IMG/VR virus record: IMGVR_UViG_3300032313_000564
Coordinates: 4,993 to 68,992 of that record
From: a virus
Length of the DNA: 64,000 bases
Reading direction: 5' to 3' (one strand)
Below the pieces are notes generated by a model. The model worked only from the letters and a program-made list of their open reading frames with translations. It did not search any database and was not told the DNA's origin. Made by a program: the position numbers and the translations under genes. Of the stretch, positions 1 to 64,000 are shown piece by piece. The stretch's first letter is position 1, and each line of letters opens with the position of its first letter.

Positions 1-150
1 CCACATGACAAATGAACCACACCATGGTTGAAAGTTTGCTTTTGCAAACTTGCCGTACTTTGTTTCATTATCTTTTGGACCCTCAATAGTTCCAATTTCT
101 GCTAGTGCTACTTCTACTAATCTTGCTGCTGATCCTTGTGCTTCTGACAT
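1..150 (-). CDS. CHAP-domain endolysin/amidase, N-terminal part (runs off the window)
   Basis: Manual translation gives MSEAQGSAARLVEVALAEIGTIEGPKDNETKYGKFAKANFQPWCGSFVMW. The A..EIG..E...N.TKYG...PWCxxFVxW pattern is typical of CHAP/NlpC-P60 lysins. AGGAG RBS at 156-160. Confidence 0.8.
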   Translation of the reverse strand, partial: MSEAQGSAARLVEVALAEIGTIEGPKDNETKYGKFAKANFQPWCGSFVMW

Positions 151-190
151 TTTTTCTCCTTGGTAAGTTGTTTTAAGTCTACTAAAATAT

Positions 191-199
191 ATTATAGCA
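191..199 (-). promoter_or_regulatory. Extended -10 promoter (TGcTATAAT) for the endolysin
   Basis: Minus strand reads TGCTATAAT about 40 nt upstream of the ATG at 150. Confidence 0.6.
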
Positions 200-205
200 T
201 TTTTG

Positions 206-628
206 CTATTCTGGTTTACTTCTTAATTTATATGCATATTTACGCAATAGCTTAGGTAAATAAATACCTAACCCAGGGGCTTGGTTTTCAAAAAATAAAG
301 CATATTTTTTATCAAGCTGGGTGGCCATTACTAACATCAATATATATTCTTCATCTATTGGGAAAAACCATTTTATATAGTGATCTGCAAACATATCAAA
401 TCCAACTTCTGACTCTTTTGAATCTAGGCTAATATTATTATTCATTAAATCTGCAAGGTAAGCATTTAGCTCGTAAGCCTCTTTTACCATTTTTTCCCAG
501 TCGCCCTTTTCGTATGAAGATATTCTTTCTTTTGCTGTAATAAGCATTGGGCTGTCTGGCATATTTTTTTGCCACTGCTTCCAAAGTAATCTACATGTTA
601 CTGGCGCTCTATCTAAAGGGTTTTCCAT
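206..628 (-). CDS. Stand-alone TipAS-like (antibiotic-recognition) domain protein
   Basis: Pattern KERISSYEKGDW...LADLM...S.E...WFF...D.KY..FF....PGLGIYL resembles the TipAS helical domain as recalled. No MerR HTH is present. Confidence 0.6.
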   Translation of the reverse strand: MENPLDRAPVTCRLLWKQWQKNMPDSPMLITAKERISSYEKGDWEKMVKEAYELNAYLADLMNNNISLDSKESEVGFDMFADHYIKWFFPIDEEYILMLVMATQLDKKYALFFENQAPGLGIYLPKLLRKYAYKLRSKPE

Positions 629-634
629 AGTTAC

Positions 635-643
635 ATTATATCA
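635..643 (-). promoter_or_regulatory. Extended -10 promoter giving a leaderless mRNA
   Basis: TGaTATAAT, then 6 nt (gtaact), then the ATG at 628. No SD sequence. Confidence 0.65.
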
Positions 644-648
644 TTTTG

Positions 649-720
649 TACCCCTGGCTGGAATCGAACCAGCGACCAACAGATTAGAAGTCTGTTGCTC
701 TTCCGCTGAGCTACAGAGGT
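649..720 (-). tRNA. tRNA-Arg(UCU)
   Basis: Acceptor stem ACCTCTG/CAGGGGT, D-arm TAGCTCAGCGGAAGAGC, anticodon arm ACAGA-CTTCTAA-TCTGT, T-loop TTCGATT. No encoded CCA. Confidence 0.93.
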
Positions 721-726
721 ATGTTG

Positions 727-799
727 CTGGGGATGCAGGCATCGATCCTGCGACATTCGAATTAACAGTTCGACGCTCTACCATCTGAGCTAATCCCCA
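727..799 (-). tRNA. tRNA-Asn(GUU)
   Basis: Acceptor stem TGGGGAT/ATCCCCA, anticodon arm TCGAA-CTGTTAA-TTCGA, T-arm GCAGG-ATCGATG-CCTGC (non-canonical A at position 54). Confidence 0.9.
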
Positions 800-803
800 T
801 CAG

Positions 804-877
804 TACAGCAAGTAGGACTCGAACCTACGATTACCGAATTATGAGTTCGGGGCTTTAACCAACTAAGCTATTGCTGC
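804..877 (-). tRNA. tRNA with CAU anticodon (elongator Met or Ile2/lysidine type)
   Basis: Acceptor stem GCAGCAA/TTGCTGT, anticodon arm CCGAA-CTCATAA-TTCGG, T-loop TTCGAGT. Lacks the three G-C pairs of initiator tRNAs. Confidence 0.9.
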
Positions 878-896
878 CTACTGATTAATTATATAT

Positions 897-1136
897 TTAT
901 GATGACGGCTTGTCAATAGTTCTTTCTACAATTTGCTGAACATACTCTGAAAAATGTTTTCTTATACTACCCATTGGCCTTTGTCCAAAAGAATTCCATA
1001 TTCTTTTATACTCAATTATATTAGAATGTGTTGTGGGGCACAACAGCAATCCTTCATATTCAATTAACGATGTTGGAAGTGGTACGTGCTTGGTACAACA
1101 CTTACACATCTTTGCTCTTTCTTGGTACTCGCTCAT
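897..1136 (-). CDS. Hypothetical protein, possible Zn-binding (CKCC...CPT)
   Basis: 79-aa ORF with a 4-nt overlap with the terminase stop. Confidence 0.7.
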   Translation of the reverse strand: MSEYQERAKMCKCCTKHVPLPTSLIEYEGLLLCPTTHSNIIEYKRIWNSFGQRPMGSIRKHFSEYVQQIVERTIDKPSS

Positions 1137-2935
1137 ATTATTTGCATCCTGTCCATTGCTTCTCGTAAATCCTGGGGCATATGCGGCGCCCTTATTATGT
1201 TGTAGGATGTTGTGTCTGGGTCATCCTTTGTCCCAAAATCATTATCATAGCTCATTGATTCATAAGTATGTACATTTATTTCTTGATTATTATCAAATCT
1301 AGTTCTACTAATTGAATTAAATATTGCTCCGCATGTGGCATCAGCTAAGTCTTTAGAACCTTTTCGAGGGTGGTCCACCTTATCTCTCATAATTCTAAGC
1401 TGACATAGCTCATCTATAAGTAAGGGTATATGTGGCCCAACAAGCCTTTCTTCTGCAACAACCATTGCCATATCGTCATAGTGTTTTTTAGCAACAGACA
1501 GAATCTCTGTATTGATGCCGTATTGTTTTAGCTGCTGCATCATATCATGAGAGTTCCATCTGTCAAAGGTACATACCGCTATATTAAATCCTCTTGTTTT
1601 AAGAGAAAGGATATAGTCTTTTACTTCTGTAAAGTCTACTGATCTATCTTTTGTTGGGGTCCAATATCTTACAGCATCTACTTCTACAATAGGTGCGGGC
1701 TGAGAGTAAGTGTCTGTTACTTTAACATTCACCCATTTATTTACATGAGCCATAGTTACAGCACAATGGTCATGCTTCTGAGCTAAGTCAACATGTATAT
1801 AATATTTTTTGTCTGGGTCTGGGATAAACCATTCCTCAAGTCTACCGAAATTATCAACTGCAATCGCACCAACATTAAATGCTTTTTCTACTTTTTCTCT
1901 TGATTTAAAAAATGCATCTACTGCATCAGGTGGCATGCAAGCAAATCTTGATAGAGCATCTGTTGGGTTTGTATAGAATGCTGTTTTAAAGTCGTCAATT
2001 TTTCTAACTGGATTGATCTCCCAGGTAGGGCGCTTGATTGCATATACTTTAGGTATCTTATAAGATATGATATGGTCCTCTTCCCATTGAATCTCAAACT
2101 CATTTCCTGCTGTTCCGTCAGCCATCTCTTCGTACATCTTAAATCTATGATCTCTTATTATAGTTTCTTTTTCTCCCACGACAGCATCATATCTTTGCTG
2201 TATATAATCATTCTTAAATCTAGGGAATGACAAAAGTATAACCTTTCCAAAATCTGGAAAGCGTGAGTCTACTGAAGCCCTATACATATCATACACTGCG
2301 CTACCTGTTTTTGCTTGGTCATGTCCTGTTGTGTTTTCAATTGCAAAACCAGAGATCTCATCAAGGATTACAACTATAACGTTATACCCTTCCCATGCTT
2401 CTCTTTCCGAGTGGCCAGAATGAACTGTTATAGCTTTATTAAATTGAATTTCAGATGCCTTCGAATAGTATTTACCAATAAACCACGGAGACTTATCTAT
2501 TCGGCTTTTAAAACCTTTAAAGAATACGTTAGTTGCTTGCTGTGAGTTGATGGCAATGTTAATGATATCAATAGAGTCACCAGGAGGTTTCCCGTAATAA
2601 GTCGCTGGGTCTTTTAGGCATAGAAGTAGATACACTATGTATGCCACTGCAATTGTAGAGCAGTAGTCTTTACCAGAGCCCTTGCCAAGCTGAGCTACAA
2701 CTTCATTGGCTGTCTGCTTAAATCTAAGACTACCCTCTTCTTCTCCAAATAATTTTTTTAAAGTTGACTCTTTGTATATCTGTGAACTTTTTTCAATAAG
2801 AATATACTGGTAATCAGACAATGGAGGCAATCCTAAATAATTTGGATCGTTTACAAATGTTCTAAGGTCGACTGGCTTTTCTTCAAACTCTTCGCCATCT
2901 AGAATATCAATTAAATCGCTAAAATCAAACGACAT
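1133..2935 (-). CDS. terL: Terminase large subunit
   Basis: Walker A GKGSGKD, Walker B VILDE, RNase H-like nuclease motifs HVDLA...FDRW...KDLADA; 600 aa. Confidence 0.93.
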   Translation of the reverse strand: MSFDFSDLIDILDGEEFEEKPVDLRTFVNDPNYLGLPPLSDYQYILIEKSSQIYKESTLKKLFGEEEGSLRFKQTANEVVAQLGKGSGKDYCSTIAVAYIVYLLLCLKDPATYYGKPPGDSIDIINIAINSQQATNVFFKGFKSRIDKSPWFIGKYYSKASEIQFNKAITVHSGHSEREAWEGYNVIVVILDEISGFAIENTTGHDQAKTGSAVYDMYRASVDSRFPDFGKVILLSFPRFKNDYIQQRYDAVVGEKETIIRDHRFKMYEEMADGTAGNEFEIQWEEDHIISYKIPKVYAIKRPTWEINPVRKIDDFKTAFYTNPTDALSRFACMPPDAVDAFFKSREKVEKAFNVGAIAVDNFGRLEEWFIPDPDKKYYIHVDLAQKHDHCAVTMAHVNKWVNVKVTDTYSQPAPIVEVDAVRYWTPTKDRSVDFTEVKDYILSLKTRGFNIAVCTFDRWNSHDMMQQLKQYGINTEILSVAKKHYDDMAMVVAEERLVGPHIPLLIDELCQLRIMRDKVDHPRKGSKDLADATCGAIFNSISRTRFDNNQEINVHTYESMSYDNDFGTKDDPDTTSYNIIRAPHMPQDLREAMDRMQII

Positions 2936-3464
2936 CGGCGTCCTGAATTACTACGGACTCTACAATACCAGTAATCTGTGATAATCTTTTTGCAACATCC
3001 ATCTTACATTTTGGACAACCAGATGTAACTTCTTTTAAAATTCCAACCAATATTTCTTGCTTGCGTTCCGTCTCTGCAATCTGAGAAGCAATTTGAGTGT
3101 TTTCTAAAACACCAATAGACTGAAGCATTGCTATTCTTTTTGTCTCTATGTCTGCAATTAGCTTTAAGGCTCCAGCCTTAACACTTAGCTGGCCTGCCTG
3201 ATCTGCGTCCTCTACGGTCTTCCAGGCCTCTTTGATGAGCATGTCATAGTGCTGGTCAGCACCAGATATTGCTTCTCTGGCTCGGTCACGGATATTGCTG
3301 TCGTTATGCACAACAGACTTCCATTCATCAACAAACTCTAAAACTTCTTTACGTGAGAATCCTGTTATTGATGCTATCTGGGTTGCTGAATTACCTTTTA
3401 GTAATTCACTGACAACCTTATTCATGCGATCAAAATGGACTGCTGGCTCTATTTCATTATTCAT
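2925..3464 (-). CDS. Probable terminase small subunit (N-terminal HTH, coiled coil)
   Basis: HTH-like GNSATQIASITGFSRKEV; overlaps the terL start. Confidence 0.65.
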   Translation of the reverse strand: MNNEIEPAVHFDRMNKVVSELLKGNSATQIASITGFSRKEVLEFVDEWKSVVHNDSNIRDRAREAISGADQHYDMLIKEAWKTVEDADQAGQLSVKAGALKLIADIETKRIAMLQSIGVLENTQIASQIAETERKQEILVGILKEVTSGCPKCKMDVAKRLSQITGIVESVVIQDADVV

Positions 3465-3472
3465 ATAGATGT

Positions 3473-3478
3473 ATTATA
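3473..3478 (-). promoter_or_regulatory. -10 box (TATAAT) 8 nt upstream of the small terminase ATG
   Basis: TATAAT-acatctat-ATG, no SD sequence. Confidence 0.5.
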
Positions 3479-3481
3479 CTT

Positions 3482-3823
3482 CTAGTTGACTGAAATTGCA
3501 ACCTTGTTGGCTATTTTAAGCAATATTAAGTATCCAATTAAATCTTCAATATCATTATCCCCTGGGAATGCTTGATCATTTTGAATTCTATTTAGCTTGT
3601 CATCGATACGTACACGGATTTGTTCTGTTGAATCCGCCTTTGAAAATATACGAATTGGGTCTAGGGCAGAGTTTCCGTAAGACACATTCTTTTTAATTAG
3701 CATCTCTGCTATCTCAAGGCACTCTCTTATAATTTTAGGACCAGATGGGGCATCCGTTGCAATTAATTGAAGGTCTGTAATCCATGCCTGATATCCGCCA
3801 GACTTATTAGGGTAATCGCTCAT
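3482..3823 (-). CDS. DUF1599 / nucleotide-modification-associated domain 1 (Nmad1) protein
   Basis: KKNVSYGNS...IRVRIDDKLNRI...DLIGYLIL signature. Start moved to ATG 3823, which overlaps the upstream stop (ATGA). Confidence 0.75.
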   Translation of the reverse strand: MSDYPNKSGGYQAWITDLQLIATDAPSGPKIIRECLEIAEMLIKKNVSYGNSALDPIRIFSKADSTEQIRVRIDDKLNRIQNDQAFPGDNDIEDLIGYLILLKIANKVAISVN

Positions 3824-3966
3824 TTTTTTCTCAACAATCCAAACTCTTGTAAATATCTCTGTATAGTCATAGCAGAGACACCGCACTCTTTACCTATTTC
3901 TGTAACTGTTTTTTTTTGAACAACGTATCTTCTTTGCAACCATTCTTTACTCTGGTAAAGCTTCAT
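3820..3966 (-). CDS. Small HTH DNA-binding protein (48 aa; absent from the ORF track)
   Basis: MKLYQSKEWLQRRYVVQKKTVTEIGKECGVSAMTIQRYLQEFGLLRKK; ATGA overlaps at both ends. Confidence 0.8.
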   Translation of the reverse strand: MKLYQSKEWLQRRYVVQKKTVTEIGKECGVSAMTIQRYLQEFGLLRKK

Positions 3967-4529
3967 CGTTTAGTAAGCACCTGGTTACTATAATGTGCGA
4001 TACCAAAGCTATCTGCAACATCAAAATCCACAATTTCTATACCGTATTTCTTATTAAAGTAGTCAGCAGTTCTTTGCTTCCTCATATTACGTAATTGATT
4101 TTTATACCATGAATCTGCGTATCCTGGATTAAGTAATCTGATTGCAGACTTTTCATCTTTTGTCGGATTTTTGTTGCCAATGTACGCCTGCCATGCGGAC
4201 GGGCTAATAGTAATAACCTTAGCGCCAGTAGACATAAGCTCAGCAATAACAACTCCATAGACATAAGACAATTTTATCACAGCATCAGCAGATCTGACAA
4301 GTACGGCACCCTCAACAACTATATAATCACTCTTCAGTTCATCTAACATCATTGACATTTTATTCTTGGCATCATATATTTTTTCATATATGTCTTCACC
4401 GACTATATTAATCTTGCCCCATTTTAAAGGTATATCGTTTTCCATTAGACAAAATGCTATAGAGTTTGTTGACGCATCTATGCCCAGAACACGATTTGCC
4501 TTAGTCTTTACAAGACTACTTAATTTCAT
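3963..4529 (-). CDS. ruvC: RuvC-like Holliday junction resolvase
   Basis: VLGIDAS...IVVEG...DVADSFGIA acidic catalytic motifs. Confidence 0.85.
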   Translation of the reverse strand: MKLSSLVKTKANRVLGIDASTNSIAFCLMENDIPLKWGKINIVGEDIYEKIYDAKNKMSMMLDELKSDYIVVEGAVLVRSADAVIKLSYVYGVVIAELMSTGAKVITISPSAWQAYIGNKNPTKDEKSAIRLLNPGYADSWYKNQLRNMRKQRTADYFNKKYGIEIVDFDVADSFGIAHYSNQVLTKR

Positions 4530-4794
4530 TTAAAATATCCATCATCATTGACTTTGATTTTATCTGAGTAGATTTTTCACAGGTAGAGCATAAGGTGTCT
4601 TGATTATATCGGCTTAGTCGAGATGAGCATGATTTACATATTCTAACCGCCCCACCCTTTATAGCTTTTTTTTCATAATACTTTTCCATGATCCTCTTGT
4701 TAGTTGCAACCCTGCAGCATTCATCAGAACAATATTTTTGGTTGTGAGTTCTGGCATCAAAATCAATAGCACAATCTTTATTTGCACATATCAT
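4516..4794 (-). CDS. Cys-rich Zn-finger hypothetical protein
   Basis: CxxxxC...YCSxxC...CxxC...CxxC; coupled to its neighbours. Confidence 0.75.
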   Translation of the reverse strand: MICANKDCAIDFDARTHNQKYCSDECCRVATNKRIMEKYYEKKAIKGGAVRICKSCSSRLSRYNQDTLCSTCEKSTQIKSKSMMMDILNEIK

Positions 4795-5582
4795 ATATTT
4801 GTCACCTCAAATAGCTCAATCTGAACAGTTCCTACTGGAGTCTCCTTGCTATAGCATTCCAGTTTAATTGGACAATAAGTGCATGGCATTTTAGATTTTG
4901 TTGATCCAGCTGGACGCATTGGCAAATCTCCGTCTTGAAAATTATCCCATACTTCCTGCATCCATAAAAATGTGTCTTCAATTATTTTTTTATTTTTATC
5001 ATTCATAGATATCGGAATGATTAATATTTCCTGAGTGTTTTTATTTTCATACAAGAAGAATCCTTCTTTTGCATTCTTTAATTTCATATATGTAAGTAGC
5101 TGAAGCATATGATTGGCTGATGACTTCATCTCTGACTGGCGTGTATCCCATACCTCTTGCTTTGCCGTTTTAATTTCACCAATAACCGTTTCGCCATCGT
5201 ATTCCATAATAAGGTCTATGAAACCCCTAATGGGTGGATACTCATTAATAATTTCTTCTTCTTCTGATCTCCACTCTGGCATTGTAGCAATAAGCTTTTG
5301 AAGTCTTTCGTGGGCTTGAGTTCCTTGGGCCATGTTTGCTACCGCAACAGCATCATTGTTATCAATAAATACTGCTCCGCTAAATGCCATATACCAATAT
5401 CGTGGGCAATTTCCGTGACCATATCCTAATGAGCTTGGGCTGAATGACTTCTTGGTCATTTCTCCATCGGCACGTTTTGTATTTCTGTATGCCTCATCAA
5501 GCAAGGTAGCAAACTTTTCTGGGTCAAAAAACTTTCCAGTATGTTTCTTAAACTTAAGGTTCTTTACAATATCTCTAGCCAT
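4791..5582 (-). CDS. Cas4-like PD-(D/E)XK exonuclease
   Basis: SPSS...CPR, G...H, GFIDL...GEIKT, Q...Y and C-terminal CxYC..C (Fe-S cysteines). Confidence 0.85.
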   Translation of the reverse strand: MARDIVKNLKFKKHTGKFFDPEKFATLLDEAYRNTKRADGEMTKKSFSPSSLGYGHGNCPRYWYMAFSGAVFIDNNDAVAVANMAQGTQAHERLQKLIATMPEWRSEEEEIINEYPPIRGFIDLIMEYDGETVIGEIKTAKQEVWDTRQSEMKSSANHMLQLLTYMKLKNAKEGFFLYENKNTQEILIIPISMNDKNKKIIEDTFLWMQEVWDNFQDGDLPMRPAGSTKSKMPCTYCPIKLECYSKETPVGTVQIELFEVTNI

Positions 5583-5659
5583 TACTTAATGTCATTCCGA
5601 AATGCTATTAACAAAATAATAAGGGGACCAAATATAATTGAAGCCTGTATCCAATTCAT
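5582..5659 (-). CDS. 25-aa small membrane protein (absent from the ORF track)
   Basis: MNWIQASIIFGPLIILLIAFRNDIK; ATGA overlap upstream and TAATG overlap downstream, filling the gap exactly. Confidence 0.65.
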   Translation of the reverse strand: MNWIQASIIFGPLIILLIAFRNDIK

Positions 5660-5991
5660 GAGTTATACCTAACGACATACTTAAGTGCATCTACAAGTTT
5701 GTCTATGGACTCCTTTACTGAATAGTAAATATTTTTCTTATTGTTATTTTCTGTTCCCGCTTTGTCTTTGGCGATTGTTGAATATACTGAAGCAAGCACT
5801 GCGAACTTAGTGGACATAGCCTGAAGCTCCATAATTAAATGTGGTGCCTTAGCTGATGGAACATCAGGGTTCATTAAAAGCTTTACTACAATAGCAAGTG
5901 CTTTGTCTAGGTGCTCATCTTTCATAAACTCATGAAGATCATTAAACTCTGTTATGTCGCTAATAAGTTCTAGCGTATTCTTATCACTCAT
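5656..5991 (-). CDS. Hypothetical protein
   Basis: 111-aa helical ORF in the coupled operon. Confidence 0.75.
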   Translation of the reverse strand: MSDKNTLELISDITEFNDLHEFMKDEHLDKALAIVVKLLMNPDVPSAKAPHLIMELQAMSTKFAVLASVYSTIAKDKAGTENNNKKNIYYSVKESIDKLVDALKYVVRYNS

Positions 5992-6292
5992 GATTGTCCT
6001 CCCAAAACTGAATCAACTCTTCAAGAATTGACCACTCAATAATGCCTAGTCTAACCTTAGACTCTGCTCCTATAATAACCTTTAATGCTGGATACATATC
6101 TCTATTTACCTTAAAGGTATCTGTGCATATCTTTGCCCAGTTATCTTTATTTAGCGTAAAGGATTTGCCAGCTTCCTTATAATCAACAAGAAATTTTTTC
6201 CATTGGGCATCACCCTTTTGGTAATCTCCCCTACCGCTATTTTTTTGAGCCTTAGCCCCATCTCTTTTTACTTCAGATCTTTCTGACATCAA
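5984..6292 (-). CDS. PD-(D/E)XK Holliday-junction-resolvase-like nuclease
   Basis: SE..E.K...A...NSG....KGD.....LVDYK motif. Confidence 0.7.
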   Translation of the reverse strand: MMSERSEVKRDGAKAQKNSGRGDYQKGDAQWKKFLVDYKEAGKSFTLNKDNWAKICTDTFKVNRDMYPALKVIIGAESKVRLGIIEWSILEELIQFWEDNHE

Positions 6293-6489
6293 CCAAACCT
6301 ATATCTTGTTTCATGCCCATCTTTGCACGTCCAGTACATTTCAAACTTTTCATCATCAATTAAATATGAGTCTACATACAGATCGCATTTAGAGCAAGGC
6401 CTCATACTATATATTACTTTTGTGCTATCTGGTATTTCTTTTACTCCAATAAAGTCATCGTCATTAAATATATCTTTAAGATTTGGCAT
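6289..6489 (-). CDS. Hypothetical Zn-ribbon protein
   Basis: CSKC...CKDGH; overlaps both neighbours. Confidence 0.7.
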   Translation of the reverse strand: MPNLKDIFNDDDFIGVKEIPDSTKVIYSMRPCSKCDLYVDSYLIDDEKFEMYWTCKDGHETRYRFG

Positions 6490-7480
6490 CTATATCTCCA
6501 ACTAAAGACTCAACTACATCTGGATTTTCACGTAAGTATGCAACAGCCTTTGCACGACCCTGAAGTCGTTCTCCCTTGATAGTATACCAAGCGCCACCTT
6601 TTTCAACAGCTCCAACCATTTCTGCAACATCAAGAGTTTCTCCTACTAAATCTACTCCAAGAGATTCTCCTTGGTAGTAGAAGTCGTATTGTCCTGAAAG
6701 ATTAGGGGGGCCGAGCTTGTTGTAATCAATAATCCAATTGACTGGCCTGCCAACTCTTTGTTCAATGATTTTGTCACCAACCTTAATGCCAGCCTTAATT
6801 GCATTTGCTTCAGCTTCAGAAGACCAAAGCTTAATGACTGTTGAAGAAAAGAACTTGACTGCCATTCCCCCTGTTGGGATATGGGAAGCATGCATAGATC
6901 CAAATTGATTTCTTTGCTGTGAGATGAGTACCAATAATGTGTTTTTATTTGCATAGTTTAACATTTTGACTGCATGAGTCATATCCTTTGCTTCTGCTCC
7001 GATTTGCTTGGTGTCTTGCAAATCTTTCATTTCATTTCCATCTTTTTCAAAATAAATAGCTGGCAACAAAGCAGATATAGAGTCTACAACAATAATATCA
7101 ACTCCAGCATCCATTAACTTTGTAGCAACATCTACCATGTCATTAACAGTTTTTGCTGGGGAATAGATAAGAGAAGAAGAATCTACTCCTAGCATCTCTG
7201 CCCAAGACTGATCGTATGAAGCCTCAGCATCAATCCAAGCACATGTCTTTCCTTCTTTTTGTGCGAGAGCAATCATTTGTAAACAAAACGAAGATTTTCC
7301 TGCAGACTTATTCCCCCATACAAGAACTTGTCGACCATAGCCAAGACCACCCTTTAGTGCCATATTAAGGCCAATGCTTGGGGTCTTTTGCTTTTCAACT
7401 TTTACGTCTTGTGCAGCTTTTACTCTTGCTCTTGTTTTTGGATCTAATCCTGCTAGGATGTCATCAATCGCTATAGTCAT
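6476..7480 (-). CDS. recA: RecA-like recombinase
   Basis: GNKSAGKS Walker A, WIDAE, IVVDSISAL, GG.AVKFFS, GGAWY. Confidence 0.95.
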   Translation of the reverse strand: MTIAIDDILAGLDPKTRARVKAAQDVKVEKQKTPSIGLNMALKGGLGYGRQVLVWGNKSAGKSSFCLQMIALAQKEGKTCAWIDAEASYDQSWAEMLGVDSSSLIYSPAKTVNDMVDVATKLMDAGVDIIVVDSISALLPAIYFEKDGNEMKDLQDTKQIGAEAKDMTHAVKMLNYANKNTLLVLISQQRNQFGSMHASHIPTGGMAVKFFSSTVIKLWSSEAEANAIKAGIKVGDKIIEQRVGRPVNWIIDYNKLGPPNLSGQYDFYYQGESLGVDLVGETLDVAEMVGAVEKGGAWYTIKGERLQGRAKAVAYLRENPDVVESLVGDIDAKS

Positions 7481-7503
7481 TTATTTTCTCTCTCTTTAAT
7501 ACA

Positions 7504-7512
7504 ATTATATCA
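7504..7512 (-). promoter_or_regulatory. Extended -10 promoter for recA
   Basis: TGaTATAAT about 24 nt upstream of the recA ATG. Confidence 0.55.
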
Positions 7513-7902
7513 TTAAAATAAATTGCCGTGAAGTACTGGACGAGCTTTATTTTTTTCTATTTTATTAAATAAAATTTCATCTAAACTATGCTCTACAAAT
7601 CCAGCATTACGCATAGAAGCGTATAAATCAAGAGTTCTAATTAAAATATCAGAAAGCTCTTCAACAATTTCTTCTGATCCTTTATTTTTTCTCATTGCCT
7701 CTAAGACTTCGGTAACTTCAGAGTGTACTAATGCTAACTTATTACCAAACACATCAAAGTTTTTTGGAGAATTCCAAAATCCTTTTTCTATTGCAGTTTC
7801 GTGCAATATTGCAGCTAGGGCATCTAATCCATAATCAGTAACCAAACTAACTTCATTAACACTTGATCTATTTAAAGAATCACTAGTTATTTGGTTGAGC
7901 AT
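7513..7902 (-). CDS. MazG-like NTP pyrophosphohydrolase
   Basis: KLALVHSEVTEVLEA...EELSDILIR (ExxE...ExxD). The true start may be downstream. Confidence 0.85.
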   Translation of the reverse strand: MLNQITSDSLNRSSVNEVSLVTDYGLDALAAILHETAIEKGFWNSPKNFDVFGNKLALVHSEVTEVLEAMRKNKGSEEIVEELSDILIRTLDLYASMRNAGFVEHSLDEILFNKIEKNKARPVLHGNLF

Positions 7903-8095
7903 CTTTATCCTTTAGTTTAAACACAAAAGTTTGAGCATCTGCGTCGTAATCTACTTGTAGCTCTTTATCTTCGTTAGTTGCTGCTACAAATGATTCTGTT
8001 GGTATTGCAATACTTCCAATAGATTCTAAAATAGAAACTAAAATTTTAGACACATTCATGTCTGCAAATACGTCTTTTGGATTTTCTTCTGTCAT
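7883..8095 (-). CDS. Hypothetical protein
   Basis: 70-aa ORF with an ATGA overlap with the dnaE stop. Confidence 0.7.
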   Translation of the reverse strand: MTEENPKDVFADMNVSKILVSILESIGSIAIPTESFVAATNEDKELQVDYDADAQTFVFKLKDKDAQPNN

Positions 8096-11000
8096 TTTAT
8101 TTCCTTTACCATCATCGTTCCATCATCCAGTGTAGACAATGTAACCTTGCACTTCATTCCCTCTCTCATTTTTGCTAAAGACATTTTATACATTGTTGGA
8201 AAAGCAATGGCTCTAGTTAGCTCTTTATTTTTATTTGTTAAAATAAGGTGGCTCATCATCTTTCCAGCTTTTGTTTTATAAGGAGTAAACTTTAATACTA
8301 TATACTCATCATCAGCAATATCAAAAGAAGATCTATAAAGATATTTTACAAGAGCGTTATCCGAAGACTCATCGATATCCTTTACTGAAACAAAGCTAGC
8401 AATTCTATTGTCGCCAACAATCATAAAATACATTTGCCCAACTTCAATTTTTGTGTCTTCGCTATCAAATAGCCCTATAGATCCAGTCTCGTCTACTAAC
8501 TCAACTCTAGACCATCCAGTTCCTCGCTTAATAGACTTAACCATTCCAAACATAATGAATGAACCTAGATCATCAAACTCTTCAATTGGTTTAGCCTGTG
8601 CTTTAATCTTAGGTGGTATGCCATACAAATTAAACGTTGGTATACCAAGATACTCGTAGTAGTTATCTTTTTCGCTGCCAGTTCTTTGGTTATCACCAAA
8701 TGCTGCGGCTCCAATTGCGTTTAAAGAAGCAACAGCACGACTGTTAATTCCGCTACCCTTTTTAGAAGACTTAGTAATAAAATCAGAATAACTTGGGTAT
8801 GGTCTTAGATCAATAATTTTATTTGCAATGTTGTCAGAAATATATTTTACTTCCGCAAGACCAAATCTAATTGCGTTGTCCTGTAAAGAAAAATATAATC
8901 CAGACTCGTTGATGTGCGGCAACAAAACCTTTAGACCTAGTCGCTTGGACTCAATTAGATACTCTGTTCTGGCGTCCTTGTCATTTTCGTTTTTAAGAAT
9001 CGAGAACATGAATTCCAGAGGATAATAAGTTTTGAGCCAAGCAGTATAATAAGAAAGCATAGAGTAAGCAACAGCATGGGAACGATTAAAGGAATAGCCA
9101 GCATGAGCCTCAAAAGTATGCCAGAGCGTTTCGGCTTGCTTCTTAGTAATGTGCTTTGAAGCCCCATCAATAAAGCTATCTTTGAACTGGTCGAACTCTT
9201 TTGCATCCTTTTTCTTTCCAATAATCTTGCGGACCTTATCAGCCTCTGACCAAGTCATTCCACCCAAGTGTACACACGCCTGCATAACTTGCTCTTGATA
9301 TATAATAACACCATATGTATTCTCGGTAAAAGGCTGCATGATTGGATGTGTATAAGTTACGGCCTGATCCCCATGCTTTCTTTTAATATAAGAGTCTCCA
9401 ACAGTTTTCATAGCTCCTGGGCGTACCAATGCGTTTGATGCAGCTAAATCTTCAAATTTATCTACACCCATCTTAATCAAAAGGTTTGTATACGGGGTTG
9501 CTTCGGCTTGGAATACGCCTTTTGTATATCCTTCATTTAACATTTTATATACTTTAGGGTCATCCAGAGAAAGAGATGACAAATCTATTACATCGCCGCT
9601 TCTTTCTTTTATAGATTTTAATGTATCAGAGATTACAGATAAAGTCTTAAGTCCCAGCGCATCTAGTTTAATAAGACCTATATCTGCAACCGTATCCATA
9701 TCGTATGCGACGACAGGAATTCTTCCTGATACCTTATCTTGTGAATCTTCACGAGATTCAACTGGAGCAAACTTTCTCAAATCATCCTTTGCTACAACAA
9801 CACCAGCAGCATGAACTCCAACAGATCTAATTCTTCCCCTAAGCCTATCCGCAAGCCACACGACCTCTGGATACTTTGATCTAAATTCTTTAGTGTTTGG
9901 TGAGTCCATAAAATCTTCAAATGTATCAATTGGCTTTAGCGCTCTATTAACTTCTTGCAATGGAACCATAAATACACGGGCAGCATCTCTAATCACACCC
10001 TTGTCTTTAAAGTACGTGTAAGTTGAAATAGAAGCTACGTGCTTAAACTTTTTCTTTAAATAATCTTTAACTTCTTTTCTTCTGCGGTCCTCAAAGTCAG
10101 TATCAATATCTGGAAAGTCATTTCGTTCTGGATTGATAAAACGAAAGAAAAGCAAATCGTATTTGATTGGGTCTACGTCAGTTATTCCTAGGACATAGCA
10201 CACAAGAGAACCTGCTGCTGATCCACGACCTGGACCAACCCTAATGTCATTTTCTTTTGCCCAACCAATCATGTCTCCAACAACTAGGAAATAGCTTGCA
10301 AAATTTTTAGAAGCAATAACATCAAGCTCTTCTTGAAGCCTTGCAGCATAAATTGGATCAGAATCTTTTTTAATCCTCTTCAATCCATCTAACGCAAGGC
10401 CTTTTAGTTTCTCATCTGCATCTGTTTTTGGAACTGGAAGCAAGTCTAACCCTTGGTAGAAATCGTAATCTTCAATTTTGTTTTGAATTTCCATAGTGTT
10501 TTCGTAAATGTCTGTACGTGTTACGCCAGCCTTATTAAAATCTGATTCTATTTCAGATCGACTTTGAATAAATAAATTCATGTCTTGAAAAGATATTCTA
10601 CGATCTGGGTATAGATAGTTAAATCTTTCTAGCATGTCTTTCATGTTTCTAGACATATCAAAATCTGAATCTTTGTCTGCCTTTGGAGAAGTTGATAGTA
10701 TTAGCAATGCTTCTTCTAATATTCTATCTTCTTCTTTAGCGAAGTGAGCATCTCCTGTTGCCACCGACTTGATTCCAAGCTTGTCTGCTAATTCTAGAAG
10801 GGCAGAGTTGATCTCCACAGGGTTATGTGATTGCACTTCCACGTAAAAATCTTGTCCGAAAGTTTGTTTAAAGTCTTTGAGAAGAAGTTCTGCTTCCTCC
10901 ATGCTACCTTTATCGATAGCCTTACTAATGAGTCCGTTAAGACATCCGCTGAGAACGATAATACCTTCGCTATAATCATTTAAAATCTCCCTATCAATAC

Positions 11001-11361
11001 GTGGCTTATGATAAAAGCCTTCATTCCATGCGAGCTCTTGCAAGATATTTATATTCTCCAACCCCTTTTTATTTTTCGCTAGCAAAATAATATGGTTATA
11101 GGCTTGAATAGACTTATCTGTTTTAGAAGATCTATCAAACCTATCAGTTGGAGAAATGTACGCCTCAACACCAAGAATCGGCTTAATGCCAAGTTCCTTT
11201 GCGGCAATCTGCATATCTCTGTGTGACGAGAGAGTGCCATGGTCTGTGATTGCAATCGCAGTTTGCCCAGCATCTAACGCTGCTTGGCATAATTCTTTAG
11301 GTGAATTTAGTCCATCCATTAATGAATAATAGGAGTGAACATGTAGGTGCGTAAAACTCAT
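8092..11361 (-). CDS. dnaE: DNA polymerase III alpha subunit (DnaE-like)
   Basis: PHP domain HLHVHSYYS/TDHG, GRGSAAGS, PDIDTD, HAAG, KLDALGL, YSFNRSHA. Start set at MSFTHLH (TAATG overlap). Confidence 0.97.
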   Translation of the reverse strand: MSFTHLHVHSYYSLMDGLNSPKELCQAALDAGQTAIAITDHGTLSSHRDMQIAAKELGIKPILGVEAYISPTDRFDRSSKTDKSIQAYNHIILLAKNKKGLENINILQELAWNEGFYHKPRIDREILNDYSEGIIVLSGCLNGLISKAIDKGSMEEAELLLKDFKQTFGQDFYVEVQSHNPVEINSALLELADKLGIKSVATGDAHFAKEEDRILEEALLILSTSPKADKDSDFDMSRNMKDMLERFNYLYPDRRISFQDMNLFIQSRSEIESDFNKAGVTRTDIYENTMEIQNKIEDYDFYQGLDLLPVPKTDADEKLKGLALDGLKRIKKDSDPIYAARLQEELDVIASKNFASYFLVVGDMIGWAKENDIRVGPGRGSAAGSLVCYVLGITDVDPIKYDLLFFRFINPERNDFPDIDTDFEDRRRKEVKDYLKKKFKHVASISTYTYFKDKGVIRDAARVFMVPLQEVNRALKPIDTFEDFMDSPNTKEFRSKYPEVVWLADRLRGRIRSVGVHAAGVVVAKDDLRKFAPVESREDSQDKVSGRIPVVAYDMDTVADIGLIKLDALGLKTLSVISDTLKSIKERSGDVIDLSSLSLDDPKVYKMLNEGYTKGVFQAEATPYTNLLIKMGVDKFEDLAASNALVRPGAMKTVGDSYIKRKHGDQAVTYTHPIMQPFTENTYGVIIYQEQVMQACVHLGGMTWSEADKVRKIIGKKKDAKEFDQFKDSFIDGASKHITKKQAETLWHTFEAHAGYSFNRSHAVAYSMLSYYTAWLKTYYPLEFMFSILKNENDKDARTEYLIESKRLGLKVLLPHINESGLYFSLQDNAIRFGLAEVKYISDNIANKIIDLRPYPSYSDFITKSSKKGSGINSRAVASLNAIGAAAFGDNQRTGSEKDNYYEYLGIPTFNLYGIPPKIKAQAKPIEEFDDLGSFIMFGMVKSIKRGTGWSRVELVDETGSIGLFDSEDTKIEVGQMYFMIVGDNRIASFVSVKDIDESSDNALVKYLYRSSFDIADDEYIVLKFTPYKTKAGKMMSHLILTNKNKELTRAIAFPTMYKMSLAKMREGMKCKVTLSTLDDGTMMVKEIK

Positions 11362-11567
11362 TAGTATCCGCCCATGCATTCATTTCTTGTATGATAAAGT
11401 CTAATCTTATTCATAATTTTTTTATTTGGTGCGTAAAGATCTTCGCCGCAACACGCTGTTTTTAAGTACCACTCTTTAGCAAAAAAGTCGTATATCATTC
11501 CTTTATAGTTGGCATATTTTTTAGCTACAAATGTCTGAAAAGGATCTGGTATTTCGTATGTAGTCAT
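11361..11567 (-). CDS. Hypothetical protein
   Basis: 68-aa ORF directly after a near-consensus promoter and coupled to dnaE. Confidence 0.75.
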   Translation of the reverse strand: MTTYEIPDPFQTFVAKKYANYKGMIYDFFAKEWYLKTACCGEDLYAPNKKIMNKIRLYHTRNECMGGY

Positions 11568-11573
11568 AATGCC

Positions 11574-11602
11574 ATTCTACTAAATAACATAGGGGCAGTC
11601 AA
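11574..11602 (-). promoter_or_regulatory. Sigma70-type promoter TTGACT-17-TAGAAT, leaderless
   Basis: -35 at 11597-11602, -10 at 11574-11579, ATG 6 nt downstream. Confidence 0.7.
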
Positions 11603-11618
11603 TAGACTGCCCCTATGT
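11587..11618 (-). terminator. 14-bp hairpin after the SSB gene (probable intrinsic terminator)
   Basis: Perfect inverted repeat ACATAGGGGCAGTC-aata-GACTGCCCCTATGT; TATTT follows on the minus strand. Confidence 0.7.
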
Positions 11619-11626
11619 ATATTAAA

Positions 11627-12301
11627 TTACCAATCCATATTGCTTGTTGTAGCCGATGACTCTTCTCCAGAATTTGATGACTCTCCTGCAAAGAAAGCCT
11701 CTTGTTCTGTATATGGCAAATCACGAACTGCAGTTGTCTCTAGATCATAAAGCTCTAAAGAAGTACCATCAAATGGTGTTTCATCCTTACCTAAAGGAAT
11801 AATAGTGTAGCTTGTATCTGTTTTTGTTCCAGTGCGCTTAATGCGCCACATAAGATTTGTAATGGATCCCATTTCTCCAGCGTACTCAATTAGAGTTGGA
11901 GTGATTGTTTTTCCACTTGAACCTTGAGAAAGAATACCAACGTATGGCTCTTCCTTGCCGTCATCAATTAAAACATTAATGTAAAGTCGTGAACGACCCT
12001 TCCATCCTGCTTTGTAATCCTTGCGGTGCTGTTCGCAACCGTAGCATTTTCCTTGATCTTCCATAGAGCATAGCCCTTTACGGCGATAGTCTTTTGGATT
12101 TGTATGCTCTACAGCAATAAAGCCGAGACCATTTTTTTCGTTATATGTAGGTGAATCTGGATCTAGTTCTTGCAAGAATCGAACCTTTACGCTTTCAGAA
12201 TCCTCTAACTTTACCCAGCGAGCCTTCACTCCATCTCCGCTTGAGTGATGCGGTGTATCCATGACCTGGTTTAGGCCCTTTAGTCCTTTAACGATACCCA
12301 T
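11627..12301 (-). CDS. Single-stranded DNA-binding protein (gp32-like)
   Basis: VRFL...EH...C...CYGC Zn ligands, KRTGTKTDTSY, acidic tail ending in DW; lies between primase and polymerase. Confidence 0.75.
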   Translation of the reverse strand: MGIVKGLKGLNQVMDTPHHSSGDGVKARWVKLEDSESVKVRFLQELDPDSPTYNEKNGLGFIAVEHTNPKDYRRKGLCSMEDQGKCYGCEQHRKDYKAGWKGRSRLYINVLIDDGKEEPYVGILSQGSSGKTITPTLIEYAGEMGSITNLMWRIKRTGTKTDTSYTIIPLGKDETPFDGTSLELYDLETTAVRDLPYTEQEAFFAGESSNSGEESSATTSNMDW

Positions 12302-12350
12302 TGTATCTCCTTAGTTTGTAGTGACAGTATAAATCTGCCGTTTATTTTTA

Positions 12351-13352
12351 CTATTCGTTTTTCCAAGATTGGTACTCAATATTGGAAACTGCATTGTTTA
12401 TGCATAGCTTAATTTCCTCATCGGTCATATCGCCTGCATCTTTTGCACTGTGTGGATATATCTTACCATATTCATGCGATGCCCACAAGGTGTCTTTGTT
12501 ACGTAATCTACTTACTATTGATGATCCTAGGCTCCTGCCAGCCTCATCTGAATCAGTCATAATTATAATCTTGTTAAAATATCTATTTAATAGGTTTAAA
12601 TTTTCTTGTGACATATGACCGCCAAGCGTAGCCACGACATTAGGAAATCCAGCTTGATGCACACGGATTGCATCGAAGCTGGACTCCACAATAATTACAT
12701 TACTGCCAATTCTTTTAGCCTTATGTATATTAAATAAAGTCTTGCTCTTTGGTAAGTTGGTGCTGTTCTTAAACTTTTTATCCGATATAGATCTACCAAC
12801 AATCCCAACTGGAAGTCCGTCTGGACTATGTACTGGAACAGTAACCATATTTTGTTTAGGGGAATATCCTAGCATAAAATGATTAATTGATTCAGAGTTG
12901 ATTCCTCTTGAGGCAAAATAATCTTGGGCTTCTGTGGAAGACAATAAGTTATTGTGAAGATTCTTTAGTAAATTTTCTGGGAACTCTATAAAGTCAGGCT
13001 TATCTTCAAGAAGGTCATTGAGTTCATCCTCAAAAGAATCTTCGACTGTTTTACCATGAGACATAATTAATCTTAAAGACTGAAAGTCATTAATGTGCAT
13101 TACTCTTTTTACTAAATCATTTAGTGATCCAGATTCGCTACAAGAAGGATTAAAGCATATCCAAGCACCAGAGCTTTCATTAATACTACAACTTGGTGTA
13201 TGCGTGTTATTATGAAATGGGCAGAAGAAAGCTATCTGATCTCCAACCTCAGTTGAAAGATTAAGTCCAATAGATTTTACTATTGACTTTATCTGACCCG
13301 CTGAGTATGTCGTGGAATCAATTTGCCCTGTGATATTCCCTCTACCTCGCAT
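12351..13352 (-). CDS. dnaG: DNA primase (CHC2 Zn finger + TOPRIM)
   Basis: CPFH...TPSC...C; IVESSFDA, MTDSDEAG, KDAGD. Start uncertain (ORF is open to 13403). Confidence 0.92.
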   Translation of the reverse strand: MRGRGNITGQIDSTTYSAGQIKSIVKSIGLNLSTEVGDQIAFFCPFHNNTHTPSCSINESSGAWICFNPSCSESGSLNDLVKRVMHINDFQSLRLIMSHGKTVEDSFEDELNDLLEDKPDFIEFPENLLKNLHNNLLSSTEAQDYFASRGINSESINHFMLGYSPKQNMVTVPVHSPDGLPVGIVGRSISDKKFKNSTNLPKSKTLFNIHKAKRIGSNVIIVESSFDAIRVHQAGFPNVVATLGGHMSQENLNLLNRYFNKIIIMTDSDEAGRSLGSSIVSRLRNKDTLWASHEYGKIYPHSAKDAGDMTDEEIKLCINNAVSNIEYQSWKNE

Positions 13353-13579
13353 GCCTTCTTCTTTCCTACATATATACCATGGAGAGTCATTAAGAACTTC
13401 CATGTTTCACCAGTGAATTCTACCGAAAACGCTGAGTCTATGTCAAGTACCCTAACGTAACCCCTTGACCTCATGTCGTGAGTTAATAAAGTTTCGTACT
13501 GTGGCCTAAGACTAATTAGCTGAGAATTGTCGTAAAACGCAACTTCTATTTGAAATCTTTTAATTCTTTTGTGCGTCAT
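13289..13579 (-). CDS. Hypothetical protein
   Basis: 96-aa ORF between helicase and primase. Confidence 0.7.
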   Translation of the reverse strand: MTHKRIKRFQIEVAFYDNSQLISLRPQYETLLTHDMRSRGYVRVLDIDSAFSVEFTGETWKFLMTLHGIYVGKKKACEVEGISQGKLIPRHTQRVR

Positions 13580-14804
13580 CTTGGAATGGATTTTCGTATA
13601 TCTCCTTGATGATACCTTTATTGATATCCCAGTCTAGGAACATATTAAATTCCTGGCCGTGTCTATTCTTTCTGCTGACTACCTCAATCATATTTGTATT
13701 TGTATATTTATGAATTGCAATGGCCATATCAGCATCATATTCAATAGCCTTTGACCATGCTACCTGAGATAGCATTGGAGGGTTGTCTTGATCTGATATA
13801 TCGTCCATTGTTGCGGCAGTAATATCAATTACAGGTATTCCATTATTCATAGCAAGCATTTTAAACTCACGAGAAATATTCATGTTACGTTCAGTTGCTC
13901 CACCGCTTTTTTTGGTATCTGAAAATAGCTGGTGGTAATCTAGAATTACAAGGTCTGGCTTATGCTGATCTATCTTAGACTGAACAGTGTTAGCATTAAC
14001 TTCGCCAATTCCTTCATTAGATACTAGGATAAAGCCATTCTTATTCTCAAACTTCTTATTACCCCAAGATCTAAGATTATCTACATTGACATCTCCCCTT
14101 GCAAAATCACTAGCACGGAATAAGCCTGAGCCCATCATAGTATAAATACGGTTACGCATATCCTCTGGAGACATCTCAAGGGATATAATCATGGGCTTAA
14201 AACCCTGTTCCCAGGCCTTACAGGCTAGATAAGAGGTGAACCATGTCTTACCCCTACCTGGCCAGCCAATAGCGACTATAAGGTGCCCTGGAGCCATTCC
14301 TGTAGGGTAAGCCTTGTCTATGGCTTCAAAGCCCGTTAGGATACCTGGGCTTCCTCCCATAGCGGCTGAGCGTTCTTTTACTGACAAGAAATGCCTTTCA
14401 GCGGCATCAATATCGGTAATGTCTACGTCTCTAATATTTCCAGTAAATCTTGATAGCGTGGCAAGCTTGGCCTGCATGTCACTAATTACTCTTGAGGCAG
14501 CATCTTCTTTTAATGCTGAGCCACTTTGCAAAATAATATTTTTTAATCTGGCTGTTAGGTATTCGTTCTTTAGCTTGTCTAAATAATATCCAGTCTCAGC
14601 TTTTGTTTCTGCTGGATCAAAATCTTTAAATCTTTCCATTAGTACGCCAACCTCTGGAACCGCTTTAAACTTATAGTAATATGATTTTAGAGCATCCCAT
14701 ATATCTTTGTGCGATGTAAATAGGTCGTCAACATTATCCGCTAGCAATGTGCTGATATCTTTATTCTTGCATACTGAAGAAATTAACTCTGACTCTGTAT
14801 TCAC
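13560..14804 (-). CDS. dnaB: DnaB-like replicative helicase
   Basis: GWPGRGKT, SLEMS, ILDY, IEYDAD, KNRHG. Confidence 0.95.
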   Translation of the reverse strand: MNTESELISSVCKNKDISTLLADNVDDLFTSHKDIWDALKSYYYKFKAVPEVGVLMERFKDFDPAETKAETGYYLDKLKNEYLTARLKNIILQSGSALKEDAASRVISDMQAKLATLSRFTGNIRDVDITDIDAAERHFLSVKERSAAMGGSPGILTGFEAIDKAYPTGMAPGHLIVAIGWPGRGKTWFTSYLACKAWEQGFKPMIISLEMSPEDMRNRIYTMMGSGLFRASDFARGDVNVDNLRSWGNKKFENKNGFILVSNEGIGEVNANTVQSKIDQHKPDLVILDYHQLFSDTKKSGGATERNMNISREFKMLAMNNGIPVIDITAATMDDISDQDNPPMLSQVAWSKAIEYDADMAIAIHKYTNTNMIEVVSRKNRHGQEFNMFLDWDINKGIIKEIYENPFQDDAQKN

Positions 14805-15121
14805 TGATCTCCGCCCTCTACCAATTTCTTGGTTTTCTCAAGTAAAACAATTCTATTTTGTTTATCTTTTTCCATCTGCTGCTTTAGATCATCTATCTTG
14901 TCAAAGTTATAAAAAAAGAAAGACAGTGGGTGTCCAGACTTTGATGTTGAGAAGTAGTATATCAGAAGAGATTTTGCTCTGTCAAAGCCAACGCTATCAA
15001 GAACATCTTGCATCGCCCACTTCTCACGAAATTTATTTATTCGAGGAACTTTATTATACTTCTCTTTGTATAGAGAATCGTATAGGCTTAAAAGAATATA
15101 AGGCTCTTTATTATTTGCCAC
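14801..15121 (-). CDS. Hypothetical protein (replication module)
   Basis: 106-aa ORF coupled to dnaB. Confidence 0.7.
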   Translation of the reverse strand: MANNKEPYILLSLYDSLYKEKYNKVPRINKFREKWAMQDVLDSVGFDRAKSLLIYYFSTSKSGHPLSFFFYNFDKIDDLKQQMEKDKQNRIVLLEKTKKLVEGGDQ

Positions 15122-15314
15122 GCTTAAGCTCTTCTTCTACTTCTTGTGTTTTTTCAACCAACTTTTTTTCAACAAAGGCATAGACACGCTCAGTTGCGAC
15201 ATCGACAGTCTCTCCCTGTCTAACATCGTCTTCAATGCCAACTCCTATTTTAATGCTTTCGTAATTTCCTAAATTTCTAGTAAAGGACAAATCGACTTTT
15301 ACTCTCGTTGTCAT
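15111..15314 (-). CDS. Conserved phage hypothetical protein
   Basis: TRNLGNYESIKI motif; 67 aa. Confidence 0.75.
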   Translation of the reverse strand: MTTRVKVDLSFTRNLGNYESIKIGVGIEDDVRQGETVDVATERVYAFVEKKLVEKTQEVEEELKRGK

Positions 15315-15421
15315 TTGTGCTCCTTCTTTATGTGGTTAGATAATGTTATGTATGCAAAATCGGATCTTACTTCAAGCTCTTTATTACATGTAGGGCATAC
15401 AACTATTCGGCTACTTGCCAT
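15311..15421 (-). CDS. 36-aa C2H2-like Zn-finger protein (absent from the ORF track)
   Basis: MASSRIVVCPTCNKELEVRSDFAYITLSNHIKKEHK (CxxC...HxxxxH); ATGA overlap with the next gene. Confidence 0.65.
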   Translation of the reverse strand: MASSRIVVCPTCNKELEVRSDFAYITLSNHIKKEHK

Positions 15422-15548
15422 CCTTATCACCTTTGGCTTTAACAATTAGCACTGGCCCATTCAATGAATTCCAGTAGGCAACTTCTGCTTCTCTTTTGCG
15501 CTTCTTAGAAGCGCCAGTCTCCAGTGTATACTTCGCCATCTCAGCCAT
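15411..15548 (-). CDS. 45-aa hypothetical protein (absent from the ORF track)
   Basis: MAEMAKYTLETGASKKRKREAEVAYWNSLNGPVLIVKAKGDKDGK; TAATG overlap with the upstream stop. Confidence 0.6.
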   Translation of the reverse strand: MAEMAKYTLETGASKKRKREAEVAYWNSLNGPVLIVKAKGDKDGK

Positions 15549-16033
15549 TACTCCGCCTTCCATATAGGGATAAAGTTTCCTTCATCGTTCTTAGTATACA
15601 ATATGAAGTTGTTTTTGAAAAGACCCAGTAATTCTGCCCTTGATATTATTTCTGCTGAGTGCCCTGAGTCTAATATATGTTGGTGCACGTCTAATATGTG
15701 TTTCTGACTAAACATATACTTAGACCACTTTGTACTATCTGGCTCAGATATAGGATATATCTTTGGAGGAGTTGCCACCTTACCCTCGAGTATATAATCT
15801 TGTATGGTAACCCTATGCTTGTTAAGCATTGCAGAAACCTCAACAATAGTATAAGCATTCTCCATATGTTTTTTTACTTGCGAATAAGAATACATGACAC
15901 GCTTCCTGTCTGGATAGCACCATGCAACCATTTCGTCTTTTGATCTAGATGATCTTAAGACTTTATGTACTTTATCGTTTAAGAAGAAATACCGTAGTTT
16001 TTTTGATTTAACATCTCTTTTTGATCTAGCCAT
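15548..16033 (-). CDS. HTH DNA-binding protein (MerR/excisionase-like HTH)
   Basis: YTIVEVSAMLNKHRVTIQDYILEGKV pattern. Confidence 0.7.
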   Translation of the reverse strand: MARSKRDVKSKKLRYFFLNDKVHKVLRSSRSKDEMVAWCYPDRKRVMYSYSQVKKHMENAYTIVEVSAMLNKHRVTIQDYILEGKVATPPKIYPISEPDSTKWSKYMFSQKHILDVHQHILDSGHSAEIISRAELLGLFKNNFILYTKNDEGNFIPIWKAE

Positions 16034-16164
16034 CGTCCGAAAGCACTCGTTTCTTTATTTATCATCCATCTTTTCCCACACATACTACAAAACAATTCTG
16101 CGTGTAGCTTCTGAGAAAATACCCTATCTACAAAAACTCTTCCTTTACATTTAGCGCACCACAT
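15979..16164 (-). CDS. Zn-ribbon protein
   Basis: CAKCKG...CSMCGKR. Confidence 0.7.
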   Translation of the reverse strand: MWCAKCKGRVFVDRVFSQKLHAELFCSMCGKRWMINKETSAFGRWLDQKEMLNQKNYGISS

Positions 16165-16979
16165 TATAGACTGAACATCTTTCCATCAACCATGCATGTA
16201 TAGTTTGGAGATACGTGAATCATTTGAACATGTGGATACTTTCCATTTTCAATATGAGCAATAGCAAACCCCTTTTGCCAATCGTGATGCTGGGTATACT
16301 TCATACCTGGTCCCTTTTCATCACACATGTGACCAATCTCATATCCCCTTAATGTTTCACCCTTGCCATTATTTCTAAGTTCATAGGTAACCATATGAGA
16401 AGCAATTCTGTGAGAGTGTCCTCTAATTAAAGACACCTGCATATCTTCCATATCTTTTCTTACTGCTCCAGTTGCAGAGATTGACATACCGTGATGTACG
16501 TGAATATCTCCAAAGCGTTTCTTAGGAAGGCTGTCATAATAAATATAGTCATACCCCAATGAGTCTAAACTCCACAAAGCTTCTGGAGTAACGTGCTTAG
16601 CATACTCTGGAATCTTTTTACCAAGGTAATCAAATATTCTAATGTCGTGATTTCCTAGTGCGGAAAACAACTGCGCCTTTGGCATCATCTTTCTTGTGCG
16701 TGTATAAAATTCTCTGGCTCCGCTAGATTCAATTCTCATGTCCTTAAGCATTAGCTCTAGGTCGTTTACAACATTATCGTCTTTGTAAGCTTTAATAAAC
16801 TCTGTAGGCTTGCCGTCTGTATATTTACTATAGCATGCCTGATCATCTGTATCGCCAAGGTAATCAACGACATCTGGCTTAAACCACTTCATAACCTTAA
16901 ACCAAAGCTCAATCATCTTATCGTCTTGGTACGGGAACTGCTGGTCCGAAGACAGCATCCATTTTAAATCGTTACTCAT
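16164..16979 (-). CDS. Calcineurin-like metallophosphoesterase
   Basis: SDxQ, LGDTDD, GNHD, HG, GHSHR motifs. Confidence 0.88.
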   Translation of the reverse strand: MSNDLKWMLSSDQQFPYQDDKMIELWFKVMKWFKPDVVDYLGDTDDQACYSKYTDGKPTEFIKAYKDDNVVNDLELMLKDMRIESSGAREFYTRTRKMMPKAQLFSALGNHDIRIFDYLGKKIPEYAKHVTPEALWSLDSLGYDYIYYDSLPKKRFGDIHVHHGMSISATGAVRKDMEDMQVSLIRGHSHRIASHMVTYELRNNGKGETLRGYEIGHMCDEKGPGMKYTQHHDWQKGFAIAHIENGKYPHVQMIHVSPNYTCMVDGKMFSL

Positions 16980-16994
16980 TGTCTACCTTTACGC

Positions 16995-17019
16995 AAAAAA
17001 AGTCACGGGTACGTGACTT
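16995..17019 (-). terminator. Intrinsic terminator at the end of the structural module
   Basis: Minus strand AAGTCACG-tacc-CGTGACTT followed by TTTTT. Confidence 0.7.
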
Positions 17020-17021
17020 AG

Positions 17022-17060
17022 ATGTTACAGTAATTGTAACATATTGGTTTAGCTTGTCAA
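17022..17060 (-). promoter_or_regulatory. Promoter TTGACA-16-TACAAT (with extended -10 TG) overlapped by the palindrome ATGTTACA-N5-TGTAACAT
   Basis: -35 at 17055-17060, -10 at 17033-17038, inverted repeat at 17022-17042. Confidence 0.6.
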
Positions 17061-17064
17061 TAGT

Positions 17065-17505
17065 TTAAGCTAGTGTTCCTGTAGCAAACATATCAAATGT
17101 TACTGAGGCTGAAGCAGCGCCTGCGCCAGATCTAACCACAAAAGACATGCTGGTTGTATCTACGCTGGTAACAATTATGTGCATTCTGGACTGAGCTTCA
17201 CTTAAAGAAGCCGCTCTTGGCTGAACCCAACATGATGGCGTTTGTGCAAATGTACTTCCAAATGTCCATGTATATTTTGCAGATGGAGTTTTTGATGGGT
17301 TTACTGTCATGGTTTTTGGCTTTGTTATTGTGGTGCCAGAGACCTTGGTTTCAACAGTATCTGTTTTATTTGTAATACTGATTGCAGAAGAATTTGTACC
17401 CTTTGCAATTAACTGAATATTAGCTACCATTGTTTTTAAAAGGTCCGCTGTAACAGGATCTCCATCCTGAATAAGCATATCTTTAATAGGTACTGCGTCG
17501 CCCAT
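17065..17505 (-). CDS. Minor tail/tip protein (beta-rich, lectin-like C-terminus)
   Basis: WTFGSTFAQTPSC...ATG ending typical of tail-tip domains; last gene of the tail operon. Confidence 0.6.
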   Translation of the reverse strand: MGDAVPIKDMLIQDGDPVTADLLKTMVANIQLIAKGTNSSAISITNKTDTVETKVSGTTITKPKTMTVNPSKTPSAKYTWTFGSTFAQTPSCWVQPRAASLSEAQSRMHIIVTSVDTTSMSFVVRSGAGAASASVTFDMFATGTLA

Positions 17506-17506
17506 A

Positions 17507-17653
17507 CTATTCTCCTACTTCTGCCTTTGCAGGTTCTTCTTGTGAAATCTGTGTTATTTCAGCACGTAGTATAGCAATGTGAGTCTCATACTGTGAGACA
17601 ATCTCGCCAATTCTTTGCTGCAATGCTTGTATTACTAGTTCTGCTTTGTCCAT
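17507..17653 (-). CDS. 48-aa coiled-coil protein (absent from the ORF track)
   Basis: MDKAELVIQALQQRIGEIVSQYETHIAILRAEITQISQEEPAKAEVGE; AGGAG RBS, with TGgTATACT at 17676-17684 upstream. Confidence 0.75.
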   Translation of the reverse strand: MDKAELVIQALQQRIGEIVSQYETHIAILRAEITQISQEEPAKAEVGE

Positions 17654-17684
17654 TATATCTCCTTGATAGATTTACAGTATACCA

Positions 17685-17888
17685 TTATGGGGTATTGGTG
17701 TCTAGGCCATGCAAATGAATATAAGATTCAGTTGTCATTTCTTCTTCTGTTATGCCCTTATGTCTTGCAAACTGCTCTTTTAAAGCCGCTCCACAATCTG
17801 GACAAATTGCATATGCCCAATTGTAATCAATTGAATCTGCATACATATCTTTGTCGTCCATACAAACTGAACACCAAAATCTAAACAT
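17685..17888 (-). CDS. Zn-ribbon hypothetical protein
   Basis: CSVC...CPDCG; TAATG-coupled to the upstream tail gene. Confidence 0.65.
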   Translation of the reverse strand: MFRFWCSVCMDDKDMYADSIDYNWAYAICPDCGAALKEQFARHKGITEEEMTTESYIHLHGLDTNTP

Positions 17889-20626
17889 TATCTGCTCTCC
17901 AATTCTAATATTTTTGCTTCCATTTGTTCTATTTTTAATTTCATATCTCTTACTATCGGGATCAAAAGAAATGCATATTTTTGCTCATTTCTAAATGATG
18001 TTGCTTGTCCTTCCAAATTTCGCTCAACAAAGAATCCTAGGCCAGCATCCTCCATGTCCTCAACAATAGGCCCAAAGTTGTGCGTTCCCCACATTTCGTT
18101 TGGAATACCTTCTATATTATTTTTATAAGTATAAAAATTAACTGGAACATCTAAAATTCTTTCATAATATGCTTTTGGGACTTCATTTATATTTTCTTTA
18201 AATCGTCTTGAAGAGTCAGATACAAATCCGCTTCCCATATGCCTAAACCCAACAGCTCTGACAATGTTCCTAATTTCAGCTGCATAGGTTCTGTCTGAAG
18301 TATCTACAGTAATTCTATTTACGTTGTCAAGTGTATACACTCTAAAGGATTGACCTGAATCTCCATATGGGTTTCCTACTCTCATGCCATAATCTGTTCC
18401 AGACAACCAGCCAATTAGAACCTTATTCCCAAAAAGAATTCTTGGGTTTACGTCTAGCTTTGCAGTAAAATCGGTACCTCCTGTAAGTGTAAAGCCACCA
18501 ATAGTTCCAGATGTAGCGGTTACTGCTCCAGAGAATGATCCAGTTGCTGCACTAAGTGTTCCTGCAAAGGTGGCAGTTCCATCTGACAAAATTGAAAATG
18601 TTGGTACACTATTCTTGTATCCATAGAATCCAGTTCCAGTAAATTTTAGACCGCTGTTTGCGCTTCCGCTAAATATCTCAAGACCTGTTGCATCCGCTGT
18701 AATTTTATTGTCAACAGTACTTTGAACAATATATGTTGATGCATTTAGTTTACTATTTACAGATGTCTTTAAGGCAAATGTCGTGTCTCTTCTGCTTGTC
18801 CATGAAGAACCAGTCCATGTTTTTAATTCATTTCCATTGTCTATATCTATCCACAAGTCACCAGTACGAACTGCTGTTGGTTGAGTGCCTTGAACAAATG
18901 TTGTGTTTTTAGTGGCAAGGCCCGTGCTTAATGTAGTTGAGCTTACATATCCATTTTCAACTGTTGTAAGTCTAGTGTTAACACCACTTACAGTATCTGT
19001 TGTTGCGTAGCCATCAATAGTCGATCCAGTTCCAAGGACTGCGCCTGTTGCATAAAGCTTTCCAGCAGAGCTTACTTTAAATGCTGCATTTGATGATGAT
19101 TGAGACCCCACCCATATTCTAAATGAATCTGTTGCGCTCAGTCTAACTATCGAAGCTAGTGTTCCAGTAGTGTCACCAAGCGTAAGAGTTCCATTGCTGT
19201 CAAGTCTTGTATTGCTGCTATAGATTGATCCAGTAGTCTGAGCTGTGCCATCTATTGTCCATCCACCAATGTAACCTTTACGAGCATCAACTTTTCCATC
19301 TACTTGGCTTATAGATATAGTTTGATTATTGCTTGCGTCATATGCAAATAGACCACTGCTATTAAGCCTTACTCTTGCACCAGTAGACGGAGAAGCTCCA
19401 GCATATAATGAGCCACCACTTAACTGAACATCTCCACTGAATGATCCTCCAGTAGCATTAATTTTTCCTGTAGTGTAAAGATCTGATCCGTCCCAGAATA
19501 AAAAAGCAGAAGGACTACCAACTCTAAACTGCCCAGTGTTAAGCCAATAATTGTGACCAAAGTTTGTTGTAGACTTATTAAGAATTATTCCACTATATGT
19601 TCCAGCAGTTTGTGATGGGGTAATAGTTGTTGAAGTATTTATTGATTGCGCTATACCAGTTCCTATTTTAAATAGGTCGGCAGTTTTTCCTCCGATAGAT
19701 AATATTGAGCGAAGCTGTGCAAAAGCATCCGCTGGAGCATTTGCATCTACAATCGGTCCAACTGTTCCAGACTGTGCGCCAACCCACGTCAATGCATTAT
19801 AAGGACTCTTTGCAGTTACCTGCCAATAATATAAGGTGTTTGGTATTAATCCAGTTATGTCAAAAGTTGTTGTGGACTTGCCGTCAACCTGTCCGTATTC
19901 CCATAACGGGTTTGGTGTCGATGCTGGATTTTGAGTTGTCCATCTTAATACGTAACCAGAAGTATTTGTATCTGCGTTTGCAGACCAGGATGCTGTTAAC
20001 TTTCCGCTAAACCCGCTTTTATCATTTTGATCTATAGACCCAGTTACTGAAACAGAAGATGGAGCTGATGGCGGAGTAGATGTGTCTGGGTCTGCATTTT
20101 GTGGTGTTACTGGCCCAGCTATTGCTGAAGATCTATTTACATCTAACCATTTGTCTCTTGTTACAACCTTAACCCATCTTGGTACAAAGTTTGAAGTATT
20201 AACGAACAAACTATTTGATGTTCCAACCCAAACAATATATTCTTCTCCGCCAAAAACACCAGTAAGACTTTCATAAACAATGATGTCTTCATGCTCACTT
20301 AATGGAGCAGTATCAAATTTTACACCGTATCCTTTTATGCCTGGGGTTACAACTAAATTTGTTACTGGTAGTGTGTTGTTTGGTATATCAAAGGTAGTCT
20401 CTATCCATGGGGATCTTGGGCCTTCTGTAGTTGCTCCAGTTTCAGGATCTTTATAGCGATAAGCAGCCTGTAATTTATATTTTTTATATGCCACAAGTGG
20501 CATGTCAACTGTAACTGTATATGAATCTGCAGAAGTTTCTGTTGCTGCAGCTTTTGCTTCCTCTGTAGTTTTTGCAAGATCTGGTGGATTATACATCAAC
20601 CACTCTCTGTCGTATGCACCTGCCAT
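17888..20626 (-). CDS. Tail fibre/spike with FN3 domains and a C-terminal intramolecular chaperone (peptidase S74)
   Basis: FN3 motif (PSAPSSV...W...Y...GLIPNTLYYWQVTA), GTIGGF repeats, SSRRFKENI...GPIVED and a terminal coiled coil. Confidence 0.8.
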   Translation of the reverse strand: MAGAYDREWLMYNPPDLAKTTEEAKAAATETSADSYTVTVDMPLVAYKKYKLQAAYRYKDPETGATTEGPRSPWIETTFDIPNNTLPVTNLVVTPGIKGYGVKFDTAPLSEHEDIIVYESLTGVFGGEEYIVWVGTSNSLFVNTSNFVPRWVKVVTRDKWLDVNRSSAIAGPVTPQNADPDTSTPPSAPSSVSVTGSIDQNDKSGFSGKLTASWSANADTNTSGYVLRWTTQNPASTPNPLWEYGQVDGKSTTTFDITGLIPNTLYYWQVTAKSPYNALTWVGAQSGTVGPIVDANAPADAFAQLRSILSIGGKTADLFKIGTGIAQSINTSTTITPSQTAGTYSGIILNKSTTNFGHNYWLNTGQFRVGSPSAFLFWDGSDLYTTGKINATGGSFSGDVQLSGGSLYAGASPSTGARVRLNSSGLFAYDASNNQTISISQVDGKVDARKGYIGGWTIDGTAQTTGSIYSSNTRLDSNGTLTLGDTTGTLASIVRLSATDSFRIWVGSQSSSNAAFKVSSAGKLYATGAVLGTGSTIDGYATTDTVSGVNTRLTTVENGYVSSTTLSTGLATKNTTFVQGTQPTAVRTGDLWIDIDNGNELKTWTGSSWTSRRDTTFALKTSVNSKLNASTYIVQSTVDNKITADATGLEIFSGSANSGLKFTGTGFYGYKNSVPTFSILSDGTATFAGTLSAATGSFSGAVTATSGTIGGFTLTGGTDFTAKLDVNPRILFGNKVLIGWLSGTDYGMRVGNPYGDSGQSFRVYTLDNVNRITVDTSDRTYAAEIRNIVRAVGFRHMGSGFVSDSSRRFKENINEVPKAYYERILDVPVNFYTYKNNIEGIPNEMWGTHNFGPIVEDMEDAGLGFFVERNLEGQATSFRNEQKYAFLLIPIVRDMKLKIEQMEAKILELESR

Positions 20627-21595
20627 TTAAAAATTAATTCCTAATCTGTATTCAATATCCATTTCTTTTCCAAGTGTTTTAATCTGAGGAGATGAAAGTA
20701 CAGATCTGCTTATCATTCCGTAATCAGTTCTAAATGAATCTTCATCGTTAATCCTTAGCCCGTCAAACAAAACATTTGACGTTGCAGAGGGGTTTGCTTT
20801 TGCCCCAACAGATATTTTAATTATTGATTGCGTTGGGGAACCAACATTAAACCCTGCTGTATTGCTTTGAGTCAAGTTGTCATAAAGATATTTAAAATTT
20901 AGCTTTGCTAATTTATTGCCTATCGATGAACCATTAAATCTTGCTTCGTAGTAATCTGAATCTGAGCTATAAAATCTAATAAAAACATACTGAAGATTTA
21001 AATCTGACTGTCTATATGATAAAGTTATACTATCTTCGCTGCTATACCCAGATAAATCAAGCTCTGTTGCGTACGTATATTGTTTTGCCGCTCCACTTGT
21101 TGATGTTAACGATATCCATTTTGTTCCAATTGATGGGGGTGGGCTAGACGTTTGTGTTGCTGGTGTTGATCCGTCAAGCCAAAGAGTGTTATTTTCAAAA
21201 GTTGAAATAATTTTACTCTGGTAATCAGTGTCATTAAATCCAATAGATGGGAACAGCCCAACTTCATTAATGTATCCAGAAACATCTACTGGCAATGTTG
21301 TTTTATATACTACTGCATAAGAAGTTAAACCAGTTGCAGAACTGGTTTGTATGTCTGCACTTTGAACAGAAGCCCTTGACTTATAAAATTCAAACCCAAG
21401 CTGAGTATCATTTGCTGTAGGAGAGGCTGAGCCTATTCCGATTGCAATATCTTTTGCCTGTGTATTATTTGAGCCAGCAAGATACTGCGTAAGGTATCTT
21501 TTGCCAAATTTAGTAAGCAAATTTTTGCTTCTATATATCTCTTTTCCATCTTCATAAAAGATATAAGTTCCGTACATGCTAATACTATATTCCAT
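20627..21595 (-). CDS. Minor tail/baseplate protein
   Basis: NLLTKFG...IAIGIG...DTQLGFE...INEVGLF baseplate/fibre-attachment motif. Confidence 0.7.
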   Translation of the reverse strand: MEYSISMYGTYIFYEDGKEIYRSKNLLTKFGKRYLTQYLAGSNNTQAKDIAIGIGSASPTANDTQLGFEFYKSRASVQSADIQTSSATGLTSYAVVYKTTLPVDVSGYINEVGLFPSIGFNDTDYQSKIISTFENNTLWLDGSTPATQTSSPPPSIGTKWISLTSTSGAAKQYTYATELDLSGYSSEDSITLSYRQSDLNLQYVFIRFYSSDSDYYEARFNGSSIGNKLAKLNFKYLYDNLTQSNTAGFNVGSPTQSIIKISVGAKANPSATSNVLFDGLRINDEDSFRTDYGMISRSVLSSPQIKTLGKEMDIEYRLGINF

Positions 21596-21935
21596 ATGCT
21601 TTAGCTCCCACTACTGAATCACCAACACTGTTTTTTACATTTATTGTAAATCTAACAAAATCGTTTTTATTTCCGTCTCTAACCTTTTCTTTTTTTACTA
21701 TAGTAATATCAGACAAGCTTGGTGCAACCATAGAACCATCTTTGTCGTCATCATCGTCATCATCATCTTCGTCGTCTTCTGGAGGCAAGACACCTTCTTT
21801 AAATTTGCCAGAAAGTGTATTTTTGGGCACTACGTTAACAAGCTCTGGCTTTAATACTGCAATTAATGGGTCACCTTCAACAAGGGTGTATTTTGCAGAC
21901 CTTAATATCTTGCCAACTGGAGTATCATTTCCCAT
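21585..21935 (-). CDS. Hypothetical tail-region protein with a poly-Asp linker
   Basis: 116 aa containing an EDDEDDDDDDDDKD tract. Confidence 0.7.
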   Translation of the reverse strand: MGNDTPVGKILRSAKYTLVEGDPLIAVLKPELVNVVPKNTLSGKFKEGVLPPEDDEDDDDDDDDKDGSMVAPSLSDITIVKKEKVRDGNKNDFVRFTINVKNSVGDSVVGAKAYGI

Positions 21936-21947
21936 TTTATTTCCCCT

Positions 21948-24900
21948 TTATGCCTGACTGTAAATTGATCGTGCCACAATTGAAGTAGTTCCGCCTAATT
22001 CAGATGAACTACCAACTTCTATGATAACATATTTTATAACACTTTGTCCAACATCTTCAGATGAATATAAGTAGTTGGACGGGTAAGAAACCTCTATAAT
22101 GTCACCGATCTGCAGCAATGGGTTAAAAAATGTTTCTATGCTTATAACTCTTTGTTGTTTTGACCATTGTGCCCTTATCCAGTCATGTAGTTCTTTTGCC
22201 TCTGTTTCTTTTTGGAGCCAGGTCGAGTCAAATGCAATACCCTGTTTTTTATCTTCATCAGTTAACTTTGGATCTATGTACTCAAATGGGTCTTTTGGAA
22301 GAACGTAATCTCCTACCACTATTAATCTTTTATCTCCCCCGTCTGACATTTCTGTAAATGCGCCAGAATTATTTAAAACAAATACATCCATTGAAAAAGC
22401 GTCCAGCGACTCCCCAACAATCGTAACATTTGGATTTAGTATAACTTCAGTGTATTTTGGGGATGCTGGGGAATAAGTGTATCTAGTCTGTATTCTTTTT
22501 AGCTCTCTTGCTACTGGCCCAAACTCTTTTACCCATAAAGTAGAGTCTGAAGGATTTGTTTTTCCAGAAAATACAAAATCTGAAAACATTCTTACTAAAG
22601 AGGAGTTTGCAGCGAACAGCCCCTTGTATACGCTATATGGATTATTTTGAGTATACTCTTCTTCTGAAATTGTTTGTGCGTATACATAATCATATGATAC
22701 TGGCCCCTGAAATGAAGTAAGGGCAAACTTATTTGTAATCTCTAAAGGAGTTTTATCATGTATTGCAAATACAGTATTATTAAATACAACCTTAAAAACT
22801 AGGTTTTTTTCTGATCCATTTTTAATAGTTCTATTTACTTTTATGTCTAGCCTGTATAGCTCTCCGCCATTTACTCCTGTAATTTTAGAATTACCTGCGT
22901 TTGTTTGTGTGTCAGCTAGCTCTACCAATTTACCATTAACAATCTTATACATTGTTACATCTCTATAATTTTTATCCTTGGTTACATTTTGGCTTGTATT
23001 TACACATAAAAAATAACCAGAAGTGTTGTCTGAATTTAAACAAAAAGCTATTCCGCCTTTAGTTCTTTGCTCTGCAGTATCTTGTCCGCTTGCATCTTTT
23101 ATAAGTGGAAAATACATGCTTGTTCCTATTATAAAATTATTACTAGCCCAATTAGCTCCATCTTTTGTATATGTAGTTACTGGTCCGCCAGCTAAATTTT
23201 TATCCATAGAGTTTGGATATACCATTGTAAGCAAGTCATTATCTACATATCCTTTGTATACAGTGTTTGTTACTGGATCTGTTATATCTTTAACTACAGT
23301 ATTTGGTGAGAATATAGTCATCATTGATCTTGCTATGTCTTGGGAAAAATTCCATTTCCATGCGTTATCTTTTGCTGGTATAGAATCTAAAGTAAAGTTG
23401 CTTGTATTTGGAACCGCTGTTCCATTGGTTGTATTCAACACTGAGCCAGACCATTCAGATTTTAATGCTGCGGTATTAATGCTATGATCAGCTGGAGCAT
23501 TTAATATACCAAAAGCATTTCTTTGTTTAATTCTATATTGTTTTTCTGGTTTAAATGTATTAGGCTCAGAAAGCCCCTCCCACTTACTAATATCAGCATC
23601 GCTTGTCACCCATATATATTTAATATTACCGACAGATGTTCCTATTGGCTGATACTGAAATTTAATTGCATCGTATTCGATTACTTCTTGTTCTACTACA
23701 AGGTATCCAGAAAATGAATTTAGCTTTGTAGCGTAACCATCAACAATTACTGGCTCAAGGCTTATGACTCCAAATGGTGCTGCGCCAGTGCCCTGTAAGT
23801 CTGGCTCAGGCGTTGCTACGGCTGGTAGGGGTGCTATCAATGCGGCTGCTCCAAGTACTGTTATTGGCGCATCATATAAATCATCTGCATCTCCTCCATT
23901 GTAATTAGAAGATAACCTTGGGGTGTATATAATTTTAACAGCTTTTACAGAAGGCACATCAGTAGAAGACAAGCTGATTATGTTTGATAAGTTAGATCCG
24001 TTTGTATCGTATCTAAATTTAAAATCCGTAGTTGTTCCATCAAATATATACTCTCTAGTATAAAATTGAAGTACGTTATTTTCATCAAAGGTAGCAATCA
24101 TTTGAGTGTCTCTACACAGATCTTGTATATGCTCCCAAACTGTTTTGCCTGGATCTGTGTACCAATAATATGGCCTAATGCTAGATTTATCTTTATCTGT
24201 TTTATTAAATTTATATGTTGTGAATCCTATTGAATCCAGCAGTCTCCTTATAATTGCCTGCGACGAAGAATCTTTAATTACAATATCTGGTGGGAATATT
24301 TCTTGTAGCTCTTTTGCTCCATCCAATGCCTGTGCTGTAAGATTACCATTTTCATCTACACTATATTCGGACAAAAAGTATGTTCCCTGTTTTATTTTTT
24401 CAGAATCAATCATATAAAATGGAGTGACTATTGCATCTCTATAAAAATTAGCTTTTGCATAATTAAATGCATACTGCTTGTCATATAAGAAATAAGATCT
24501 GTCAAAAAAATTAAATAAAAGTTCTGACATGTTTGACGTTACATTTCCTACTGGAAGAAGTCCATCTGGGGAATCAGAGGCTTGCTTCTTAATTGTAAAT
24601 GATACAAGGTCTGAAGAAAGGTCTTTAACAAATCTTCCAGACATTTCAATAATTCCAACATATCCTCCAGATACAGTTACTGTGTTTATTTGAAGAGACA
24701 TCTTGCTTATATTTATTGGTGTGCTCGGTGTAGTAAATTCTGTAGTTGACCATGAGGATCCATTGTAGTATAAATTTAATATTCCATTTGCTGGTATAGT
24801 AGCTGTAGCATTTGTTGCAATTGTAATTTCTGATCCAGTTATAGGTGTGGCTTTTATGGACCAAGTAGCTGGAAGCCCGTGAGATGATTCAAATTTAACA

Positions 24901-25370
24901 ACAACTTTGTTTACAGCTGCTGTTTTTGCAGATGGGTAATTAACATCTATTATACAATTTGATAAAGCTGTTCCAGATGCTTTTGGAGTAATCCAGTATT
25001 TATACGATGTTTTTATTCCAGGTAAATACATTCTTGTTGTAAATGCAGTATCTGCAGAATACTTAATTGTTTTTTGAGCCCCTGGGTCTCCTAATATAAA
25101 ATATTGAATTCCAGATGCTTGTGGTCTTCTTGGTATAATTATTGAAGTAAGTGGAAACAGTTTTGTAAAAGGTTTATACTTTGATCCATCAGATGCTGTT
25201 TTTTCTACATCTAAACTTCCTGCTGGATTATCAGCAGTTCCTCCTGGACCCCTAACTGTAACTCCATCAATAATGTCGTTCATGTTATATTCTATCCAAC
25301 ATTTTGGAGTATATTCAATTGAATTGGATTGATTAATTTTATTAAGCGTTATTGGGTATGGGGATAACAT
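21948..25370 (-). CDS. Large minor tail protein (tail tip/hub)
   Basis: 1140 aa; second gene after the TMP; C-terminal NPLLQIGDIIEV hub motif. Confidence 0.75.
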   Translation of the reverse strand: MLSPYPITLNKINQSNSIEYTPKCWIEYNMNDIIDGVTVRGPGGTADNPAGSLDVEKTASDGSKYKPFTKLFPLTSIIIPRRPQASGIQYFILGDPGAQKTIKYSADTAFTTRMYLPGIKTSYKYWITPKASGTALSNCIIDVNYPSAKTAAVNKVVVKFESSHGLPATWSIKATPITGSEITIATNATATIPANGILNLYYNGSSWSTTEFTTPSTPINISKMSLQINTVTVSGGYVGIIEMSGRFVKDLSSDLVSFTIKKQASDSPDGLLPVGNVTSNMSELLFNFFDRSYFLYDKQYAFNYAKANFYRDAIVTPFYMIDSEKIKQGTYFLSEYSVDENGNLTAQALDGAKELQEIFPPDIVIKDSSSQAIIRRLLDSIGFTTYKFNKTDKDKSSIRPYYWYTDPGKTVWEHIQDLCRDTQMIATFDENNVLQFYTREYIFDGTTTDFKFRYDTNGSNLSNIISLSSTDVPSVKAVKIIYTPRLSSNYNGGDADDLYDAPITVLGAAALIAPLPAVATPEPDLQGTGAAPFGVISLEPVIVDGYATKLNSFSGYLVVEQEVIEYDAIKFQYQPIGTSVGNIKYIWVTSDADISKWEGLSEPNTFKPEKQYRIKQRNAFGILNAPADHSINTAALKSEWSGSVLNTTNGTAVPNTSNFTLDSIPAKDNAWKWNFSQDIARSMMTIFSPNTVVKDITDPVTNTVYKGYVDNDLLTMVYPNSMDKNLAGGPVTTYTKDGANWASNNFIIGTSMYFPLIKDASGQDTAEQRTKGGIAFCLNSDNTSGYFLCVNTSQNVTKDKNYRDVTMYKIVNGKLVELADTQTNAGNSKITGVNGGELYRLDIKVNRTIKNGSEKNLVFKVVFNNTVFAIHDKTPLEITNKFALTSFQGPVSYDYVYAQTISEEEYTQNNPYSVYKGLFAANSSLVRMFSDFVFSGKTNPSDSTLWVKEFGPVARELKRIQTRYTYSPASPKYTEVILNPNVTIVGESLDAFSMDVFVLNNSGAFTEMSDGGDKRLIVVGDYVLPKDPFEYIDPKLTDEDKKQGIAFDSTWLQKETEAKELHDWIRAQWSKQQRVISIETFFNPLLQIGDIIEVSYPSNYLYSSEDVGQSVIKYVIIEVGSSSELGGTTSIVARSIYSQA

Positions 25371-25819
25371 TAAACTTCTTCCAGGCTTATATTAGCATCC
25401 CAAAATTCTTGAGCGACGTCAGTGCTTTTTTCTTTTACATTTCTTTTTACAACAGTAAATGAGCATGATGAAAAAAATGCATTAAATATTTCTTCCCTGA
25501 CTCCGTTGTAAGATACCTTTACTCTAAATGCAGATTTGCCAGTTGTTAAATAGAAATTTCTAAGCTCCCATGCTCCGTATCCGCCATCAACAGTCATTGT
25601 TGCATATGATGGAAGCATGCTCCAAGAAGCAGATATAGTTTTCTTATCAGCAATCCATAATTTTCTAAGAGACCCGTTTGCCATTCTTTGGCTTTGTTCG
25701 TGCCTATATGTTTCAATTGATACTGGCGATCTATTGTGTTCAGATAATTTAATCCATGTATTAGAATTTGGGGTGGACTCAAAATATAGTATTGATCCTA
25801 CTGGTAGAGTTAATGTCAT
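25370..25819 (-). CDS. Distal tail protein-like
   Basis: Directly after the TMP; RMANGSLR...SWSMLP motif. Confidence 0.7.
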   Translation of the reverse strand: MTLTLPVGSILYFESTPNSNTWIKLSEHNRSPVSIETYRHEQSQRMANGSLRKLWIADKKTISASWSMLPSYATMTVDGGYGAWELRNFYLTTGKSAFRVKVSYNGVREEIFNAFFSSCSFTVVKRNVKEKSTDVAQEFWDANISLEEV

Positions 25820-28800
25820 TTGCTAGCCACCTTAATGTTTTTGCTTTCTCCTACCATTTTAACATTATTCTTTGTTACTGATTGGAATATCTTTACGGCA
25901 GCTTCGCTAGCCTTTCTAACAAGCTGATCCTCATTCATTCCTGGGGTAGCGTGTATATGCTGTGTATAATTTAAGGTTTGAGCTCCTCCAGAAGATGAGC
26001 CCACTGGAGAAAGATTTGCCTTCTTAATATCAAATTTAGGAGAAGCATATGGGATGCTACTTATATTAGGGATAATCATATTTCTATATGCTATCTCTGG
26101 CCCTTCATCTCCAACAATAGTAGGGACTCTTGGGTTAAGCTTCATTGTTCCCTTACCAGCTCTTACAACTGGACCAACTTCATTATTTTTAAATGAGTGG
26201 GTTCTCTTTCCGCCATCTTTTTCAACTGCGTATGTTTTGCCAGCATATTCAAAAATCCAATACTGGGCTCCATTTGCGGCAATGTACTGTCTGGTTTGTT
26301 TTCCAGTTGCAGCTTTTTGTGCAACTTCTTTTAATGAGCCGTCGGTTCTACTAAATGATGCTGCATCTACACCAAATGATTCTCCAGCCTTAGTTTTTAC
26401 ATATCCAGTGCTGCTTCCTTCTGAACTTAATTTAATAGACTTGCCAGTTATAAATAAGTTTTCTATCTTTGCATTTTTTAAAGAATCTGTTATTGCAGAC
26501 ATTATTCCATTTTTAGGATCTGTAAACTGTGAGACTGCGGAGCTGACGGCATCCATTCCATCTTTAACCTTAACACCAGCAACCTTTAAATTGTTGCTTA
26601 CTACTGCCGCTTGTCTCTGAGCAGCCTTGGATTCTTTTACATAAGTTGCAATATCTTTACCTGCAGCAAATGCATTAATTGCAAGCGCAAGCATAGATCC
26701 GTTTACGTCATCAATTTCTTTCTTTTGCTTAACAATTGAATCATTTAGTTTTGACAAGCCTTCTGATGCTATTACAGCTGCATCATTTAATTTTTCGTTT
26801 TTATTATTAAGGGCATCAATTTTAGATTGAGGCTTAACATTTGCAGCATCTCTAGCATTTTCAATTGCTGCGACTTGTGAGTTGTACTGCATTGTTGACT
26901 GGTAGCCCTTAATGTCTAATTGATACTGCTGTGCTTTTGCGGTATCTCCAGTTGCTACAGCCTGATTATATCCGAGCTTAGCCTTTTCAATTTCTCTGGC
27001 CAGGTCGCCTTCGGTCTTAGCAATATCTAATGCTTTTAGTCTAGCGTCAGCAAGCTTATTATTTAAATCAATTTCTTTTTGTAATGCCTTGATTGCATCT
27101 CTAGTTTTTATTTGTGAGGCTGCTGATTGTCCCTTGGCAGCTGACATTAATTTCTTTTGCTGTGCGGTTAGTTTCTCAAGATTATTGTACTGCTTTTCAA
27201 GCAATCCGCCAGAGCCAGAGTTAGCAGTCTCTATTGCGGTTTGCATTGCTGTTCCAGCAGACACTAGGCCTGCCACCTGAACAGCATTTAGTCTTGACAG
27301 GTCTCCAGCATATCCCTGAGTTGTTAATCTTATTTTTTGCCACAAGCTGATAACAGTATCTTGTTCACTAGCAAATTCACGAATTGCTGGGTTTGTTTTT
27401 TCTAGTTCTGCTAGGGTCTCTTCTGTTATTGTAACCCCACGCTCCTTAGATTGGTTAACTTGATTTGTTACCTGTAGCTCTGCCTGAAGCTGAGTTAGAA
27501 CTTCCTTCTTGCCAGACTTATCTGCGCTAGCAGCTTTTCTGCTCTTGTCTATAGCTTCTTGAACAGCGGTGTCCATTGCAGTCATTGCGGTCTGTACAGT
27601 TCCAGCGCCTTCTCTTCCTCCTTGCTTCGAGGTGCGAGCATAAGAGCTTACTGCATATCTTGCTGTTGTCTGTGCGTCAGTCATGCTATTAAATGCACTA
27701 TTTTTTACAGTTGAGGCTAGGGCAGCAGATCCCTTTTCTGAAACCTTAAACATAGCATAAATCTTTTTAGTTGCTTCATCTGCAGATAAGCCAGCTGCTA
27801 TTAGTTGTGCCTTTAAGTCTGTTGCAACATTTTGTAGGTTGCCAGAGCCAGATGTTTGATTTATTAATTTAATTTGATCAGCATATGTAGACTTGACTTC
27901 TTTTCTAAGCTTCTTATATTCCTCAATTGTCATTTCAATTGGTAGCTTAGCCGACATCATGCTATCGTAAACTAAAGCATTTGCTTCTTTTAAAGCCTTG
28001 GCATCTTCAATTGTTGTCTTCATCTTTTGATTGTAGTCTGTAAACTTTAATCCAGCTTTTTGTGCCGCTTCTCCAGTGAGAGAATACTGAGTCATTCCAA
28101 TTCTTAAATGCTCGTTATGATCGGACCATCTCTTTATACCAAGGGCAACTGCTGCAGTCACTACTCCAATACCTATACCTACTGGATTTAATAGCAGTGG
28201 TAATCTAGAAAGTATTCCGCCAACTTTGCTTAATACGCCTGCAAACTTTCCACCGCTTGAGCCTAGTGCTGCTAATTTAGCGGACATCTTTTCCATGGCT
28301 GGGAATGATTTAGTAAATTTACTTGGCAGCTTTGATGCTGCATCTCCTGCTACATCTGCACCATCTCCTGCAGATTTACCCCTACGCATGTAAGGCAGGC
28401 CTCCGACTAATCCTGACAGCAACATTCCGCCAATCATTCCGCCTGTGTCTCCGCCAATCATAGAGCCCAGCATGTTGCCGCCCATAAATCCTGCTGAAGA
28501 AAGCAAGCTGCTTCCAATAAGTTTTCCTACTTCTCCGCCTCCAGCATATCCTGGAATTATACCCCCAGAATTTTTAGGAACAAATATCTCTGGTCCCTTT
28601 TCGCCTACAAGGTATGGCCTTCCTGCGTTTACTGGACCGCCCTTTTCACGAGCTGCATCATAAACTGCTTCTACCTGTATCTTGTTTTTTTCTGCAGATA
28701 CAACTCTAAACTTTCCGCCCATGTAAACTTCACTTTCATTTACTTTTACTGGACCACGTGGGGACTGAAATGTAAGATCTGGAAATATTTCTGATGCTGC

Positions 28801-31800
28801 GACTGCATTTCTATTCTTAACATCTGCAACAATTTGAAGTTCTCCAAATCCATCTGCAGTATCTTTATTTTTACTCCAAGAAGATCGGCGCATAATAAAT
28901 TCTTTTCCAACCATGTCAGACCATCTTCCTTCTTTTATTAATTCAGAAAGAACTGGTGGAAGTGATTGTGGATTTCTTACTCCTCGATGAAGCCTTCCAG
29001 TAAACTTTGTTCTTATTGAAGAAAGATGCTGTTGTACTGCTGGGTCATTTATTGCACCATAGTCACCCATCATGTAATTATAAAGAGCTGATTTTGCTCT
29101 GCTCTCTACATCGCCCAGATCAAATGCTTTTGCGCCAGTTTGCTTCATGTATCCAGATCCACCCTTATAAATTACCTGTGGGGCTACATGCTGATTTCTA
29201 ACTTGTACTGGTCCACGGTATCTTCCAATTTGAAGAGGGCCGTGCAAAGGATCTTGATTAGCTAGATCTTGATAATATGACCTTGGCATTGGATATTTTG
29301 CTTCTCTTGCAGGTAATCCAGTAGTTGGAATTTCTCCGTTTGGGTACTTAGCAAATTGTCTTGCTTGTGACTCCTGTACTTCTGGACTAACTCCATCTTG
29401 ACGCCATGATCTCCAGCCCATAGACTTTTTTGTTAATCTAGGTGGAAGACCACCGTATCCAAATTTACCAATATGAACTTTTCCGCCGAGTGCTCCACCT
29501 GCATTTTTTTCTGCTGCTCTCGCCCAATCTAGATTTGCTGCGTGAAGAAAATCAACATCTTCTTTTCTATTTCCTTCATGCCTTCCTATTTTTACAGTAA
29601 ATCCATCTGCAGACAAGATAGCTTCTTGTGGTGAAGTTGAGGCGCCTCTTTTAGTTCCTTGATATTTATCTACTGAGCTTGTTGCAACCTTAAACTGATT
29701 CCATAGCTTACGCAAGGTTTTATTCCCAGTTTCTCTAATATAATTAGTTATTAAAGAATTAGAAATAGAGTGGTATGGATTATTTCTATCAGTTAACAAT
29801 ACTCCCTTTGCATCCATTTCGGAAAGTCTTAATAAATATGCATTTTCTATTTCAATTGCCAATGCTTTTCTTTCAGCAAGCGGCATAACCTTCGAAGGTA
29901 TTGCGCTCAAGAATCCATCTGTAGAGCCATAGATTTTTCTCTTGGTTCCTCCAAGTAGGCCCTTTGTAGATTTAGTATAATTTCTCAATCCATTTAGGTA
30001 CTCTTTGATCGGTGCTCCCTTAGCGCCATCCTTCATGAGCTCATTTGAATTTCCTGATTTTTTAGAATACAAACCAGTAAATGGTTTTGTAAACCATACA
30101 TCTCCAGCTTTTGCGCCTCTCGGACTAAATCCTGGCACCATTTTCTTTACACCAGATATTGCTGCGCCAAATTTTAATGGGCTGTGAAGTCCAGTTAATC
30201 TTCCATAGTTATTCTTAGAAGACATAACCGCTCCGCCAAGAGCAAGTGGCTTAACCACATTTCCATTATTTGCCCACTCTAATGTAGGCATCATTGGCTG
30301 AGCTATTTCTGGTGGGAAATATGTTTCACCTGGCGTTAGTAGTGCTGGTACAATTTTTCCACCAGTGTTTAAACCTTGAACCGCTATATCTACAAGAGGC
30401 TTATTTTTCTTTGATGCTTCTTGATTTAATATGAATCCGCCTTCTTGCAATAGAGCTGGAGTGTTATCATAATTTATTGACGTATCCCCTGGAACTATGT
30501 TTCCATCTCTGGAAGGATCATATACCCGCCCACCATCATTTAACTTTTTAGGTCTAGGCTTAGTTGTTTCAATACTAAAGCCTCCACCAGAAGTTCTTAC
30601 TCCAAGATTTCTTGCAATTGCATCAATTGTGCTTGCAGTACTACCTTTATGGAATAGCTCCTTCATATTTGATTTTCCGCCTGGACCAATAACAGACTGC
30701 CCAGTTAATGGAACTGTAGTAAGATTTATTCCTCTTCCCATGCTTCCAGCTGCTAATGTAGCAGATTCCGCCATCATCTTTTCTATGACTAAGTTTAATT
30801 GAATTATTTGAGCTCTTGCTTGTTCTACTGTTATTTTTCCAGCTTGAAGTTGTGCAACAATAGCCTTTGATTCTGCTGCTGCAAGTGTTGTTAACTCCAT
30901 CATAGGTGGGAGCATTGCAGAATATGCATCTGAAAGTGATGCTGTTATTGTTCCCGTTGCTGATATTTCTTTTTTAAGTAAAGCTAATTCTGCTTCTGAC
31001 TGAGTTGCAATTGCTGCTGTCATTGCATGCCATCGGGCTGCCTCTTCTGCAACTACGCCAGTAGAGACTCCATTAATTGCAGTTAGTCCGTTAATCTTTG
31101 GCATATCCCCTGTTGCGTACATCTGTGGATTTTTGCCAATTCTTACGTTGACTGGGCCTGGGTTAGGTACGGTTCCAAATATTGTTCCTGGCTGCTCAGT
31201 TGCTGCTGGGATCATGTGAGCCATCTGTCTTGCGTAAGGCTTTCCAATTAATGGGTGGCTCTTGTCTGCCATTCTTTCGCCTTGTACTGCACGAGCAGCA
31301 CCTGTTTGCATTACGGCAGGGTTTCCTTGCATAGTACTAAACGATGCCGATACCGCTACACTAGACGACAAGGCTTTATCTTTTAAGACATCAAATGATT
31401 GTGCAAGAGAATATACTGCATCCTTTAATGTTGCTGAGGCTTTTGCATCACTATAGAATGATTGTTCAAGCAATGTTCCAGCTTTGCTTGCCGCCATTAT
31501 TTCTGGAGTAAGTAGTTTAAATCCGTCTCCACCTTTAAACAAATTCTTAAGATGGAATACACCCTTAATAACATAACCAAAGAAGTTGGCAAGTACACCA
31601 GTAAGCATAAGGAGTGGTCCAGCTAAAGCTGTTAGTCCACCCATAAGTGTTAGTAAGCTCTTTACTGGTCCAGGAAGTTTATCTACAAACTTTACAATGG
31701 CTGAAATTGTTTCTAAAACAAATGTGCTTATCTTTAAAAATGATTCTCCAACTGCAGCCATATCTGCTCTAACTGACTCTAGGGCTCTTCTATATTTTCC

Positions 31801-33267
31801 AGAAGCAGACTCTGTTAGCTGAGCTAATTCTCGCTGAGAAAGATTTGCAAGATCTGTTGTGCTTGCTTTCATAAGATCCATCACTTGAAGTGTCTGAGAT
31901 CCAGATTTTCCTAAGTTATCAAATAGAGCTGACATTCTTGCGAACTGGAATTTACCAAATAATTGTTCAATTGCTTTTGACTTACTTAGTGGATCAAGTG
32001 AGTCAAGTGCAGACTGCAAAGCTAATATTGTTCCAGTTAAATCTCCAGCGTTCTTTTGTACTATCCCGCCAAGATCAATTCCAAAACCTTCAAATGTTTC
32101 AAGAGCTACTTTGGTTGGGTTAATCATGGAAGCCATTGCTGACTTTAGTGCGTTAGCTCCTTCTGAAGCATTAATTCCGCCTTCTTTCATTGCGGTCAAA
32201 TAGAGAGCAAGATCTTTTACGTCTCCGCCAAGTGCTTTTACTACTGGACCAGCTTTTGGAATAGCGGTAACCAAATCATCTAGAGTTGTTGATGTCTGGT
32301 TTTCTACAGCGTTGAGGAAGTCAATTGATTGAGTTAGCTCGTCTGTGCTTTGCTTAAATGCATTCTGAATAGCAAGTGTTGCTTTCATCGCTTCTTGTCT
32401 ATCTACTTCTCCAAGAACTGCAAGTCTTGATGTCTGTATTGTAGACTGAATTAAATCATTTCCTTCTTTACCAGTTGCAGCAATATCAGCAGCTAATGAT
32501 ATAGTTTCCTTATATGAAACTCCATATGAAGAAGCAAGCTCTTTTGCAGTAGCAGATACGTCTTCTCTTACCTTCTTTAATTCTTCAGCAGATTTTGCGC
32601 TTAGCCCGCCGTAAACCTTTGTTAATCTTACAAGCTCTTGATCTGCTTCTCTAAATGCTTTTGCTGACGCAGCACCGAATGCAGCCATAGGAACAGTAAG
32701 TCCAACTGTAAGCTGACGACCAGCCCACTGAGTGTTCTTACCCCAGTTAATCATCTGGTTTGCACCCTGCTGAATAACCTTATTCATGATTGCAGCTTCT
32801 TGTCTTGCAAGGGCCGTCTTATTCTTTATCTCATCAAGACCCTGTGCAATGTGAACATTGTATTGCATTAGGCCTTGTGCGTTTTTACCAAGTGGCTGTA
32901 TTACAGCCTGCTCCATAAGAACCTGTTGCTTAGCAAGGTCCTTTACAATACTGCTTGTTTTGTTTGCATGCTGCTGCCAAGTATTAAAATACTGGCCTAA
33001 TTTCATTCTTCCAGAGTCTAAGTTTTTACCAAACTTTTCAACGTCTGATGTAAGTGTTACAAAGTGAGTAGAGAATTGGCCAGTAGATCTTAGCGTTTCC
33101 GCAAAAGACTTATTCATTACTCCTACCTGATTAGATAGGTTCTTATTAAGACCAATAGTTGTAGCTTGTAACTTTACTAGTTCAGATGTTACTGCCTGTA
33201 GCTGTGCCGTTAAAGCACTAAAGTTAGCCGTTGCGGTTATATTGGTATTAATATTTTGCTCTGCCAA
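25816..33267 (-). CDS. Tape measure protein with inserted cargo domains, including an ADP-ribosyltransferase-like domain
   Basis: 2483 aa, Ala/Gly/Lys-rich, with a TP901-type TMP core (GRQLTVGLTVP...GINASEGANALKS...IEQLFGK); follows the tail chaperones. Confidence 0.93.
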   Translation of the reverse strand: MAEQNINTNITATANFSALTAQLQAVTSELVKLQATTIGLNKNLSNQVGVMNKSFAETLRSTGQFSTHFVTLTSDVEKFGKNLDSGRMKLGQYFNTWQQHANKTSSIVKDLAKQQVLMEQAVIQPLGKNAQGLMQYNVHIAQGLDEIKNKTALARQEAAIMNKVIQQGANQMINWGKNTQWAGRQLTVGLTVPMAAFGAASAKAFREADQELVRLTKVYGGLSAKSAEELKKVREDVSATAKELASSYGVSYKETISLAADIAATGKEGNDLIQSTIQTSRLAVLGEVDRQEAMKATLAIQNAFKQSTDELTQSIDFLNAVENQTSTTLDDLVTAIPKAGPVVKALGGDVKDLALYLTAMKEGGINASEGANALKSAMASMINPTKVALETFEGFGIDLGGIVQKNAGDLTGTILALQSALDSLDPLSKSKAIEQLFGKFQFARMSALFDNLGKSGSQTLQVMDLMKASTTDLANLSQRELAQLTESASGKYRRALESVRADMAAVGESFLKISTFVLETISAIVKFVDKLPGPVKSLLTLMGGLTALAGPLLMLTGVLANFFGYVIKGVFHLKNLFKGGDGFKLLTPEIMAASKAGTLLEQSFYSDAKASATLKDAVYSLAQSFDVLKDKALSSSVAVSASFSTMQGNPAVMQTGAARAVQGERMADKSHPLIGKPYARQMAHMIPAATEQPGTIFGTVPNPGPVNVRIGKNPQMYATGDMPKINGLTAINGVSTGVVAEEAARWHAMTAAIATQSEAELALLKKEISATGTITASLSDAYSAMLPPMMELTTLAAAESKAIVAQLQAGKITVEQARAQIIQLNLVIEKMMAESATLAAGSMGRGINLTTVPLTGQSVIGPGGKSNMKELFHKGSTASTIDAIARNLGVRTSGGGFSIETTKPRPKKLNDGGRVYDPSRDGNIVPGDTSINYDNTPALLQEGGFILNQEASKKNKPLVDIAVQGLNTGGKIVPALLTPGETYFPPEIAQPMMPTLEWANNGNVVKPLALGGAVMSSKNNYGRLTGLHSPLKFGAAISGVKKMVPGFSPRGAKAGDVWFTKPFTGLYSKKSGNSNELMKDGAKGAPIKEYLNGLRNYTKSTKGLLGGTKRKIYGSTDGFLSAIPSKVMPLAERKALAIEIENAYLLRLSEMDAKGVLLTDRNNPYHSISNSLITNYIRETGNKTLRKLWNQFKVATSSVDKYQGTKRGASTSPQEAILSADGFTVKIGRHEGNRKEDVDFLHAANLDWARAAEKNAGGALGGKVHIGKFGYGGLPPRLTKKSMGWRSWRQDGVSPEVQESQARQFAKYPNGEIPTTGLPAREAKYPMPRSYYQDLANQDPLHGPLQIGRYRGPVQVRNQHVAPQVIYKGGSGYMKQTGAKAFDLGDVESRAKSALYNYMMGDYGAINDPAVQQHLSSIRTKFTGRLHRGVRNPQSLPPVLSELIKEGRWSDMVGKEFIMRRSSWSKNKDTADGFGELQIVADVKNRNAVAASEIFPDLTFQSPRGPVKVNESEVYMGGKFRVVSAEKNKIQVEAVYDAAREKGGPVNAGRPYLVGEKGPEIFVPKNSGGIIPGYAGGGEVGKLIGSSLLSSAGFMGGNMLGSMIGGDTGGMIGGMLLSGLVGGLPYMRRGKSAGDGADVAGDAASKLPSKFTKSFPAMEKMSAKLAALGSSGGKFAGVLSKVGGILSRLPLLLNPVGIGIGVVTAAVALGIKRWSDHNEHLRIGMTQYSLTGEAAQKAGLKFTDYNQKMKTTIEDAKALKEANALVYDSMMSAKLPIEMTIEEYKKLRKEVKSTYADQIKLINQTSGSGNLQNVATDLKAQLIAAGLSADEATKKIYAMFKVSEKGSAALASTVKNSAFNSMTDAQTTARYAVSSYARTSKQGGREGAGTVQTAMTAMDTAVQEAIDKSRKAASADKSGKKEVLTQLQAELQVTNQVNQSKERGVTITEETLAELEKTNPAIREFASEQDTVISLWQKIRLTTQGYAGDLSRLNAVQVAGLVSAGTAMQTAIETANSGSGGLLEKQYNNLEKLTAQQKKLMSAAKGQSAASQIKTRDAIKALQKEIDLNNKLADARLKALDIAKTEGDLAREIEKAKLGYNQAVATGDTAKAQQYQLDIKGYQSTMQYNSQVAAIENARDAANVKPQSKIDALNNKNEKLNDAAVIASEGLSKLNDSIVKQKKEIDDVNGSMLALAINAFAAGKDIATYVKESKAAQRQAAVVSNNLKVAGVKVKDGMDAVSSAVSQFTDPKNGIMSAITDSLKNAKIENLFITGKSIKLSSEGSSTGYVKTKAGESFGVDAASFSRTDGSLKEVAQKAATGKQTRQYIAANGAQYWIFEYAGKTYAVEKDGGKRTHSFKNNEVGPVVRAGKGTMKLNPRVPTIVGDEGPEIAYRNMIIPNISSIPYASPKFDIKKANLSPVGSSSGGAQTLNYTQHIHATPGMNEDQLVRKASEAAVKIFQSVTKNNVKMVGESKNIKVASK
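28660..29110 (-). other. ADP-ribosyltransferase-like domain (R-S-E clade) within the TMP
   Basis: Motifs in the correct order: ALYNY..DY..IN, LHRG (28981-28992), SSWS (28873-28884), NESEV (28726-28740), KFRV. Confidence 0.7.
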
Positions 33268-33271
33268 TTAC

Positions 33272-33634
33272 CTACTCCTTTATGTATCCGAGTCCCGCTC
33301 CGATACCAAATCCTGCTTCATTTGCAAAAGATCCTTGTAGGGACACAACGTCGTCTGCTGATGCTGTAATTCCAAGTGCTCTTCTTCTAATATCCTCAAA
33401 AGAAGTATCTTCTTGCTTTTCTTCTAAGTCAACACCTTGCAGTGATGCTAGAAACTTTCTTTCTTCCGTCTGCTTTCGGTTCATCGCCGTAAGCGTTTGT
33501 ACGAGTTCTGGCATTGAAAGATTCTCTTCTAGTTCCTGGTAATTCTTCCAATGTCCAAGGAGAAATGCTTCTCCCTCGAGAGCGGCTAAGTCTAGTTCTG
33601 ACCAGCCAGAACCGCTGCCGCTAGAAGGTTTGGG
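33272..33634 (-). CDS. Tail assembly chaperone, frameshifted C-terminal (gpT-like) part
   Basis: The -1 frame is open from the slippery site: PSSGSGSGWSELDLAALEGEAFLLGHWKNYQELEENLSMPELVQ..., continuing into ORF 33272-33514. Confidence 0.8.
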   Translation of the reverse strand, partial: PKPSSGSGSGWSELDLAALEGEAFLLGHWKNYQELEENLSMPELVQTLTAMNRKQTEERKFLASLQGVDLEEKQEDTSFEDIRRRALGITASADDVVSLQGSFANEAGFGIGAGLGYIKE

Positions 33635-33924
33635 TCGTCCATCTTAATTCCTCCACATACTTCTAGTATGCGGTTGATTGTAGGAACGTCTAATGCATCT
33701 TCTAACGCATCAATATCTTTTACCAATTCTGGTAGTTGTTTTTCAAGTGCAATTGCACACGCTTCAATTAGGATAGAAAGCGTTTCTTCCTCTGCTGTCG
33801 CAGATGCAACCTTTTGAATAGCTACCATAAATTTTCTTAGCTCTTTAATTGTGAGCGGCTTTAGCTTTACGGTTGCGCCATTTTGTAGTGTTACTTCTTC
33901 TACATCATATACTGTTGTTGCCAA
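33592..33924 (-). CDS. Tail assembly chaperone (gpG-like)
   Basis: Lies between the major tail and TMP genes; TTG start with AGGAGG RBS. Confidence 0.85.
   Translation of the reverse strand: MATTVYDVEEVTLQNGATVKLKPLTIKELRKFMVAIQKVASATAEEETLSILIEACAIALEKQLPELVKDIDALEDALDVPTINRILEVCGGIKMDDPNLLAAAVLAGQN
33628..33634 (-). other. Programmed -1 ribosomal frameshift site C CCA AAC
   Basis: X XXY YYZ heptamer in the correct phase (gaC CCA AAC), with a downstream stem-loop (AGCGGC...GTTCTGG/TCAGAAC...GCCGCT). Confidence 0.8.
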
Positions 33925-33953
33925 TTTAATCCTCCTAGGATCTAGTCTTAATT

Positions 33954-33982
33954 ATTGTATCATATAGAAAATACCAGCGCAA
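33954..33982 (-). promoter_or_regulatory. Promoter TTGCGC-17-TACAAT (with extended -10 TG)
   Basis: -35 at 33977-33982 and -10 at 33954-33959, immediately after the terminator. Confidence 0.6.
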
Positions 33983-34018
33983 TAGAAAACCCCCTAATTT
34001 CTTAGGGGGTAATCTATT
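33981..34018 (-). terminator. Intrinsic terminator after the major tail gene
   Basis: ACCCCCTAA-gaaa-TTAGGGGGT followed by TTTCT on the minus strand. Confidence 0.8.
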
Positions 34019-34033
34019 AATTAATAAAATTAA

Positions 34034-34750
34034 TTATGCGCCTGTCTTGTTAAGGACACGGTCTACGATGAAACCATATTCCTGACCAGCCTTTGAACCA
34101 TCTGGGAGCAAACGGAATGTAACTGGGAATGTTGATGCTGCGTTACGAGCCAAAGAGAACTGTGACTGTTGTACAGAAAGAACACGACGTGCATAGTATA
34201 CACGCTCTGCCTTTGTTACTCCTGTTCCAGATGTTGGAGCCTGTCCTACTGCAACTAGCTGACGCTCTGTTGGTGCCTCACCAAGAGCTCCACCAGCAAG
34301 ACCAAGCTTGTCTACTGTTGCTCCATCTGTAAGTGTACCTGAGCTCTGGCCGAATACTGCAAGAATGTTTTCAAGAGTTCCTTCTGCCATTTCTGTTGCG
34401 ATCATAACTTCCATTGACTCCTTGAAAAGCTTTGCTGTATCAAGAAGCTGATCTACTGTTACTGAACCGTATGATGGGTTGTATGTAACCTGAAGACCGT
34501 TGTTTGTGTAACCAACGTTTCTGTAATAGAATGCTGGTGTTGTTGAAGCAGTTACTTCGTTCAAAGTATCTGTGTATGACTTTCCATCAGCTGAAGCTGT
34601 TGGAGCTGAAAAAGCTGGTGCTGTTGAGCCCTGCTCTCCAGGTGCAAAATTTTCTACATATCCTGTAGCTGTAACGTCTAAGTTTGAGATAAATAGTGGT
34701 GAAGCACCAACTAGAATATTCTTAGCATTACCTGCAATTTGATTTGCCAT
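34034..34750 (-). CDS. Major tail (tube) protein
   Basis: NILVGA...VGYTNNGL...VDQ...EGTLENI; strong RBS; precedes the chaperones. Confidence 0.88.
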   Translation of the reverse strand: MANQIAGNAKNILVGASPLFISNLDVTATGYVENFAPGEQGSTAPAFSAPTASADGKSYTDTLNEVTASTTPAFYYRNVGYTNNGLQVTYNPSYGSVTVDQLLDTAKLFKESMEVMIATEMAEGTLENILAVFGQSSGTLTDGATVDKLGLAGGALGEAPTERQLVAVGQAPTSGTGVTKAERVYYARRVLSVQQSQFSLARNAASTFPVTFRLLPDGSKAGQEYGFIVDRVLNKTGA

Positions 34751-34841
34751 GTTGTAAAACCTCCTGTTAAATAAATATATATATATTGACTTACTTTTAA
34801 AGATAAATCAAAAGCTGGCTAGGCTCTTTTCCTCTAGTCTA

Positions 34842-34870
34842 ATTTTATAGTATAAGGGGCCAAAAGGCAA
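34842..34870 (-). promoter_or_regulatory. Promoter TTGCCT-17-TAAAAT for the major tail gene
   Basis: -35 at 34865-34870, -10 at 34842-34847, followed by a leader of about 85 nt. Confidence 0.55.
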
Positions 34871-34871
34871 A

Positions 34872-35381
34872 CTACTCGAAGCGTCCTAGTCGATCAGTAA
34901 CTCTGGCATATTTAACCTCAAGGATTACATCCGTAGAAAGGAATCCGTCAAGCTCCATGGATGGCTCCGTTGGGGTTATTTCTAAGACCATGGTATTAAA
35001 AAATATAATCTTATCTGTATCTTTGCTTTTATTTAGGTCTTTTGCCGAAAGGTCCATTCTCCTAAATACGTCAAGCATTAAATTCCTAATTGAATTAATC
35101 TCAGATACATCTGTAGAGTATATGGTAAATAGTATCTTTTCACAGCAGATCATCCAATTTTCTTCGTAGGATAGCCCTGTCTTGTCATAGACTATATGAG
35201 CCTTTCCGCTCAAAAATTGATTCAGGTCTGGCTGCTGTTGAACTGGGATAATAGGAATTATCTCTGTTCCAGAATTCTCTATATAATAATCTGATGCCTT
35301 AAATAACTTATGAGTCTTTAGCTCTTCCCACAGGTGCTTTCTGATTTCATACATTGCATCTATGTTATAGTCTACCGTCAT
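34872..35381 (-). CDS. Tail terminator protein
   Basis: Position before the major tail gene, size, and HIVYD...FTIYS motif. Confidence 0.7.
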   Translation of the reverse strand: MTVDYNIDAMYEIRKHLWEELKTHKLFKASDYYIENSGTEIIPIIPVQQQPDLNQFLSGKAHIVYDKTGLSYEENWMICCEKILFTIYSTDVSEINSIRNLMLDVFRRMDLSAKDLNKSKDTDKIIFFNTMVLEITPTEPSMELDGFLSTDVILEVKYARVTDRLGRFE

Positions 35382-36169
35382 AATGAACCTCCAAATGATC
35401 TTTCTAGTGCTGCGTCCGCCTGCTTTTTAACTGTGTTTGGCGAGAAAGAATATTTAACTTTCTTGATATCTAAAGGTGCATCTAAAGCTTGAGCCATCTT
35501 TAAATTAAATATGTTCTGGAATCCAGAGTTCCTAATTGCTGCACTCACAAGCTGTCCAGAAAAATATTGACTATACGCCAGCTTAAATTGATTTCTTGCA
35601 GCAGAGCCTCCAGGTCTCTTTACTGTTACAGATGAACCCTTTGGCATAAATACAGTTATGCCGTCTAGTTCAAATACCAATCGTTCTGCTGATTTTGGCC
35701 TAATGACTATAGGTAAACCTATTTCCATTACAGACGCCTTATTTGCAAATATGTACTTTTTCTTTTGCTTTTTATTCTTTGATGGGACTGAGTTCTTTGA
35801 CATCTTGTAATCAAAATCTATTTTAAAAGATAAACCCATAGAGTCTATTTGCTTTAGCTTAAACAGTCTTGCAGTTGGGCTACCAACCCTATTCCACTCG
35901 TATACGTGGTGCAAAGACTGTGGCTTAATTCTAGCTTTTGAATCTATGTATTCCCCAAATTCTTTATCTATCTGAGCAAATATTGTTTTTTTAAAAAGCT
36001 TTTGAAAAGCAGCATTGCTTTCTAGCTTGCTTAATACATTGGCTTGGTAGTATAGTAATGCAGATATCTGCGCTACATTGCTATCTTTTATTGGTCCGCT
36101 TTGAGGTGCGCCAACCATAAGTCTTTCAAGACCGCTGGCAGCTTGTAGTAGGGCGACATTAGATTCCAA
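35378..36169 (-). CDS. Neck/tail-completion protein
   Basis: LHHVYEW...ME.G.P..I.PK motif; TTG start chosen (ORF is open to 36223). Confidence 0.6.
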   Translation of the reverse strand: MESNVALLQAASGLERLMVGAPQSGPIKDSNVAQISALLYYQANVLSKLESNAAFQKLFKKTIFAQIDKEFGEYIDSKARIKPQSLHHVYEWNRVGSPTARLFKLKQIDSMGLSFKIDFDYKMSKNSVPSKNKKQKKKYIFANKASVMEIGLPIVIRPKSAERLVFELDGITVFMPKGSSVTVKRPGGSAARNQFKLAYSQYFSGQLVSAAIRNSGFQNIFNLKMAQALDAPLDIKKVKYSFSPNTVKKQADAALERSFGGSL

Positions 36170-36581
36170 TTGCCTGATTCTCCGATCTCTTTGCAACAGA
36201 GCTGTAGGCAAGAACTGAGCCAAATGGGTCTGTTACTGGAGTAGAACTAACAATCTCAAATACCGTTGGAGTGTCGCTAGGATAATCTATTTCTTTCCAC
36301 AATACGTTTCCATTCATGTCTCTAACATTAGTTATTTTTTCTCTATAAGTTATTTTATCAACAGTTCTGATTTCTAAAACTTGCTCGTCAGAATACCTTG
36401 ATCCAATTACTTGCTGGTCACCGCTTGTAGTGGAAGATTTAGATATAATTCCTTTTGCTGAGCAAGGAACTGTTCTTATGTAAGACCATTCTTTTTTTAT
36501 AGCACCAGTATTTATATCTTGCGTGTTTGATTGCTCATAGACATCAAGCTGGAGTGGCATTAGTGATGCTACCAAGCTCAT
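36159..36581 (-). CDS. Head-to-tail stopper
   Basis: Synteny after the adaptor; D..TG...K.W motif; 140 aa. Confidence 0.7.
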   Translation of the reverse strand: MSLVASLMPLQLDVYEQSNTQDINTGAIKKEWSYIRTVPCSAKGIISKSSTTSGDQQVIGSRYSDEQVLEIRTVDKITYREKITNVRDMNGNVLWKEIDYPSDTPTVFEIVSSTPVTDPFGSVLAYSSVAKRSENQAIGI

Positions 36582-37568
36582 TTAAAATGCTACCATTCCA
36601 TTCAATACGTATGGTGAAAGAAGTTGATCTGCATATAGGTTACCAGTGCCCCTGTGAGCATCTTCCATAAATTCAAACTTCCAATCAAATGTACTAATGT
36701 TCTTTACGTATTTATCTTTCCATGCACGGTCTTTATCAAAGAATTGCTTAATAAGTATAATGCAAGCTTCTTCTACATTGTCTGGTACAGAGCCCCATCC
36801 AAATCTACCAGAAACTGAATACCTAACATCTTTTCTAAATGCACCTGAAGAAGATGCATCGTGAATTGAAGGTGGGACTAATCCATTTGCTGTATAAACT
36901 AGACCGTCTAAATTATCTTGTCTGTTAACACGTATTCCAAAATTTGACTCTGAAATTATAGGTGTGTATACCCAGTTGTTTACATTATTAATTTTATCCG
37001 TAACAAGAATATCATTCTCATACAGTTCATGAATCTCGCTTAATCTAAATGGCAACGGAAGAATGTCTGATCCTGACCCATACACAATTTGTGTATCATC
37101 ATATAGATAAAAAGATTGATTTGTGTAGATCTCTATAAGTTTTCTTGCATACTTTTCTGCCATTTGTAATTCATGGTAGGTCTTGTAGTTTGGATCAGAT
37201 GAATCCGTTCCAAAGCCTAAATCATCAATTACGTCTGATAGGTTTGCATATGGGGTAACTACATCAATAAAATATACATGAGATGCGCTATTTCCACTAA
37301 TGGAATACCGCCACTCTATTTTGAATTTTCTATTTCTTCTACAAAGACTAAATGGTATGACAATTTCATATGTTCCCACATCTGTTTCAGACTTTGTAGC
37401 CGTATATGTGCCAAGCGGCACAGTAGGGTTAACTGCTGGAGAAATGGTGCCGTCTTCAGTAATATCATATACTACCGCTGTAACAGCTCCGTCTGCATCT
37501 GTTAATTCCCCACCCCAAAATATTTTTGTTTTTACTGGTGAAGTTTGATCTTTATAGATTTCTGCCAT
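36582..37568 (-). CDS. Head-to-tail adaptor
   Basis: PYA...A...IE.YT...FGW..VPDNVEEAC...TGN..AD.LL.PY pattern, plus an extra N-terminal beta domain. Confidence 0.8.
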   Translation of the reverse strand: MAEIYKDQTSPVKTKIFWGGELTDADGAVTAVVYDITEDGTISPAVNPTVPLGTYTATKSETDVGTYEIVIPFSLCRRNRKFKIEWRYSISGNSASHVYFIDVVTPYANLSDVIDDLGFGTDSSDPNYKTYHELQMAEKYARKLIEIYTNQSFYLYDDTQIVYGSGSDILPLPFRLSEIHELYENDILVTDKINNVNNWVYTPIISESNFGIRVNRQDNLDGLVYTANGLVPPSIHDASSSGAFRKDVRYSVSGRFGWGSVPDNVEEACIILIKQFFDKDRAWKDKYVKNISTFDWKFEFMEDAHRGTGNLYADQLLSPYVLNGMVAF

Positions 37569-37581
37569 TATGTGCTAACGT

Positions 37582-37974
37582 TTAGTTGTAGAAGTCCTGA
37601 ACTTCCTTTGGTGTCGCTAAACGAAAACCCTCCTCTGTATCAAAGATTTTTTGAGCATCTTCTTCTGACATTGCCACAAACGGATGTTCCTTTGTAAAAG
37701 TGTAACCGAAGATATCATATCTGTGATTTTCTCTGGTCATTCTAACAAGAATCGTATCCTTTGGCTGAGCCTTTGGATCAAACTTTGGAAGAATTTCAAT
37801 CTCTTCTTTATTCTTTTCAATTGCTTCAATTGTATCCTGGTAAACACTCCAGGTTACGCCTTCTTCGGATAGTGCTGCAATTATGTCTTTTTTGTTTTTT
37901 AAGTTTTCTGTGTCAACTGCAAAGTCTGTTGCAATTACTTTTAATTCGGCTACTTTTAATGTGTCAAACGACAT
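37582..37974 (-). CDS. Capsid-associated protein with an N-terminal Rho-N/SAP-like helical motif
   Basis: LKVAELKVIA...KKDIIAAL; directly after the capsid gene. Confidence 0.65.
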   Translation of the reverse strand: MSFDTLKVAELKVIATDFAVDTENLKNKKDIIAALSEEGVTWSVYQDTIEAIEKNKEEIEILPKFDPKAQPKDTILVRMTRENHRYDIFGYTFTKEHPFVAMSEEDAQKIFDTEEGFRLATPKEVQDFYN

Positions 37975-38003
37975 ATTTATTTCTCCTCTTTCTAGGTTCT
38001 TTA

Positions 38004-38012
38004 ATTATAGCA
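38004..38012 (-). promoter_or_regulatory. Extended -10 promoter (TGcTATAAT)
   Basis: Just downstream of the capsid terminator; GAGGAG RBS follows. Confidence 0.6.
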
Positions 38013-38027
38013 TTGTTAAATTAAAAT

Positions 38028-38060
38028 GAAAAGCCCCTAAAAATTAATTAGGGGCCTTTC
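38028..38060 (-). terminator. Intrinsic terminator after the major capsid gene
   Basis: GGCCCCTAA-loop-TTAGGGGCT followed by TTTCATTTT on the minus strand. Confidence 0.8.
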
Positions 38061-38081
38061 GAGGGTTTAATTCTTAATTAA

Positions 38082-39131
38082 TTAAGAAGCAACCTTAACG
38101 TTCTTTACAACTACCCAAGCGTCTGCCTGCTCGATTTGAACACCAACACGAGTATACATTGTGTACTCGATTGAGTCCTTACGTGGCCAGAAGAAGCGGT
38201 AAACAGTAACATCACGCTTGATACCAATAACAACGTTATTTGGGAATGTCAAGTGGACGTCTCCGTGTGAACCTGATGGGCTAGCATATGTACCTGTCTG
38301 TGTCTCAGGAAGCAATGGAACTTCAACGATTGGAATACCAAATGCGTATGGAGCTACATATCCTGCTGGACCTCCAAGAACTGGAACATCACCACGGATG
38401 ATGCCTGAAGCAATATCCTGTGGAGTAACGTTCTGAATGTTCTGTGAGTTAGAGTATAGGTAATCCTGGATCAAGTTTGATCCCGCAAGGAAGCGAAGGT
38501 CTGTGCGACGTTGCTTGTACTTGCGTGGAAGTGCCTTAAGAGCTGAGTTAAACACTGCACGAGAAATTCCCGCACCTGCTGCGTCGACAACGCGACCATA
38601 GGTCTTTGCCTTCTTAACTGCTCCATCAAATGACTTGTAAAGTGCATCGCTTGAAAGTGATGTATCACCGTTAAGGATCAAATCTTCAATGTCATTACCT
38701 GCTTGTGTTGCCATCAAACGTGCAATGTGATCTTCGAGATCTGCACCTTCGATATTATCTTCTAGAGATTCTGTTGAAAGTTCCCAATCCATGCGGAGCT
38801 TCTTAGTTGTGAGAGAGATCTTTGAGAAAGTTACACCTGAGTTAACTCCTGTGTTCTCGCCTTCGGTTGCAAGCTTTACAAGCTTCTCACCAATAGACAT
38901 ACGATCAATTTCTGTTGTATCGGCCTTCATTCGGACTGTACGTGCAACCTTACCAATTACGGTAGCGTCGAACATATAATCTAGAAATCTAGCTGATTGT
39001 TCTGGGTTTAGAAGACCACCGTTTCCGTTTTCGGAAGCTGTGTGTACTCCTGCACCACCTGCTGTTGAGCCGAATCCAGTTGATACTGTTGTACCTGCTG
39101 CGGCTGCCTTTTCTAATAGTTCATTACTCAT
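38082..39131 (-). CDS. Major capsid protein (HK97 fold)
   Basis: GGLLNPEQ..F...ELSTESLEDNIEG...DIEDLILNGD...GIPIVE; follows the protease/scaffold gene. Confidence 0.93.
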   Translation of the reverse strand: MSNELLEKAAAAGTTVSTGFGSTAGGAGVHTASENGNGGLLNPEQSARFLDYMFDATVIGKVARTVRMKADTTEIDRMSIGEKLVKLATEGENTGVNSGVTFSKISLTTKKLRMDWELSTESLEDNIEGADLEDHIARLMATQAGNDIEDLILNGDTSLSSDALYKSFDGAVKKAKTYGRVVDAAGAGISRAVFNSALKALPRKYKQRRTDLRFLAGSNLIQDYLYSNSQNIQNVTPQDIASGIIRGDVPVLGGPAGYVAPYAFGIPIVEVPLLPETQTGTYASPSGSHGDVHLTFPNNVVIGIKRDVTVYRFFWPRKDSIEYTMYTRVGVQIEQADAWVVVKNVKVAS

Positions 39132-39152
39132 TTTTATTTCACCTACCTTATT

Positions 39153-40520
39153 TTAGTTAAAGATTTCATTTACGGAACCGAGGAAAGAACCGTTCCATTT
39201 TGATTTTGATTGTCTTACTCCCTCAGATCGGCCAAGATCAGAGGACTTCTTAATTGCGGTATCGCCTTCTACAGCATCTACACGCTTTTGAACACCATCA
39301 ATGGTGCTCTTTATTTCTGTCACAGCTGCACTTAGTGCGCTGTGCTTTTCTGCCAATTCTGCGATTTGGCCATTGATGCTTTTGCTGAAGCTCTCTACAG
39401 TTTCCTTCATTTCGGAAACATGAGCTGCATTAGCTTCTGTGGCTTTTGTCAAAGTCTCTGAGAAAAAGCCTTTTAGGTCGCCTAACATCTTTGCAAAATC
39501 AGGTTCATCAACCGTGACTTCTTCTGTTGCGGCTGCTTCTTCAACGGAGTCGGCAGGAGCATCTTCTGTTACAGTTTCTGTAACTTCCAATGATTTGTCA
39601 AAAAGATTGACATTTGATTCATCTGCTGCCTCAGCAACTGGTGTCTCAACTTCTGGAGTAACTTCAGCTGGAGATTCAACAATTGCTTCTGCAACTACTG
39701 ACTCTTCTTTGCCTACATTAAGTTTTTCCATGTCATTACCTCCTTCTACGTTTGCCTGTTTTGCAATTATTTGTGTTTCAGGCAACGCTAATCTTGTCTT
39801 CTTAAATGAAGCAAGAATCTTATCTATTTCTTTTGACTTGGATACGTCTGAGCTTTCTACCCATCCAATCAATGTAGCTGGCTTACCAGATACTGGAGAA
39901 TCAAATGTTTTTTCTGTAGACATAAACACTGAGTCACTTTCTTCGCAATAAAAAATATTTTCTGTTACAACATCTGCAGCCATACCTTTAAATACAAGCT
40001 GACCATTCATTTTCTCAATAGAAAAAATATTACATAGTTGATTTGCTGGTGAATCTACAATCGATAACTCAATTAGTTCATAGTTCTTAATAAAACGAAC
40101 TTGTTCTCCAGTAGACTTATTCATTTCGTTGTCTGCTTCTATAATCTTTCCGCCGATTGAAAAACCAGAAAGAGTGCCATCAAGAACTTTTTCCCAAGTA
40201 TCTTGTGCACCCTTTGAAATGTATGATGTAACATAAACACCATTATAAAATTCTTTTGTTGTCTGGTCGTAATAAGTTTCAGGTCTAAACGAAACAACCT
40301 TACCTACCGCAAGAGGCTGATGCATCTCACGAAGGTTTCCTCTAAACGAATCAAACGCTTTCATGCTAGCTTCTGCAGTTACGACATCACCAGTTTGATC
40401 TACGTTATCAAGCGTAGCAAAGCCAGATACAGTTCTCTTTTCACGGTTTACTTTTGTGAAAGGAACTGATAGTTGTACGGTATCACCGCTGCTAGACCAC
40501 ATGGTCTTTTCAATGTTCAT
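39153..40520 (-). CDS. Prohead protease fused to a scaffold-like region
   Basis: GFAT...D..GD, REMH, GFSIGG, ELSIVDSPAN; acidic linker and C-terminal coiled coil. Confidence 0.9.
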   Translation of the reverse strand: MNIEKTMWSSSGDTVQLSVPFTKVNREKRTVSGFATLDNVDQTGDVVTAEASMKAFDSFRGNLREMHQPLAVGKVVSFRPETYYDQTTKEFYNGVYVTSYISKGAQDTWEKVLDGTLSGFSIGGKIIEADNEMNKSTGEQVRFIKNYELIELSIVDSPANQLCNIFSIEKMNGQLVFKGMAADVVTENIFYCEESDSVFMSTEKTFDSPVSGKPATLIGWVESSDVSKSKEIDKILASFKKTRLALPETQIIAKQANVEGGNDMEKLNVGKEESVVAEAIVESPAEVTPEVETPVAEAADESNVNLFDKSLEVTETVTEDAPADSVEEAAATEEVTVDEPDFAKMLGDLKGFFSETLTKATEANAAHVSEMKETVESFSKSINGQIAELAEKHSALSAAVTEIKSTIDGVQKRVDAVEGDTAIKKSSDLGRSEGVRQSKSKWNGSFLGSVNEIFN

Positions 40521-40573
40521 ATGCTTAATTTTAGTGGTTTATTTACTATAACGCAAATCGTAGTTGATTAAAC

Positions 40574-42163
40574 TCACTTGACTTTTGGACCATCGCCCTT
40601 GGCATTTCTGCCTTCTCCAGTTTTATCTGAAGTCGTTTTGGCACGTTCTTGGTCCCTGGCCCTATTACCCGTAGATTTAGCATTTTGATCTGCTGCCTGT
40701 TGAGGCTTTAATTCTACTACCTCGTCACCACCTTCAATAGGAATCATGTTCTTTCTGATTCTAACTTCATTAGGGGTAATTACCTGCATTCTCAAATAGA
40801 TCTCATCTATCTGGCTTTGGGTTATTTCGTCTGTCAAACTTAGCTCATTAAATTTTAATTCAACAACGTCTGTTTTCTCTGCGATTAAATAATTTAATTT
40901 CTTTTCTAATCTATCTTGGGCTGGTCGGCAAACCTGCTCCTTAAATGTTTTATCGGCATCTCTTGCTACCGCTAAATTGACTCCCTCTGGAGTTCCAATT
41001 TTATTAATAGGAACACGATGGGCTAAAAGAATTTCATCTCTATTAGTTTTACGATAGATGTTGAAAGAAGATTCTTGCTCTCCAGCTTCAATCGGCTCCA
41101 TCTTAAATTCAGTCTTTGAGTCTGGTGTATCCGCTGGAAGTGGAATATAAAGGGATCTGTGATTCTTACCCTTTAATCCAACCTGGAAAAATTCAAGTAA
41201 TTTTCTTTCTGATTCTGGAGAAAGTTTTGCTCCCTTAACTGTAATAATATATCTTGGCACCGCTTTATTTTCAAAGTAGTCTAGGTTATATCTTCCAGCA
41301 AATTCATTTCCAGCCAATGCTTGCTGGGCTGCAATAATATCTGGCACACCGTAATAGTTATTCATAGGCGTGTATTTCTTTAAATGAATAATCTCATTTG
41401 GCCTGTCTTCTTGGCCAGCAATAGGATTTAATGTTTCCATGTCTCCGAAGTTACGGAAATATACAGCCTTGCCATAAAGTAACTGGATGAAGCCGTCACG
41501 TAATCTTCTTACACGCATTGTTTTAGCTGGTATATGGCCTATGTAGCCTACATCTCCTGCTGTTGTACGTCCTATCTCTAGGTAACCATTCCCAGTCGCC
41601 TCAAGGTCCGTGTAAGCCTTTATAAGGGTCTCTGTGAAAGACTCCTCTTCGTTGCAATCGTCAAGCCATTTTTCTAAATTTGTTTTAATTCGATTTATTT
41701 TAGCTCTTGCTCTTTCAAGCTGCTTGCTATCATTAATTTCATCCATAGCATCTTTTGCTTTTGTAGTCTCAGTAAAGTTGTAGCCTAGGCCAACAATATT
41801 TGAAACTTTTGCATTTATAGCTGCATAGTTGTAAGTTGATACTTCGTAAATCTTTGAGAGATAGTCTAGGTTATATGTAGGTTCAACAAGATCAAATAGC
41901 GCATATCCGCTAATTGCTTGCTGCATTAAATTCTGTTGTGTACCTACGCCGCTAGTTCCAACAAATGCTTTTGAAAAATCTCTATTGACTTTTCTTCTAA
42001 ATGTAGCCCCTAGCCCACTAAGCTTTTTAATATCTTCTAGACCCATAGCAAAAGGATCGTCATGCTCTTTTTCTTTTTTAAAGCTAAACCAATCTGCAGA
42101 ATTAGATATATCTATAGTAGATACTTCATCTGACGCATCGTCATCAATAAACTCTGCTCTCAC
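40574..42163 (-). CDS. Portal protein
   Basis: GNGYLEI, EIIHLK...YYGVP, YFENKAVP, AHRVP..IG, ITPNEVR. Confidence 0.93.
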   Translation of the reverse strand: MRAEFIDDDASDEVSTIDISNSADWFSFKKEKEHDDPFAMGLEDIKKLSGLGATFRRKVNRDFSKAFVGTSGVGTQQNLMQQAISGYALFDLVEPTYNLDYLSKIYEVSTYNYAAINAKVSNIVGLGYNFTETTKAKDAMDEINDSKQLERARAKINRIKTNLEKWLDDCNEEESFTETLIKAYTDLEATGNGYLEIGRTTAGDVGYIGHIPAKTMRVRRLRDGFIQLLYGKAVYFRNFGDMETLNPIAGQEDRPNEIIHLKKYTPMNNYYGVPDIIAAQQALAGNEFAGRYNLDYFENKAVPRYIITVKGAKLSPESERKLLEFFQVGLKGKNHRSLYIPLPADTPDSKTEFKMEPIEAGEQESSFNIYRKTNRDEILLAHRVPINKIGTPEGVNLAVARDADKTFKEQVCRPAQDRLEKKLNYLIAEKTDVVELKFNELSLTDEITQSQIDEIYLRMQVITPNEVRIRKNMIPIEGGDEVVELKPQQAADQNAKSTGNRARDQERAKTTSDKTGEGRNAKGDGPKVK

Positions 42164-42498
42164 TGTACCGCTCCGTTTCTAAGCATTGAATCTTTATAGA
42201 CTCCAATATCCAAAGGATCTGGAGTTAATCCCCACTTGAGTCTTTCATTTTGGTGTTCAAATTCTTCGTCGTCAATTTTTCTACGCCCTGAAAGGAACTT
42301 GGGATTGCCCTCGTATATACCGTATGAGCGAACCTCTCTAGCCAAAGCATCGATTTTGGATCTATTTCCTTTTTTTGCCGTGACCGAAAGAAAATTGCCA
42401 TCGTCGTCCCCAATCCATCTGCCATCAGGCATTTCCCACACATATATACCAAGGGTGGTTTCTTCTATAATTTGACTTTTTTGATTTAAGATATCCAT
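42160..42498 (-). CDS. Conserved hypothetical protein upstream of portal
   Basis: Overlaps the portal start; TGgTATGAT lies 8 nt upstream of ATG 42498. Confidence 0.75.
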   Translation of the reverse strand: MDILNQKSQIIEETTLGIYVWEMPDGRWIGDDDGNFLSVTAKKGNRSKIDALAREVRSYGIYEGNPKFLSGRRKIDDEEFEHQNERLKWGLTPDPLDIGVYKDSMLRNGAVQ

Positions 42499-42561
42499 AG
42501 ACCACAATCATACCATTATTTGATGTCAAAGTCCAGATATGTCTTGCGGCTGTACGTAATA

Positions 42562-44373
42562 TTATATATTTGTCGCAACACGGTCTTCAGACACAAAGAA
42601 ATATGCCAAATTGTCCGTGCCAGTATTCTTTTCTGCTAATGACATAGTGGTGTCTTGAATTACTAGCGAGTCAACTCCAATATAATTTAAATAATGCATA
42701 GATACTAGCTCCTGGGTAAATGGCAGCTTGTATATGGCCAAGTTGTTATACAGATTTCTTCCACCCGAAGAAGACCCTGATTGATTCTGATTAAATCTAA
42801 TATTGGTGCTTACGTCTTGGTTTAAATTTATTATTACGTGGTGCTGTATTCCAGGTATAAAATATTCAAATATATTGACTGCGTTAGTTACATTTTCTCC
42901 ATTTACATATACTGAATCTATTCCAGCTTTACTAATAACCCCCGCCGAATTCCAACTAAAGGATTCATTATTTGTAGACAAAAGAACTGAAGCCGACCCA
43001 TCTGGTGTAAATAGCATTTCAACAGACCGAATATTAATGTCATGATCTATTCCAAACCCTTTGCCATTAAACATAAACAATCCATTATTTTTGTTAAAAG
43101 ATAAAGGACGGCTATTTTCTTTAGGCATACAGTATTCGTAGTCTGAAATAATTTTAAAGCTAGAGTTGTCTCCGTAGAATGATTGATCTTCAAAAAATAC
43201 CAAGTCTATAGATTTTAATATAGGCAAAAATTTTCTAGAGTCTGTAGTTGACATTGTAACTTTTATAAATAATACATCTTGAAATTGATTATCGCTTTTA
43301 TTAAAATATGGTATTGAAGCGCCGTTTATGCACTCAGTCCAATTTTGATTATCTAAGCTTACCTTTATGGAAATTCCTTTTACGTCCCCATCCCAATAAA
43401 TTTGTGAAGTTTCAATGCCAAGATAGTTTGGAACAACGATGTAATCGGTAAAAATAAATTCTTTAGACTCCTGAGCATCTGTTTTTTCAAAATACAAATA
43501 AGACTGATCTGGTGATATTGAAATGTTTTCATTTGCTACATCTGACCATTTTTTTGCTTTTGGATAAGAGTATTGGAATGTGGGTCGTATCTTGCTTGAA
43601 TTCATTGAAAATAAATATCCGTCATCTGGGTACACTATGCTTGCTATATTTGTATTTTTTATTCCAATATTGTAATGAGTTCCAATTTGTTTTTGATTTA
43701 ACTCTGACTTATAAAAAGCAACTCCGTCTATAAAAAATTCAATTGCTGAGGACCCAGATAAAAATGAAACGTTTTCATTTGTAAATTTAAAGCTATTTAA
43801 ATTTAATATACTCTTTAACTCAGAGTTAATGTATAGGGCTATATTCCCTGGTGAGAATGTTCCAACTATGTACATGGCCTCTGACTGGCTGTATGTGTAA
43901 GAAACCTCTTGTCCCTGAACAGAAAATACAATGTTGCCGTTTTCATAAAAAATACCTATGTTGTTTGTTGGGTCTGAAACCAAATTAACTCTGGATGAAG
44001 TAAAATCATTTATTAATACCCACGCCTCTATACTAAATACATTGTCTGGGTACACCCTTGAAGCAATTCCACTTACTGGATAATATATATTAGTTTCTGG
44101 AAGCACCTGAGTTCCTCTTTGTCCACCAGAAATTAATGGCATAACTTTTTTATTTGAAGCTTCCGTTGCAAATCCGTCATTGAAGTTTCCAGAAAAATCA
44201 TATACAGGTAAACCGCTAATAGCAGCATAAGATATGCCAGAATCTTTTAAATGTTGATACGTTGGGAAAAATGTTCTAAGTATGTCGTAAGAAGAAACAT
44301 CACTTGATGCAACTTCATCTAATTGATAAAAAGCAATTGGTTTATCTTTTAAAATAGCATATTTGTATGACAT
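42562..44373 (-). CDS. LamG/concanavalin A-like domain virion protein
   Basis: ILKDKPIAFYQLDE, FSIEAW, LYIN..IDGVAFYK..L...I..HY; a second partial repeat at the C-terminus. Confidence 0.75.
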   Translation of the reverse strand: MSYKYAILKDKPIAFYQLDEVASSDVSSYDILRTFFPTYQHLKDSGISYAAISGLPVYDFSGNFNDGFATEASNKKVMPLISGGQRGTQVLPETNIYYPVSGIASRVYPDNVFSIEAWVLINDFTSSRVNLVSDPTNNIGIFYENGNIVFSVQGQEVSYTYSQSEAMYIVGTFSPGNIALYINSELKSILNLNSFKFTNENVSFLSGSSAIEFFIDGVAFYKSELNQKQIGTHYNIGIKNTNIASIVYPDDGYLFSMNSSKIRPTFQYSYPKAKKWSDVANENISISPDQSYLYFEKTDAQESKEFIFTDYIVVPNYLGIETSQIYWDGDVKGISIKVSLDNQNWTECINGASIPYFNKSDNQFQDVLFIKVTMSTTDSRKFLPILKSIDLVFFEDQSFYGDNSSFKIISDYEYCMPKENSRPLSFNKNNGLFMFNGKGFGIDHDINIRSVEMLFTPDGSASVLLSTNNESFSWNSAGVISKAGIDSVYVNGENVTNAVNIFEYFIPGIQHHVIINLNQDVSTNIRFNQNQSGSSSGGRNLYNNLAIYKLPFTQELVSMHYLNYIGVDSLVIQDTTMSLAEKNTGTDNLAYFFVSEDRVATNI

Positions 44374-44376
44374 ACG

Positions 44377-45558
44377 CTAACCTTCTAAAGATTTTACTCT
44401 TGCCGAAAGTTCCTGTACCGCTTTTATTAATGGCGCAATAAATTCTTCATACCTAAGAGCCTGCTCTGAATCTTGGTCAGTTTTGTCCAACAAAACCCAT
44501 CCTCCAAAATCAACACCAGCGTCTTCAATTACCGATTGCACCTCTTGTGCTATTAAACCCCAGTGTGTTCTTTCTCCTGGAATCGATGATCCGTCTTCTG
44601 TCTTTGATCCCTCAATAAACTTATAGCTAACTGGACGCAAGCTATTAATAAAATCAAGACCAAGTAAAGAGTCCTGTACATTTGTTTTTAATCTTGAATC
44701 TGACGTATTAATAGTTCCAGTATTTGAATATATTGTTTTCCAAAATCTATTTGTTGTTACTCCGTTAGGTGTGTCTATCGGCTGACCAATTGCATATAAA
44801 TTGTTAAATCTTGGATACCAATTTGAATTAACTCCAAAAACGTTTGTAGTCGGTATGTTCAAACCAATGGAAGTATCCACTGGATCAATATTTGCATTTG
44901 CTCCAGCAGCGCCATCTGCGCCTGGTGCTCCAGGTGCTCCAGGGGTTCCAGGGGTTCCTTGTTCGCCTTTGTCTCCTCGTGGGATTACAAAATTTAATTT
45001 TACATCAGAAGATGTGCCAGAGTTTGTTACACTTGCTGTTGTTCCAGCATTACCAGTTGTTGTGGACTGTATTACAATTGTTGCTGCCGCATCTCCTTTT
45101 GCTCCTGGATTTCCTTGTGCTCCTGGATTTCCTTGTGGGCCTACAATATTTGTTCCAGATGCCCAGGCATTGTTTAATTTAGGACCAAAAATTTTATTAG
45201 AAACTGTATTTATATAAAAATCTCCATTTGATCCATTTGCAGAAGTTGGATCAACTGTTCCATTTAATACACTGTTACCACCAATACTAGTTCCAGAATT
45301 CCAAGCACCAGAAACTTTTGGGCCGAATATAGAATTACTTGTGGTGTTAATATAAAAATCACCATCAATTCCTGTGCTAGAAATGGGATTCGAAGTTCCA
45401 TTAAGTACGCTATAACCCCTTGGTCCAGTAGCCCCAGTGGGACCTGGATGTGCATCTAAATATGCATCAACATCTTCTGCTAGCTGCTCAAGATCTCTTG
45501 GAACATCTGGAGTGTCTGAATATTGCGGGTAACGAAACCCTTTTCCTGTTGCGCTCAT
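44377..45558 (-). CDS. Collagen-like fibre protein with a C-terminal peptidase S74 chaperone
   Basis: G-X-Y runs, duplicated GDFYINT...IFGPK units, TSDSRLK...LRPVSY...WGLIAQEV...LRYEEFIAPLIKAVQEL. Confidence 0.88.
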   Translation of the reverse strand: MSATGKGFRYPQYSDTPDVPRDLEQLAEDVDAYLDAHPGPTGATGPRGYSVLNGTSNPISSTGIDGDFYINTTSNSIFGPKVSGAWNSGTSIGGNSVLNGTVDPTSANGSNGDFYINTVSNKIFGPKLNNAWASGTNIVGPQGNPGAQGNPGAKGDAAATIVIQSTTTGNAGTTASVTNSGTSSDVKLNFVIPRGDKGEQGTPGTPGAPGAPGADGAAGANANIDPVDTSIGLNIPTTNVFGVNSNWYPRFNNLYAIGQPIDTPNGVTTNRFWKTIYSNTGTINTSDSRLKTNVQDSLLGLDFINSLRPVSYKFIEGSKTEDGSSIPGERTHWGLIAQEVQSVIEDAGVDFGGWVLLDKTDQDSEQALRYEEFIAPLIKAVQELSARVKSLEG

Positions 45559-45564
45559 TTTTTA

Positions 45565-45573
45565 ATTATACCA
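45565..45573 (-). promoter_or_regulatory. Extended -10 promoter, leaderless
   Basis: TGgTATAAT-taaaaa-ATG(45558). Confidence 0.65.
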
Positions 45574-45590
45574 CCCAAGCTTTTATCATA

Positions 45591-46271
45591 CTATAAACCA
45601 CCAACGTGAAGTGTTTGGCCAGTCAAACTATTTGACCTCTCGTCTAAAAGAAGCTCTACCAAATCAGATATATCTTTCATTTCAAACATGCGCTCAATTA
45701 TTTGTGCCTTTAAAGCAGGTTGATTTCCACCAACAATATGCTTTCTTGAAAGGTCGCTCATTATAACTCCTGGGGCAATACAATTTGCCCTTATTTTTGT
45801 ATTGGACAGCTGCTTTGCAAAGCCTCTAGTAAATGACTCTACTCCAGCCTTTGAAGCTGCGTACATAGTCGCTTCGTTAGATATGTGTGCAGCTAAACTT
45901 GATATATTTACTATAGATGTGTGAACTTCTGGATTCATATTTTGAAGGAACGCTTGACATGAATTAAACACTCCATTTAAATTTGTATCTATGAGGTTAT
46001 AAACTTTGTCTTCAAAAAATACTCCAGCTGCAGAAGGCTCATATATACCAGCGCAATTTATTAATCCAGTTACCTGTTTTTTGCTATCAAGTATGTCTCT
46101 AGATATTCTATAAAGCGCTTTTATATCTCTAACATCTGACATAATAGTTGGAAATTTAGGATCATACATTGGTTTATTTAAAGTAATTCCAAGAACTTCT
46201 TTACCCAACGAGTGAAGTCTTTCTGCTACATCCCGCCCCATTCCAGATCCAGATCCAGTTACAATTATCAT
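45591..46271 (-). CDS. Short-chain dehydrogenase/reductase (FabG-like SDR)
   Basis: TGSGSGMG, INCAG, VNISS, YAASK, ANCIAPG. Confidence 0.92.
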   Translation of the reverse strand: MIIVTGSGSGMGRDVAERLHSLGKEVLGITLNKPMYDPKFPTIMSDVRDIKALYRISRDILDSKKQVTGLINCAGIYEPSAAGVFFEDKVYNLIDTNLNGVFNSCQAFLQNMNPEVHTSIVNISSLAAHISNEATMYAASKAGVESFTRGFAKQLSNTKIRANCIAPGVIMSDLSRKHIVGGNQPALKAQIIERMFEMKDISDLVELLLDERSNSLTGQTLHVGGL

Positions 46272-46921
46272 TCTGAACCGTCCGAATAGTATGGATTCTT
46301 TCTATTGTGGTACCAGTTTGGCAAAGAATATCTTGTTCCCTTTGTTACCGCATCAACCTCATGAACATAAACAAAATTAGATGGGAAGAAAAGTATTGTT
46401 CCAGCCTCTGGCTTAAGCTCAAGATTAAGATGTGGGAATCTTAATGTTCCGCCTTCGTAATCATCATTGAGATATAGCAATGCAGACAAAACTCTGCTAC
46501 TTATTCCATGATCTGAATGAGCTGGTAAAAATCCACTTTCTTTATATTTTAAAACATGCATTGTTTTTTCTCTAGCCTTAATATTTTTTTCTGCGTAAGG
46601 ATAGATAGTGAAGTAGTGATTAAGTGCAGTTTCAAGAGAGCCAAATAGCTCTGAAGATATAAAATGTTGTTCTTTATAAAATTTATCAGAAATGGATATG
46701 TCTTCTGGTTTAGGCAAGAATTTTTGCCAACAGAAAACAGTTTTTTCTGGACCGCCATGATCATAATCCCAAGCAGTCCATTCTTTTACAAAAGGAGACT
46801 GATAAGACTCATCTTGCTGTCTTTTTATTTCCAACTCTTCAATCTTATCTATAATAAGTTGTGGGTCCTTGATAATTCCTTTGTACTGAACTACGCCAAG
46901 CGCAAGCTGTTTAAACTCCAT
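46268..46921 (-). CDS. 2OG-Fe(II) oxygenase, prolyl-4-hydroxylase-like
   Basis: HSD...LYLNDDYEGG...FPS...HEV..V.KG.RY. Confidence 0.9.
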   Translation of the reverse strand: MEFKQLALGVVQYKGIIKDPQLIIDKIEELEIKRQQDESYQSPFVKEWTAWDYDHGGPEKTVFCWQKFLPKPEDISISDKFYKEQHFISSELFGSLETALNHYFTIYPYAEKNIKAREKTMHVLKYKESGFLPAHSDHGISSRVLSALLYLNDDYEGGTLRFPHLNLELKPEAGTILFFPSNFVYVHEVDAVTKGTRYSLPNWYHNRKNPYYSDGSE

Positions 46922-47463
46922 TAGCATCCCTCAAAATCTGGATCCATAAACTCTTTTTGCGTTGATTGCATAAAGAGTGCCGTATATCTGTTGCCAGTTT
47001 CAACTTTTGAAACACCGTGCAAATATTCATAGTCGTTTCCTGGGAAAAATAATGCAGAGAATTTCTTTGGACTGTGTGAAAAATTTTGTTTTGGAAAATA
47101 TATGTCTCCCCCAGTGTAGCCATCATTGAGGTATATTACAGAGCTATATTCTATAAAAGGCTCCTTTTCTATTGCATCTATGTGAGGATTGCCACTCATT
47201 CCTGGGCCCCACCCTGAACCAAAAGATTTTGTAATTATCACGTCTTTATCTGTTTCAAAAAATTCTTTCTGAATTAAATTAGCTTTCTTGGCATACTTTC
47301 TTAATATACTCATAACCGTATTATTGTACGGGAAAGCAGTTCCACCATTTCTGTCAGCATAATAATCTGGATAGTTATTTACAGAAGAAGGGTTTGTGAT
47401 CTCTGATATTAAAGTTTGTGCGTCGTAGTCTTCAATAAAGTTTTCAACTATTTTTATTTTCAT
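46921..47463 (-). CDS. 2OG-Fe(II) oxygenase, prolyl-4-hydroxylase-like
   Basis: HID...IYLNDGYTGG...FPG...HGV..V..G.RY. Start set at the ATGA overlap. Confidence 0.9.
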   Translation of the reverse strand: MKIKIVENFIEDYDAQTLISEITNPSSVNNYPDYYADRNGGTAFPYNNTVMSILRKYAKKANLIQKEFFETDKDVIITKSFGSGWGPGMSGNPHIDAIEKEPFIEYSSVIYLNDGYTGGDIYFPKQNFSHSPKKFSALFFPGNDYEYLHGVSKVETGNRYTALFMQSTQKEFMDPDFEGC

Positions 47464-48110
47464 CCTAGTGGCACCCAACTTTGATCGTAGTACCCACCAG
47501 CTGAAATAAATCTAAGCGGTGTAACGTCATAGGCTATAGTTATTCTATCTTCTTCAAATGGCCAAAGACCAATGCTATGGGGGTGTCCAGTTTCCGATAA
47601 AATTGCTCTATTGTTTTTATTAACATTTTCAAAGGCAGCATCACCATGTATTTTATAATAGGTGGAGCTTGGTTCTGCATTTACGCAATAGTATCCATGA
47701 AAATAAGGGAACCCTTTGCCCTCGGAATGGTCGTGATATGAATCTTTGTTGTCTAGGTCAACATGGTTTTTGCTTCCTTCGGAATTAAACCATCCATGCA
47801 ACATAAACTTTTCTTTTTCAAAATCAAGCCCATAATATTCACAGGCTTCAATTGTCAAAGACCTTAAAGTTTTATACAGGTTATAAATTTCTTCATTGTA
47901 AAACTGAAAGATGTTGTAGAAGTTGTCTATGCGCTGTGGATTATAGCTATTAAAATAATCTTTTGGTGCTGTAGCAAGTACATCTTTCCCTACACCAGCT
48001 ACTTGACCGTTCTTTAACTCTTCTTTTTTATTAAGCAAATATTCCTTTAAGCTATCTAAATCATTATTTAGGTAAGCGTCAAAAAATTTATGCGGCTTAG
48101 TATTATCCAT
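47460..48110 (-). CDS. Putative cupin/2OG-Fe(II) oxygenase-like protein (HDH...HPH family)
   Basis: GWFN...HDH...FHGYY...GHPH...RITIAYDV; paralog of 48940-49590. Confidence 0.7.
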   Translation of the reverse strand: MDNTKPHKFFDAYLNNDLDSLKEYLLNKKEELKNGQVAGVGKDVLATAPKDYFNSYNPQRIDNFYNIFQFYNEEIYNLYKTLRSLTIEACEYYGLDFEKEKFMLHGWFNSEGSKNHVDLDNKDSYHDHSEGKGFPYFHGYYCVNAEPSSTYYKIHGDAAFENVNKNNRAILSETGHPHSIGLWPFEEDRITIAYDVTPLRFISAGGYYDQSWVPLG

Positions 48111-48940
48111 TAATTTATTATCCTTGTCTTGTTTAGATATCTCTCTCCGCCAATTTTGTCGGTTTCTGATTTTTCAATTGTGTACTCAATATCATCATCT
48201 TCGAATGGAAATGGTATTACTTCTATCCCAAACAAACCAATGATATTTCTTTCATTGTTTTCTATAAACTTGTTGTATCTGTGAGTTAATGAAAATGGGA
48301 CATAGCCATTATCTTCAAGAGGAAGGGTGTTGTTTTGAAATAACTTTGTTGGGCAGCACAGTAAGTGGTAGTGTTTTTGATTTATCATTATAGACATCTT
48401 TTCTTCCTCTCCATAATATTTAAGCTCCACTGGGTAGCCAACACGCTTTATGTCAGAACTTAAACAAAATATAAAGTCTCTATCTATCATATCAACATTA
48501 GAATAATCTTCCGAAACAGACTTTATTTTTTCTATCATAAACAAATTTTTGTTTTTAAATTCTAATTTATGATTTCCAGAAATAATTGTTTGATTTTTAT
48601 ATCTTACTGATTCAATTTTATCTACTAAAGACACATCCCAGTCTTTAGACATAACGACTCCGTCTCCGCACTGCATAAAGTATTCTGAAGCAAGTATTCT
48701 TGATCCATCAAATTTGTGTGCAATTGGGCTTTTTATTGAATCCCACTTTGTGTGCTTATATATTATTTTTACGTGACTAGCAGTTATGTCAAACAATCTT
48801 GATCGCTCAACATTATTTTGATCTATGATGTAAAACGACAAGTCATGCAAGCCGCTAGATTTATTAACAATATCGGTAACATTATCAATCAGATCTTTAT
48901 TCTGAAAGCTGTATACAAATATGCCAATACTTTTCTTCAT
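48110..48940 (-). CDS. GT-A glycosyltransferase-like protein resembling GT60 (Skp1-hydroxyproline GlcNAc transferase), diverged
   Basis: SIGIFVYSFQN..L...V....S...L.F.IIDQ, EYFMQ...KDWD..L and YYGEEEKMSI parallel GT60 motifs as recalled. The DSH motif is altered. Confidence 0.55.
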   Translation of the reverse strand: MKKSIGIFVYSFQNKDLIDNVTDIVNKSSGLHDLSFYIIDQNNVERSRLFDITASHVKIIYKHTKWDSIKSPIAHKFDGSRILASEYFMQCGDGVVMSKDWDVSLVDKIESVRYKNQTIISGNHKLEFKNKNLFMIEKIKSVSEDYSNVDMIDRDFIFCLSSDIKRVGYPVELKYYGEEEKMSIMINQKHYHLLCCPTKLFQNNTLPLEDNGYVPFSLTHRYNKFIENNERNIIGLFGIEVIPFPFEDDDIEYTIEKSETDKIGGERYLNKTRIIN

Positions 48941-49590
48941 TATAGGAGAGGTATCCAATGCTGCTGTGGTGCATTTGCTTCAATTAAGCTCTTTAAAGGC
49001 ATTACGTCGTAGGCTATTGTTACTCTAGGACCTTCCCAATCCCAGTCTCCCATTGCATGTGGGTGACCCATTTCAGAAACAATCATTCTATTATTCTTAT
49101 TATGGTTTGCAGTTTCTGTGCCAAAAACATTATAGTAGGTGATTGAGGGCTCTGCGTTTACTGAATAGTAACCGTGAAAATAGGGGGCATAAGGGCCGCC
49201 GTGATCATGCCAATCAAGCTTACCAGTATGATTGTAATTAATGTTAAACCAACCTTGTACCATATACTTTTGTTCTTCAAAATTAACTCCGTAATATTCA
49301 CACGCTTCTTTTATAATATCAGAAAGTGATTTATATAGCTTGTGAATCCCATCATGGTAGAACTGAAAAACATTATACTCTCTCCACTTAATTGTTGAAA
49401 CGCTGGAAGAGGAGAGCCAAGCATCTTTTTGATTTACTGGAGTGATTCCCTTTAAGCTTAGATTTTCCATAGCCGCATATTGATTTTGCAAGAATGTCGC
49501 TAGGTCTGACAAATCGTTATCCAGATATCTTTCAAAAAATTTATGTTCTTTGCCGCTTGGCTTATTAAGCATCATCGGATTGTAGTCCAT
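48940..49590 (-). CDS. Putative cupin/2OG-Fe(II) oxygenase-like protein (HDH...HPH family)
   Basis: GWFN...WHDH...FHGYY...GHPH...RVTIAYDV...WIPL. Confidence 0.7.
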   Translation of the reverse strand: MDYNPMMLNKPSGKEHKFFERYLDNDLSDLATFLQNQYAAMENLSLKGITPVNQKDAWLSSSSVSTIKWREYNVFQFYHDGIHKLYKSLSDIIKEACEYYGVNFEEQKYMVQGWFNINYNHTGKLDWHDHGGPYAPYFHGYYSVNAEPSITYYNVFGTETANHNKNNRMIVSEMGHPHAMGDWDWEGPRVTIAYDVMPLKSLIEANAPQQHWIPLL

Positions 49591-50341
49591 CAGATATTCC
49601 TTTTCTGTAATTTTTCCTTTGCCATATATAATTTTTATAATATGCAAATATTGATATTCTTCTTCGTTCTTCTTTAATCTTGTTTTCTTCTATACTCTTT
49701 TCGGAGTAATCTATTTCCAAATCCCAATCATCTCTTTTGATTGGTATCATTTGAAAGATAGGGGTTCCTTTTGGTATTGTTCCAATAAAATTCCTTTTTA
49801 AAAAAAAGGCAGTAAATACTGGAGTGTGCCATTTATCTGTATCAATTATCCCAGATAAAGTCGTGAATGGCAAGTCGTGCCTATTCATTGGGTGGGTTAT
49901 TAGCATTGAGTATTCTGGTGGAGTCTCACAGTACCAATTTACCTTCCATCCAAAATGTAGGGGGTGATGGGCTGTAGGAACTGGGACGTCAATCATATTT
50001 CTTTTATCTATTATCATGGCTTCCCCGTCCCAGGTTATTGTAGGGAATCCGTCCTTATCTAAATCAACATGCACGTCATAGTCAAGCTTGTACATGTAGC
50101 CAGCAGTCAGGGTATCAAAAAATGGCATACATAATTTAGTTCCAGCCGCACTTCCGTCAGTTCCACGATCATTTACTGGGTGAAGTTTAGATATGTTGTT
50201 AGACTTTTGAAAACGAGAAAGTCTTCTATACCAATCTGGTAGAAACCTTACAGAGGGTTCTGGTTCTGAAAGATAATTATTACTCTTCGGATCAAAATTA
50301 CTTCCAAACGTTGCTGGGGTAAACTTTACTACTTTACTCAT
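49565..50341 (-). CDS. DUF6065-like protein
   Basis: PDWY...KLCMPFFD...GY...HPMN...GIIDTD...KGTPIFQMIP.KR; paralog of 51041-51757. Confidence 0.6.
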   Translation of the reverse strand: MSKVVKFTPATFGSNFDPKSNNYLSEPEPSVRFLPDWYRRLSRFQKSNNISKLHPVNDRGTDGSAAGTKLCMPFFDTLTAGYMYKLDYDVHVDLDKDGFPTITWDGEAMIIDKRNMIDVPVPTAHHPLHFGWKVNWYCETPPEYSMLITHPMNRHDLPFTTLSGIIDTDKWHTPVFTAFFLKRNFIGTIPKGTPIFQMIPIKRDDWDLEIDYSEKSIEENKIKEERRRISIFAYYKNYIWQRKNYRKGISDGLQSDDA

Positions 50342-51044
50342 TGCAAAGCCTGTCAATAAAATCGGAAGATGCATTTATTTGCATTTCATACATATATGAA
50401 CCCCTTTCTATTATTCCAACAGTTTCTGTTTCCATATGCCTTTTAGACTTAGTAAAATAAAAATCAATAAAGCAAGGTTCTTTTATTCTATCATTTTCGT
50501 TGGATTTTGTAAAAGAGCCCCTAAAGTCCATAATTTTAATTGATGGGTTTTCTATTGTTGAGGTGACAAAAAAATCAATATCCTCATCTATAACCCAAGG
50601 AGTATATAATTTAAAGCACCTATCAGAAATAATATCCATGCCTGAAGTATCATATACATTGGGGGATGGGTAAAATTGTCTTTGCCAAACCTTATCAACC
50701 GAATAAAAAATCTCATTGATTGGTTGTGATTTAAATATACCAAGGTGCCCAAGCGGTGGGTCAGCAATCTGAATTAGCATGTCAGCATAATTATAATATT
50801 CTATTGTAGCTGAAGTATCCGAAGTTTTAATAACTTTTGGCCTAATAGAAAAAAAAGAAGCATATAAATTTACTGGTTTTAATATTTTGTCGTGATACTC
50901 ACGGCTAAATTTTACTTCATTCCAGGCAGCCCATTTAGGGAACATGTTAGAATAATTCATTATTTCTGCAAAAGTCATAGTGCCCATCTTGCTCCAAGAC
51001 TCTGCTTCATATGGTGTTTTTAATATGTTTTTAGATGGCTTCAC
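50334..51044 (-). CDS. Hypothetical protein of the modification cluster
   Basis: 236 aa, overlapping both neighbours; C-terminal GIIERGSYMYEM echoes the G.I.KGTP..Q motif of the flanking paralogs. Confidence 0.7.
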   Translation of the reverse strand: MKPSKNILKTPYEAESWSKMGTMTFAEIMNYSNMFPKWAAWNEVKFSREYHDKILKPVNLYASFFSIRPKVIKTSDTSATIEYYNYADMLIQIADPPLGHLGIFKSQPINEIFYSVDKVWQRQFYPSPNVYDTSGMDIISDRCFKLYTPWVIDEDIDFFVTSTIENPSIKIMDFRGSFTKSNENDRIKEPCFIDFYFTKSKRHMETETVGIIERGSYMYEMQINASSDFIDRLCNE

Positions 51045-51757
51045 TTAAAGGTTTTCTTTGACCACTTTTTTAAACGATATCCATTTTGAAAAACAGATCG
51101 TACTGACAATTGGCTCGCTCTGTTTGCAAGATCAGAGTCTTTATCTTTATTAATTTCGCTTTCCCAATCATCTCTCTTAAAAGGTATTACTTGTAATAGC
51201 GGAGTTCCTTGCTTAATTACACCTTTAAAACCCTTTTCAACAAAGAAAGAAAGATATCCATCAGAAGGATATTCGTCGGTATCTATAAGACCTGGTATTG
51301 CTCGTATTGGTATATGGTCTGCATGTATCGGAGCAATGAATAATGAGCTATAACCTGGTTCTGTTTTTGCAAGCCACATTGGATGTATTCTTAAAACATC
51401 ATTGTGGAAGTAAGGTGGTATTGGGTACTCCGATATTTGCTCTTTAAGGTGATGGGCCAAAAGAAATTTTTGAAACTCCATAACATCATTTGCAACTTCA
51501 AACTTTACTCTTTCTCCCGTAGCGTCAATATTCAAATCCATTGGACAAAATAAATAATATCCTGCTGCCATTGCGTCAAACACTGCCTGACATTTTTTTA
51601 CGGTAAGAAGCATATTCCCGTTATAAACACTATTGTCATTATTTAGATAGCTTTCTTGTTTCTTCCACCATTCAGGAATATGTTTTTGAATAGATTCTGG
51701 CTTTGGGAAAACACCAGCAAGAAATCTGTATTTTGGAATAAATTCTATTTTGCTCAT
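51041..51757 (-). CDS. DUF6065-like protein
   Basis: PEWW...KKCQAVFD...GY...GLIDTD...KQGTPLLQVIPFKR. Confidence 0.6.
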   Translation of the reverse strand: MSKIEFIPKYRFLAGVFPKPESIQKHIPEWWKKQESYLNNDNSVYNGNMLLTVKKCQAVFDAMAAGYYLFCPMDLNIDATGERVKFEVANDVMEFQKFLLAHHLKEQISEYPIPPYFHNDVLRIHPMWLAKTEPGYSSLFIAPIHADHIPIRAIPGLIDTDEYPSDGYLSFFVEKGFKGVIKQGTPLLQVIPFKRDDWESEINKDKDSDLANRASQLSVRSVFQNGYRLKKWSKKTFK

Positions 51758-52323
51758 ACTAAAGGTATCCATTTCTGATAATACTGTCTGTGTAAATATT
51801 CTAAAGGTGAAATATGTAGTTCTATCAAAACAAGATCTTTACTTATATCGTTAAATTGAACTCTTGTGTTATGGTCAAGTAATATTAAATTGCCTGGAAC
51901 TAAATTAGTTTTATTATCGTTAATTAAAATAAACTCATTGTTGGAGCTAACAACATAGAAACCAAAGAAAACTGTTTTAAAATTAGGGCCAAAATTTAAA
52001 TCTACATATGGTGGAATCTGCTTATTGTCCATAACTCTTGCATATAAGTAGGGATAAGATCTTTCAAAATTAATGTTGTTTTCTAAAAATAAATCTTTAG
52101 CAGCAGAGCATACTTCACGATAAAGACTGTATATTTCTTTGCTATACATGCCAAAAAAATTAAATGTTTTATTGTCCACCAAAGAAATTCTTTTTGCTTT
52201 GTCTTTTATATTTTTACTAAAGCCTTTTGATATGTCTACTGTTTCCTCGTACATGGAATCAACCATAGAGTTATAGCTATTAAACATATAAAAATTATCT
52301 ATGCCTTTAATCTCTTTTATCAT
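51754..52323 (-). CDS. Degenerate paralog of the HDH...HPH cupin-like family
   Basis: Shares FN.F..Y..EIY.LY, FFGFY.V and the C-terminal WIPL, but lacks HDH and HPH. Confidence 0.6.
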   Translation of the reverse strand: MIKEIKGIDNFYMFNSYNSMVDSMYEETVDISKGFSKNIKDKAKRISLVDNKTFNFFGMYSKEIYSLYREVCSAAKDLFLENNINFERSYPYLYARVMDNKQIPPYVDLNFGPNFKTVFFGFYVVSSNNEFILINDNKTNLVPGNLILLDHNTRVQFNDISKDLVLIELHISPLEYLHRQYYQKWIPLV

Positions 52324-52942
52324 CTTTATCCCAAATACTCATAGAATGCCACCCAGCTGGTCTTATTGGGTCTTTGTATGCATCATTATCTGATTGTATC
52401 AAAACTTGTGGTTTTACGCCACCCATAATATAAGAAAGCTCTTCTTCTTTCGATATGTCTACCCTTTTCATAAATGTCATTAGTCTGGTCATTTTCATTT
52501 GTAAATCAAATCCAGCCTGAGTATGTGCCCCGCCTTGCTTTACCATTACATTATAATAAAGTAGAAATATTGAATATCCTAATATGGCAAGTGAGGAGTT
52601 AATCCTTTTTCTTCTATGATTTATAGAAGTATAAAATCTATCTGCAAATGCTGTGTGATAATTATTTTTTTCATCATACTGCCCCATTATAATAGTTGCC
52701 CAGGAAGCAGGATAATCGTTATTAATAAAATTAGAGAATACCGCTGTTCCTTCTTGGTGATCAGAATTTACATATACACATTCTATTGCTCTAGCGCCAT
52801 GTCTATCATTTAGCATTGTCCACTGTATCCAAGATCCCTTTAAGTATTTAGGATATCGCCTAAAAAGAGGTATGATCTGGCTTTTATACCAGATCACCCT
52901 TTTGAAACCGTAGTCCAATATCTGCTTGATATTGTCTAGCAT
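52307..52942 (-). CDS. Hypothetical protein, possibly GNAT-fold
   Basis: RFYTSINHRRKRINSSL resembles GNAT acetyl-CoA-binding motif A; T.AG..L lies downstream. Confidence 0.45.
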   Translation of the reverse strand: MLDNIKQILDYGFKRVIWYKSQIIPLFRRYPKYLKGSWIQWTMLNDRHGARAIECVYVNSDHQEGTAVFSNFINNDYPASWATIIMGQYDEKNNYHTAFADRFYTSINHRRKRINSSLAILGYSIFLLYYNVMVKQGGAHTQAGFDLQMKMTRLMTFMKRVDISKEEELSYIMGGVKPQVLIQSDNDAYKDPIRPAGWHSMSIWDKDDKRD

Positions 52943-52945
52943 TTA

Positions 52946-54340
52946 TTAAGCTGGTGGATTGTTTGGATCAACAGGGTTATCCTGTTGAGATTGCTTCCAT
53001 TGCTGATAAAGCTCTTCTAGCGAAGTAGATAGATTTTGTTCTGGCGAGGTTATAACTCCTGGCGCATTTAAATCTAAAGGCTGTGAATCGTGAACCAATG
53101 CATTGTCTGTAAAGAATACGTCGTAAGGCTCGGTGTTAATTGTAATAACTAACTCTTTTCCTGTTGATTCTCTTAGTTCAATAATTGGCTGCCAGTCTTG
53201 GAATGTAGGAGAGAATACTAGATCTGATTCTACTACATCAGTAACATTAACAAACTTTCCAAGTCCGTCTCTCTTTACAAGTATGTAGTGAGATATGGAG
53301 TATTTATTTCCGTTAATAACAATAACCTTGTCAACAATGTGTGCTGATAAAGCAGTAATTGTAGTTTCAACTGCTGTGTTTATTACTGGATTCTCTTCAG
53401 ACCAACCTGCAAAGTATTCTGCAATTGGGACCTCTGTTGCTAGATCTAATCCCTCAATATCAGCTGAGTAAAGAACATCTCCTACTGAAAGGTTATGTGC
53501 TAGAACTAGTCCTTCTGGGACCTTAGAGCTGATAAGTGTATCTGCACCAATTGATTTAACTGGTGTGAAACCAAATGGAGTAAATCCAAACGGAGTAAAT
53601 CCAAACGGAGTAAAGCCAAACGGAGTAAAGCCAAATGGCGTAAATCCGAATGGAGTGAAGCCGAATGGCGTAAATCCAAATGGGGTGAAGCCGAATGGCG
53701 TAAATCCAAACGGAGAAAATCCGAAAGGAACAAAGCTAAATGCTGTTGTTACGTTTCCAGATGCCCCAGATGTACCTGAGTTACCATTTGCATTTGTTGC
53801 ATAAACTGTATATGTCTGAGCTGTGCCCATTTCTTGACCAACTGCTACAGATGTGCTTGCTGTGTCTCCAGCCTTTCCGTCAGATGCTGCCCAGCGATAG
53901 TTTGTAATTCCCTTTCCACCATTTGCTGGGGCTGACCATGAGACGCTGTCTTGTCCAGCACTTGGAGAAGAAGCGCTTGGTGCTGAAGGCGTATTTGGAA
54001 CTGTTGTTGCTGTAACTGAAGCAGAAGCTGCAGACGCAACAGATGTTCCAGAAGCATTTGACGCACGAACTGTGAATGTATAAGCAGTAGCAGACAAAAG
54101 TCCTTGTACTGTTAGTGGGGAAGAAGCTCCAGTGGCTGTAAAGCCTCCTGGAGACGACGTTACCGTGTAAGAAGTAGCAGCAGGCGAATCACCTGGTAAG
54201 CTAAAGGATACAGTTACCGCACCATTATTGTATGGACGGTTTGTTCCAACATCTGTTGCTGATGTAATTGACGGCTGTTTAGGCTCAAGGAAGTCATTGG
54301 CTGCCTGTGATCTTTGTCCGAATCTTTTAATAATTGCCAT
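52946..54340 (-). CDS. FN3-domain virion protein with (FGFTP)n repeat and C-terminal Hint domain
   Basis: Two FN3-like units, 12 pentapeptide units, then Hint blocks SIGADTL...VGD, YSISHY and VFFTDNALVHD. Confidence 0.85.
   Translation of the reverse strand: MAIIKRFGQRSQAANDFLEPKQPSITSATDVGTNRPYNNGAVTVSFSLPGDSPAATSYTVTSSPGGFTATGASSPLTVQGLLSATAYTFTVRASNASGTSVASAASASVTATTVPNTPSAPSASSPSAGQDSVSWSAPANGGKGITNYRWAASDGKAGDTASTSVAVGQEMGTAQTYTVYATNANGNSGTSGASGNVTTAFSFVPFGFSPFGFTPFGFTPFGFTPFGFTPFGFTPFGFTPFGFTPFGFTPFGFTPFGFTPVKSIGADTLISSKVPEGLVLAHNLSVGDVLYSADIEGLDLATEVPIAEYFAGWSEENPVINTAVETTITALSAHIVDKVIVINGNKYSISHYILVKRDGLGKFVNVTDVVESDLVFSPTFQDWQPIIELRESTGKELVITINTEPYDVFFTDNALVHDSQPLDLNAPGVITSPEQNLSTSLEELYQQWKQSQQDNPVDPNNPPA
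53087..53554 (-). other. Hint (intein-like) domain, Ser1...His-Asp, 156 aa
   Basis: Block A SIGADTLI...LSVGDVL, block B SxxH, blocks F/G ITINTEPYDVFFTDNALVHD|S. Confidence 0.75.
53561..53740 (-). repeat. 12 x 15-bp coding tandem repeat (FSFVP, FGFSP, 10 x FGFTP)
   Basis: Units such as tggagtaaatccaaa and cggagtaaagccaaa on the + strand; the FGFTP units differ only at synonymous sites. Confidence 0.97.
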
Positions 54341-54361
54341 TTATATATCTCCTAAGTTTCT

Positions 54362-56113
54362 TTAAGCTGAAAGATCGCCCATTACGATCCATGTATTTGC
54401 TGCTCTCTTTAAAAGGGTAGCTGATGACCACTGGGTTCTTAATTTTAATCCTGGTGTTGCATTAACTGTGACTCCACCTGCACCAGCAATTGAAACTTGG
54501 CCAGTACCTGACTGAAGAATATCAATTGATGTTCCAACTGGGTAGTTAACTGTTGCATCTGCTGGAATTGTAACTGCTACTGCTGAAGCAGAAGAAACTT
54601 CAATTAAGTTATCTCTTTCAGTAAGAGATGAAAGTGTGTATGCTGCTGTTTTCTGAATAATTGGTGTGCGTGAAGGAACGCCTTCTTTTGTCTGTGTGCC
54701 GTCTGTAAACGCTACTCCTGCTGCTGCAACTGTTACTGTGCCAGTAAATGTTGGTGAAGCAAGTGGAGCCTTTAGAGCAAGGTTTGTTGTTACTGTTGAT
54801 GCGAAGTTTGCGTCATCACCAAGTGCTGCTGCAAGTTCGTCAAGAGTATTTAGTGCTGCTGGAGCACCTGTTAATAATGCGTTAACCTGTGATGTTGCAT
54901 CTGCGATTGCTTCTGACTTTGCAGTTGCAATTGCTGAAGCCTGTGCTGTAGATACTGGCTTAGCTGAGTCTGCTGTGTTGTCAACATTTGCTAGGCCTAC
55001 TGAAGACTTTGTAAGTGCTGCTACTGCTGTAGATACCTTTGTGTCTGCTGCAGTACCTGCTGCTGTAATTGCTTCTGATTTAGCAGTTGCGACATTTGCT
55101 GTAGTTGCAAGAAGTGAGGTGTCTGCAATTCCGTGAACATTTGTTGTGTCTGCTGTGTGAACACCAAGAGCTGTATCTGCAGCGGCTATTGCTGCTGTTT
55201 GCGCTGTTGAAGATGCTGTGTCAGCATAAGACTTTGTTGCAAGAAGTAGTGTGTCTGCAATGCCGTGAACGTTTGTTGTATCTGCTGAGTGTCCTGAAAC
55301 TACACCATCTGCATACGTACGGTCCTGAGTAGACTTGCTGTCTGTGTATGTATTTGCTGATGTTTCTGCACTTGTTGCTGCTGCCATAGCAAGACCATGC
55401 TGTGTATTTACATATGAAACAGTTTCATTTATTTCTGTATCTGTGTATGTATTTGCTGCACCAAACTTTGTATCTGTGTATGTCTGTGCTGTATTAAATT
55501 TTGTATCTGTGTATGTAGTAAGGTCTGTTCTTGCTGTAGTAACGTTTGCTAGTGTTGCAAGTAAAGAAGTGTCTTGAATTCCGTGAACATTTGTTGTCTT
55601 TGCATTGTGTACATCTAGAGCCAAAAGATCTTGTGTCTGTAGGTACTCTGCATATGCTCTTGTAGCAATTACTGTTAGGTCGGTCTCTGATGAAGGAACT
55701 TTACCCTGTGCATTAAGAGATGCTACTCCGTTGACTGACCCTCTATCATCTAGTGGAATGTAGGTTGAATCTGCTGTGTTGCTTAATGCGCTAACTGCTG
55801 AATCTACATATGCACGATTTGCCCATACTGCGTCATTAATTGCAATGGTGATTGTATTTGCGCCATCGTTGTAAGTCTTTGTAAGACCTGTGCCCATTGT
55901 GAGGGCTGCGTCAATTGCGTCTTGTGATATTTCGGTAATACCTGCAGTATCTGCGTTAGCATATGAAAGTGCTGTCCAGGTAGCTGTTCCGTTACCAAAT
56001 TTAAATTTATTTGTATCTGTTTCAACACCCATTTCTCCTGCTGCCAGGACTGGGTTTGTTGTGGACCACTGTGAAGCGGTTCCTCTTCTTACTTGAATTC
56101 TTACTGTTGCCAT
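54362..56113 (-). CDS. Long fibre protein with an Mtd_N-like N-terminus
   Basis: RIQVRRGTA..W...NPVLAAGEMGVETDT.KFKFGNG...W..L.Y; three HxxxTTNVHGIxDT repeats. Confidence 0.85.
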   Translation of the reverse strand: MATVRIQVRRGTASQWSTTNPVLAAGEMGVETDTNKFKFGNGTATWTALSYANADTAGITEISQDAIDAALTMGTGLTKTYNDGANTITIAINDAVWANRAYVDSAVSALSNTADSTYIPLDDRGSVNGVASLNAQGKVPSSETDLTVIATRAYAEYLQTQDLLALDVHNAKTTNVHGIQDTSLLATLANVTTARTDLTTYTDTKFNTAQTYTDTKFGAANTYTDTEINETVSYVNTQHGLAMAAATSAETSANTYTDSKSTQDRTYADGVVSGHSADTTNVHGIADTLLLATKSYADTASSTAQTAAIAAADTALGVHTADTTNVHGIADTSLLATTANVATAKSEAITAAGTAADTKVSTAVAALTKSSVGLANVDNTADSAKPVSTAQASAIATAKSEAIADATSQVNALLTGAPAALNTLDELAAALGDDANFASTVTTNLALKAPLASPTFTGTVTVAAAGVAFTDGTQTKEGVPSRTPIIQKTAAYTLSSLTERDNLIEVSSASAVAVTIPADATVNYPVGTSIDILQSGTGQVSIAGAGGVTVNATPGLKLRTQWSSATLLKRAANTWIVMGDLSA

Positions 56114-56131
56114 TTTGATCTCCTATTTTAT

Positions 56132-56140
56132 ATTATAGCA
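56132..56140 (-). promoter_or_regulatory. Extended -10 promoter (TGcTATAAT) heading the fibre-Hint-enzyme operon
   Basis: TGCTATAAT, then AGGAG RBS, then ATG 56113. No intergenic gap longer than about 21 nt occurs downstream until 45591. Confidence 0.6.
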
Positions 56141-56154
56141 TTTTTTGTTTTAAA

Positions 56155-56493
56155 CTAGGCTATTTCGCCTGAGTCAAAAACGAGTGAAGCATTTGTTGAT
56201 GTCGGTGTTCCGCCATCTGCAAATTTAGTTGCAGTTGTAACTACACCATTTGCCTGAACTGTATATACTGGCTGGCCATCATAATCTATTGCTAGACCAA
56301 TGTCCATCCAGGAAACCATGTCATCACTAGGTATTTGAGAAACCAATGCGATTGGCTCCCAAATTCCGTTGATGTAAATTTCTAATTGATTCGAGGCTGA
56401 GTTAAATGCTACAGGAGTAGACCCCAGTGTTATTTGATTGCCCTCTACTACGAGGCCATTCTTTACTCTAAAATTCTTATCTGTTGTTGCCAT
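56155..56493 (-). CDS. Small virion adaptor-like protein
   Basis: N-terminus KNFRVKNGL.VEG is shared with 56559-57941; C-terminal DGG/DSG motifs. Confidence 0.65.
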   Translation of the reverse strand: MATTDKNFRVKNGLVVEGNQITLGSTPVAFNSASNQLEIYINGIWEPIALVSQIPSDDMVSWMDIGLAIDYDGQPVYTVQANGVVTTATKFADGGTPTSTNASLVFDSGEIA

Positions 56494-56558
56494 TTAAGTT
56501 CACATATCCCCTAATTGTTTTTGTGGGGTTTTGGAAGGACCCCATACCTTTTATTTAA

Positions 56559-57941
56559 TTATTTAAGAAGTGTTCCAGATACTTTAACTGTTGAGTTATC
56601 TGCTGGAGTTACTCTTATTCTTACATTTGAACCTGATACATCTGCTGTAATAGTTCCTCTTGATCCATTAGTTCCGACAATTGCATATTCTGTAATTGCT
56701 ACGTTATCTGATGAATCTAATGTTATTAGAACTTCTGAAACTTCATTATGTGTTGCGTTGTCAATCTTAACAAGAACCTTAGCTGAGCGATAATCTGCCT
56801 TTGCCCACTCATAAGCTGTTCCAGCAACTGCTGCTGTCCCAGATGATGAAGCCGCAAATTGCTTAGCTTGATCATTTACGTTTAGTGCTGTAAATGCTGT
56901 TGTTCCTGCTTGCTGAGCTGTGTTAGCAGCTGCTGCTGTTGCTTCCGCTGCTGCTTGTGCTGCGTTGGCCTTAGTTGTTGCATCTGATGCTGCTGTCGCT
57001 ACTGCTGCTGCTTGAGCTGCGTTAGCCTTGGTTGTTGCGTCAGCTGCTGCTGTCGCTACTGAGGCTGCGTCTCCTGATACTCTTAGAGCTGCTTCTGCGG
57101 CTACCTTAGATGCTGCGTCTGCTGCTGCATCTGTTGCTGCTTCTGACTTTGCAGTTGCAATTGCTGTTGTAACATCAGCTGAGTTAGCCTTTGTTGCTAG
57201 TGCTGATGTAAGAGTTGTTGTGTAATTAGCATCATCGTTAATTGCTGCTGCTAATTCGTTTAATGTGTTAAGAAGTGCTGGTGCACCATCTACTAATGAA
57301 TCTACTGCACTTGAAATTGCTGTATTACGGTTTGTAACCTCTGTTGAGATTGCAGTTGAAAGTGCTGCTGCTGCAGTAGCTTCTGCTCCTGCCTTTGCTG
57401 CATTTGCCTTAGTTGTAGCGTCTGCTGCTGCTGCAGAAATTGCTGCTGCTTGAGCTGCATCTGCCTTGGTTGTAGCGTCTGCTGCTGCTGCAGAAATTGC
57501 TGCTGCTTGAGCTGCGTTGGCTTTAGATGTAGCATCTGCTGCTGCAGTTGAAACTGAAGCTGCATCGCCTGATACTCTAAGTGCTGCTTCTGCAGCTACC
57601 TTTGTTGTAGCATCTGATGCGGCTGCTGAAATTGCAGATGATGCTGCGGCATTTGCTTTTGATGTTGCATCTGCTGAAGCTGTGGCTTCTGCTGCAGACT
57701 GTGCTGCTGCTGCTGCGCCTGCTGCATCAAATACACCAGACTTGATAGAAAGCTTTCCAGCTCCGTTTAGTTCAAGCTGTGTAGACTCTACTGATTTTAC
57801 AAGAGTTGCACCGCCAACAAGATTAAGAATATAATTGTCTGATCCTGTTTCTGTAAGTATATTTTGGCCATTGATTGTACCTGTTGTACCTTCAACGATG
57901 AGGCCAGATTTAATTCTAAAATTCTTTACTACTGTTGCCAT
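56559..57941 (-). CDS. Ala-rich coiled-coil fibre protein
   Basis: Many DATTKANAAQAAA-type repeats and a C-terminal beta domain. Confidence 0.8.
   Translation of the reverse strand: MATVVKNFRIKSGLIVEGTTGTINGQNILTETGSDNYILNLVGGATLVKSVESTQLELNGAGKLSIKSGVFDAAGAAAAAQSAAEATASADATSKANAAASSAISAAASDATTKVAAEAALRVSGDAASVSTAAADATSKANAAQAAAISAAAADATTKADAAQAAAISAAAADATTKANAAKAGAEATAAAALSTAISTEVTNRNTAISSAVDSLVDGAPALLNTLNELAAAINDDANYTTTLTSALATKANSADVTTAIATAKSEAATDAAADAASKVAAEAALRVSGDAASVATAAADATTKANAAQAAAVATAASDATTKANAAQAAAEATAAAANTAQQAGTTAFTALNVNDQAKQFAASSSGTAAVAGTAYEWAKADYRSAKVLVKIDNATHNEVSEVLITLDSSDNVAITEYAIVGTNGSRGTITADVSGSNVRIRVTPADNSTVKVSGTLLK
56930..57725 (-). repeat. Imperfect Ala-rich coding repeats (DAT(T/S)KA(N/D)AAQAAA; two KVAAEAALRVSGDAASV units)
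   Basis: Visible in the translation and in gctgctgc-rich DNA. Confidence 0.85.
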
Positions 57942-57966
57942 TTATATGACTCCTCTTACTGCTTTA

Positions 57967-58518
57967 TTATATTTTTATTGCTGTTCTTGTAAATCTAGCG
58001 GTTATTGCACCAGAAACTGGAGCTACCTTAAAACTAATTATACCTGAATTTTGTTCAAATGTATAAGTAAATAGACTTGTATTTGTGTTGGATACAATGT
58101 CGGATTCTACAACATGAACATCGACTCCATCGCTTACTGCTGTCAGATTAGATCTGTAGAAATATGCATTTTTTGTTATCTGTAAAGAGTACTGAACGCT
58201 TCTCCATGTATCTACTGCAAAGTGATCTATCTGAGTAGGATTTTCAATACCCGTTACTTCAAGATCATTGTTTCCCTCTAGTCCTAAAAGCGTAGAAATA
58301 GTATCAGTGTTGTTTGTTATACTAGCGACTGCTGTAGAAAGGTTGTTTACCTTATACGTGATTGTGGAGCTGTCCGCAGAATTTGTGACTCCAAGAACAT
58401 TTTCAATTGCCTCAATAGCATCATTAGCGTTGGCATGCTGTGCAGCATGCCCCGTTAGCTCATCTGTTGCTGCTGGGTTTGATAGATTGTCTTTTGATGT
58501 AGGAAATGAAGTTGCCAT
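57967..58518 (-). CDS. Virion structural protein
   Basis: FPTS.D...HA.QH...NDAIEAIE..LG N-terminal anchor; the C-terminal domain resembles that of 56559-57941. TGaTATAAT at 58551-58559. Confidence 0.7.
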   Translation of the reverse strand: MATSFPTSKDNLSNPAATDELTGHAAQHANANDAIEAIENVLGVTNSADSSTITYKVNNLSTAVASITNNTDTISTLLGLEGNNDLEVTGIENPTQIDHFAVDTWRSVQYSLQITKNAYFYRSNLTAVSDGVDVHVVESDIVSNTNTSLFTYTFEQNSGIISFKVAPVSGAITARFTRTAIKI

Positions 58519-58569
58519 TGCCCCCCCTTGTAAAATATGTACTAGTGTTAATTATATCAGAATTTATTA

Positions 58570-61329
58570 TTAAGCAGGAGGATTTTCCTGAGAAAGCTTC
58601 CATTCTTGATAAATTGTTTCTAATGCTTGTGAAAGATTCTGGTCGGAAGATGTTATTACCCCTGGAGTATTTTCATCAAACTCGTGAGAGTCATGGACAA
58701 TAGCATTATCTGTAAAAAATACATCATACGGCTCGGTATTAATAGATATTACAAGTTCCTTACCTTCAAGAACTTTAAAGTCTATTATTGGCTGCCATGA
58801 ATCAAGTAGTGGGCTAAACACCATGTCAGACTCAAGTACTTCATAGACTTTTACAAATTTTACAATGTTTTCTCTTTTAACTAAAACATAGTGTGAATAA
58901 GAATATTTGTTTCCGTTAATAACAATAACTTTATCAACAATTCTTGCAGACAACGAAACAATTGTTGTTTCAAGATTTGTATCAATATTAGGATTTTCTG
59001 TTGACCAGGATCCAAGGTACTCAGACAAAGTTTGTCCAGATGAAAGATCTAAGCCTTCAATGTCTGCCGTATACAAAATATCTCCAACAGAAAGGTTGTG
59101 GGCTAGGGTTAATCCTTCTGGAACTTTTGATGCTACAAGTGTGTCTGCACCAATTGATTTAACTGGTGTAAACGAAAACGGTGTGAAACCAAATGGAGTA
59201 AATCCAAATGGTGTGAAACCAAATGGAGTAAATCCAAATGGTGTGAAACCGAATGGGGTGAAACCAAATGGTGTAAAACCGAATGGAGGAACATAGCATG
59301 CATTTGGTATTCCCAATATAGCTATAATTTGATCGCTACTAAGATTAGGATCTTGTGTTTGCCCGTAGATATAACTTGTTCCAGATCCACCTGATGGTGA
59401 TCCGTATCCTCCGCTATATGCACCGCTAAATCCATTACATCTTACATATATTGCATATCCTGGTGCTTGGTACTGATATCTATTAATACTTACGGATGCT
59501 GGCAATGAAATATATCTTGTATCGTAAGCAGATCCAGCAATAGGAGACTGAGAAACAATTTTTCCATCTAACGTATAGTCTGAAGTTCCAGTGTTTTGGT
59601 TAGTTGTAAGGTTCCAATCACCATTAACTCCATCTGAAGTATATGTGCCCACATAATTTGGAGTATATACATATGTTACTGCTGGCTCTTCGTATACGTA
59701 CGAACTTACGCTTACGGTTAGTGGCAACTGATTTTGAGGAACTGAATATGTTCCAGCGCCTGGGCTTTGACTTGCGATTTGCCCAACAATCGAATTGTTT
59801 GAAGTTCCAGTTCCTGCCGCATAATAAATTACATAGTTTGTTCCATTACTGGCACTTGTTTGACCAACAAAATTTGGTACCACTACTGATGCAGGTGGAT
59901 TTTGAGTAGCAGTTGCAACTTGAGCTGACGCAACTACATCTGATGTGCCAGCGCTATTTGTTGCTGTTGCAAATGCTCTAAACCGTGTTCCAGCTTCAAC
60001 ATCTAATGCATTTACAGTATATGATGGGCTTACACCAGTTGCAAATACAAATCCGTCTGATATAGAAGTTGGTGTTCTGTATGAATCACCTACAATTGAT
60101 ACTGATGTAGATGTTGGGTTCGGTGTCCAGCCAGATGTAGATCCATATAATGTAGTGCCTGGATAAACTGCTCCATTTGCAGAAAGAAAAGCTAATCCAG
60201 AAGTTGGCTTGACGTTTGCTGATGTAGCTTTACCAGCAACCGCATCTATGTATCCAGAAAAACCTCTTTCTGTACCGTAAACTCTAACCTTCCAAGGTCC
60301 AGTTTCTACACCTGCACCAGTTTGTATATAGGCAAAATTACTTCCTGATGTTACTGGGCCACGATACCAAATCCACTGCATTTCATTTACTTCATCATTA
60401 AATGTTTCATAGTATATTTCATACTGAGTTTGATTAATATTAACAGCGTTCCAATTAATTCTAAGAGCTGTGTCATAAACATATGGAGATATTGCTTCTA
60501 TTGTTGAAGTTACAGATGGCTTTTTAGGTAGTAAATCAAGAATATCTCTACTTTGCCCGTTGCCAGTAAATTTAAAGTTAGGCTGCGCTGTTGCCCATTG
60601 CCACCAAGACAAAGCTTGGCTTGTGTCATTATAAGGCTGCACAGAAATTGACATTGTTGTTTTGCCAATTAAAAATGCTAAATCTGGAGACCCAAAATCT
60701 TTATCAAATAAGTTATTTTGTTTTCCAACAATTGTTAATTCTGTGTAAGGAATTCCTGGTCCTTGATACCATACCTTATATCCATCTGCACCTTCAGAAA
60801 CATCCCAAAAAAATCTTATTGATCCGTTTATATATCCGCTGCCATCTTGTTGAACAAGTGCTGTTGCATTTGCTATTCTTTGTGGAGGTAGTGGTGAGCT
60901 ATCAATTGATGCATATACTGGCTCACTATCTGAAGACCCATTAACTGCAATAACCTTACATCTAATAAAATATCCTACTTGACTTGCAGATAAAAGATAA
61001 CTGCTTGAAGTTCCATTTGGCAAATCTTCCCATTGTGTTGTAGAACCCTGAACATTGTATCCTTTTTGCCACTGATACTTATATGATTCTGGAGTTATAG
61101 TCCAAGTTCCATTGCTAACACTTACTGTTTGTCCTACTCCATCTCCAAATGATCCAGCAGACCATGTAAATTCTGGTAAAGAAATATTAGATTGCCCACT
61201 ATATATTTCAACCCAAGCAGATCCATTCCAAGTAAAAGCTTTTTTAGCGAATTGCCATGTGGCTCCGTCATAAAGCTTAACTAATTTTGAATTTTTCCAA
61301 CTTGAGCCATCAAATATTTTAATAGACAT
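58570..61329 (-). CDS. Ig/FN3/PASTA-like virion protein with (FGFTP)n repeat and C-terminal Hint domain
   Basis: DGxxW repeats, YKYQWQ Ig unit, two PN(F/Y)VG...SQSP.AG units, 8 pentapeptide units, Hint domain SIGADTL...IVHD. Confidence 0.85.
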   Translation of the reverse strand: MSIKIFDGSSWKNSKLVKLYDGATWQFAKKAFTWNGSAWVEIYSGQSNISLPEFTWSAGSFGDGVGQTVSVSNGTWTITPESYKYQWQKGYNVQGSTTQWEDLPNGTSSSYLLSASQVGYFIRCKVIAVNGSSDSEPVYASIDSSPLPPQRIANATALVQQDGSGYINGSIRFFWDVSEGADGYKVWYQGPGIPYTELTIVGKQNNLFDKDFGSPDLAFLIGKTTMSISVQPYNDTSQALSWWQWATAQPNFKFTGNGQSRDILDLLPKKPSVTSTIEAISPYVYDTALRINWNAVNINQTQYEIYYETFNDEVNEMQWIWYRGPVTSGSNFAYIQTGAGVETGPWKVRVYGTERGFSGYIDAVAGKATSANVKPTSGLAFLSANGAVYPGTTLYGSTSGWTPNPTSTSVSIVGDSYRTPTSISDGFVFATGVSPSYTVNALDVEAGTRFRAFATATNSAGTSDVVASAQVATATQNPPASVVVPNFVGQTSASNGTNYVIYYAAGTGTSNNSIVGQIASQSPGAGTYSVPQNQLPLTVSVSSYVYEEPAVTYVYTPNYVGTYTSDGVNGDWNLTTNQNTGTSDYTLDGKIVSQSPIAGSAYDTRYISLPASVSINRYQYQAPGYAIYVRCNGFSGAYSGGYGSPSGGSGTSYIYGQTQDPNLSSDQIIAILGIPNACYVPPFGFTPFGFTPFGFTPFGFTPFGFTPFGFTPFGFTPFSFTPVKSIGADTLVASKVPEGLTLAHNLSVGDILYTADIEGLDLSSGQTLSEYLGSWSTENPNIDTNLETTIVSLSARIVDKVIVINGNKYSYSHYVLVKRENIVKFVKVYEVLESDMVFSPLLDSWQPIIDFKVLEGKELVISINTEPYDVFFTDNAIVHDSHEFDENTPGVITSSDQNLSQALETIYQEWKLSQENPPA
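58690..59157 (-). other. Hint (intein-like) domain, Ser1...His-Asp, 156 aa (second copy)
   Basis: SIGADTLV...LSVGDIL, YSYSHY, ISINTEPYDVFFTDNAIVHD|S; same length as the first copy. Confidence 0.75.
59164..59283 (-). repeat. 8 x 15-bp coding tandem repeat (7 x FGFTP + FSFTP)
   Basis: Units such as tggtgtgaaaccaaa and tggagtaaatccaaa on the + strand. Confidence 0.97.
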
Positions 61330-61338
61330 TTTTAGCTC

Positions 61339-63015
61339 CTAGTACTGAATATATATATCGCCGACGGCAGTTCCAGATGGTGGAGTAGCGCTAGTTCCGT
61401 ATGATATTACATTTGAACCTATTGAGGTGTTTGAATTTGAATATCCAGCAGTTACCGTTAAGTTTCCTCCGAGTGATACTGCATTTCCATTAATTGTAAT
61501 TTGGCTATTTAGTAGTTTTTCATTTGTTATAGCTCCGCTTTCAATTAAACTTGGAAGGATGTATCCGCTTGCATTTATTCCTGCAAAACCAGACGCTACG
61601 TTTCTATCAGCTTCTTCAAGATATCCTCCAGAACTCAATGTGTTTTGTAAACCAGTAGAAGTAACATAAGAAGATGCTGCATTTTCAATTGTTAAATATG
61701 TTGAAGCAGCATTTGCTGTTGTTAAGTAACCAGATATAGAAGCTCCTGCTGGAATTGTTACCGTCCCAGTAAATGTAGGATTAGCTATTGGAGCTTTTAA
61801 GGCAAGATTTGTTATTGTTGCATATGTTGATGCCGCATCTGTTGTTGAAAGCTTCAGGCCAATTGATGTGGTTAATGCAGTTACTCCGCTTTCATTTGAT
61901 TGCAAAGCAGATGCTAATTCTCCAAGTGTATCTAGCGCTCCTGGTGCAGAATTAACTAAACTTGATACCGCATTTGATATATCCGACACTCTTGCAATTG
62001 TGGACGGTATGACAGATGTCTGTAATAATCCATTTGAATCTAATCCAGCAAAACCACCAGATATATTTCTATCTGCTTCAGAGACAGTTGTTTCTAATAC
62101 TGTATCTATTGCTGTATCTATTGATCCGCCAGCTCCTGTAATTTTTATATCTAGTGAATCAACTGCGTCTAAAGCATTTCCCAAAATTTCTGATGTTCTT
62201 GCATTTAAAGCTGAAACTGCTCTTGCAGGAGTAAAGTATAAATTTGTACCTTCTGTAATTCCAGTAGTATTAAGGCCGCCAGTTAAAGCGGCTACTGCTC
62301 TAGCATTTGTAAAATAAAGTCTAGATCCTTCTGCAATATTTGATGTGGTCAAGGCTTCAGTCGCTGAGGTTATAGCTGCATTTCTTGCAATTGCTTCTGC
62401 GTTTACCGCAGAGCTAATTGCTCCAGTTACAGATGCATTATAATTTGTTATTTTTGTATCAGCTGCTGCAGATGCTGCGGAAATTGCTGCAGATTGCACG
62501 GCATTAGACTTAGAAGTTGCATCTAGTGCTGCTGCGGAAATTGCTGCAGATTGTGCAGCATCGGCCTTAGATGCTGCATCTAAAGATGCGGTTGCAATTG
62601 CTTCTGTTTTGGCTGTAGATATTGCTTGATTTCTATTTGTAACTTCAAGTGCAATTGCATCTGCTATTGCTGTTCCAACTGCAGATATTGCTCTGGCATT
62701 TGTAAAATATTTGTTTGTTCCTTCTGGCAAATTAGTAGTTGAAAGCAATGAAATAGCATTTGCAATATCAGCGTTAATAGAAAAACTATCTGGTAGCTGT
62801 GAAGCTGCTAATTTACCTGCTGAGTTTAGTGTAGCTAAACCGTTTGCTTCTCCAGGTTTAAATGCATATGATGCTTGATCATTCCATCTACCACCGTTTC
62901 CAATTTTAAACTTTAAGGTATCTGTTTCAATACCAATTTCTCCGTTTAAAAGAATAGGGTTATGCAGAGTCCAGTTTTGTGCCAAGTCTCTTTTAAGTTG
63001 AATTCTAATTGCCAT
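61339..63015 (-). CDS. Long fibre protein with an Mtd_N-like N-terminus
   Basis: RIQLKRD...W...NPILLNGEIGIETDTLKFKIGNG; three EGxxxYFTxARA repeats; ends GDIYIQY. Confidence 0.85.
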   Translation of the reverse strand: MAIRIQLKRDLAQNWTLHNPILLNGEIGIETDTLKFKIGNGGRWNDQASYAFKPGEANGLATLNSAGKLAASQLPDSFSINADIANAISLLSTTNLPEGTNKYFTNARAISAVGTAIADAIALEVTNRNQAISTAKTEAIATASLDAASKADAAQSAAISAAALDATSKSNAVQSAAISAASAAADTKITNYNASVTGAISSAVNAEAIARNAAITSATEALTTSNIAEGSRLYFTNARAVAALTGGLNTTGITEGTNLYFTPARAVSALNARTSEILGNALDAVDSLDIKITGAGGSIDTAIDTVLETTVSEADRNISGGFAGLDSNGLLQTSVIPSTIARVSDISNAVSSLVNSAPGALDTLGELASALQSNESGVTALTTSIGLKLSTTDAASTYATITNLALKAPIANPTFTGTVTIPAGASISGYLTTANAASTYLTIENAASSYVTSTGLQNTLSSGGYLEEADRNVASGFAGINASGYILPSLIESGAITNEKLLNSQITINGNAVSLGGNLTVTAGYSNSNTSIGSNVISYGTSATPPSGTAVGDIYIQY

Positions 63016-63482
63016 TAGTTTGAGTCTCCAAGGTCTAAAATTTCATCTTCTAAGGATGGGGCTGCTGATCCGCCTTCGATAATTATATCATCAATTTCTG
63101 GTTCAAACATAGAGTTATACTCTCCTCCATCTAGTAGAGTTAAATCTTGATACGTTCCGCTATCATTATTTGACATCGGTTCTCCTCCTTCTATTCCCAC
63201 AACTTGTGGGATATTTGCTTGCGGTCCTGCTTGATCATTAAATGAATCAAATCTTATAACATTTTGGACATCAATACTATGTACTGATCCATCAAAAGCA
63301 TGCGTATGTGGATAAAATGGTGTGGGGTCGTCACTTGGAGGAGTTAGCTCTAGCCAAGATAAACCATTATATATTCTTATGTTTTTAGTTAAAACATTAA
63401 AATACACATCGCCCTCAATTGCAAAAACTGGATCCGTAGACATAGTTAATAGGTTAAGAGGAACAACCATTTTTCTTGACAT
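63015..63482 (-). CDS. Small acidic virion adaptor-like protein
   Basis: EGDVYFN...YNG..W, then repeated (I/L)(E/D)GG motifs. Confidence 0.65.
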   Translation of the reverse strand: MSRKMVVPLNLLTMSTDPVFAIEGDVYFNVLTKNIRIYNGLSWLELTPPSDDPTPFYPHTHAFDGSVHSIDVQNVIRFDSFNDQAGPQANIPQVVGIEGGEPMSNNDSGTYQDLTLLDGGEYNSMFEPEIDDIIIEGGSAAPSLEDEILDLGDSN

Positions 63483-63483
63483 T

Positions 63484-64000
63484 TTATCCTACAATTACAA
63501 CTTTATATTGTCCAGCTGTTGGTGCCTGGGCAAAATCTACTGTTACGACATTTGAGCTTGTTCTTTTTACATCTGCCTCAACTTGTGAAAATGGGCTAGC
63601 TGATTCGTAAATTTGAACTGTTACATCTGAAGTTCCAAGATTATGCGTTACCGTATATGTTGTTAAAGAATCTGATAATACTGCTGCATACTTTCTAGCA
63701 ATTCCGTGAAAGTTTCCACCATTATTTGTTAACTGCCATTGAGATGCGCTTTCTTTCCAGACTAGTGAAACATCTGATTCTGTACCACGCTCAACAATAA
63801 TTCCAGCATCTGCAACAGGTGTTCCTGCAAAGCCAGTATTAAGTCTAATTGTATTGTCTGCAATATCAATTTCTGTGGTGTTTACAGCGTTTAAAGTTCC
63901 CTGTACATTAAGGTTACCATTAACTTGTAGGTCTCCAGATATTGTTACGTTGTCTGGAAGTCCAATAGTTACTGCTGCATTAGATCCGCTGTTTGGAGCA
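63484..64000 (-). CDS. Fibre/structural protein, C-terminal part (starts beyond the window)
   Basis: Open frame APNSGSNAAVTIGLPDNVTISGDLQVNG...AGIIVERG...YTVTHNLGTSDVTVQIY...YKVVIVG, ending at TAA 63484. Confidence 0.85.
   Translation of the reverse strand, partial: APNSGSNAAVTIGLPDNVTISGDLQVNGNLNVQGTLNAVNTTEIDIADNTIRLNTGFAGTPVADAGIIVERGTESDVSLVWKESASQWQLTNNGGNFHGIARKYAAVLSDSLTTYTVTHNLGTSDVTVQIYESASPFSQVEADVKRTSSNVVTVDFAQAPTAGQYKVVIVG

Follow-up and report, generated by a model that had tools for sequence, protein, structure and literature searches.

Classical inteins carry a cysteine and an asparagine at the positions that are held by serine and aspartate in the two phage proteins described here, p1 and p2. 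Peptidase_S74, which Pfam describes as 'Chaperone of endosialidase', is a C-terminal intramolecular chaperone of fibres and spikes that is removed by self-cleavage at a serine. Inteins with serine at positions 1 and +1 splice via oxyesters and are described as having an extra histidine near Ser1, in the [K/R]-His motif NX (PMC10189870), while those ending in aspartate are stated to splice in the same way, the Asp being the residue that cyclises (Mills 2014, PMC4031507). BIL domains of types A and B reportedly yield cleavage products for the most part, type B being set apart by the absence of any resemblance to block G of inteins (Mills 2014, PMC4031507). Two further systems modify the protein upstream of the Hint domain: Hedgehog HhC is described as a Hint domain followed by a sterol-recognition region (PMC12054796), and BIL2 of Tetrahymena BUBL reportedly links a ubiquitin-like domain to substrate lysines through an isopeptide bond (PMC8616854).

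Two fibre-like genes share a C-terminal cassette

The window, that is, the whole stretch of 64,000 nt analysed here, covers positions 4,993 to 68,992 of record IMGVR_UViG_3300032313_000564, a 69-kb phage. It contains the following features.

52946..54340, (-): p1 gene, 464 aa, encoding an N-terminal segment and two Fn3 domains, an FGFTP repeat, a Hint domain and a tail (ORF list)
53741..54340, (-): p1 N-terminal part, aa 1-200, with the two Fn3 domains (Pfam)
53561..53740, (-): p1 repeat, aa 201-260, 12 FGFTP-like units (sequence placement; TRF)
53552..53557, (-): p1 predicted scissile junction Lys262/Ser263 with the Ser1 nucleophile (family conservation; model residue 13 = intein residue 1)
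53087..53554, (-): p1 Hint domain, 156 aa, S263-D418 (AF2 model, VIA, family profile)
53288..53299, (-): p1 block B, S348-I-S-H351, TxxH equivalent (column tallies; profile alignment to the Aes123 PolB1 intein, block B)
53084..53092, (-): p1 C-terminal junction His417-Asp418/Ser419 (model residue 168 = last intein residue; homolog tally)
52949..53086, (-): p1 tail, 46 aa, S419-A464 (sequence placement, AF2 model)
52979-53032, (-): p1 tail amphipathic helix L437-D454 (AF2 model residues 187-204, pLDDT about 85-88)
58570..61329, (-): p2 gene, 919 aa, encoding an N-terminal part unrelated to that of p1, an FGFTP repeat, a Hint domain and a tail (ORF list)
59164..59283, (-): p2 repeat, aa 683-722, 8 FGFTP-like units (sequence placement; TRF)
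59155-59160, (-): p2 predicted junction Lys724/Ser725 (sequence placement)
58690..59157, (-): p2 Hint domain, 156 aa, S725-D880 (sequence placement, BLASTP against p1)
58891-58902, (-): p2 block B, S810-Y-S-H813 (sequence placement)
58687-58695, (-): p2 C-terminal junction H879-D880/S881 (sequence placement)
58573..58689, (-): p2 tail, 39 aa, S881-A919, with the helix motif at 58582-58635 (sequence placement)

The Fn3-containing part of p1 (Pfam fn3, E 3e-8) is presumed to be its mature functional part, and the N-terminal part of p2 is weakly PASTA-like (Pfam PASTA E 3.3e-4, below the cut-off). We infer that both are surface-fibre-like proteins located on the virion. The p1 repeat has a period of 15 with 82% DNA matches (TRF), and its units differ from one another by synonymous codons. 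BLASTP aligns p1 and p2 across the repeat, domain and tail with 177/245 identities (72%, E 1e-124), a likeness far above chance; sharing is limited to this C-terminal cassette, because the second-ranking segment has an E value of only 0.042. At the DNA level the Hint domain and tail are only 65% identical; therefore the duplication is old and the protein sequence has been maintained. A six-frame scan of the whole genome (68,992 bp) located exactly two copies of the Hint cassette, those of p1 and p2. A sequence-only reading of the window had described two 156-aa domains with K/SIGADT starts, SxxH motifs and VHD/S ends followed by a conserved tail, and both placement and BLASTP confirm that description. 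The single range it gave, 52946-59157, begins at the p1 stop codon and ends at the codon that opens the p2 domain, and so also takes in three unrelated fibre genes.

A Hint fold with intein-like ends

The Pfam scan of p1 and p2 returned no Hint family at E<=1, and PF14890 is matched at E<=0.01 by 11 of the 78 family members scanned. Searched against PDB sequences, the family profile retrieves solved inteins and one BIL domain (9hth, 8.1e-7; gp41-1, 8.6e-7; 2lwy, 2.8e-5). The AlphaFold (AF2) model of the p1 domain is confident (pLDDT 90.1, pTM 0.85) and has 42 Foldseek matches in the PDB at E<=1e-3; the matches listed, up to E 8.5e-4, are exclusively intein, BIL or Hedgehog Hint entries. VIA gives Z scores of 13-17 across 120-140 residues (BIL2 17.3, Ssp DnaB intein 17.1, Cth BIL 16.5, Hedgehog Hint 16.5), and model residues 13..168 align end to end with the first to last residues of a mini-intein, with Ser1 opposite intein residue 1 and the closing Asp of the domain opposite the last Asn. 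In the family profile, too, the alignment pairs the block-G-like L-V-H-D of the domain with intein L-V-H-(N). With 156 aa the domain is mini-sized and lacks an endonuclease insert. The Hint fold, a beta-fold in which both termini come together at the active site, had been left open to refutation by structure prediction in the sequence-only reading and is almost certain from the profile, AF2, Foldseek and VIA; the Ser1 nucleophile, block-B SxxH and His-Asp end that it proposed are present in both copies.

The closest match by profile is a cysteine-less class-1 mini-intein, also of phage origin, in Aes123 PolB1 (PDB 9hth, 8.1e-7), with which p1 and p2 share Ser1, the block-B His, the penultimate His and Ser+1. 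The class-1 arrangement, in which a His-Asn (or Asp/Gln) end precedes a Ser, Thr or Cys at +1, is found at H417-D418/S419 and H879-D880/S881. Unlike this intein, p1 and p2 have a terminal Asp for Asn, and their domain lies outside any conserved enzyme site, with no flank-joined homolog found among 119 homologs or by the tail-only search. The block-F Asp and His positions of the intein are replaced by Ser/Thr (Ser in 67/114) and Asp (100/114), respectively, and the motif-NX His seems not to be conserved: the nearest candidate column, whose equivalence is uncertain, holds His in 16/109 and Arg in 32/109 copies (His in p1, Arg in p2).

The C. thermocellum type A BIL domain (PDB 2lwy) resembles the p1 domain in fold (Z 16.5, rmsd 1.7 over 130 residues; profile E 2.8e-5), in its occurrence on variable, non-enzymatic surface-type proteins and in the absence of an endonuclease, and cleavage is the outcome to be expected to dominate according to the account of type A domains in Mills 2014 (PMC4031507). 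The phage family also includes Cys1 … His-Asn copies without a +1 nucleophile (…HNK, …HNA), which fit the type A definition. In contrast, p1 and p2 themselves, with Ser1, a terminal Asp and Ser+1, fall outside type A; they are phage-encoded, the domain follows an aromatic/Pro repeat at the very end of the chain, and Pfam Hint-clan models miss them. Their block-G-like L-V-H-D places them outside type B.

Hedgehog/Hog HhC (PDB 1at0; Z 16.5) shares with p1 and p2 an arrangement of cargo followed by a C-terminal Hint domain, a TxxH-type motif and, in the p1/p2 clade, a short helical region after the domain. However, p1 and p2 have Lys-1/Ser1 rather than Gly-1/Cys1 and keep the His-Asp and Ser+1 that are missing from Hedgehog; no equivalents of Hedgehog active-site Asp46 and Cys143 were mapped in their domain. 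BIL2 of BUBL (PDB 6y75/6tmm) is the joint-best structural neighbour (Z 17.3) and also acts on the C-terminus of the domain preceding it, but it is a eukaryotic Cys1/Asn domain that is reported to conjugate a ubiquitin-like cargo to lysines (PMC8616854), whereas p1 and p2 show neither a ubiquitin-like cargo nor an acceptor.

Conservation across the phage Hint family

The family comprises 111 representatives at 50% clustering, almost only viral, with sequences only 25-45% identical. Position 1 is Ser in 65/80 readable copies, Cys in 13/80 and another residue in 2/80; the block-B His is found in 104/112 copies and its S/T column holds S or T in 109/112 (S 76/112, T 33/112). A terminal Asp or Asn is kept in 107/111, unlike in Hedgehog. 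The family column tallies contain no second invariant His. Downstream of the domain, at most 10 residues follow in 86/111 copies and more than 20 in 13/111; Ser, Thr or Cys occupies +1 in 51/111, leaving 60/111 without a +1 nucleophile, and two members (L116, L117) have the terminal Asn as their very last residue. Because of these short tails, few +1 nucleophiles and ends at Asn, chemistry at the C-terminal junction is not the common function of the family. The pattern suggests that the universally conserved chemistry is that of the N-terminal junction, which is probably active. Among the 42 representatives ending in His-Asp, 36 have S or T at +1. Of 78 members scanned, 19 carry PASTA domains.

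A conserved helical tail in one clade

The p1/p2 tail is under purifying selection, judged by its sequence conservation. Its L..(L/M)YQ.W motif is conserved across 81 distinct tail-bearing sequences, in which Ser+1 is the top residue at a frequency of about 0.99, and mean top-residue frequency is 0.63 in the tail vs 0.74 in the Hint domain. HDS stands at the C-terminal junction in 104/119 close p1 homologs. The extreme end of the tail (…NPPA) is often conserved, and its length reaches 97-98 aa in some relatives. There is no conserved Lys, the residue after the Trp being K or R, and the tail matches neither Hint nor any other tail-related Pfam family. A hydrophobic residue occupies +4 in short and long tails alike, the spacing from S+1 to the helix is constant, and AF2 docks the tail onto the Hint domain confidently (helix pLDDT 85-88, pTM 0.85), features that mark the tail as a component of the module.

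No direct fusion of repeat and tail was found: the Hint domain is kept in 119/119 p1 homologs analysed, Hint and tail are retained in 23/23 close p2 homologs, and a tail-only search, of limited sensitivity, returned 14 proteins, 14/14 of them Hint-bearing. Relatives without Hint end at the repeat or bear other modules, never the tail. The sequence-only reading had likened the tail to the helper region of Hedgehog ligases; since no more than 10 residues follow the domain in 86/111 family copies, and two copies stop at Asn, it is an addition of one clade and not a defining helper region.

Interchangeable C-terminal ends

The N-terminal part of p1 has relatives in 80 IMG/VR loci with differing C-terminal endings. 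The 75 complete ORFs with this part end in Hint (37), the aromatic/Pro repeat (8), the repeat plus a Cys-rich end (20) or other domains (10); the alternative small ends include a Cys-rich knot and a Gly-rich domain. Among nine close relatives of the protein P0261, six stop directly after the repeat, two run off the contig, and one (L040) has GGGGG and a Cys-Hint added after the same repeat. These alleles indicate that the mature protein can end at the repeat. The phage has two further fibres in which the equivalent C-terminal position is held by Peptidase_S74 (44377-45558, E 2.3e-15; 17888-20626, E 7.8e-6). Like the p1/p2 Hint domain, S74 follows a repetitive shaft at the C-terminus, and its role may be the same; fold and family are unrelated, PF13884 (S74) has no match at E<=1 in p1 or p2, and the likeness would be one of function only.

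Function of the Hint module

We propose tentatively, with a probability of roughly 0.45, that the p1 and p2 precursors carry a fixed, non-mobile Hint module that removes itself by cleavage at Lys/Ser. Ser263 (p1) or Ser725 (p2), aided by the block-B Ser-x-x-His, would attack the Lys-Ser bond in an N-to-O acyl shift; resolution of the ester would free the N-terminal part, with the FGFTP repeat at its end, and the Hint domain and tail, roughly 200 aa, would be discarded. In the p1/p2 clade the tail would supply the module with an accessory helix, and the module itself would be a counterpart of the self-cleaving S74 chaperone on the fibres of the same phage. We infer that this chemistry occurs and that the ester is resolved by hydrolysis and not by ligation. 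Several points count against cleavage. The conservation of His-Asp-Ser(+1) in the p1/p2 clade exceeds by far what N-terminal cleavage alone would need, and purifying selection on the tail, up to its extreme end, would be odd for a discarded piece. Fast hydrolysis is not expected of a Ser1 oxyester, and no water-activating residue was identified in the Hint domain. The apparent lack of conservation of the motif-NX His, on an uncertain column mapping, may also weigh against it.

The conservation of His-Asp-Ser(+1) makes true splicing, though doubtful, a close rival. As a fixed cysteine-less class-1 mini-intein, the domain would pass the Ser1 ester to Ser+1 and, by Asp cyclisation and an O-to-N shift, be excised, and the FGFTP repeat would be linked at its end to the 39-46-aa helical tail, giving a mature protein with the order Fn3/Ig part - repeat - VK-S - tail helix. 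All of the class-1 nucleophiles and helpers that sequence can reveal (Ser1, SxxH, penultimate His, terminal Asp, Ser+1) are present and conserved in the clade, the nearest solved intein by sequence is of the Ser1/Ser+1 kind, Asp-ending inteins are stated to work by this cyclisation (PMC4031507), and the tail is conserved, has a helix of its own and lengthens to 97-98 aa in some relatives. However, no fusion of repeat and tail was found in the 119 p1 homologs or the 14 proteins of the tail search, the block-F positions have changed, the model docks the tail on Hint, and most family copies lack a useful acceptor, since their tails number 0-10 residues and 60/111 are without a +1 nucleophile. The swapping of small domains at one C-terminal position on a conserved scaffold is typical of receptor-binding tips, and a silent Hint domain could have been retained as one of several interchangeable distal knobs or binding tips of the fibre; this is unlikely, and hard to accept because the catalytic residues (position-1 nucleophile 78/80, block-B His 104/112, terminal D/N 107/111) are near-invariant across sequences only 25-45% identical.

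Less likely again is ligation of the Hedgehog or BUBL kind, in which a nucleophile from elsewhere (a small molecule, an amine of the host cell wall, or the N-terminus or a Lys of another virion protein), recruited with the aid of the tail helix in the p1/p2 clade, would resolve the ester at the end of the flexible repeat and attach the fibre C-terminus covalently. PASTA domains, present in some members, bind peptidoglycan, and the conserved tail forms an amphipathic Trp/Tyr helix; the order of cargo and Hint is that of HhC (PMC12054796), and BIL2, the joint-best structural match, is reported to form isopeptide bonds (PMC8616854). Against this, no acceptor was identified, most family members have no tail, the tail itself has no conserved Lys, the terminal Asp/Asn is retained, and alleles ending simply in the repeat exist; Hedgehog-like ligation is possible but without specific support. 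A selfish mobile intein that invaded two genes is the least credible reading of all. Presence/absence polymorphism (37 ORFs with and 38 without Hint) and the same cassette on two unrelated genes of one genome would suit it, but the domain is of mini size without a homing endonuclease, the cassette includes the repeat and lies at the 3' end of variable virion genes and not within a conserved site, its copies have diverged in DNA, other C-terminal modules swap likewise, and no flank-joined allele was found among the 119 p1 homologs or by the tail search of limited sensitivity. On this point the sequence-only reading, which had rejected selfish inteins, holds; overall it is partly supported, and cleavage, splicing and ligation, all of which it had listed, are possible outcomes that the evidence ranks in that order.

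Self-removal by cleavage at Lys/Ser is our preferred reading for p1 and p2, whose domains belong to a large, unstudied phage Hint family in which Ser and Asp take the place of the Cys and Asn of classical inteins.

A C-terminal cassette shared by two fibre-like proteins

Two fibre-like genes of the window end in the same cassette:

52946-54340 (-), p1, 464 aa
58570-61329 (-), p2, 919 aa

Their N-terminal parts are unrelated to each other, with two Fn3 domains in p1 (Pfam, E 3e-8) and a weak PASTA-like match, below the cut-off, in p2 (Pfam, 3.3e-4), while the C-terminal cassettes are 72% identical over 245 residues (E 1e-124). The cassette runs from FGFTP units (12 in p1, 8 in p2) through Val-Lys into a 156-aa domain that starts with SIGADT, contains S-x-S-H and ends in V-H-D, followed by Ser and a tail (46 or 39 aa) with the motif PGVITS..QNLS..LE..YQ.WK. 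A sequence-only reading had described both domains and tails in this way, and its description is correct residue by residue. No third copy of the cassette exists elsewhere in the genome. The FGFTP units (53561-53740 and 59164-59283) are perfect as protein and about 82% alike as DNA, the differences being synonymous codons, and the Hint and tail portions of the two genes share 65% DNA identity. The cassette is thus old and kept by protein-level selection. Close homologs have between 3 and 13 units. A pentapeptide-repeat beta-helix was considered for (FGFTP)n; in relatives this position is taken by quite dissimilar aromatic/Pro repeats, which speaks for a linker-like region.

The domain adopts a Hint fold

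Pfam reports no Hint family in p1 or p2 at E<=1, the single domain has no match among PDB sequences (phmmer, best E 1.1), and a single-sequence AF2 model of the module is unusable (pLDDT 35). Scanning 1.84 billion representatives in full with HMMER yielded 111 relatives at E<=1e-3, and the profile of the family alignment (A1; 78 aligned sequences) matches inteins in the PDB, first the cysteine-less one of Aes123 PolB1 (9hth, 8.1e-7), then gp41-1 (8.6e-7) and several others, as well as a Clostridium thermocellum BIL domain (2.8e-5). With A1 as input, AlphaFold gave a model with pLDDT 90.1 and pTM 0.85, whose Foldseek matches in the PDB number 42 at E<=1e-3; those listed, up to E 8.5e-4, are all inteins, BIL domains or Hedgehog Hint domains. 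VIA-align Z scores are 17.3 for BIL2 of Tetrahymena BUBL, 17.1 for the Ssp DnaB mini-intein, and 16.5 for both the C. thermocellum BIL domain and Hedgehog 1at0. Model residues 13 to 168 align onto intein residues 1 to last, so that Ser263 of p1 sits where inteins have Cys1, and Asp418 where they have the terminal Asn. The Hint fold, whose absence from predictions had been named beforehand as a refuting outcome, was thus recovered by AlphaFold, Foldseek and VIA-align. Fold, profile and catalytic motifs together place the domain in the Hint superfamily. A homotrimer prediction with three copies of repeat end, Hint domain and tail gave ipSAE values of 0.00 and 0.00, which have no bearing on oligomerisation either way.

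Active-site residues and architecture of the family

Key columns were read in 115 domain copies with an HMM built from the hits. Position 1 is Ser in 65, Cys in 13 and Gly in 2 of the 80 readable copies, both Gly copies having a Ser at most two residues away. The block-B His is present in 104 of 112 copies and is preceded at H-3 by Ser (76 of 112) or Thr (33). The last residue is Asp in 76, Asn in 31 and another residue in 4 of 111 copies, and the penultimate residue is His (62), Tyr (23), Phe (19) or Leu (6). Position +1 is Ser, Thr or Cys in only 51 of 111 copies; at most 10 residues follow the domain in 86 of the 111, and more than 20 in 13. Copies with Cys1 have a His-Asn end and a non-nucleophilic +1 residue (…HNK, …HNA), and in many of them just one residue lies past the Asn. 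In the profile alignment, the columns of the block-F Asp and His of 9hth are mostly Ser (67/114) and Asp (100/114), respectively; by our reading of Mills 2014, these columns are F:4 and F:13 in its numbering. The column tentatively matched to the motif-NX His of cysteine-less inteins has His in 16 and Arg in 32 of 109 copies, with His in p1 and Arg in p2.

A low-complexity aromatic/Pro/Gly repeat (FGFTP, PPFFPP, PPYYN, GFYH or poly-Pro) precedes the Hint domain in every copy that has an N-terminal part. These N-terminal parts belong to Ig-like or adhesion types: fn3 occurs in 21 and PASTA in 19 of the 78 members scanned, and He_PIG, TIG, PKD and CBM96 in one case each. Two long metagenomic proteins (P0044 and P0109) carry tandem double Hint domains about 20-25 residues apart.

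A phage family

Viral metagenomes contain the family in abundance: of the 8000 candidates scored for p1, 2303 proteins reach E<=1e-5. The closest relatives with a name come from Erwinia jumbo phages, among them Alexandravirus phages, where the genes are annotated 'virion structural protein'; tblastn against phages returned only 10 Erwinia jumbo-phage records, at 25-28% identity. At the C-terminus these relatives have Cys … T-H-E-H … V-H-N|T and a further nine residues. Neighbours in BFVD are uncultured Caudovirales proteins automatically named 'PASTA', 'Fibronectin type III', 'Collagen triple helix repeat' or 'Hint domain containing', names indicating that such proteins have been seen before and not studied. 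In ESM-Atlas the closest clusters are viral. A home in bacteria or prophages was considered and dropped, since a scan of 185,579 prokaryote species, one genome each, found only two loci, both on MAG contigs of about 10 kb. The Hint family is essentially a phage family.

The clade of p1 and p2 and its conserved tail

All 119 homologs analysed, from the 120 best of the 2303, contain the Hint domain, and 104 of them have K|S … H-D|S. Their tails are mostly 34-46 aa long, with eight of 97-98 aa. The module occurs at 35 IMG/VR loci, where a pair of paralogs separated by about 5 kb, the arrangement seen in the window, is common; all 44 ORFs read there have H-D|S and the tail. Across 81 distinct sequences with a tail, Ser+1 hardly varies and L..(L/M)YQ.W is strongly kept, the mean top-residue frequency being 0.63 in the tail and 0.74 in the Hint domain. 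A search with the tail by itself, of limited sensitivity, found Hint-bearing orthologs and no other homologs. AlphaFold models the linker and helix (model residues 169-204) with pLDDT 85-88, which suggests that the tail packs against the Hint domain in the precursor.

Interchangeable C-terminal ends

The comparison of C-terminal endings is the most informative test of this analysis. It covered 80 IMG/VR loci with products 48-97% identical to the first 200 residues of p1; five ORFs run off their contig, leaving 75 complete ORFs.

C-terminal endings of 75 complete ORFs related to the N-terminal part of p1
Hint domain, several subtypes: 37
Aromatic/Pro repeat, then a Cys-rich end of about 35 aa: 20
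Repeat itself: 8
Other domains: 10

Two Hint copies (L116 and L117) stop exactly at the terminal Asn, with zero residues after it. The Cys-rich segment is a putative small disulfide-knot-like tip; it occurs with a p1-type Fn3 N-terminal part at loci L068, L069, L075, L077, L079, L085 and L090-L092, and also at L095, L097, L099-L101, L105, L107, L111 and L118. Close relatives of the p2-related protein P0261 were found at nine loci (75-82% identity). Six of the nine end directly after a PPHFPPFFPP repeat, two run off, and the relative at L040 has this repeat and, after it, GGGGG|Cys-Hint-…THN|VKANVT. The repeat-ended relatives indicate that N-terminal part and repeat form a complete, functional protein without the Hint domain, and the varied endings on related N-terminal parts identify the Hint domain as one of several interchangeable C-terminal modules.

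Genomic setting

The window comes from a single 68,992-bp contig without a terminal repeat, and every large gene lies on the minus strand. These include genes for a portal, head protease, major-capsid-like protein and head-tail adaptor, and for a DNA polymerase and a terminase-like protein. Together with the presumed tape-measure gene given below, they mark the window as that of a tailed phage. Megablast with 12 kb of the window found no match among GenBank phages. Other features are:

17888-20626 (-), Peptidase_S74 fibre: fn3 + S74, E 7.8e-6
25816-33267 (-), 2483-aa ORF, presumably the tape-measure protein, judged by size and position
44377-45558 (-), Peptidase_S74 fibre: collagen repeats + S74, E 2.3e-15
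45591-46271 (-), short-chain dehydrogenase, within the small-gene run beside p1
46268-46927 (-), 2OG-Fe(II) oxygenase, PF13640 family, E 3.5e-16
46921-47478 (-), paralog of the PF13640 oxygenase
47460-48110, 48940-49647 and 51754-52323 (-), paralog set in the small-gene run
49565-50374 and 51041-51772 (-), paralog set, weak DUF6065
54666-55136 (+), 55335-55577 (+), 57302-57565 (-) and 57517-57834 (+), ORFs that overlap Ala/Thr-rich fibre genes but lie on the opposite strand or in another frame

The presumed tape-measure protein implies a very long tail. Genes p1 and p2 are interleaved with the other members of a fibre-like block at 52.9-63 kb, three genes of which have Mtd_N-type N-termini and/or tail-fibre PHROG matches. 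The four overlapping ORFs look like by-products of GCx-rich repeats rather than genes. The small-gene run (45591-52942, -) separates an S74 fibre gene from p1, and its genes might encode modifiers of Pro-rich repeats.

Proposed self-removal and rival explanations

Ser/Cys1 and the block-B His are invariant, and the reaction at the N-terminal junction is therefore considered to be under selection; it appears to be the only one within reach of every member. On that ground the module is read as a self-removing C-terminal domain, a reading to which we give a probability of about 0.45. An N-to-O acyl shift would take place at Lys262|Ser263 in p1 and Lys724|Ser725 in p2, and the N-terminal protein would then be set free, ending in its repeat. 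Peptidase_S74 is the classical self-cleaving chaperone of fibres, and with two S74 fibres in the same phage having it at the same architectural position, a maturation role would be natural. The likeness is one of function and architectural position, not of family, Pfam having led us to reject S74 membership for p1 and p2.

Against simple cleavage, the penultimate His, the Asp, Ser+1 and the tail are conserved in the window's clade. This amounts to the full class-1 splicing set, and PMC4031507 and PMC10189870 describe splicing by Asp-ending inteins and by Ser1/Ser+1 inteins, respectively; splicing of the tail onto the repeat is less probable than self-removal and more probable than any other rival. 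That the domain is silent and simply retained is improbable given the selection proposed at the N-terminal junction. It is also unlikely, and slightly more so, that the Hint domain arms the end of the flexible aromatic/Pro linker as an ester that a specific nucleophile then captures, candidates being amines, either in the host cell wall, given how often PASTA domains occur in the family, or on another virion protein. A mobile selfish intein is hardly credible: the end-to-end alignment with inteins leaves no room for an endonuclease in the p1 domain and there is no conserved host site, which bears out the sequence-only reading on this point.

Relation to known systems and significance

In its presumed working, the module is most like BIL/Hog-type C-terminal autoprocessing domains. 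In this comparison the BIL types follow PMC4031507, BUBL BIL2 follows PMC8616854 and Hedgehog HhC follows PMC12054796. The window's copies differ from canonical inteins in lying outside a conserved host site, with no flank-joined homolog found; from type A BILs in having Ser+1, whereas Cys1/His-Asn relatives within the family fit type A; and from type B BILs in that block G is present. The proposed analogy of the tail helix with Hedgehog proteins is not supported, and the domain is not an HhC: these copies have Ser1 after Lys and retain His-Asp|Ser, and the tail is not family-wide. In the open full-text literature we found no paper on phage fibre or decoration proteins that end in a Hint domain; phage Hint mentions in PMC3556154 and PMC5259590 are terminase or RNR inteins, and PMC7824862 and PMC5512222 contain nothing on the subject. 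The domains thus form a Hint subfamily that is specific to phages, mostly cysteine-free and unusual in its active-site residues, located at the ends of presumed virion proteins after aromatic/Pro repeats.

For the intein field, the family is a large natural collection of cysteine-free Hint domains that combines Ser1, Ser/Thr at the block-F Asp place, Asp at the block-F His place and a terminal Asp; mesophilic split inteins that are cysteine-less are very scarce and wanted for protein engineering, according to PMC10189870. It unites variants that should splice, that should only cleave or that have zero C-terminal flank, and thus offers a natural series for studying how the balance among splicing, cleavage and ligation is set in Hint chemistry. 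Ester transfer, if true, would mean a covalent phage-host or intra-virion bond and a Hedgehog/BUBL-style ligase in a phage particle, with the clade's Trp/Tyr tail helix as recruiting element. Self-removal, if true, would give phages a second, unrelated self-removing C-terminal module for fibre and decoration proteins besides Peptidase_S74.
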